From the NCBI GenBank assembly GCA_004524535.1, contig SDNY01000054.1:1-22578 (forward strand): a stretch of 22,578 nucleotides of DNA, given 5' to 3'. The position numbers and the translations under genes are program-made. Below, in pieces: positions 1 through 22,578 of the stretch. The notes beneath the pieces were generated by a model, which worked only from the letters and a program-made list of their open reading frames with translations, made no database searches and had not been told where the DNA came from. Origin of the DNA: Promethearchaeota archaeon (GTDB lineage Archaea > Asgardarchaeota > Lokiarchaeia > Sigyniarchaeales > SOKP01). The first letter of the stretch is position 1. Each line of letters begins with the position of its first letter.

Positions 1-37
1 AAACAAAACAAAAAAAAACCAAAAAATGTGATATAAA

Positions 38-466
38 ATGGTTGATGAGAAATTATTAGAGGAATTAAAAGCAATAAGAGAAGCTGGTCCTGAGAACGCC
101 CCACCAGACACAGTTTTTAAGATCTTCGAGGTCTTTAAACAATTAGCCGAAGAAGATGAAGACTTGAAAGAGGAAGTTGAAGATGCAGATTTATGCATGC
201 AATTTGTAATAACCGATAAGGATAATAAATTTTGGATTGCCGCCCGAGATGGGAAAATTTCTTATGGTGAAGGTGACGGTCCTGATGTTAGTGTTACGAT
301 GAAGGCCGCATATGAAACAATGTCTGGAATCCTTAGCCAAGAAGTAGATGCGACTTCGGCTTATATGTCCGGAGATCTCGTAATTGAAGGAAACCTTCAA
401 GACGCGATGGCATTTGGTGAGATTGCAAGTTTAGCCGGCGAAATAATGGAAGACAAGGGCCTATAA
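38..466 (+). CDS. SCP2 sterol/lipid-binding domain protein
   Basis: Acidic 142-aa ORF. The C-terminal pattern MQFVITD..FWI...DGKI..GEG..PDVSVTM...TMSGILS.EVDATSAYMSGDL.IEGNL.DAM matches the SCP-2 family. A GTGA RBS-like motif precedes the ATG. Confidence 0.85.
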   Translation: MVDEKLLEELKAIREAGPENAPPDTVFKIFEVFKQLAEEDEDLKEEVEDADLCMQFVITDKDNKFWIAARDGKISYGEGDGPDVSVTMKAAYETMSGILSQEVDATSAYMSGDLVIEGNLQDAMAFGEIASLAGEIMEDKGL

Positions 467-494
467 TTGAATTCTATTCAATTTTTTTTTTTTT
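465..494 (+). terminator. Putative terminator: 8-bp hairpin plus T-tract
   Basis: AATTGAAT-tct-ATTCAATT (465-483) runs into a 13-T tract (482-494) directly after the stop codon. Confidence 0.5.
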
Positions 495-544
495 AATTTA
501 TATTTTTTTAATTTATATTTTTTTAATTTATATTTTTTTAATTT
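488..544. repeat. 15-bp tandem repeat TTTTTTTAATTTATA, about 3.8 copies
   Basis: Exact copies at 488-502, 503-517 and 518-532, and a partial copy at 533-544. Confidence 0.85.
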
Positions 545-927
545 TTTATGTTAATTTAAATTCTGTTATGTTAATTTAATATTTTTAAATTCGTAATGAG
601 AACTATGAAGAGATTTGAAAGAGAAGAAATTCCATCAATAAAAAATGGAGTAATGTGAAAAATTCATTAATCACAGAACAGTCTTAGAGAGGTTTAAATT
701 TCTTTATTATTATGATTATTACTTTTAACTATTATTTAAAGATTGCTTTTAGTGATTATCAGTAGTGTAAAGTTTAAATTAGAAGGGTTTAATATTAATA
801 TATTGATAGTATGATAAAAAATAATTATTTTTCAGTTTGGTAAAAATACTGACAAAAAGTCAAACAAAAAAATAAAAAAAAAAAGAGTTGTATTAAAATA
901 ACTTTAACTAAAGAAAATGGAACGAAG

Positions 928-2010
928 ATGACTCTCGAGCAAGAGATTGAACAATTCTTAAAGGAAAGAGGAGCCCTAAAGGTTGGCATTGCCACTCGTG
1001 ACACAATGACGGGAGGGCCTCCAAGTGCCGATATTACATACGTCCTTCCTGAAGCCGAATCGGCGATTTGTTTTGCCTTACCGCTAGATAAGGAAAAAAT
1101 ACGTGCCTATCTAAGGAAAGATTTACCCAATGGTCGAGTAGATCATGAAAAAGATAATCTTGAAGTAAATCAAAAAGCAAATTCTATTGCCAAAGAATGT
1201 GCAAATTGGTTAATAAATAAAGGTCATAAAGCGGTTAGGGTAATTGCGAATCTTAAATATAGAGAGGAGAATCCAAATTGGAGGATCATGATGCACCCCG
1301 AGATTTCTCTTCGATATGTGGCTGTCCGCTCTGGAGTTGCCTCATTTGGCTGGTCTGGCAATGTTGGAATGAAGGGTTATGGTACCGCAATTATCTTAGG
1401 GTTAGTTGTCACCTCTGCTAAGCTTAAACCAACAGAACCTATTCCTCCTGAGGAGGAATTTTGTACAAAATGTAAACTATGTGCTGAAGTGTGCGTTTTT
1501 AGAATGTTTTCTAAGGATGAGGAAAGTTCTGTTACTTTAGGAGGAAAAACATTTACATATGGGAAGCGTATTGATCTTAGGAGATGTATGATTGGTTGTG
1601 GCGGATTCACAGGTCTGGATAAGACCGGTAAATGGTCTACTTGGTCCCCGGGAAGATATGACTATGCTGAGGATGAGGTTGAGTTAAATCGAGCATTAAT
1701 TCTCGCCATGGGTTCTGAGAAAAAGAGACCAAAGATTGCTGATGGAGGGGAAGGATTTATTGATGCTAAAGTTGATAAAAGTTTTGCAGTACAATTCACG
1801 TGCGGAAATTGTCAATATATATGCGGGGGAGATCCTAAAGAAACCGCAGAAAGATATCGATTACTCACTAATTCGGGTTGTGTTATTCAAAGAGAAGATG
1901 GTAAAATTGAGGTCTTCTCACCAGAACAGGCAAAAGAAGAATTTTCAAAGATGCCTTCAAAACAGCAACGGCTTTACTATAAAGATTATAAAAAGAGAAT
2001 AAAAAGATAA
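928..2010 (+). CDS. QueG/reductive-dehalogenase superfamily 4Fe-4S protein (probably cobalamin-binding)
   Basis: GALKVGIA N-terminal motif, AVRSGVASFGWSGNV segment, Fe-S motifs CTKCKLCAEVC and CGNCQYIC. No TAT signal seen. Confidence 0.75.
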   Translation: MTLEQEIEQFLKERGALKVGIATRDTMTGGPPSADITYVLPEAESAICFALPLDKEKIRAYLRKDLPNGRVDHEKDNLEVNQKANSIAKECANWLINKGHKAVRVIANLKYREENPNWRIMMHPEISLRYVAVRSGVASFGWSGNVGMKGYGTAIILGLVVTSAKLKPTEPIPPEEEFCTKCKLCAEVCVFRMFSKDEESSVTLGGKTFTYGKRIDLRRCMIGCGGFTGLDKTGKWSTWSPGRYDYAEDEVELNRALILAMGSEKKRPKIADGGEGFIDAKVDKSFAVQFTCGNCQYICGGDPKETAERYRLLTNSGCVIQREDGKIEVFSPEQAKEEFSKMPSKQQRLYYKDYKKRIKR

Positions 2011-2079
2011 ACGTTACACATAGTAATGTAAGTAAAGAAAATAAAAAAAAAATTAATCTAATAAAAAATAATATAAAAC

Positions 2080-3186
2080 ATGACAGTAGAAGACCCTTAT
2101 GAAGTAATAATTAGGAAGATGAGGGAATATCCGAACGATGTTCCTCTTGACAAAGATGGTAATGTTTCAGAAGCGTTTCGTGAGTATGTTAAATTATTTT
2201 TTACACCTGAAGAAGCTGAGATCGTCCAACATTTAGAGGTTAAGCCATTAAGGCTAGGAGAAATTTCCAAACGTCTTGGTAAAGAGAGATCTGAAACAAA
2301 AAAAATCATGCAAGAATTAACGGAAAAAGCTCTCATTCAAGATATTGGAGGGTATTCTTTTTATTTGACAATGGCACATTTTCTTAATATTGGATTAAAG
2401 TCCAAAAAGATGTTAGAACGATTAGGCAAAAAAGCGGCAGAATTATATCTACAATTCTTTATTGAAGAGAAATTTTATAAAAGATATGAGTCTTCGGATG
2501 CTGGAACATCCCTTACAAGAGTTATTCCGGTTGAACAAGCCTTAGATTATCATTCAGAGATATCTAATGCAGAAGAAATGCATCGCGTTATTGATAATTG
2601 CATAGGTCCAATTGTTGCTACAGATTGTCCATGTAGAGGACGAACGGAATTACTTGGAATTAGAGAATGTAAGGGGAAGTACCCTATTGAAGAATCTTGT
2701 TTACAATTAGGACCATTTGGTAATTATTTCTTAGAGCGGGGCGAGGGTAGAGAATTAACTAAAGAAGAAGCCCATGAACATATTGATAAAATGGCTAAAT
2801 TAGGATTGATTTTTACTACAGAGAATGTTCAGCAGGCACTTCACCAGATTATTTGTGCGTGTTGTGGGTGCTGTTGTAGTCTCATGCGAGGGATGACCCG
2901 TTTTGAAGATAAAAATCAATATAATACAAGTAAGTCAAATAATATTGCTATTGTTAATCAAGAGTTATGTAAAGGATGCGGGCTCTGTACCACTAGATGC
3001 ATTTTTAAAGCGATTACCTTGGAAGATGAGAAAGCACACGTAGATGCAAAAAAATGCTATGGATGTGGAGTGTGTGCCGTAACTTGTCCAACAGAAGCAA
3101 TAAAACTCCATCGTGAAGAACGTTCAGAAATACCTGCCTTTTATAAAGAACTAATGGATAAAGTATATCAAGAAAATAGAACTTAA
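2080..3186 (+). CDS. 4Fe-4S dicluster protein with N-terminal HTH-like region and Cys-rich middle
   Basis: CPCR, ICACCGCCC, and two ferredoxin motifs CKGCGLCTTRC and CYGCGVCAVTCP. The N-terminal FTPEEAEIV...LGEISKRLG segment is helix-turn-helix-like. Confidence 0.8.
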   Translation: MTVEDPYEVIIRKMREYPNDVPLDKDGNVSEAFREYVKLFFTPEEAEIVQHLEVKPLRLGEISKRLGKERSETKKIMQELTEKALIQDIGGYSFYLTMAHFLNIGLKSKKMLERLGKKAAELYLQFFIEEKFYKRYESSDAGTSLTRVIPVEQALDYHSEISNAEEMHRVIDNCIGPIVATDCPCRGRTELLGIRECKGKYPIEESCLQLGPFGNYFLERGEGRELTKEEAHEHIDKMAKLGLIFTTENVQQALHQIICACCGCCCSLMRGMTRFEDKNQYNTSKSNNIAIVNQELCKGCGLCTTRCIFKAITLEDEKAHVDAKKCYGCGVCAVTCPTEAIKLHREERSEIPAFYKELMDKVYQENRT

Positions 3187-3188
3187 CT

Positions 3189-4043
3189 ATGACGATTAAC
3201 AAAGAATGGTTTATAGAAAAAATTCAAACATTTTTAGCTGAAGATGATGCTAATAAAATGGTAGGGGTAGATGGAAGTCCAATTTATCGCCAAGATGTAT
3301 TAGTGGGCTTTGCTTCTGGAGATGACCCTATTTTTGAAGAATATAAATCTGAAATTATAGGAAGTTTTCACATGACTCCACGGGAAGCTTTAGAGAATTA
3401 TTGTAAAAAGAAGAAGTTGGATATTTCCCCCAAAAATCTTTCAGTTGTAGCTTATATCTTACCATTTAATCAAGAGACAAGAAAAGAAAATCTTGAATAT
3501 TCAAAAGAATGGCCTTCAGAACGATGGGCACATACAAGACTTTATGGAGAAAGATGTAATGTGGCTTTACAACAATTTCTAATTGATGAATTAGAAAAAG
3601 AAGGAATTTTTGCTTTATCTCCTATGATGCATACATTTATGTGGAAAATTCTTAGGAAGCATGAGAATGGTGTCTGGGCCTCAAGATGGAGCCATAGACA
3701 CATGTGTTTTGCGGCGGGACTTGGATCTTTCGGACTTTCAGATGGATTTATGAATGAAAAAGGAGTTGCCATGCGTTGTGGTAGCCTTATAGTTGCCTAT
3801 GAGCTTCCATCCGATGCTGATAAACGCCCATCTGATCCATATGCATATTGTATAAAATGTGGAAAATGTATTCAAAGATGTCCTGTTAGAGCCATTACAT
3901 TTGAAGCGAGGCATGATAAACAGAAATGTTCTGAAATGGTCATGAGTACCATACCATATATTAAAGAGCACTATGATATCCCTATTTATTCTTGCGGATT
4001 ATGTCAAGTAGGTGTCCCTTGTCAAGATGAGCTACCAGAATAA
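3189..4043 (+). CDS. Epoxyqueuosine-reductase (QueG)-like 4Fe-4S protein
   Basis: VGFASGDDPIF, WSHRHMCFAAGLGSFGLSDG, CIKCGKCIQRCP, CGLCQVGVPC. Starts 2 nt after the upstream stop. Confidence 0.8.
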   Translation: MTINKEWFIEKIQTFLAEDDANKMVGVDGSPIYRQDVLVGFASGDDPIFEEYKSEIIGSFHMTPREALENYCKKKKLDISPKNLSVVAYILPFNQETRKENLEYSKEWPSERWAHTRLYGERCNVALQQFLIDELEKEGIFALSPMMHTFMWKILRKHENGVWASRWSHRHMCFAAGLGSFGLSDGFMNEKGVAMRCGSLIVAYELPSDADKRPSDPYAYCIKCGKCIQRCPVRAITFEARHDKQKCSEMVMSTIPYIKEHYDIPIYSCGLCQVGVPCQDELPE

Positions 4044-4191
4044 TTAACGAAAAAAATTAAGAAAAATAAAGAGAAAAAATTAAAATTTTATCAAGAAAAC
4101 CGAATAAGAAAGAAGTTATATTATAAAGATTATAAAAAAAGAAGATGAAAATGAAAAAATCAGGAAAATAAATTAAGAAGGTGAATAAAAC

Positions 4192-5052
4192 ATGGCAGAT
4201 GAAATAGAATCAACCTATATAGGAAAAAATGAAGGGTTAGTATTCATTGTACCAAAGGAACTTTTTGGAATGAAAATGGATAAAAAAATAGATCCTGAAA
4301 TAGCGAAAGAATTTAGTGGTTACATAAGGGATACTTTTAAGGGATTTCAGATTGCTGCTCAATCAAAAAAAGGCAATGAAAATAACACTAAAACGGAAAC
4401 ATCTCCTGAATTTTGGAAAGACTTTGAAAAAAAAGCAAAAGAATTAGGGGTTGATCTTATAGGGTATACTCCTGTTAATGAAAATTATATTTTTAAAGGC
4501 CTAAAAGTTTATGGGAAGAATGCTATTGTTCTTGGTCAAGAAATGATCTGGGAAAGAATTAAAAATGCCCCTAGTGTTGATTGCGGCGTAGAATCCTTTA
4601 GAGTATATAAAGAATTAGGAGAAAGCGTTATTGAATTAACCAATTACTTGAAAGAACAAGGATATAAAAGTGAAGCTCATCATCCTTTTGGCGGAAAACT
4701 ACTTTTTCCCTATCACGCAGTTGCTGCGGGTCTTGGGGCGGTGGGGATGAATGGTTTAGTAGTTACTCCCGAATTCGGTCCTCGGCAAAGATGGGGGATT
4801 ATTACCACCGATGCAGATGTTCCAGAGGTATCAGAAGAAAGACTTAAGGAAATGGAAACTCTTTGTAATAAATGTGAGGCTTGCATAAAGAATTGTAAGG
4901 GCAGCGCCACATTGGAAAACCCTACTGAAAAAGTAAAAGGTTCTGGAATTATTACTCGCATAGATCGCTCAAAATGTATTCATAGTCTGATCAATAATAA
5001 TTATTGTTCAGTTTGTTTAAAAGTATGTCCCTTAGGACATCCTAAAAAATAA
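4192..5052 (+). CDS. Short cytoplasmic reductive dehalogenase-like (RdhA core) protein
   Basis: AKELGVDLIGYT, NAIVLGQEM, AVAAGLGAVGMNGLVVTPEFGPRQR..IITTD, CNKCEACIKNC and CSVCLKVCP resemble RdhA cobalamin/Fe-S core motifs. An AGGTGA RBS lies upstream. Confidence 0.75.
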   Translation: MADEIESTYIGKNEGLVFIVPKELFGMKMDKKIDPEIAKEFSGYIRDTFKGFQIAAQSKKGNENNTKTETSPEFWKDFEKKAKELGVDLIGYTPVNENYIFKGLKVYGKNAIVLGQEMIWERIKNAPSVDCGVESFRVYKELGESVIELTNYLKEQGYKSEAHHPFGGKLLFPYHAVAAGLGAVGMNGLVVTPEFGPRQRWGIITTDADVPEVSEERLKEMETLCNKCEACIKNCKGSATLENPTEKVKGSGIITRIDRSKCIHSLINNNYCSVCLKVCPLGHPKK

Positions 5053-5086
5053 ACTAAAAAAAAAAAATTAGTAGAGAGGAATTAAA

Positions 5087-6604
5087 ATGCCTAAAAATAT
5101 GAATGTATTGTTCATAATTACGGATCAGCACAGAGCTGATCATATGGGCTGTGCTGGAAATCAGGTCGTGAAGACTCCTAATCTTGATAGATTGGCTCAA
5201 GAGGGGATTAGGTTTACGAATGCGTTTTGTGCTAATCCTATGTGTATGCCAAACAGGGCCTCTATATTTACGGGTGTCTACCCAAATGTTCATGGAGTTA
5301 GAAGCAATGGAATCAATTTACCGGATACAGTTGAGACGTTTGTTGAAACAATGCGAAAGAGAGGATATATAACTTATAATGTAGGTAAAGTGCATCTTCA
5401 GTTTTTTATTCCTCCTTATAAGCATAATACTAAATCTTACGAGATGATTGCAAGATGGATGCATCCAAAAACAGCTCAAGAAGCTCGAGATGAGTTTCCT
5501 AAACCTTATTATGGATTCGAAGAATGTGATATTGTTTTAGGTCACGGTGATTTATGTGGTGGACATTATTTAGATTGGTTAGAAGAATTACGTCCAGGAG
5601 CAACAGAATGGATGCGTAAAAGACTAACATTAGAATTTTTCAACAAGGTTTATTATGAAAGTGATATGCCTGTCGCACAGTATCCAACCACATATTGTCA
5701 AGAAAAAGCAATTAATTTCTTAGAAAGGCATTCAAAAGGAGAATTTGGAGATAAACCTTTCTTTTTATGTTGTTCTATCCCTGATCCTCATCATCCAGTA
5801 TGCCCTCCGGGTGAATATAAAGATATGTATAAACATGAGGATATTGATTTGCCTTCTACATTTTCAGATGAAAATATACCAAACCATAAATTTCTAGGAC
5901 CGCTCATAACAAATCCCGTTTTTCGAGGAGCTCTGCTCCGTAAATCTGATGAAACAGAAGTTAAAGAGTTTACACGTTTAACGTATGGAGCAGTCTCATT
6001 ACTTGACCATGCTATTGGAGAAATTCTTGCTAGTTTAGAAAAGCTTGGATATGCAGACAACACTATTGTAGTTTACACAAGTGATCATGGTGATTTAATG
6101 GGAGATCATGGTATAATCTATAAAGGACCTTCACCATTTGATGGTGTATTAAGGGTTCCTTTGATTATGAGAGTTCCCGGAATAACTAAACCAGGAAGTG
6201 TCACAAATTCTTTAGCTAGCTCAATTGACTTCGCAAAAACTATATTAAATCTTACTAATATTCCTAAGCGTTTTCATTCTGAGTTCATTCAAGGAGTTGA
6301 TCTTATCCCTGTCCTTCAAGATCCTAAAGAAAAAGTAAGAGAATTTTGTCTTATAGAAGAAGATGAAGAAATTGGTTCAGTTTTGAATATAAGAGTAAGG
6401 CATTTAATAACAGATACGCATAAAATCACGGTTTATGCTGGTTTAGAAGATGCTGGTGATATTTATGATCGCATAAATGACCCAGATGAGGTAAATAATT
6501 TATGGGATAAGGATAGCAAATTAAAAGAAAAACTAATAACAAAGCTTCTTCACGAGAATTTAAAAGCTCAATCCAAAATTCCTAAAAGACAAGCTGCAAG
6601 TTAA
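5087..6604 (+). CDS. Formylglycine-dependent sulfatase (arylsulfatase A / choline-sulfatase-like)
   Basis: NVLFIITDQHR, CMPNRASIFTG (CxPxR), GKVHL, DPHHP, YTSDHGD and KG motifs. Confidence 0.92.
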   Translation: MPKNMNVLFIITDQHRADHMGCAGNQVVKTPNLDRLAQEGIRFTNAFCANPMCMPNRASIFTGVYPNVHGVRSNGINLPDTVETFVETMRKRGYITYNVGKVHLQFFIPPYKHNTKSYEMIARWMHPKTAQEARDEFPKPYYGFEECDIVLGHGDLCGGHYLDWLEELRPGATEWMRKRLTLEFFNKVYYESDMPVAQYPTTYCQEKAINFLERHSKGEFGDKPFFLCCSIPDPHHPVCPPGEYKDMYKHEDIDLPSTFSDENIPNHKFLGPLITNPVFRGALLRKSDETEVKEFTRLTYGAVSLLDHAIGEILASLEKLGYADNTIVVYTSDHGDLMGDHGIIYKGPSPFDGVLRVPLIMRVPGITKPGSVTNSLASSIDFAKTILNLTNIPKRFHSEFIQGVDLIPVLQDPKEKVREFCLIEEDEEIGSVLNIRVRHLITDTHKITVYAGLEDAGDIYDRINDPDEVNNLWDKDSKLKEKLITKLLHENLKAQSKIPKRQAAS

Positions 6605-6688
6605 GCTTTTAATAATAAAAATCAACAGCCTTTCCGTAATATTCAAACCCAAATATGGAAACAAGCAATATAATTTTTTTTTTTTATA

Positions 6689-7606
6689 ATGAAAATTAAA
6701 GTAAACCGACTTAAAAATAATCCAATCATTTTTCCAGAGATGGATCAGAGTTTAGGGAATAATATTAATGGTCCTTCTCTAATATGCGTACCAAAATGGA
6801 TTAGTAATCCGCTTGGATTTTATTATCTTTATTTTGCTGCTCACAATGGCTCTTATATAAGATTGGCTTATGCAGATGATCTAGAAGGTCCATGGCATAT
6901 ATATAAAAGTGGTAGCCTTCAATTAGTAGAATCTTTCTTTCCTACAGAATTATCACCTCAGATATCAAAATATGCTAACAAATATTATAATAAACCACAC
7001 ATCGCATCTCCCGACGTACATATTCACGAAGAATCTCACGAAATTTATATGTATTACCATGGACTTCAGTTAAATTTGCTTCAGATGACTCGAGTTGCTC
7101 GTTCTAAAGATGGGATCTATTTTGTAGCAGAACCAGAAATCATTTCTCCTTCCTATCTCCGTGTTTTTAATTATGATGGATGGTATTACGGAATGTCCAT
7201 GCCAGGCATACTTTTTAGGTCTCCTAATGGAATTAATAATTTTGAAAGAGGGGCTTCTCTTTTTAACCATAAAATGCGTCATTCAGCTTTAAGAGTAGAT
7301 AAAGATATATTGCAAATATTCTGGACACAGGTGGGAGACTGCCCTGAAAGAATTTTACTTTCAATTGTCGATCTAACAGAGGACTGGTCGGACTGGAAAG
7401 CATCAACACCTATTGAGGTTTTATTTCCAGAAAAAGAATGGGAAGGAGGATATTTGCCTCCAGAATCATCAGTTCGAGGTCCAATAAATGAATCCGTTTG
7501 TCAATTACGCGACCCCGCTATTTATGAAGAGGAAGGAAGGATTTTTATGTTATATAGTATCGCAGGGGAATCTGGGATAGCTATCGCTGAGTTGAAGATC
7601 AATTAA
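6689..7606 (+). CDS. Five-bladed beta-propeller glycoside-hydrolase-like protein
   Basis: NNPII, NINGPS, YYLYFA, LAYADDLEGPW, ASPDV, MYYHG and RDPAIY..EGRIFMLYS blade motifs resemble GH43/GH32-like propellers. Confidence 0.65.
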   Translation: MKIKVNRLKNNPIIFPEMDQSLGNNINGPSLICVPKWISNPLGFYYLYFAAHNGSYIRLAYADDLEGPWHIYKSGSLQLVESFFPTELSPQISKYANKYYNKPHIASPDVHIHEESHEIYMYYHGLQLNLLQMTRVARSKDGIYFVAEPEIISPSYLRVFNYDGWYYGMSMPGILFRSPNGINNFERGASLFNHKMRHSALRVDKDILQIFWTQVGDCPERILLSIVDLTEDWSDWKASTPIEVLFPEKEWEGGYLPPESSVRGPINESVCQLRDPAIYEEEGRIFMLYSIAGESGIAIAELKIN

Positions 7607-7609
7607 GAT

Positions 7610-8410
7610 TTAAACTCCACTGTTAATGGTAAATCCTCCGTCGACCACTATTTTCGCTCCTGAGATATACCCACTTGCATCAGATGCTAGGAAAACAATG
7701 GTTCCTTTTATATCGTCGCTGCTTCCTAACCTTTTAAGAGGCACTAAGTTTACTAAAGGTTTTCCTACCCTCTCGTACGCTGGACCATTTTTGTCTTTGA
7801 GCCTTTCCATTAGGCCTTCTTCCGTATTGCCTGGAAGAATAGCGTTGACTCTGATATTATATTTGCCCCATTCAACTGCAAGCGATCTCGTGAGCCCAAC
7901 TATCCCAATTTTAGATGTGGCGTAAGCAGTCATTCCCATAGAAAAGCCAATTTGTCCTCCCATGCTTGAAAAGTTTATTATATTCCCATTTTTCTGCCTT
8001 ATCATTATCTTCCCAAATTCTCTGCAACACAAAAAGGTTCCCGTGAGATTAGTGTTAATAAGGTTGTTCCAACGCTTAATATCGTAGCTTTTCGAAGGGC
8101 CTAGATCGCCGAGTCCTGCGTTATTTACAAGAATATCGCATTTCCCGTAATAGTCCTTTATTTTTTTTGCCATCTGCTTGACTTCTGCTTCTTGCGTTAT
8201 GTCGCACTTAATCGCTATACAATCTTTTCCTTTTTTTTTCAACTTTTCCACGGCATCATCCAACTTTCCGTGAAAATCTCTACCACAAATGGCTACATCT
8301 GCTCCAGCTTCTACCAATCCTTCAGCAGAAAAATAACCTAATCCTCTTCCGCCTCCAGTTACCAAAGCGACTTTTTCATCTAGTTTAAATAAATCTGAAA
8401 CGTGAGTCAT
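7610..8410 (-). CDS. Classical SDR oxidoreductase (gluconate 5-dehydrogenase/FabG-like)
   Basis: TGGGRGLG, NNAG, catalytic S and YATSK, IRVNAILPG, VDGG. An AAGTGA RBS lies upstream. Confidence 0.92.
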   Translation of the reverse strand: MTHVSDLFKLDEKVALVTGGGRGLGYFSAEGLVEAGADVAICGRDFHGKLDDAVEKLKKKGKDCIAIKCDITQEAEVKQMAKKIKDYYGKCDILVNNAGLGDLGPSKSYDIKRWNNLINTNLTGTFLCCREFGKIMIRQKNGNIINFSSMGGQIGFSMGMTAYATSKIGIVGLTRSLAVEWGKYNIRVNAILPGNTEEGLMERLKDKNGPAYERVGKPLVNLVPLKRLGSSDDIKGTIVFLASDASGYISGAKIVVDGGFTINSGV

Positions 8411-8558
8411 TTGATCACTTTTAAATTAGTTTTAGATAAATATTGATGAGTATCAATTTAAATTTATCTTATTGATATTATAATGAACGAATTTAATAAA
8501 AAAAAAGAAAATTGATTAAGAATTATATTTAGAAAGATCTAAAAATTGCTAAAAAGAG

Positions 8559-9548
8559 ATGATTGATAAGATGAAAATTAAATTAGATACCAATGAAATG
8601 CCCAAACCCCCTCCAATTGAGGTTTTAGAACCAGTAAAAAAGAGTATAGATGAAATAAACCGTTATACGCCCCAAATTGAAGTCAATAAATTAGTTAAAT
8701 TAATAGCAAATTATTCAAAAGCACCTGAAAATTCAATAATTTTAAGTTCAGGCTCAGATATTTTAATTAAAGAATTAATTTTTCTTTTTTCAAGAGAAAG
8801 AGAAATTATCATCGCTGATCCTACCTTCTTTTTAATTTCTAATGCAGCTCAAAAAACATCATCTCCACTATTGAAAATTAGATTAAGAGAACCAGAATTC
8901 AACCTCTTAATAGACTCGTTTATCGATGAGATTAATAAGCCAACCTTGATCGTATTTGATAATCCAAATAATCCTACAGGAAGTCTGCTTTTAAATCAAA
9001 AAGATGTTAAAATGATTTTAGAAAATGAAAATGTGATTTTATTAATAGACGAGGCATATTTTGAATTTTCAAAAATATCTTTCGCTAATTTGATAAAGGA
9101 TTATCCAAATTTAGCTGTATCAAGAACTTTTAGTAAATCGTTTGCTTTAGCAGGATCAGGAATAGGATATTTAATCGCCGGGGAGATAATTCAAAAAAGA
9201 TTTGAAGGGCTTGATATAATGCTTCCATCTCCAAGCGTAATTGCTGCAATCCATGCCTTAGATAATATTGATTATATGATTAAATATATTGAAGAAATTG
9301 ACCAAGAAAAAAAGAGAATAATGAGTTTAGTATCAGATATGGATTTAATAGTTTACCCGAGTTATACAAATTTTTTTCTAATGAAATCAAAAATGCATGA
9401 TCTTGCAAGAACACTCGCAGAACATGATGTACTAGTCTCTGATGTATCAAATCATTATTCCTTAAGTTCGGAATTTATTCGAGTCACTATAGGAAAAAAA
9501 GAGGAAAATGATTATTTTATAAAAAACTTAAGAAACATTGTTTCTTAA
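8559..9548 (+). CDS. hisC: PLP-dependent aminotransferase, histidinol-phosphate aminotransferase (HisC/CobD) family
   Basis: LDTNEMP, NRYT, GSDILI, NPNNPTG, IDEAYFEF, SRTFSK (PLP lysine), TNFFL, FIRVTIG..EEND. Confidence 0.7.
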   Translation: MIDKMKIKLDTNEMPKPPPIEVLEPVKKSIDEINRYTPQIEVNKLVKLIANYSKAPENSIILSSGSDILIKELIFLFSREREIIIADPTFFLISNAAQKTSSPLLKIRLREPEFNLLIDSFIDEINKPTLIVFDNPNNPTGSLLLNQKDVKMILENENVILLIDEAYFEFSKISFANLIKDYPNLAVSRTFSKSFALAGSGIGYLIAGEIIQKRFEGLDIMLPSPSVIAAIHALDNIDYMIKYIEEIDQEKKRIMSLVSDMDLIVYPSYTNFFLMKSKMHDLARTLAEHDVLVSDVSNHYSLSSEFIRVTIGKKEENDYFIKNLRNIVS

Positions 9549-9626
9549 GAGAATAATAAAAATTTAAAAAAGAATATATAGCGTTAAACATTGAAAATTA
9601 TAAATTTTAATTAAAAATTAAAAATC

Positions 9627-10142
9627 ATGTCAGAATTTGTATTTAAAGTTATACTTATTGGACCGGGAGCTGTCGGTAAGACAAGTTTACTTCATAGATT
9701 CGTGCAGAATAAATTCTCTGAGAGATATGAACTGACTATTGGGGTAGATTTTTTAGCAAAAACTGTGGAATTGGATCAATGTGTTGCGAGGCTTACGATA
9801 TGGGATATCGGTGGCCAAGACCGATTTAAATTCATGCGTAATCGTTTTTACGATGGGGCAATGGGGGCTCTCTTAGTTTTTGACCTTACAAGAAGTCAAA
9901 CTTATAAAGAGATTAGAAAATGGCTTGAGGAATTTCGCCAATTTGCTGGAAATAATATTCCTTTTGTATTAATTGGAAATAAAGCCGACTTAGTTGAAGA
10001 TATTGGTGAATCTATAGAAAAAAGCGATGCAAAAAAATTTGCAGAAAACGAAAGAAGTATTTATATTGAAACCTCAGCAAAGACAGGGGAAAATGTTGAA
10101 GATGCATTTATTCAATTAGTTCGAAAAATGATTAATCCTTAA
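9627..10142 (+). CDS. Rab-like small GTPase (eukaryotic signature protein)
   Basis: G1 GPGAVGKT, TIGVDF, G3 WDIGGQ, G4 NKAD, G5 ETSAK. No C-terminal Cys motif. Confidence 0.93.
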   Translation: MSEFVFKVILIGPGAVGKTSLLHRFVQNKFSERYELTIGVDFLAKTVELDQCVARLTIWDIGGQDRFKFMRNRFYDGAMGALLVFDLTRSQTYKEIRKWLEEFRQFAGNNIPFVLIGNKADLVEDIGESIEKSDAKKFAENERSIYIETSAKTGENVEDAFIQLVRKMINP

Positions 10143-10272
10143 AAATTAATTGAATTCTTTTTTTTTCCATGACTTAACCAATAATTTCGCTAAAAATATT
10201 AAATTATAGTTAAGTTTTAAATTAATATTGAATAGAATAAATTAACAAAATTTCAATTTCAATAGATTAAAA

Positions 10273-12657
10273 TTGAAACGGACATCAAAAATAAAATTAT
10301 TATTATTAATATTGGGTATAATTTTCTTAACATTACCTAGTTATTATAATAATTTCAAAAGTGTTCAAATAGATCAAAAAAACGATTTGGATGTCAAATT
10401 AGAGCTTAATTTGAAAGCACCTAAGCCTTCTGATAGTTGGGATCTTACTAATATTACTATCGATGGAAGTGCTACTGGTGTCGATGCCCATAATTGGACA
10501 TGGGCAGAAAAACAGGTTTGGTGCTCGGGCTCAGGTACTGCATCTGATCCATATGTTATCGAGAATATTACTATCATCGATGGTAGCTTAGATAATGGTA
10601 TCCTTATTGGAAATTCTAGCGAGTATTTTAGGATTGAAAACTGTACGATAATTAATTCTGGTTTAGGGAGTTCAAATGCAGGAATTAAATTGATTAATGT
10701 TAACAACGGAACAATCATTAATAATAATTGTACCACTAACTATTTTGGAATATATATGGAAAATTGTACAAATAACACAATTTCAGGAAATTCAATAAAT
10801 AAAAATAGAGATGGTATTAACCTTTTAAAAAGCAATTTCAATAACATAACGGATAACAATATTACCAAGAATAATGATAACGGGATATATATAAACCAAT
10901 GCAACAATATTACCATATTTAAAAATAATGTAAGTGAAAATTTAGGCAATGGTATATATTTTATAAGAGGGATTAATAACACAATTTCAGAAAATAGCGT
11001 AGATAGAAATATTTTGCATGGTATATATATTGAAAGTAGTAATAAGACTAATATTTTAGATAACACCGCATTTGAGAATAATAATAATGGGATATATATA
11101 GATTTGAGTTATAATAACACTATTTTAGGAAACAATATGACACTATGTGGAATAATGATTACCGAAGCTTCAATTAAATTTATGATTTCAAATACTATGG
11201 ACAGTACAAACTTAGTGAATGAAAAACCTTTATATTATTATTTCAATCAAAAATATTTAAAATCTAATGATTTCGATAATGCTGGACAAGTTATATTAAT
11301 CAATTGTAACGATTCAATAATGATTGATTTAAATGTATCTCATGGCTCAGTTGGAATTTCGTTATTTCATTCCAATAATATTACACTAAAATTCATTACG
11401 TCCTCATCCAATAATTACAACGGAATATATATGTATAATGGGATAAATAATACAATTTGGTTATGCCATACAGAAAGAAATAGAAATTATGGGATATATT
11501 TAAAAGATGGTTATGAAAATAATGTTTCAAGTAATACTGCGAATTATAATAATAATGGCTTTTCTTTTGAAAATAATGATAATTTAGTAGTGTATAATAA
11601 TACCGCATATAAAAATAGTGAATATGGGATATATATTTTCAATTGTGGGGGATGCACTGCTTCTGAAAATATTGCAAACAGTAATTCTAATGGGATATAT
11701 ATTTTCAATTGTGGGGGATGCACTGCTTCTGAAAATATTGCAAACAGTAATTCTAATGGGATATATATTAAATATAGTGATTCAATTCAAATTTTGAGAA
11801 ATGTAGCCAACTCTAACAAAGATTATTATGGTCTATATTTATATGATTGTGATTCTTCTATAGTTTCTTTAAACCAAATTAATTCTAATAATTATAGTGG
11901 TTTAAAATTATTCTACTGTGATTTTAATACTATTACTGGAAATATTGCAACTTATAATATTTTTAAAGGGATATATCTAGGTTATTGTGGTAACTCCATA
12001 CTTTCAAATAATTTGGCAAATTCAAATGGAGATAATGGAATATATATCTCTGCGAGCGATGATAATACCATCGAGAGTAATAAGGCAAACGATAACGGCA
12101 ATAACGGAATCTATATATCAACTAGTGATGATAATACCCTCGAGGATAATGAAGCAAATGAGAACGGTAATAACGGAATCTTTTTATCCACTTGCGATGA
12201 TAATGAGATTGTAGATAACGAAGCAAATGAGAATGAAGATGATGGAATATATTTACGTAATAGCAATGATAATAAAATCAAAGATAACACTGTTAATGAT
12301 AATGATGAAAATGGGATACATTTATTTTTAAGCGATGATAACACCATAGAAAAAAATACAATAGAAGATAATGGAGAATATGGAATATTTTTGTATATAA
12401 GTGATAATAATAAAGTAAGAAAAAATACCTTAAAAGGCAATAAAGAATGTATTTACGAGGACATCTGCGAGGGCAATGTCATTGAAAATAATGACTGCGA
12501 CACAGATATAATAGTGATAATAACAGTTATCGTTGTCATTTCTATTGTTGTTGGAATAATTGGCGTTTTAATATTTTTATATAAAAGAGCTAAAAAGAAA
12601 CGAGGCTTAGAATCGGCCGCTAAAAGCCAAAAATCAGCAACTAAAACAGAAGAATAA
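10273..12657 (+). CDS. Membrane-anchored right-handed parallel beta-helix (NosD/PbH1 repeat) surface protein
   Basis: TTG start, N-terminal hydrophobic segment, GSGT.SDPYVIENITI cap, many GI(Y/F)L..S.NN.I..N repeats, and a C-terminal TM helix followed by KRAKKKR. Confidence 0.88.
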   Translation: MKRTSKIKLLLLILGIIFLTLPSYYNNFKSVQIDQKNDLDVKLELNLKAPKPSDSWDLTNITIDGSATGVDAHNWTWAEKQVWCSGSGTASDPYVIENITIIDGSLDNGILIGNSSEYFRIENCTIINSGLGSSNAGIKLINVNNGTIINNNCTTNYFGIYMENCTNNTISGNSINKNRDGINLLKSNFNNITDNNITKNNDNGIYINQCNNITIFKNNVSENLGNGIYFIRGINNTISENSVDRNILHGIYIESSNKTNILDNTAFENNNNGIYIDLSYNNTILGNNMTLCGIMITEASIKFMISNTMDSTNLVNEKPLYYYFNQKYLKSNDFDNAGQVILINCNDSIMIDLNVSHGSVGISLFHSNNITLKFITSSSNNYNGIYMYNGINNTIWLCHTERNRNYGIYLKDGYENNVSSNTANYNNNGFSFENNDNLVVYNNTAYKNSEYGIYIFNCGGCTASENIANSNSNGIYIFNCGGCTASENIANSNSNGIYIKYSDSIQILRNVANSNKDYYGLYLYDCDSSIVSLNQINSNNYSGLKLFYCDFNTITGNIATYNIFKGIYLGYCGNSILSNNLANSNGDNGIYISASDDNTIESNKANDNGNNGIYISTSDDNTLEDNEANENGNNGIFLSTCDDNEIVDNEANENEDDGIYLRNSNDNKIKDNTVNDNDENGIHLFLSDDNTIEKNTIEDNGEYGIFLYISDNNKVRKNTLKGNKECIYEDICEGNVIENNDCDTDIIVIITVIVVISIVVGIIGVLIFLYKRAKKKRGLESAAKSQKSATKTEE
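11624..11769. repeat. Perfect 66-bp intragenic tandem duplication (about 2.2 copies)
   Basis: Identical copies start at 11624 and 11690, with a partial copy at 11756. Encodes GIYIFNCGGCTASENIANSNSN twice. Confidence 0.95.
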
Positions 12658-12747
12658 TAAATCTCAAATTTTAACAAACTGAATAACTTCTATTTTTTTT
12701 TGTTTTATCTTATAATTTTAGAAAATTTAATTATTATTTAATTATTA

Positions 12748-13509
12748 TTAGACAAATCCCTTCTTTTGCTGATATTCTTTTTTCCTTATTTTTAACAATT
12801 TACAAGTTTCTGTTATTGCCGTATCAGAACATCCCGCGATAATTTTACTTTCTTTTTGGTTTAATTTATTCGTAAGATAAATAGCAACACCTATTTTAAC
12901 TGTAAATCTTCTAGGTTTATGTATTTTGTAAAGAAAACTTTCAATGTCTTTATAACATTGTAATGTATCGTCAAATTTAATCCTATTTTTCTTGGAATCC
13001 TCTAATTTATCATATATCTGTCTAAATCTAGTCTGCCCTATTTTACATGATTTCTCAATACAAGCATTTTTTGAATTAAGTTCTTTAATATTAACATCTA
13101 TATTACAAACATTGGAGATACCAAATAGTTTTATCGCTTTTTTATTAAACCGTATTCCTTGTATCTTTTTACTATCCATTTTAATATTTTCAATTTCGTT
13201 CATCAAATGATATATATAGAGCTTCCCCATAGTAACGGAATAAGATTTAAAGAAATGTAAAACACGGTCATAGAAAACCTTAGAACGAATGGTATATTCT
13301 CCAAACTCACAAAACTTCAGTAAAAAATATCTGAACAAAGCCTTTTTTAAGTTTATTATCCTTCCTCTCTTCCCTGTTTCATCATATTTTTTTTTGCATT
13401 CCTTACAATCAGTTGACAAACCATCTTTTTTACTTCTATTTCTAGTAAAAAAATCATTCGTTGCTGGAAATTCTAATTTACAATGACAACAAGTTTTTGT
13501 TTGGATCAT
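12748..13509 (-). CDS. Hypothetical DNA-binding protein: C4 Zn finger, winged-helix-like region, TFB-like C-terminal HTH
   Basis: Zn ribbon KTCCHCK..F....FF......KDGLSTDCKECKK; central FLLKFCEFGEY.IRSK.FY...IQGIRF; C-terminal IGVAIYL...NQKESKIIAGCSDTAI...CKLL. Confidence 0.6.
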   Translation of the reverse strand: MIQTKTCCHCKLEFPATNDFFTRNRSKKDGLSTDCKECKKKYDETGKRGRIINLKKALFRYFLLKFCEFGEYTIRSKVFYDRVLHFFKSYSVTMGKLYIYHLMNEIENIKMDSKKIQGIRFNKKAIKLFGISNVCNIDVNIKELNSKNACIEKSCKIGQTRFRQIYDKLEDSKKNRIKFDDTLQCYKDIESFLYKIHKPRRFTVKIGVAIYLTNKLNQKESKIIAGCSDTAITETCKLLKIRKKEYQQKKGFV

Positions 13510-13553
13510 TTTATCTTTAAAAGTATATTATATATTCGTGAAGTATTCTAATA

Positions 13554-14789
13554 TCAGAGTCTAATCAATTCTGAAAGGGATTTTAGAGATAATCCTGTCT
13601 CTCTATGAAATATGAATATATTTGATATGAAATTGCAATTCTTTATGTTTTTTACCTTGTAGGCCCAATCTTTACGAGATAACTCTTTATCATAGTATTT
13701 TAAATGAGTATAATTAAGAATTTCAGCATCTTCTTCAGGATTATCTAAATCGAAAGTAAGGTGATCACCAAACCGGATTAGGTTTGAATTAATGAAATCA
13801 GTAAATCTAGGATTTTTTTTATAAAATTTTTCAATGTCATACTGAATAGGTCTCTTAATTAATTTAAATGAATTGATAATTAATTCCCCAGTATCAATTT
13901 GTAATACTTCGCTCACATTTCGATCTTTAATAGGTATGTCATTAATATTTGCTGCCAGAAGAATAATTAAACCTAAAGTTAAACGAACATTTAACCCGAA
14001 ACGACGTTTTATTGAGGAATCCAATAATGAAAGAACTAATTTTCGAAAATCATCTGTTAATGTGTACAAACCGATTTCTTTAATCCTATCTAGAATTGAT
14101 TTACATTTATCTAAGTCAAATAGATTATCAAAATATTTACTTTCGAATTTTTCGTTCCAATATCTGATTAAAACATGGTCCTTATTAGACAAATTGAAAA
14201 TACGATTATTTTTATGATATTTTTTATTCAAAATTCTATTTGCTTGATAAAACGCTACGAAAGCAATAATTTTAGGGAAATTGCCCATTTCATTAAATTC
14301 CTCTATTAATTTTCTAGATTTTTTGAAGATTTCGGAACTTACAAAAGTGTATTCTTTCTCTTTATTTTTTAGTATCAATAATGCGTTTTCCTTAATTTTT
14401 CTGTTTGAGACCTCTTGTTCCTTTTGACTTTTAACCAGAATTGGTAATGCGTTTTCCTTAATTTTTCTTTTTGAGTCCTCTTGTTCTTGATTTTCAACCA
14501 GAAGCTCATTTGTATATTTAATATGAGCGTTTTCTAGATAATTATCAACATTTTTTGTAATTAATGAAAATTTATCCCCTTTTTTTCCGATATATTTCTT
14601 TTCTACCATACTTAAAACGATTTTATAAAAATCATCTGTATTTATGGTAGGTAATCCAAAATTTTGAAAGAAATTTAATATATCAATAATCGTGAATAAG
14701 TTATTATTAGTTTTTGGGAGAAATTGAAGAAATTCTTCTTTTCTATTTAAAAAATTAAAAATAATCTGAGTCAATCTATCATCATTCAA
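13554..14789 (-). CDS. Hypothetical protein: wHTH, degenerate TFB/TFIIB-like cyclin repeats, RAMA-like C-terminal domain
   Basis: TTG start with a GGGAGG RBS, 12 nt downstream of the integrase stop. Motif resemblances are given in the findings. Confidence 0.55.
   Translation of the reverse strand: MNDDRLTQIIFNFLNRKEEFLQFLPKTNNNLFTIIDILNFFQNFGLPTINTDDFYKIVLSMVEKKYIGKKGDKFSLITKNVDNYLENAHIKYTNELLVENQEQEDSKRKIKENALPILVKSQKEQEVSNRKIKENALLILKNKEKEYTFVSSEIFKKSRKLIEEFNEMGNFPKIIAFVAFYQANRILNKKYHKNNRIFNLSNKDHVLIRYWNEKFESKYFDNLFDLDKCKSILDRIKEIGLYTLTDDFRKLVLSLLDSSIKRRFGLNVRLTLGLIILLAANINDIPIKDRNVSEVLQIDTGELIINSFKLIKRPIQYDIEKFYKKNPRFTDFINSNLIRFGDHLTFDLDNPEEDAEILNYTHLKYYDKELSRKDWAYKVKNIKNCNFISNIFIFHRETGLSLKSLSELIRL
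14379..14503. repeat. Imperfect intragenic duplication with 66-bp period
   Basis: TAATGCGTTTTCCTTAATTTTTCT... starts at 14379 and at 14445. Protein: QEQEDSKRKIKENALPIL versus KEQEVSNRKIKENALLIL. Confidence 0.85.
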
Positions 14790-14801
14790 TTGTCCCTCCC
14801 T

Positions 14802-16490
14802 CTAATTCATATAAAACATATCATCGATTACAAAAAGAAAATTTATTTCTAATAATTTTTTAAGAAGAATAAATATATCTTTTTTAACTTTAGTGGGATT
14901 ATTTTTCAATATAATCTCATTTAATTCGAAAAACGAAAGCCCTTTACATTCCCTTAATGAAAATTTTTGTTTAAGGTGAAATATTTCTTCTTTCTTAATA
15001 TTGTTAATTTTTTTTTCTGAATTAAACGAAAAATATGAACCGAATCTTTGAATAAAGCCTTTCTGAATCATATTATAGATTAATTGAGTAATTTCATCTG
15101 AAGTAATGTGATAATTATTATCAAGAAAGAATTCTAGGATATCTATAAATGAAAAATAATCTTTTTCAATCTTATCTTCTAAATACTTTTTAAAATTTAA
15201 TTGAAAAATCTTATCAATTTCTAATTTTCTTTTGGATAAAATTTCAATTTTTTTTTGAGAAAATCCAATTTTAACTGAAGGTTCAATAAAGTCTATGAAT
15301 TTTTTTAAATTTAACTCAACACTTCTTAGATGTTGTGTATAAATAATGTATAAAGGATCTAAAGGTTTATGACCAGCAATATATCGTAAATAATCTTCCC
15401 CTAAATCTTTTCTAACTTGATCTGTTTCGGTTATAAAGTATTTTCTTAATAAATGTGCTCTAATAGTTTGATATGGTTTAACATGCAAATGCAGGTGCTT
15501 TATTTTTTCAAAAGATTCCTTTAAATTTTGATTAAACTTGGATCGTAGAAAATCAACTTGGTATTGGATTTCTGGAAAGTAGCAATCTGATCTTTTTAAA
15601 AGAAATCTTATTTTGTTTTTACATTTTTCAGGGACATAATAATTTAAAAGAAGCATTAATTCTTCAGATATAAAGATCTGATGAATCTGTGCGTTTTTTT
15701 TTTTCGTTTTTACTTCAGGTATATAATATCTTCCTTTACCATTATATGAAAAATATTGTAAATCGTCCCATTTAGCGACTAGACAGTTTATTGCGTCTGA
15801 AATTCTTAAACCGGTTTGTGCTAAAAAAAGAGCAATAATTTGATATATAGGAGGCAAGTTATCTAAAAGATCATATAACAATTCTTTCGTGATAATTACT
15901 TCATATTTGCTTGATTTGCCAACATCACTTCTATTATTTAGCCAAGACTCACGAATTAGCGATCTTAAATCAGAGCGTACAAATCCCCAATATTTTGAAA
16001 GATTTCCCTGATGGGATAACCTCCAATTATAATCAAGAATAACTTTACCCTTATTAAAGCCATGTGAAGACTTTGGTAGATAATCTTGATGTAGAAGGAT
16101 CCACTCATTTCGAGATTTTTCATCAGGATTCCCCATGTTTTGGTTAAAATCATTATACATAGATAAAAAAGTTAGAGAATCACATTTGCTTAGATAATCG
16201 AATATCTGAAGATCTCTTTTTTGAGAAAAGATATGTTGATAAAATGGATTGCTTTTCAAATATCTAAACCATTTCTTCGTCTCGTTTAGATACCTAGGGA
16301 CTTTTTTATAATAGACCTTTTCACTAGCAATGTTACCGATAACACTAATAACAAATTTGATATTCTTTTCATGATTCCACCAATCCCATTTTTTTAAATA
16401 CTCTTCATACCTATTTTTTTTCCCATTAGATAATCTATCCATAGATTTGTATTTACGTAATAAATCTCTTTCTAATTCATTTGTCTCCAT
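14802..16490 (-). CDS. Tyrosine recombinase/integrase with C-terminal winged-helix extension
   Basis: The catalytic set appears intact: QTGLRISD (R), KTKK (K), HLLR (HxxR), IAGH (H), YIIY (Y). Start placed at ATG 16490 (METNEL), 7 nt after the upstream stop; 562 aa. Confidence 0.88.
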   Translation of the reverse strand: METNELERDLLRKYKSMDRLSNGKKNRYEEYLKKWDWWNHEKNIKFVISVIGNIASEKVYYKKVPRYLNETKKWFRYLKSNPFYQHIFSQKRDLQIFDYLSKCDSLTFLSMYNDFNQNMGNPDEKSRNEWILLHQDYLPKSSHGFNKGKVILDYNWRLSHQGNLSKYWGFVRSDLRSLIRESWLNNRSDVGKSSKYEVIITKELLYDLLDNLPPIYQIIALFLAQTGLRISDAINCLVAKWDDLQYFSYNGKGRYYIPEVKTKKKNAQIHQIFISEELMLLLNYYVPEKCKNKIRFLLKRSDCYFPEIQYQVDFLRSKFNQNLKESFEKIKHLHLHVKPYQTIRAHLLRKYFITETDQVRKDLGEDYLRYIAGHKPLDPLYIIYTQHLRSVELNLKKFIDFIEPSVKIGFSQKKIEILSKRKLEIDKIFQLNFKKYLEDKIEKDYFSFIDILEFFLDNNYHITSDEITQLIYNMIQKGFIQRFGSYFSFNSEKKINNIKKEEIFHLKQKFSLRECKGLSFFELNEIILKNNPTKVKKDIFILLKKLLEINFLFVIDDMFYMN

Positions 16491-16497
16491 TTTAAAA

Positions 16498-18342
16498 TTA
16501 CCCACTCGGGAAAAAAATATCTTGAATCCGTTTTGCCATTTTTTTGGCCCTAATATCAAAAAATTCAGTAAAATAGATTATTTTTTTCTTCTTGATCGAA
16601 GAATTGTGAAATTTCTTCATTTCTTCTTCATAATTCCTTGGAAAGTCCCAAGCTTCGAAATAGCCAGATGCGATCGAAGATTCAATACCTTCAACACTTG
16701 TCAGTATATCTTCTAGCCAACCCCAAGCTTGTCGATTCCTTGTTAGCTTTCCTTTCGATTTATTACCGTGATCTATCAAGATATAATTAAATATTGAATT
16801 TGAATTAGGACGTGAACTTTCATAATTCTTCTTTAATAAATCCGAGGGAAAAATTTTAAGCCAAAATACAGGGGGTTTCTTTTCTAATTTGTTTTTATCT
16901 TTCATAAAAAGCCAATTTTTCATTTTAAACACTGTTGAATTAAAAACAAACTGTGAACTCAAGGCTAATTGATATACAAATGAAATGTCAGATTTGCGAG
17001 ATCTTAGAGCTAACAACTTTTTAGGTAGGGTATCTGTCCAGAATTTTTCATTTAACTCATTATTTATCTTCTTTGCAAGTAAATTATAGTCTCGAGATTC
17101 TCCATTAATTAATCTCAGATCCAACATAACATCAACTTCTCTTTTTTTAAAGCGTTGTGAAAGGATGTTATAGATAAAATATTTTCCAAGAAATTGATGA
17201 AATTCCTTATCTTCGTTTTCTTCTTCGCAAAATAAATAAATGCAATAACTTGAATAAATAACACTTTTTGATCTAAAGTCATTAATAATAAATTTATTTC
17301 GAAATTCCTTATCATCGGGTTCAAGTGGAAGAAGGTCTATTATTGATTTGTTCAGTATTTTTAAGAATTTTGAAAAATTACTTTTATTTGTTATAATCTT
17401 AATTGCCTTACTTATTTTCTCAATGTTTATTTCTAAGGGATTTGTACGAGACATACTTATTTCTCGTTTATTATAATTTCCTGGATAGATGAGGTGAATC
17501 GCTAAATTTAATATATCATGGATTTTAAAATAATTATTATTTAACTTCTGCTTGGTTGATTCACTAAATTTTTCAATTAATTGACGACTCATGGGATTAA
17601 AATTAGATATTACTGAATATAACAAATCTAAAATTGAGTATTGAACCCCATAATTTTTAAAAACCAATAAATCAAAAGCCACATTAATATCTTCCCCATC
17701 ATAAGTAGCAATTTTCAACTTTTTATTTACTAATCCAAATATTCTTTCAATTCTATTAGTAACTTTTTTATCATCTTCACGATCTAGCCCAGCAAGAATA
17801 TCATTAATCTTTTTTGTAAATTCTTCTTTGTAAATAGCATTATCTCCAGTCTCGTTAAGGGTTTCCTTCAAATTTATCCAAGTAATATCTAAATCTTTGA
17901 TCTCCTCTTTAAATAGAAAAATATCTTTTATGATATTATAATATAAGTTAATATTATGAAATTTCTCATCAATAGCTATCTCACCAGTGGCAAAAACTGC
18001 TGAGAGCGCTGAACACCTCTGTAAACCATCTATTAGGAAATTTATCCATTCGGGTATTTGCTTTGAAGTATTAAATATTGTTCGATATTGTTCGATATTT
18101 GGATTTTTATTGTGGAGATACCACATTGTGATATCTCCAATCGGTATACCTTTAAAGAGAGATATTATTAAATCCTTGACTTTTTTTTTATTCCATACAA
18201 TTTTTCGTTGGATTCGAGGTACAATAGCCTTATTTTTTTTAACATCCCTGATTACACTAGAGATGGCCATCTCGCTTTCCCTTAATTCAACGTCATATAA
18301 TTCGTAATTTTCCTCAATATTCAAATTTTTTTGAATGGTCAT
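16498..18342 (-). CDS. DUF262 (GmrSD/ParB-like) domain protein with degenerate C-terminal HNH (DUF1524-like)
   Basis: VPRIQRKIVW, LI.SLFKGIPIG...W, IDGLQR, and a C-terminal KIFP..LL...NSIFNYILI...N. Confidence 0.82.
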   Translation of the reverse strand: MTIQKNLNIEENYELYDVELRESEMAISSVIRDVKKNKAIVPRIQRKIVWNKKKVKDLIISLFKGIPIGDITMWYLHNKNPNIEQYRTIFNTSKQIPEWINFLIDGLQRCSALSAVFATGEIAIDEKFHNINLYYNIIKDIFLFKEEIKDLDITWINLKETLNETGDNAIYKEEFTKKINDILAGLDREDDKKVTNRIERIFGLVNKKLKIATYDGEDINVAFDLLVFKNYGVQYSILDLLYSVISNFNPMSRQLIEKFSESTKQKLNNNYFKIHDILNLAIHLIYPGNYNKREISMSRTNPLEINIEKISKAIKIITNKSNFSKFLKILNKSIIDLLPLEPDDKEFRNKFIINDFRSKSVIYSSYCIYLFCEEENEDKEFHQFLGKYFIYNILSQRFKKREVDVMLDLRLINGESRDYNLLAKKINNELNEKFWTDTLPKKLLALRSRKSDISFVYQLALSSQFVFNSTVFKMKNWLFMKDKNKLEKKPPVFWLKIFPSDLLKKNYESSRPNSNSIFNYILIDHGNKSKGKLTRNRQAWGWLEDILTSVEGIESSIASGYFEAWDFPRNYEEEMKKFHNSSIKKKKIIYFTEFFDIRAKKMAKRIQDIFFPSG

Positions 18343-18363
18343 TAGTATATGAAATCATTCAAG

Positions 18364-18378
18364 TTTATAAATTTTTTT
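18364..18378 (-). promoter_or_regulatory. Putative BRE/TATA promoter for a leaderless DUF262 operon transcript
   Basis: TTTATAAA (18364-18371) is centred about 26 nt upstream of ATG 18342 and is preceded on the minus strand by an A-run. The AT-rich background limits certainty. Confidence 0.4.
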
Positions 18379-18484
18379 ATGAGTCTATTTAAATGAAAAA
18401 ATAAAAAAAAGATTTTTAAATTTCAAACGAAAATGATCAAATTTAATACAAGTTGAATTTGCTTGTAATTATGTTTGTAAACTT

Positions 18485-18520
18485 AAAAAAAAAAAAAAAT
18501 CCTTGCGAACTAAAGTTCGC
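18485..18520 (-). terminator. Hairpin plus long T-tract terminator
   Basis: On the minus strand, GCGAAC-ttta-GTTCGC lies 2 nt after the stop at 18523, followed by AAGGA and a 15-T tract. Confidence 0.65.
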
Positions 18521-18522
18521 TT

Positions 18523-18765
18523 CTAATCACTAAAATTTTTTCTTTGTAAAACACTATCTAACTGCTCTGCAAGCTTTATTGAATGTTCTCCAAGCAATCC
18601 AATGTTCTGGACTTCATTCACGCGTTTTAATGAATTTCGAGCACGGCGAATGAGTTTTCGATCAGATATAGCGAAATCATATTTACTGCAAGAGCTAGTT
18701 TGCTTAAATAGTCTCCTACCATGGTCTGGCTCGAAAACCACGTTATCTCTCAATATTGCATACAT
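18523..18765 (-). CDS. Small basic hypothetical protein (80 aa)
   Basis: ATG 18765 is preceded by a GTGA RBS-like motif. The ORF overlaps the end of the upstream ORF and is followed by a terminator. Confidence 0.5.
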   Translation of the reverse strand: MYAILRDNVVFEPDHGRRLFKQTSSCSKYDFAISDRKLIRRARNSLKRVNEVQNIGLLGEHSIKLAEQLDSVLQRKNFSD

Positions 18766-19042
18766 AATCTTCACGATATTTTATTTGCTTAAACATTTCA
18801 GATTGATTTTGAGCATATATTGCTAATATTCTATCTTCTTCATAGACATCAATATTTTTGATAGATTGCTTTTCATATAAGGGAATCTTCCTTTCTCTAT
18901 AAAAAAACCAATTTAGAGCATCCTTATAGTTTTTTTGTTTAATATTTTTTGGTATAATCTCTTGCATAATTTCTTGATAAATCTTAGTATGATATCTGAA
19001 TTCTTGGTTAGTTTTTACTTCGAGTTCATAGTTAAAGCGCAA
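18743..19042 (-). CDS. Small hypothetical protein (99 aa)
   Basis: TTG start preceded by AAGTGA, as seen for the SDR and AOR genes. Confidence 0.5.
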   Translation of the reverse strand: MRFNYELEVKTNQEFRYHTKIYQEIMQEIIPKNIKQKNYKDALNWFFYRERKIPLYEKQSIKNIDVYEEDRILAIYAQNQSEMFKQIKYREDYVCNIER

Positions 19043-19292
19043 AGATCTTCACTTCTTTTTTATCTATTCTTTTATATCAATTATATCTTAAAGCTTTTTA
19101 AAAGAAAAAATATAGAGATTATATTATTCTTAAAGACCATTTAAAATAAACGGTTTTAAATATTTTTTATTTCTTTTTTTATTTTATTTAATATTTTTTT
19201 ATTATAAAGAATAGATCTTAACTCTTAATACCCCTATAAAATAATATCAATTTTTTATAGATTTTAGATAATTTTATTCTTTATCTTTTTAA

Positions 19293-19318
19293 TTGAATTC
19301 TTAAAAATAAGAATTCAA
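19293..19318. repeat. Perfect 11-bp inverted repeat with 4-nt spacer
   Basis: TTGAATTCTTA-aaaa-TAAGAATTCAA in the divergent intergenic region. Confidence 0.8.
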
Positions 19319-19411
19319 AAAATTATTGATTTTTTGATAAATATTTATAAATACTAAAATATAATTAGTTTTAAAAAAAAAAAATTAAATTTTTAATTAA
19401 ACTTTCTCTAA

Positions 19412-21637
19412 ATGGCGAATAATAATATATTTGACTCTGATGGGGAGGAAACGGTGTGCTACGATATTGGTCCTAGTGGTAGACCACGTAAAATTCATTG
19501 TGGAGGTCCATTTATTAAGGTAAATGCAAAAATTCCTCAATTAGATAAGATTTTAAGAATGTCGGAAACAGATGCAGAAAACGAGGAGTTAATAAAGGAT
19601 GATGCAGAAAAATATCAAAACAAGGAAGAAGTTGAAGAACATATAAAAATTCCATCGAGCCTTATGGTGAATAGCGAAATGGACTCACTTATTGTTAATT
19701 TTCCTAATTTTCGAGCGAGTGTAATGACCGAAATTAAGAAAATTACAAATTTAATTGAATGTACTGATAACCAAAAAAAATTAATTTTAATGAAATCTGA
19801 GGAAATACTAGATAGACATATCTTGGGAGCAAAAAAGGGTGAAGTTACTATACGTAAAAATATAAACCTAAAAGCAATAGCTTCTGCCATTATTTATACG
19901 GTTATTATTTCAAATGAAGATATGCCAGAAATTGGTTCAACCCAGATAAGTAATATAGCTGGGATTAGTAATGACCTCTCTAGAACTTATAACAGATACT
20001 TTAGACATTTATATCCACGGATAAAAGAGGGATTTCATGAGCCTTCTGGATTTGTAAGAATTAGAAATATAATTTCTCAATATATTTTTGATTTAATAAA
20101 GGATAAAGAGATTGATTCATTGAAAATCGCTATATTTATAATAGATAATATTTTAAAGAGTGAAAATCTTCCAAATCAATTAAAGCAAGAAGACCTAAAT
20201 ATGCTTCATGAATTAATAACTCTTGATCGAGAGAATCTCTTAAAATATTTAACTGATTTAGTTGAAGTAATAAGACAGTTAATAATATCAAGTAAAGTCT
20301 ATAAAAAGATTGAAGCTTATATGGAAATAAAGGGCATAGCTGATTTCTTATGGGAAAAAGGCATAAATTTTTTTAAGTCTCAAAAAGGTTTTTATCGGAT
20401 TGTTTTACAGATATTTGACTTTTTAAAAGAACAATATCCAGACACCTTTCCTAGTAAAATGTATTCGAAAGATTTTCCCACTCAGGATTATAAGAAAATT
20501 GTAAGCGGAAAATTAAAAATATATATGGTAAAAAATATTTACAACGGAATATATTTTAAAAACGGAAACGGTAAATGCCCCGACTGCATAAGAGAAGGAT
20601 TTATCATTAACACAGATATTTCACGATTAGAAGCTATAGAACTTCATCATTTTTCTGATGTTAAAGAATTAGATTTTTCAGCAAAAAAGATTTATGATAT
20701 TTTTACTAAAAATCAATCTGATCCGCATGTTTTAGAAAAGATAATTGCCTTAATGGAATCAGAAAATGTGAGACTTATATGCAGAAACCATCATCAATTA
20801 TTGCATGCCAAGAATTATAACACTTTTCAATATTTTATCAATTGGGAAAAATTATTATCATTTCCTGCTGAAATTATTTTTATATTAGCAAAAACATGTG
20901 TAAATAATTATCGTGAAACTAAGGCTTTATCTAAAAAACATAAAGAACAAATTGTATTGCGTCTCATTGGAGAGATTAAAAAAAAATACATTATAGAGTT
21001 AATTTATGGTCCATATTGTCATACTTGTGGAGAAATAAATACTATAAAGTTTTTACCCTCTTTCGCCTTTGCCCATCTAAATAGTGAAATGAAAACAATA
21101 AATGCTTCTCGCTTATATGATAAGGGTCTTACATGTATAGAGATTTTACGGATTTTAAAGAAAGAGAGGGGAGCCTATATTTGTGCCAATTGTCATACTG
21201 TTTTTGACTATAAAGACTTTAATCTTTTTAAGATTATTTATGATAATAATGTTGATTATAAAACAGCTCTTAATGATTATAAAAGAGTACAAGAAAAATT
21301 TACAATTATACAAAATATCGTAAATGCTAAAAATCCTCTGGATAAATCTATAAATATTTCAGAAGTTTTTGAATGGTATATTATAGCTATTTATAAAATG
21401 TTGGAAGCTAATTATGATGTAACTCCAAAAACATTAGGCGATTATATGAATATTCACCCAAATACAGTGCATGAATTTTTTAAAGATAAGGAAATTAGAA
21501 CTCGTGACTTCTTAGAGCAATATGTTCAAATAATTGATGGAATCCCCCCACACCCTACCCATTATTATTTAACAGATAAAGGATATGAATTAGTTAAATT
21601 AATTATTCATTTCAGAGATTATTATAGTATCCTTTAG
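19412..21637 (+). CDS. Multidomain protein: TFB-like cyclin repeat, two Zn-binding HNH-like domains, C-terminal DtxR/MarR-like wHTH
   Basis: KAIASAIIY...TQISNIAGIS; CPDC...LHH...ICRNHH..LH; CHTC...FAH...ICANCH; YIIAIYKM...TPKTLGDYMNIHPNTV...YYLTDKG. Confidence 0.65.
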   Translation: MANNNIFDSDGEETVCYDIGPSGRPRKIHCGGPFIKVNAKIPQLDKILRMSETDAENEELIKDDAEKYQNKEEVEEHIKIPSSLMVNSEMDSLIVNFPNFRASVMTEIKKITNLIECTDNQKKLILMKSEEILDRHILGAKKGEVTIRKNINLKAIASAIIYTVIISNEDMPEIGSTQISNIAGISNDLSRTYNRYFRHLYPRIKEGFHEPSGFVRIRNIISQYIFDLIKDKEIDSLKIAIFIIDNILKSENLPNQLKQEDLNMLHELITLDRENLLKYLTDLVEVIRQLIISSKVYKKIEAYMEIKGIADFLWEKGINFFKSQKGFYRIVLQIFDFLKEQYPDTFPSKMYSKDFPTQDYKKIVSGKLKIYMVKNIYNGIYFKNGNGKCPDCIREGFIINTDISRLEAIELHHFSDVKELDFSAKKIYDIFTKNQSDPHVLEKIIALMESENVRLICRNHHQLLHAKNYNTFQYFINWEKLLSFPAEIIFILAKTCVNNYRETKALSKKHKEQIVLRLIGEIKKKYIIELIYGPYCHTCGEINTIKFLPSFAFAHLNSEMKTINASRLYDKGLTCIEILRILKKERGAYICANCHTVFDYKDFNLFKIIYDNNVDYKTALNDYKRVQEKFTIIQNIVNAKNPLDKSINISEVFEWYIIAIYKMLEANYDVTPKTLGDYMNIHPNTVHEFFKDKEIRTRDFLEQYVQIIDGIPPHPTHYYLTDKGYELVKLIIHFRDYYSIL

Positions 21638-21772
21638 ACGGAATTTAACTTATTTGCTAAATGTTATTTCGATAATTAATAATCAGTTTAGGGTTTAGCG
21701 AATTAACAAGAAATTTAAAAAAAAGTGATTCTCTATATTTAATTAATTATTATAAATTATAAAAAAAGCATT

Positions 21773-21778
21773 AAGTGA
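21773..21778 (+). promoter_or_regulatory. Archaeal-type RBS (AAGTGA) for the AOR gene
   Basis: Lies 6 nt upstream of TTG 21785. The same motif precedes the SDR gene and ORF 19042. Confidence 0.5.
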
Positions 21779-21784
21779 TTAAAT

Positions 21785-22578
21785 TTGTCAAAAATTAAAG
21801 AAGTAGTAATACCAGACGATATACACGGTTATTCTCAGGTTAGATTAGATGTTGACTTAACGAGTGGAGAAATTAAAGAATCAACTCTATCCAATGAATT
21901 CTGTCGAGACTGGATTGGCGGCTACGGATTTTAGATTGTATTTAACAGTCTAACTGGAATTGCTGCTAAGGTTTTATGGGACGAATTAAAACCTGGTGTT
22001 GACCCATTAAGTCCGGACAATGTGTTAATCTATGCACAGGGTCCTTTTCCTACAACGATCTTACCAACAAGCTCTAAATATGGGTTATTTGCAAAATCTC
22101 CATTAACTGGAATGTTTGGGATGTCCATATCCTCAGGAAGTGTTGGTGCTATGGCTCGACGCGCCGGAATTAATATGGTTGTTTTTAAGGGTAAGGCTCC
22201 TGAACCCGTTTATCTTGTGGTTGATGATGATGACCGATATTTAGTACCTTGTAAAGATACATTATCGGGGAAAGGTTGCTGGGAAACAGAAGAAATAATA
22301 AGGGAGGAATTTCAAGATCAAAGACTTGCTGTATTAAGTATTGGTCCAGCAGGTGAGAGAATGTCCAAAATGGCTTGCATTACAAACGATAGAAATCGTC
22401 AAGCTGGAAGAACTGGAATGGGAGCTGTGATGGGTTCTAAAAACCTTAAAGCTATAGCTTTTAGAGGTACAAAAGGAACCAAAGTTGCACATCCAGTAGA
22501 ATTTTACAAAATTGCTAAGAAACTAATTAAAGTCGCTAATGGTCCTGCGACAGCAAAATACCGTGATCAAGGTACGCC
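21785..22578 (+). CDS. aor: Aldehyde:ferredoxin oxidoreductase (tungstopterin AOR family), N-terminal part, interrupted by a 30-nt insertion; runs off the window
   Basis: Manual translation: MSKIKEVVIPDDIHGYSQVRLDVDLTSGEIKE...WIGGYGF*IVFNSLTGI AAKVLWDELKPGVDPLSPDN...AKSPLTG...IGPAGE...AGRTGMGAVMGSKNLKAIA. The TAG at 21932-21934 is the only stop in the frame. Confidence 0.9.
21930..21959 (+). other. Candidate 30-nt bulge-helix-bulge/loop (tRNA-endonuclease-type) intron in the aor mRNA
   Basis: In-frame stop, 9-bp internal hairpin, 8-bp exon-exon stem and two offset 3-nt bulges. Excision gives GGA TTT GCT GCT AAG (GFAAK). Confidence 0.65.

Follow-up and report, generated by a model that had tools for sequence, protein, structure and literature searches.

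Archaeal mobile elements are known to carry genes for TFB, and the N-terminal zinc ribbon, B-reader and B-linker of TFB/TFIIB recruit RNA polymerase. The closest described systems are thaumarchaeal ICEs: in the gene-order account of Krupovic et al. 2019 (PMC6563490) a gene for TFIIB immediately precedes one for a ParB-like protein in all of them, and they are described there as carrying VirB4/VirD4 conjugation genes. Among Asgard elements, the virus JinchiV1 is described as encoding a TFB homologue (PMC13700489), and both aloposons and the integrated elements of Atabeyarchaeia are described as encoding ParB-like proteins, the latter elements also carrying tyrosine-type integrases (PMC11529989).

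Here we analyze a 22,578-nt stretch of Asgard archaeal DNA (contig SDNY01000054.1, positions 1 to 22,578, hereafter the window), for which an earlier prediction made from the letters alone (the original prediction) had proposed an integrase-bearing island rich in TFB-like proteins (Table 1). With a probability only slightly better than even (about 0.55), we read it as a composite acquired island, in which the core operon of an integrative element, an IS110 relic and a homing-endonuclease-like gene represent at least two independently mobile units.

Table 1. Features of the island, in window coordinates.
Feature	Position	Strand	Basis or remark
Strain-specific island	12662..21796	.	no alignment there in congeners G167, G172
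Orphan 253-aa gene	12748..13509	-	PHROG matches at N-terminus
411-aa protein, third operon gene	13554..14789	-	AF2 model and structure searches
Putative divergent tyrosine recombinase, 562 aa from ATG (TTG extension to 16559), second operon gene	14802..16490	-	Phage_integrase and phrog_1
DUF262/GmrSD_N (ParB-like) protein, 614 aa, first operon gene	16498..18342	-	Pfam GmrSD_N
Promoter-like block, TATA-like TTTAAATA and T-rich upstream part	18364..18403	-	~40 nt ahead of DUF262 start codon
IS110-family transposase gene relic, C-terminal end only	18538..18795	-	tblastn
741-aa protein gene	19412..21637	+	AF2 model, VIA, PHROG

The acquired island

Alignment of the congeneric genomes G167 and G172 to the window stops at 12661/12684 and resumes at 21797/21701, with no alignment in between, and both congeners keep the gene order aminotransferase-GTPase-NosD...AFOR. 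Since ~12662-21796 is missing at the same locus from two congeneric genomes, it represents an acquired island, and the empty-site comparison proposed originally thus confirms that the integrase-bearing island is strain-specific. Its GC content is 0.264, compared to 0.325 in window positions 1-12661. Both junctions are spanned by contigs of the probable source sample, at an even depth of ~44-48. Judging from a weak 21-nt match, the left edge may instead lie near 12745; the right edge adjoins the AFOR promoter. The insertion was not clean, because the island replaced a ferredoxin-like gene, whose sole ortholog is now at window 4192-5052. Searches around the island revealed no flanking direct repeats or att site, the window contains no tRNA gene, and no relative of the island was found in IMG/VR. 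The search for a circular junction, also proposed originally, gave no trustworthy excision or circle joint, the candidates having sides of only 20-26 letters.

The conserved operon

The five predicted genes and the gaps of 7, 12 and 44 nt between those on the minus strand match the ORF coordinates. When the same gene order was sought in other genomes, the trio DUF262 > tyrosine recombinase > 411-aa was found, in unchanged order, in three further loci (L021, L022 and L055), but none of the three contains the 253-aa or the 741-aa gene. Amino acid identity to the window is 72-75% for the integrase, 52-65% for the DUF262 protein and 42-62% for the 411-aa protein (L022 partial), which makes the integrase, located inside the operon, its best-conserved gene. 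Nucleotide similarity between the window and L021 spans exactly 13554-18406, and the promoter-like block is kept in the window, L021 and L055, with unrelated sequence further upstream. Only these three genes recur, as a block with its own predicted promoter. The neighbors vary, with an AAA_21/AAA_15 ATPase in L021 (where the island sits between divergently oriented genes) and a HerA/FtsK-like ATPase in L022. The integrase was detected in 3 of the 399 genomes of the phylum and in none of 8 congeners; a DUF262-integrase pair without the third gene was found at the distant locus G139. We propose that this 4.85-kb operon with its own promoter is the core by which the members of a rare integrative-element family, differing in cargo, are integrated and maintained.

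The putative tyrosine recombinase comprises a conserved N-terminal region, a catalytic core (residues ~215-387) and a winged-helix-like C-terminal module. Its original assignment is probably correct, with matches to the PHROG family phrog_1 "integrase" (1.7e-11) and to Phage_integrase (PF00589, E 8.2e-5), but the latter, at 22.9 bits, falls under the Pfam cut-off of 27.1 bits. The same holds for four of the five family members (22.9, 22.6, 26.2 and 13.5 bits), the L021 protein giving no match, and a profile search of PDB sequences with the integrase found nothing. R229, H346, R349, H374 and Y384, assigned by eye as catalytic, are invariant in all three sequences compared. This protein would integrate the element.

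The DUF262 assignment of the 614-aa protein proved correct, with a GmrSD_N match (E 2.2e-9, 38.1 bits) above the Pfam cut-off of 33.2 bits, as in all five family members. The three aligned proteins share the motif DGLQR, corresponding to DGQQR of GmrSD/BrxU, and the GmrSD_C (DUF1524) nuclease domain was detected in none of the five at E<=1. Devoid of a recognizable nuclease domain, the protein may act as a ParB-like DNA-loading or partition-type NTPase, not as a restriction enzyme. The PADLOC check proposed originally gave matches of the DUF262 protein to HEC-05 (1.2e-12) and PDC-M55C (2.9e-11), and none for the 411-aa protein or the integrase.

The 411-aa protein is predicted to consist of a PadR-like winged helix (residues 1-103; VIA Z 8.6), a TFB-like double cyclin box (~120-316) and a RAMA-like C-terminus (~320-411). 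The best Foldseek matches of its AF2 model (pLDDT 75.7) are to Pyrococcus woesei TFB (1d3u_B, E 3.4e-4; 1ais_B, E 7.9e-4; 206 columns), and in BFVD the TFB of an archaeal virus, Saccharolobus rod-shaped virus SSRV1, ranks first. Superimposed on P. woesei TFB and on human TFIIB, residues ~120-316 span the two repeats, with VIA Z-scores of 9.2-10.3 over 165-178 aa; scores of 9-12.7 fall in the range in which the tool warns that helical folds can match spuriously, and cyclins rank within 1 Z of TFIIB. The predicted structure supports the presence of both TFB/TFIIB-type cyclin repeats, in a highly diverged form; sequence support for TFB ancestry is weak, with an hhalign P-value of 0.12 for the family against the TFBs of the same genome. 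The protein has no cysteine before residue ~229, and, having neither a zinc ribbon nor a B-reader, would be unable to bring in RNA polymerase in the manner of TFB.

For the C-terminus, the RAMA domain mentioned originally is suggested by structural neighbors but not by Pfam: the nearest structures to the Atlas's model of residues 320-411 are RAMA-containing clusters (TM 0.66-0.80 over 80-86 aa), some of them GmrSD_N+RAMA fusion proteins, and the Pfam scan gave no match of RAMA (PF18755) to the window protein and one among the 13 family members (E 0.084). Our own AF2 model of this region is poor (pLDDT ~42-76). The region looks RAMA-like, which we treat as a lead and not as proof. Residues 440-494 of the integrase align to the N-terminus of the 411-aa protein (hhalign P-value 2.7e-4). 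The 411-aa protein could be an element-specific DNA- or TBP-binding regulator or a recombination accessory factor, possibly acting alongside the integrase via the winged-helix module common to both.

The same features could belong to a split type IV restriction-like or BrxU-like defence system, in which the DUF262 protein and the RAMA-like 411-aa protein sense modified foreign DNA, leaving the recombinase no role beyond moving or regulating the island. The PADLOC matches and the RAMA-like domain suit such a system as well as they suit an integrative element, and ATPases of the AAA_21/AAA_15 type, seen next to the trio in L021, are common in defence systems; moreover, HEC-05 is described as nearly identical to BrxU (10.1101/2024.01.29.577857), and the Atlas neighbors include the GmrSD_N+RAMA fusions. 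We nevertheless consider a defence role unlikely, with the DUF1524/HNH nuclease domain undetected in the five DUF262 proteins, the best-conserved gene of the operon being the integrase within it, and the PADLOC matches restricted to a single protein.

The 741-aa protein family

The predicted layout of the 741-aa protein (AF2 model, pLDDT 78.9) comprises a disordered N-terminus (modelled as such over residues 1-96), a TFB-type cyclin repeat (95-206), a helical region, two HNH-like zinc/His modules and a DtxR/MarR-like winged helix (647-741). The repeat superimposes on 1ais_B with a VIA Z-score of 12.0 (rmsd 1.9 Å, 94 aa) and on members of the TFIIB family with Z-scores of up to 12.7 (rmsd ~2 Å, 94-101 aa), values within the range covered by the warning on helical folds, and in each case with the first repeat only. 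The predicted structure thus supports the view that the protein holds the first TFB-type cyclin repeat; support from sequence is weak here too (hhalign P-value 1.9e-4 for the family against the genome's own TFBs).

The putative nuclease modules are marked by residues invariant in all 13 family sequences (C389, C392, H412, H413, C457, H460 and H461 in the first set; C536, C539, H555, C591, N593, C594 and H595 in the second), and residues 494-605 match the HNH family phrog_2255 (2.1e-4). The Pfam scan of the protein gave no HNH match, and the structure-search listings were filled by its other domains.

This family turned up in 51 of the 399 genomes, 49 of them among the 133 of one taxonomic family, often as fragments or with internal stops, and several divergent copies are present in one genome. 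The family is patchy, multicopy and confined to essentially one taxonomic family. The paralogs stand alone among housekeeping genes. One of them, the C36 copy, forms a 2,444-bp insert between GTPase and helicase genes that lie 73 nt apart in G167, and the insert has on either side a match to 132 bp of the empty site, i.e. a duplicated flank. Judging from this solo insertion and the empty G167 site, the family moves on its own. We suggest that the 741-aa gene is mobile by itself, in the manner of free-standing homing-endonuclease genes, and that its two HNH modules would rely on the TFB cyclin repeat and the DtxR-like winged helix to recognize DNA.

Another explanation is that the family has been domesticated as a nuclease-type regulator, or serves as a defence nuclease, rather than being selfish, and owes its patchiness to loss. 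Full-length members are kept with their metal/His residues invariant, and the DtxR-like winged helix is typical of regulators. An uninterrupted empty site in the closest relative, opposite a filled site with a duplicated flank, the many decayed copies and the presence of several divergent copies in one genome make this explanation improbable.

Passenger genes and a search for TFBs

The 253-aa protein has an N-terminal zinc ribbon of a type seen on phage HNH/endonuclease VII proteins (PHROG, residues 2-50, ~1e-5) and no homologue among 5.8 billion proteins. As a TFB-cyclin protein it found no support (hhalign P-value 0.06 over 26 columns against the genome's TFBs, no cyclin neighbors in the Atlas). 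Of the three proteins in which TFB cyclin segments had been claimed, the 411-aa and 741-aa proteins thus retain them in their predicted structures, and in both the repeats are joined, as anticipated, with further modules that act on DNA (winged helix, RAMA-like, HNH).

Between the trio and the 741-aa gene lies the IS110 relic, which shows 40% identity (tblastn) to residues 410-498 of a 501-aa protein from C114 with DEDD_Tnp_IS110 and Transposase_20 domains. The relic and the orphan 253-aa gene are probably further passengers.

The Pfam TFIIB profile (PF00382) gave no match at E<=1 in any island protein; a six-frame scan of the genome gave 19 matches in ~10 loci, none on the island contig. The genome holds ~10 ordinary TFBs and three TBPs.

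Discussion

The composite reading builds on four findings: relatives lack the island, the trio is kept as a block, folds could be assigned, and a 741 paralog is polymorphic as a solo insertion. From there, we infer every biochemical role of the proteins. Among bolder interpretations, the Ty3 integrase, which uses TFIIIB, offers an analogy: TFB-derived modules might be promoter-homing devices that dock on TBP/BRE-bound promoters and guide the recombinase (411-aa protein) or the HNH nuclease (741 family) to promoter regions, an idea we regard as a long shot. That all five genes constitute one undescribed module coupling DNA-modification sensing to recombination or transcription, as claimed in the original prediction, is very improbable and largely refuted because the five genes do not co-occur: they lie close together, with tight operon gaps and two TFB-like folds within 9 kb, but the other trio loci lack two of them, the IS110 relic intervenes, and the 741 paralogs insert independently among housekeeping genes.

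If the composite reading holds, TFB has been cut down to its cyclin core twice in one Asgard genome, in mobile units unrelated to each other, and each time joined to modules that act on DNA: once, next to an integrase, to a winged helix and a RAMA-like domain, and once to two HNH modules and a winged helix. Should these cores still bind TBP or BRE, they would show, in a case that lends itself to study, how a basal transcription factor can be put to new use in choosing targets or taking over transcription, and would add to what is known of how the TFB family has expanded in Asgard archaea. As these TFB-like proteins are invisible to Pfam, comparable cases are probably being overlooked in annotation.

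The original claim that no named system has this layout was too strong, given the TFIIB genes beside ParB-like genes described for thaumarchaeal ICEs (PMC6563490); TFB-ParB-like neighbors are already described in archaeal integrated elements, and the island is a variant of this theme. Like those ICEs, as far as they are described there, it is an archaeal integrated element with TFB-type and ParB-like proteins in one operon, plus an integrase. Unlike their TFIIB, the 411-aa protein escapes Pfam, has no zinc ribbon and combines its TFB-like part with a winged helix and a RAMA-like domain; its ParB-like partner is of the DUF262/GmrSD_N type, and the integrase gene lies between the two. No VirB4/VirD4-type conjugation ATPase was found among the island proteins, and only L022 has a HerA/FtsK-like ATPase nearby. 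With SSRV1 and JinchiV1 (the latter as described in PMC13700489) the island shares a TFB-fold protein encoded by a mobile element and presumed to act on host transcription, but it has no viral hallmark genes and no IMG/VR match, and its domain fusions are different. It is an Asgard integrated element like aloposons and others (as described in PMC8813620 and PMC11529989), but without giant Otus/Ephialtes genes, a tRNA target or a MinD/ParA gene. The DUF262 protein resembles the type IV restriction proteins GmrSD, BrxU and SspE in its N-terminal DUF262, DGxQR-type motif and linker region, and differs from them in that the C-terminal DUF1524 nuclease was not detected and the RAMA-like domain is on a separate protein. 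Finally, the 741 family resembles free-standing HNH homing endonucleases of phages and introns: its predicted nuclease gene stands alone, a given site may be filled or empty, a flank is copied at the insertion, and the copies are multiple, patchily distributed and prone to decay into pseudogenes. It is set apart from them by two tandem HNH-like modules and by its predicted mode of recognition, through a TFB cyclin repeat and a DtxR-like winged helix.

Insertion site and boundaries of the island

The island is acquired DNA, and it would be a composite in which the core operon of a rare integrative element (A) is joined by a homing-endonuclease-like gene (B), the relic of an IS and an orphan gene. 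The host genome (3.66 Mb in 198 contigs, GC 0.304, with the window as its entire contig C144) was compared with two genomes of the same genus, G167 and G172, which both retain the island-flanking genes (protein identity of G167 to the window: 88% for the aminotransferase, 95% for AFOR). This empty-site comparison agrees with the original prediction of an integrase island and shows it to be strain-specific: both flanks align and the island DNA is absent. The nucleotide alignment ends directly past the NosD-like gene and resumes ahead of the AFOR gene (see the table), the GC content of the island is 0.264 versus 0.325 in the left flank, and both junctions are spanned, at even depth, by contigs of the probable source sample. 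We found no repeats flanking the island, no copy of the empty-site sequence within it and no tRNA gene in the window, and the search for att-type direct repeats returned only short AT-rich families at chance level. As to excision products, every joint in the contigs of the probable source sample has sides of 20-26 letters only, and none is trustworthy.

A low-depth contig of the same sample (depth 9.4 versus ~44-48 for the main contigs) matches the end of the left flank with 18 differences and diverges exactly where the island begins on the left; a co-resident island-free strain may be its source. An actin gene was found elsewhere in the host genome, and a gelsolin gene in one related locus, both in keeping with a position among the Asgard archaea (Promethearchaeota).

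In both relatives the gap is occupied by a ferredoxin-like gene (289 aa), whose sole ortholog in the host genome has been relocated within the window, which indicates that the island is a replacement and not a clean insertion. G172 carries an extra SNF2 helicase gene (1248 aa) in the same intergenic spot, and together these genes mark the NosD-AFOR site as a variable hotspot. The relocated ortholog, which adjoins AFOR in the relatives, belongs to a five-gene block (two ferredoxin-like genes, sulfatase, an unknown gene and SDR) with no counterpart at that position in G167. The AFOR gene itself exhibits, versus both congeners, a 30-nt insertion with an in-frame TAG ~45 codons into the gene and a replaced ATG start, with a possible TTG in its place; the gene may have decayed into a pseudogene, or the difference may be strain variation or an artefact of assembly.

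Coordinates of features in the window and at related loci
Feature	Sequence	Coordinates
Five-gene block	window	3189-8571
Ortholog of the 289-aa ferredoxin-like gene	window	4192-5052
Match of the low-depth contig, diverging at 12665	window	12481-12665
Left end of alignment	window	12661 (G167) / 12684 (G172)
Nucleotide similarity to L021	window	13554-18406
IS110 transposase relic	window	18538-18795
Resumption of alignment	window	21797 (G167) / 21701 (G172)
Insertion in the AFOR gene	window	~21930-21960
SNF2 helicase gene	L052 (G172:C8)	5810-9556
1333-aa AAA_21/AAA_15 ATPase	L021	10245-14246
552-aa HerA/FtsK-like ATPase	L022	1535-3193
Trio	L055	
1711-aa protein	L019 (host contig C127)	1836-6971
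Transposase and reverse transcriptase cluster	L053 (host contig C114)	506-5790

The core operon and its relatives

The five ORFs of the original prediction lie where they had been placed, with gaps of 7, 12 and 44 nt, but the claim that they form one module failed: the search for the same gene order recovered only the trio DUF262 > integrase > 411-aa, in identical order at three further loci, namely a Promethearchaeota MAG (L021), an 8.8-kb contig binned as Patescibacteria (L022) and a marine sediment metagenome contig (L055). We suspect that L022 was placed in the wrong bin; gene identity between L022 and L055 is 75-88%. Identity to the window proteins amounts to 52-65% for DUF262, 72-75% for the integrase and 42-62% for the 411-aa protein (partial in L022). 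The nucleotide similarity to L021 corresponds exactly to the trio genes plus ~60 nt with a conserved TATA-like block. The neighbors of the trio vary between loci, with small unknown ORFs and an AAA_21/AAA_15 ATPase, set between host-like genes, in L021 and a HerA/FtsK-like ATPase in L022, and none of the three loci contains a relative of the 253-aa or the 741-aa gene.

The 614-aa protein is indeed a DUF262/GmrSD_N member, scoring over the Pfam cut-off, and the 562-aa protein is probably a tyrosine recombinase, as predicted, albeit a very divergent one (Pfam: 22.9 bits, below the cut-off of 27.1; PHROG "integrase": 1.7e-11). The PDB sequence-profile search with the integrase gave no match, hhalign did not align its catalytic core with that of the XerA-like protein of the host, and IMG/VR contained no relatives; NCBIfam reported no match for any island protein. 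The integrase was found in 3/399 genomes of the phylum and in 0/8 congeners. For the 411-aa family, 5.8 billion clustered proteins yielded five relatives, and 1.84 billion representatives searched by profile yielded eight hits. A distant locus in another genome (G139) keeps the DUF262-integrase pair, without a 411-aa gene being detected. The C-terminus of the integrase (440-494) and the N-terminus of the 411-aa protein (26-81) have a winged-helix-like module in common (hhalign P-value 2.7e-4, 29% identity).

Predicted folds of the 411-aa protein

Three island proteins had been predicted to resemble the TFB cyclin repeat; predicted structures support this for the 411-aa protein (both repeats) and the 741-aa protein (first repeat), and the searches made gave no support for a cyclin box in the 253-aa protein. 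In the AF2 model of the 411-aa protein (13 sequences, pLDDT 75.7) residues ~120-316 match both archaeal TFB cyclin repeats (Foldseek: 1d3u_B/1ais_B, E-value 3.4e-4/7.9e-4, 206 columns, 17% identity). The VIA aligner gave Z-scores of 9.2-10.3 with cyclins tied with TFIIB within 1 Z, in a range (below ~13) that helical folds may reach by chance. A Foldseek-independent search of 48,161 representative chains reported only cyclin-fold structures as the best matches of this region, with TFIIB first, and among viral models the best match was a TFB from an archaeal rod-shaped virus. The sequence evidence of TFB ancestry is weak for both the 411-aa and 741-aa families. No island protein matches Pfam TFIIB at E<=1, and the PDB sequence-profile search with the 411-aa family gave no match. 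The PF00382 scan identified ~ten ordinary TFB genes elsewhere in the host genome and none on the window contig; with three TBP genes they constitute a large expansion of basal factors (TFB/TBP contigs: C174, C22, C183, C162, C98, C36, C60, C30, C12, C70; C148, C138, C47).

Residues 1-103 are predicted to form a PadR-like winged helix, and the first ~228 residues contain no cysteine, hence no zinc ribbon. As the protein has no polymerase-recruiting parts, we infer that it binds DNA or TBP in an accessory or regulatory capacity and does not serve in transcription initiation.

The RAMA domain of the original prediction has tentative support from structure and not from Pfam: the nearest structures to the ESM Atlas model of residues 320-411 are RAMA-bearing clusters (TM 0.66-0.80), GmrSD_N+RAMA fusions among them, and Pfam RAMA was matched by only one of 13 family members (E-value 0.084) and by no island protein at E<=1. 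A serious rival to element maintenance is that the DUF262 and 411-aa proteins, with GmrSD_N and RAMA-like domains on separate genes, constitute a split BrxU/GmrSD-RAMA-like defense system; the nuclease domain (GmrSD_C) was detected in none of the five DUF262 proteins at E<=1.

The 741-aa family and the remaining genes

The second component of the proposed composite, the homing-endonuclease-like gene, encodes the 741-aa protein (AF2 model, pLDDT 78.9), in which residues 95-206 superimpose on the first TFB/TFIIB cyclin repeat (Z-score 12.0-12.7, again below ~13; rmsd ~2 Å over 94-101 residues). The TFIIB family occupies the top 28 rows in one structure search and the top five in another, with cyclins 1-2 Z lower. 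Residues 647-741 are predicted to form a DtxR/MarR-type winged helix (Z-score ~9), and a DtxR-type winged helix was the sole match of the family in the PDB sequence-profile search. The middle part contains two HNH-like Cys/His modules, invariant in 13/13 family members (PHROG HNH: 2.1e-4).

The family moves independently. With two candidates scored per genome only, it was found in 51/399 genomes, 49/133 in one family, and in 3/8 congeners, G167 and G172 not among them; many copies are fragments or contain stops. Contigs C36, C98 and C127 of the host carry further copies, set amid housekeeping genes and without an integrase close by. In G167 only 73 nt separate a GTPase gene from a helicase gene; in the host, the C36 copy stands between the two as an insert of 2,444 bp. 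Of the G167 sequence, 132 bp belonging to the helicase gene at its 3' end are matched on each side of this insert, the outer copy being nearly identical to G167 and the gene-completing one diverged. Such a duplicated flank is the pattern expected of a mobile gene that brings its own flank, and fits homing or site-specific insertion. A 1711-aa protein encoded in L019 resembles the cyclin-containing region (83-338) of the 741-aa protein (E-value 1.4e-24, 37% identity), with no domain assigned to the rest of its sequence.

The orphan 253-aa protein carries a zinc ribbon of the phage type. The Atlas feature search returned no usable match, its Atlas structural neighbors are phage HNH/endoVII or D5_N proteins with TM <= 0.34, and the single match in the PDB sequence-profile search is at chance level. 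The trio and the 741-aa gene have the IS110 relic between them. Elsewhere in the host genome, L053 comprises two transposases, ISL3-like and IS110, clustered with a group II intron reverse transcriptase.

Comparison with known systems

Membership in the aloposons was rejected, since the island lacks both giant genes and a tRNA target. We found neither a TFB-cyclin/HNH fusion nor a DUF262-integrase-TFB/RAMA operon described in the literature, although such absence is not proof. TFB genes have been reported for Sulfolobales viruses and one Asgard virus (PMC13700489). The nearest described arrangement is that of thaumarchaeal integrative-conjugative elements, all of which encode a TFIIB homolog, in most cases with a ParB-like gene immediately downstream of it (PMC6563490). 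New here are a TFB that, as modeled, is cut down to a cyclin core undetected by Pfam; the fusions of this core, with winged-helix and RAMA-like domains in the 411-aa protein and with a pair of HNH modules plus a winged helix in the 741-aa protein; a DUF262 partner apparently devoid of the nuclease domain, judging from sequence searches; and an integrase positioned between the DUF262 gene and the TFB-like gene.

Follow-up and report, generated by a model that had tools for sequence, protein, structure and literature searches.

A candidate 30-nucleotide intron of relaxed bulge-helix-bulge type in the reading frame of an aldehyde:ferredoxin oxidoreductase gene from an Asgard archaeon

The window (the whole stretch of 22,578 nucleotides of DNA that was analyzed) ends within aor, a gene encoding an aldehyde:ferredoxin oxidoreductase. 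This identity was assigned on the basis of a Pfam AFOR_N match in exon 2 (E = 6e-57, starting at profile position 33) and of a full-length spliced frame, the product of which comprises 640 amino acids. The original prediction had considered the possibility that aor is degraded beyond the window; however, the gene is intact on the contig of the host genome (G000) on which it resumes. The features of the locus are listed in Table 1. A 4Fe-4S ferredoxin-like gene is positioned downstream of aor. The interrupted gene is the sole aor orthologue in G000, and the 12 further AOR-like matches in this genome (25 to 35% identical) each appear as one uninterrupted match. The host had been described as Asgard-like, a label that fits, since the genome G020 from the same family belongs to the Promethearchaeota.

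Table 1 Features of the interrupted aor gene and predicted elements of its RNA fold
Feature	Coordinates	Strand	Remarks
aor exon 1	21785..21929	+	TTG start; 48 codons and the first base of a split Phe codon; aligns with 28 uninterrupted orthologue N termini up to ...DWIGGYG(F)
Candidate 30-nt mini-intron, relaxed bulge-helix-bulge type	21930..21959	+	Extra compared with orthologues
In-frame TAG	21932..21934	+	First full intron codon; within the 5' arm of the hairpin
aor exon 2	21960..22578	+	Runs past the window end; resumes on G000 contig C27, minus strand, with a 149-nt exact overlap
Outer helix h, 5' strand, exon 1	21915..21922	+	Pairs with 21962-21969; 8 bp, two G-U; 85% of cells paired over five alleles
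Outer helix h, 3' strand, exon 2	21962..21969	+	Partner of 21915-21922
Outer helix extension, 5' strand	21906..21911	+	Pairs with 21970-21975; 96.7% of cells paired; one pair changed on both sides
Outer helix extension, 3' strand	21970..21975	+	Partner of 21906-21911
Central helix H, 5' strand ACGG	21924..21927	+	CGG pairs with CUG 21954-21956; A21924 faces G21957
Central helix H', 3' strand CUGG	21954..21957	+	Inside the intron; three pairs and an A.G mismatch
5' bulge AUU	21928..21930	+	Predicted cut after 21929; 3-nt AUU in 5/5 alleles
3' bulge AAU	21958..21960	+	Predicted cut after 21959; lies within a 5x2 internal loop if A.G and U.U do not stack
Intron hairpin h'	21931..21953	+	Arms 21931-21939/21945-21953; 9 bp, one U.G; 5-nt loop 21940-21944

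Comparison with uninterrupted orthologues, all of which (28/28) read GGYGF[G/A]AK, revealed 10 extra codons in the G000 gene. Apart from these codons, which include the TAG, the aor frame is intact, as had been proposed from the window alone. Excision of nucleotides 21930 to 21959 yields ...DWIGGYGFAAKVLWDE, with GGCTACGGAT joined to TTGCTGCTAAG at the predicted spliced junction; the expected restoration of GGYGFAAK was confirmed. Removal of 21931 to 21960 or of 21932 to 21961 gives an identical product. The intron sequence was found to be single-copy in G000 by blastn-short and regular-expression searches. In the probable source run, the Logan contigs end at 21864 and restart at 22091, with the insert outside their coverage, and a second DNA run (X2) gave no contig across 21880 to 22029.

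RNAfold reached the architecture given in Table 1 unaided, except that the A.G and U.U juxtapositions were left open as a 2x5 internal loop, and added the six outer pairs that extend helix h. The energy was -23.2 kcal/mol (z = -4.82), and none of 200 shuffled sequences folded as well. All features described in the original prediction are present base for base, and the coordinates of its exon-exon stem, central helix, bulges and hairpin were reproduced. Its caveat that the motif is imperfect was justified as well: with only three standard pairs in the central helix, the structure lies outside the strict archaeal BHB form (hBHBh'). The relaxed geometry (HBh'/BHL) was found in all five insert-bearing alleles described below, each of which has the 5' bulge AUU between a 3-bp helix H and a hairpin of 8 to 9 bp. 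The fourth H position is occupied by A.G in G000, G020, and L050 and by A.C in L049 and L051; the second cut site lies 2 nt 3' of this position in each of the five.

Among 30 orthologous loci, 28 are uninterrupted; in the two remaining ones, from G000 and G020, which represent different genera, one and the same codon is interrupted by 30 nt. A metagenome scan anchored on exon sequence only revealed three contigs (L049, L050, and L051) that also carry inserts at this site. The inserts other than that of G000 have lengths of 30, 30, 30, and 32 nt, the 32-nt insert being that of L050. TAG occupies the same position in four of the five alleles and is absent from L050; the L050 insert is free of stops but throws the gene out of frame, and hence only excision can rescue this allele.

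In the alignment of the five alleles, 91.5% of 130 cells pair, compared with 29 to 51% with slid partners. Five pairs are changed on both sides, and none of 500 shuffles reached the covariation score, although the sequences are few and related, a kinship that inflates shuffle tests. Compensated pairs, which the original prediction had suggested seeking in orthologues, are thus present, and four of the nine pairs of hairpin h' belong to those changed on both sides. The short helix CGG/CYG is paired in every allele (G.U in two and G-C in three). Unaided folding led to the same architecture in four of the five alleles; the minimum-energy fold of G020 differs, and the outer helix of this allele is weak (5/8 pairs). 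Application of the EndA cut rule, which has no free parameter, removes exactly the insert in all five alleles and restores GGYGF[G/A]AK. The synonymous choice TAC-GGA in exon 1 is shared by 5/5 intron alleles, compared with 1/28 intronless ones, and G000 and its 94.1%-identical sister G008 differ at four consecutive third positions exactly at the TAC-GGA stretch.

The integrity of the interrupted genes was assessed next to that of an intronless relative. The three full-length intron alleles encode 638 to 640 amino acids, the two partial ones are open to the contig end, and no other lesions were detected in any of these genes. On a quick tree, 26 synonymous and 9 nonsynonymous codon changes were assigned to the G000 branch and 30 and 10, respectively, to the branch of the intronless G008. 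The interrupted aor is under purifying selection, the same as its intronless sister.

Searching for the splicing machinery of the host revealed two EndA paralogues. The copy on contig C100 has kept the Tyr, His, and Lys residues, and its N-terminal loop, including a Lys, aligns to 3p1z_B. In the copy on contig C84, the catalytic His is replaced by Ser. RtcB is encoded on contig C101 (561 bits). According to the available part of one report, Asgard archaea possess an (alpha-beta)2 EndA with an L1 insert that confers broad specificity (PMC5829648). The G000 genes match this description: the host would have an (alpha-beta)2 EndA with an L1 loop, as predicted from the two paralogues, together with RtcB, as is expected of a host of relaxed BHB introns.

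The stretch from 21930 to 21959 is very probably a 30-nt archaeal intron of bulge-helix-bulge type in the aor pre-mRNA, in the relaxed HBh' form. This reading is supported by the five independent alleles with inserts at one site, the compensatory changes, the cut rule, the selection on an intact gene, the presence of the enzymes, and six like introns in the same genome; every sequence-level test that was run favors the pre-mRNA intron originally proposed. In the aor transcript, exon 1 would pair with exon 2 to form helix h. The short CGG/CUG helix and the A.G juxtaposition would part the two 3-nt bulges, and the body of the intron would form one 9-bp hairpin. A two-subunit EndA, composed of the alpha subunit from C100 and the His-less beta subunit from C84, would cleave each bulge behind its second nucleotide, i.e., after 21929 and 21959, and RtcB would join the exons to give ...GGYGFAAK... 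in a tungsten-type aldehyde:ferredoxin oxidoreductase. We infer that cleavage and ligation of the aor pre-mRNA are carried out by EndA and RtcB and that the early in-frame stop ends translation of the unspliced RNA. RNA contigs with the intronless junction were found in two runs; they differ from G000 at 4 to 5 of about 35 bases and were therefore attributed to relatives and considered uninformative on splicing.

Four other explanations of the insert were weighed against these data. It may act as a structured RNA of another kind (a binding site, a processing site of another nuclease, or an attenuator giving a 49-aa peptide and a re-initiated protein) that is not spliced by EndA and RtcB. Conservation of structure alone names no enzyme, which leaves some room for this idea, but no start codon is conserved after the insert, and function needs both halves of the invariant motif to be joined. 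Moreover, EndA geometry and the cut rule restore the frame in five aor alleles and in six other genes, and Rfam gave no match within 21700 to 22200. A role of this kind is very unlikely.

It is highly improbable that aor is a pseudogene, or bears an insertion scar produced by slippage duplication or left behind by a mobile element, and that it no longer yields protein. Such an origin would account for the in-frame stop, for the lack of the insert in the closest relative, and for the direct repeat GGATTT/GGAATT that flanks the insert, on which the original prediction had based its insertion-scar caveat. The 6-nt repeat does exist, being imperfect in G000 and perfect in G020; however, it is absent in L049 and L051, which weakens the scar reading. 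Further lesions are lacking in the five insert-bearing genes, the ratio of synonymous to nonsynonymous changes in G000 equals that of the intact sister, the insert has stayed at one site while the five alleles diverged and acquired compensatory changes, and the insert sequence is unique in G000.

Programmed translational bypassing would involve take-off at GGA or UUU before UAG, a slide over the hairpin, and landing 30 nt downstream. The G000 insert has the look of such an element, as GGA-UUU-UAG is followed by the hairpin and by a second GGA 30 nt on, and in G020 the GGAUUU repeat is perfect. In T4 gene 60, the stop is likewise located within the stem. The other alleles do not conform to this scheme: the landing place in L049 and L051 is GCA-AUU or GCA-AUC, so that the matching take-off and landing codons of a bypass element are absent (no codon matches GGA or UUU), and in L050 the take-off site is not followed by a stop. 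In G000, hopping from GGA to GGA would place Ile at a position held by Phe in 28/28 intronless orthologues. In addition, the intron-exon CGG/CYG and exon-exon helices are conserved although a hop does not need them, and the BHB geometry is common to six other G000 inserts. Bypassing is therefore regarded as exceedingly improbable.

Read-through of TAG by pyrrolysine or a suppressor, giving a protein with a 10-residue insertion, can almost be dismissed, for although the insert has a length divisible by three in 4/5 alleles and a single TAG, and although pyrrolysine use has been described for some Asgard lineages, no PylS above the cut-off was found in the 99%-complete G000 (best, 26 bits; cut-off, 178), the 32-nt insert of L050 is out of frame, the inserted peptide is unconserved where the hairpin covaries (*IVFNSLTGI versus *FAISELTGF), and the insertion would lie inside a motif invariant in 28 orthologues. 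At least one allele contradicts each of the hopping, read-through, pseudogene, and insertion-scar readings.

The candidate intron in aor has counterparts in G000. Six more genes are split by inserts, namely, rnhB, argG, and the genes for an Obg-like GTPase, a Ras-family GTPase, a B12-binding subunit, and an AMP-binding enzyme. The G000 introns are 30 to 32 nt long and share a common build (1 nt, hairpin, 4 nt, and 2 nt), and a purine-purine mismatch in H occurs in 3/7. In each of the six genes, the Pfam profile picks up where exon 1 ended, and the EndA cut rule restores conserved motifs. The motifs split by introns include the P-loop, DEAGRG, SGGLDTS, DxHxxG, and GGYGF. The number of at least seven introns is a lower bound because the cases were picked by eye among the matches listed (70 lowest-energy and 363 further ones) and then checked by Pfam. 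Among 30 loci of relatives, the GTPase intron is present at 4 and the rnhB intron at 9 to 10, with varying hairpins.

The original prediction had recommended a genome-wide scan for similar inserts. The six like inserts were recognized by inspection and Pfam, but the scans themselves gave no excess over controls. The BHB and ORF-joining scan with both exons of at least 70 codons, which is blind to 5'-proximal introns, returned 2613 matches compared with 2608 to 2641 in slid-partner controls, and a second scan of G000 with exon 1 of at least 4 codons and introns of 24 to 40 nt returned 1030 compared with 652 to 1135. A scan for single in-frame stops flanked by 45 or more codons in both directions gave 242 candidates, mostly adjacent genes. 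A contig pattern scan gave 9 matches, the relevant one being the G020 contig and 8 being bacterial, with about 8 expected by chance; the pattern, designed after G000 and G020, would overlook introns of the L049 type. The candidates C110 (NadE-like), C65, and C89 were rejected, as the supposed intron proved to be normal coding sequence read in a different phase, and several other matches were rejected as mid-protein motifs with a spurious exon 1.

An ORF of 741 amino acids is located immediately upstream of aor. It has paralogues in G000, and the rnhB intron is preceded by one of them at a distance of 1.2 kb. No homologue was found beside the four other aor intron alleles, in the regions preceding rnhB in relatives (12 stretches could be judged, 5 with the intron and 7 without it; two others were too short and were left out), or adjoining the other G000 introns with known flanks, and Pfam and NCBIfam assigned the ORF to no nuclease family. 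The idea of a homing-endonuclease cassette linked to the introns is therefore not supported. It is possible, though rather doubtful, that Asgard archaea of this family run routine EndA/RtcB splicing of mRNA, with at least seven G000 genes carrying, in their most conserved motifs, mini-introns of about 30 nt that encode no enzyme. In that case, the mini-introns, gained and lost repeatedly among close relatives, would behave as mobile elements, which could spread by reverse splicing or by homing via a nuclease acting in trans, and splicing could gate the expression of central metabolic and housekeeping genes.

If splicing takes place as predicted, gene callers would systematically truncate or split such genes, and metabolic reconstructions from Asgard MAGs would overlook these genes or wrongly list them as pseudogenes. 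Protein-only mRNA splicing would then act on many genes in the closest archaeal relatives of eukaryotes, a conclusion that bears on the origin of intron tolerance and of the mRNA functions of RtcB and TSEN. Short substrates and two recombinant proteins would also make a tractable system for studying the gain of BHB introns at conserved codons.

Several known systems resemble the predicted aor intron in part. T4 gene 60 and mitochondrial byp elements are short inserts with a stop and a hairpin in conserved coding regions and are unseen by gene callers. The aor insert shares this build but differs in that matching codons are lacking in 2/5 alleles, the intron-exon helices are conserved, and one allele has no stop. 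In HAC1/XBP1 splicing, which is stress regulated, the RNA is cut by IRE1 and ligated by RtcB or Trl1. In both this process and the proposed aor splicing, a short mRNA intron is excised at stem-loops by proteins alone, the ends are joined by a tRNA ligase, and the reading frame changes; the differences are the nuclease, which is IRE1 rather than EndA, the motif, and the stress regulation. The EndA of Haloferax volcanii is homodimeric. The HVO_1309 mRNA of this species carries a BHB intron in its 5' untranslated region, as described in the accessible part of the report, and is likewise an mRNA processed by the tRNA splicing endonuclease; there, however, an untranslated leader rather than a reading frame is interrupted, and the host is euryarchaeal (PMC7714728).

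Non-canonical tRNA introns of the HBh'/BHL type, which are processed by (alpha-beta)2 or epsilon2 EndA, have the same helix, the 3-nt bulge, the short central helix, and the relaxed second site, and in the available text they show the same cuts after the second bulge nucleotide by the same type of enzyme with an L1 loop (PMC5829648). The aor substrate differs from them in being an mRNA without a tRNA body. Its exon helix is protein-coding on both strands, so that synonymous sites carry structure.

In the accessible portions of the literature searched, splicing of archaeal coding sequences by tRNA-splicing enzymes is reported for cbf5 alone, in addition to the one case in a 5' untranslated region (PMC7714728, PMC2738675). 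The cbf5 pre-mRNA intron of Crenarchaeota is 16 to 44 bp long, and its splicing was shown experimentally, according to the parts of the sources consulted (Watanabe 2002; Yoshinari 2006; Yokobori 2009, PMC2738675). The aor insert is not of the cbf5 type, which is located in a catalytic-residue codon of cbf5 in Desulfurococcales and Sulfolobales, as it lies in aor; the cbf5 gene of G000 has no interruption (TIGR00425 positions 5 to 320, without stops). As far as the same sources describe them, the two introns resemble each other in being short, in having a protein-coding host, an often relaxed cleavage motif, and a position in a functionally essential codon region, and also in their patchy gain and loss, their tie to hetero-oligomeric EndA, and their being missed by gene callers. 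They differ in that cbf5 encodes an RNA-modification enzyme in Crenarchaeota, whereas here the host gene is the metabolic aor of an Asgard archaeon (Promethearchaeota), in that at least seven introns occur here in one genome, and in that splicing is predicted from sequence here and is experimental for cbf5. The predicted aor intron would work like the cbf5 intron, as an analogue and not as a homologue.

Analysis of the source genome (3.66 Mb, 30% GC, 99% complete), of which the window is one entire contig, revealed an aldehyde:ferredoxin oxidoreductase (AOR)-like frame that starts at TTG 21785, runs into an in-frame TAG at 21932-21934 and then picks up again in the same frame. The end of a second contig, C27, overlaps exactly with the final 149 nt of the window. 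With positions 21930-21959 excised, the aor gene read over this overlap has 640 open codons, so aor is not degraded beyond the window; a 4Fe-4S ferredoxin-like gene lies downstream. Twelve further AOR-like matches in the genome are only 25 to 35% identical, and each is one unbroken tblastn match, which indicates that this aor is the sole copy of its orthologue group in the genome.

The original prediction had placed a bulge-helix-bulge (BHB) intron, with an outer exon-exon helix (h), a central helix (H) and an intron hairpin (h'), at this site, and every helix, both bulges and the hairpin were found at the predicted bases. RNAfold on positions 21905-21980 recovered this architecture (-23.2 kcal/mol versus a shuffle mean of -12.45; z = -4.82), none of 200 shuffles folding as well. 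It added six outer pairs and left A21924/G21957 and U21923/U21961 unpaired. No match to a known RNA family was found in Rfam.

Unbroken DWIGGYGF[G/A]AK was present in 28 of 30 orthologous loci, including that of G008, a genome of the same genus with a protein 96% identical over its whole length. The source genome and G020, a genome of the same family and a different genus with the contig title "Promethearchaeota archaeon", have 30 additional bases at one shared codon, each with TAG. Matches to aor were obtained in 124 of the 153 genomes of the order and 131 of the 399 of the phylum, and among them a stop together with a longer span occurred only in these two. A metagenome scan, anchored on exon codons only and permitting any 20 to 50 nt in between, gave three contigs, L049, L050 and L051. 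The inserts of L049 and L051 are 30 nt long and contain TAG; that of L050 is 32 nt long, lacks a stop and shifts the frame. Separately, the aor of genome G085 (L036, G085:C13:35000-36400, about 815-830) lacks 1 nt directly after GGYGFGAK (AAGG to AAG); this is a frameshift or an error in sequencing and has nothing to do with the intron. Two matches to the aor N-terminus (G281:C239:17-406 and G056:C143:3363-3749) contain one TGA each at unchanged length.

Alignment of the five alleles showed standard pairs in 91.5% of 130 cells (26 pairs), falling to 29 to 51% when partners were slid by 1 to 3 columns. Changes on both sides affected five pairs, four of which belong to the 9-bp hairpin. Covariation scored 0.362 versus a shuffled mean of 0.267, a value that none of 500 shuffles reached; the sequences being few and related, these shuffle figures are indicative only. 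In four of the five alleles the minimum-energy fold is itself the common architecture, G020 being the exception. The central helix is CGG/CYG throughout (G.U in two alleles, G-C in three), its fourth position is A.G or A.C, and the 5' bulge is always AUU. Cleavage of each bulge after its second nucleotide would excise exactly 30, 30, 30, 30 and 32 nt and restore GGYGF, then G or A, then AK.

In a quick IQ-TREE phylogeny with 33 orthologues, the five intron alleles were scattered, and the sister of the source genome's gene is intronless. The distribution needs five changes on this tree, at least four of them forced by well-supported branches, and fits either frequent loss or movement of the intron between alleles. 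Origin by target-site duplication is opposed by the absence from L049 and L051 of the GGATTT/GGAATT repeat, which in the original prediction had left room for an insertion-scar pseudogene. Read-through of the TAG would retain the insert as peptide, but PylS was not found in the genome (26 bits versus a cut-off of 178), the insert of the 32-nt allele breaks the frame, and the inserted "peptide" lacks conservation. Ribosome hopping requires equal take-off and landing codons, but GCA-AUU or GCA-AUC stands in L049 and L051 in place of the required GGA or UUU, L050 contains no stop, and hopping from GGA to GGA in the source genome would place Ile at an invariant Phe. An assembly artefact is contradicted by five independent assemblies that agree on the site.

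A pseudogene is contradicted by the intact excised frames and the codon changes along branches. The excised product has 638 to 640 amino acids in three full-length intron-bearing genes, and two partial genes remain open until the contig end. With L049 as the outgroup, 26 synonymous and 9 non-synonymous changes fell on the branch of the source genome and 30 and 10 on that of intronless G008; with G005, another relative, as the outgroup, the L049 branch had 59 and 12. Excision of an intron remains the preferred reading. All five intron alleles use the codons TAC-GGA, which form the 5' strand of H and the first bulge base; of the 28 orthologues lacking the intron, four have TAC, six have GGA and one has both. 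Over 1914 nt, the aor genes of the source genome and G008 share 94.1% identity, and four consecutive third positions differ at the site (GGC GGC TAC GGA versus GGG GGA TAT GGT), with 20 identical bases on one side and 35 on the other. At least four differences fall in only 36 of the 1903 windows of 12 nt. Either selection for the fold or co-conversion of a short tract could explain this synonymous cluster. An early in-frame stop, present in four of the five aor alleles and several of the other mini-introns described below, may limit translation of unspliced RNA; a regulatory role for the intron is pure conjecture.

Directly upstream of aor, a stretch of some 9.1 kb (window about 12662-21796) is without counterpart in the G008 region of 8.4 kb used for comparison. 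It contains a DUF262-like gene and another large gene on the minus strand, as well as a 741-aa ORF, and reaches about 12 nt into aor, whose start codon is TTG here and ATG in G008; 8 of the first 20 nt of aor differ. A 289-aa gene precedes aor in G008, L049 and L050 and is located at 4195-5043 in the window. The family of the 741-aa ORF is multi-copy in the genome (45% identity on C36, 36% on C98, 32% on C127). The Atlas structure gives hints of a TFIIB-cyclin-like region and of a winged helix at the C-terminus, and two conserved CxxC...HH...C.NHH motifs look HNH-like by eye, an unconfirmed impression. A role as a homing nuclease linked to the introns was tested and is unsupported: homologues of the ORF were absent beside the four other aor intron alleles, in 12 usable stretches upstream of rnhB from relatives (5 with the intron, 7 without) and next to the remaining source-genome introns whose flanks are known. 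The ORF has no family in Pfam or NCBIfam.

A rescan of the genome permitting short first exons gave 1030 hits versus 652 to 1135 in controls, hence no bulk excess, and seven cases including aor were selected by hand through inspection of these noisy hits. They are supported by Pfam because exon 2 begins where exon 1 leaves the profile.

Positions of the 741-aa ORF and the seven probable mini-introns (G000, source genome; C, its contigs, C144 being the window; L, extracted stretches)
Feature	Position	Strand	Length	Pfam match	Remark
741-aa ORF	window 19412-21637	+			directly upstream of aor, at the end of the 9.1-kb stretch
aor intron	C144, window 21930-21959		30 nt	exon 2, AFOR_N from position 33	
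rnhB intron	L060:1070-1099 = G000:C98:21969-21998	minus	30 nt	RNase_HII from position 9	in-frame TAA
argG intron	L058:1419-1448 = C8:15418-15447	minus	30 nt	from position 12	SGGLDTS motif split
Obg/YGR210-like GTPase intron	L056:1481-1511 = G000:C174:1980-2010	minus	31 nt	MMR_HSR1 from position 11	strict hBHBh'
Ras-family GTPase intron	L091:852-881 = C161:11851-11880	minus	30 nt	from position 4	N-terminus split
B12-binding mutase subunit intron	L057:825-856 = C113:6524-6555	minus	32 nt	from position 12	DxHxxG motif split
AMP-binding (acetoacetyl-CoA-synthetase-like) gene intron	L059:1371-1400 = C74:9870-9899	minus	30 nt	exon 1, 6-193; exon 2, 223-377	

All seven share a common build of 1 nt, a 23- to 25-nt hairpin, 4 nt of H' and 2 bulge nt. 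The strict fold is shared by the Obg-like and Ras-family GTPase introns; those of argG and the B12-binding subunit have four standard H pairs and are not strict motifs in the RNAfold drawing. A purine-purine mismatch in H occurs in three of the seven (aor, rnhB and the AMP-binding gene), so the imperfection of the aor motif is ordinary in this genome. The rnhB insert was noticed near the C98 paralogue of the 741-aa ORF, which is located 1.2 kb upstream of it. The gene reads MTDLIICGLDEAGR, then I, the stop and FVSSCMQK, then GPVIGP, which splits the DEAGRG motif; the BHB geometry comprises H = UGGC/GCAA with a G.A mismatch and a 10-bp hairpin. This site is filled in 9 of 30 loci of relatives and one partial locus, with quite different hairpins. 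The Obg-like GTPase intron splits the P-loop between GKPS and SGKST. In relatives, 4 of 30 loci have it at this position; G001, G003 and G007 carry it as well as the source genome. A fifth locus, that of G015 (L078), contains another and longer insert, which lies a few codons upstream.

Other interrupted frames were also observed. Three paralogues, on C27 (minus), C83 (plus) and C145 (plus), have an in-frame TGA between LDR(T/V)(F/Y)PTDDC(S/G)I and (I/V)L(G/A)P with long open frames on either side; these codons look like selenocysteine sites, in an HdrA-like context as judged by eye. C167, C133 and C80 carry near-identical copies of a gene pair, probably a repeated element, with an in-frame TAG between them (...GAGPEDFKEYDF(N/D)DL, the TAG, then E...MQIYIDTELWV).

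The genome encodes the ligase RtcB and two paralogues of the splicing endonuclease EndA, each of 201 aa. The paralogue on C100 best matches catalytic subunits of heterotetrameric enzymes (3p1z_B, E = 7.6e-37), retains Tyr, His and Lys at their positions and can be aligned across the N-terminal loop, whose Lys also aligns; the one on C84 has Ser at the position of the catalytic His of M. jannaschii EndA. By sequence, the pair shows the (alpha-beta)2 pattern, from which we infer a heterotetramer and its specificity. An (alpha-beta)2 EndA with an L1 insert permitting relaxed motifs is described for Asgard archaea in PMC5829648, and a 2026 preprint (10.64898/2026.10.13.758758) reports that 44 of 60 Asgard genomes encode two EndA paralogues and that tRNA genes are heavily interrupted. 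ARAGORN called only 20 tRNA genes in the source genome, 11 with an intron and several evidently mis-parsed, a count consistent with such interruption.

The cbf5 gene of this genome has no interruption. In the main texts of openly accessible papers, no further report of a BHB intron within a protein-coding gene, Asgard or other, was found. Apart from cbf5, archaeal pre-mRNA splicing had no confirmed case according to PMC2738675, and PMC7714728 names two cases as known by 2020, cbf5 and the leader of HVO_1309, then newly found, and no others. The cbf5 introns have 16 to 44 bp and often relaxed motifs according to PMC2738675.
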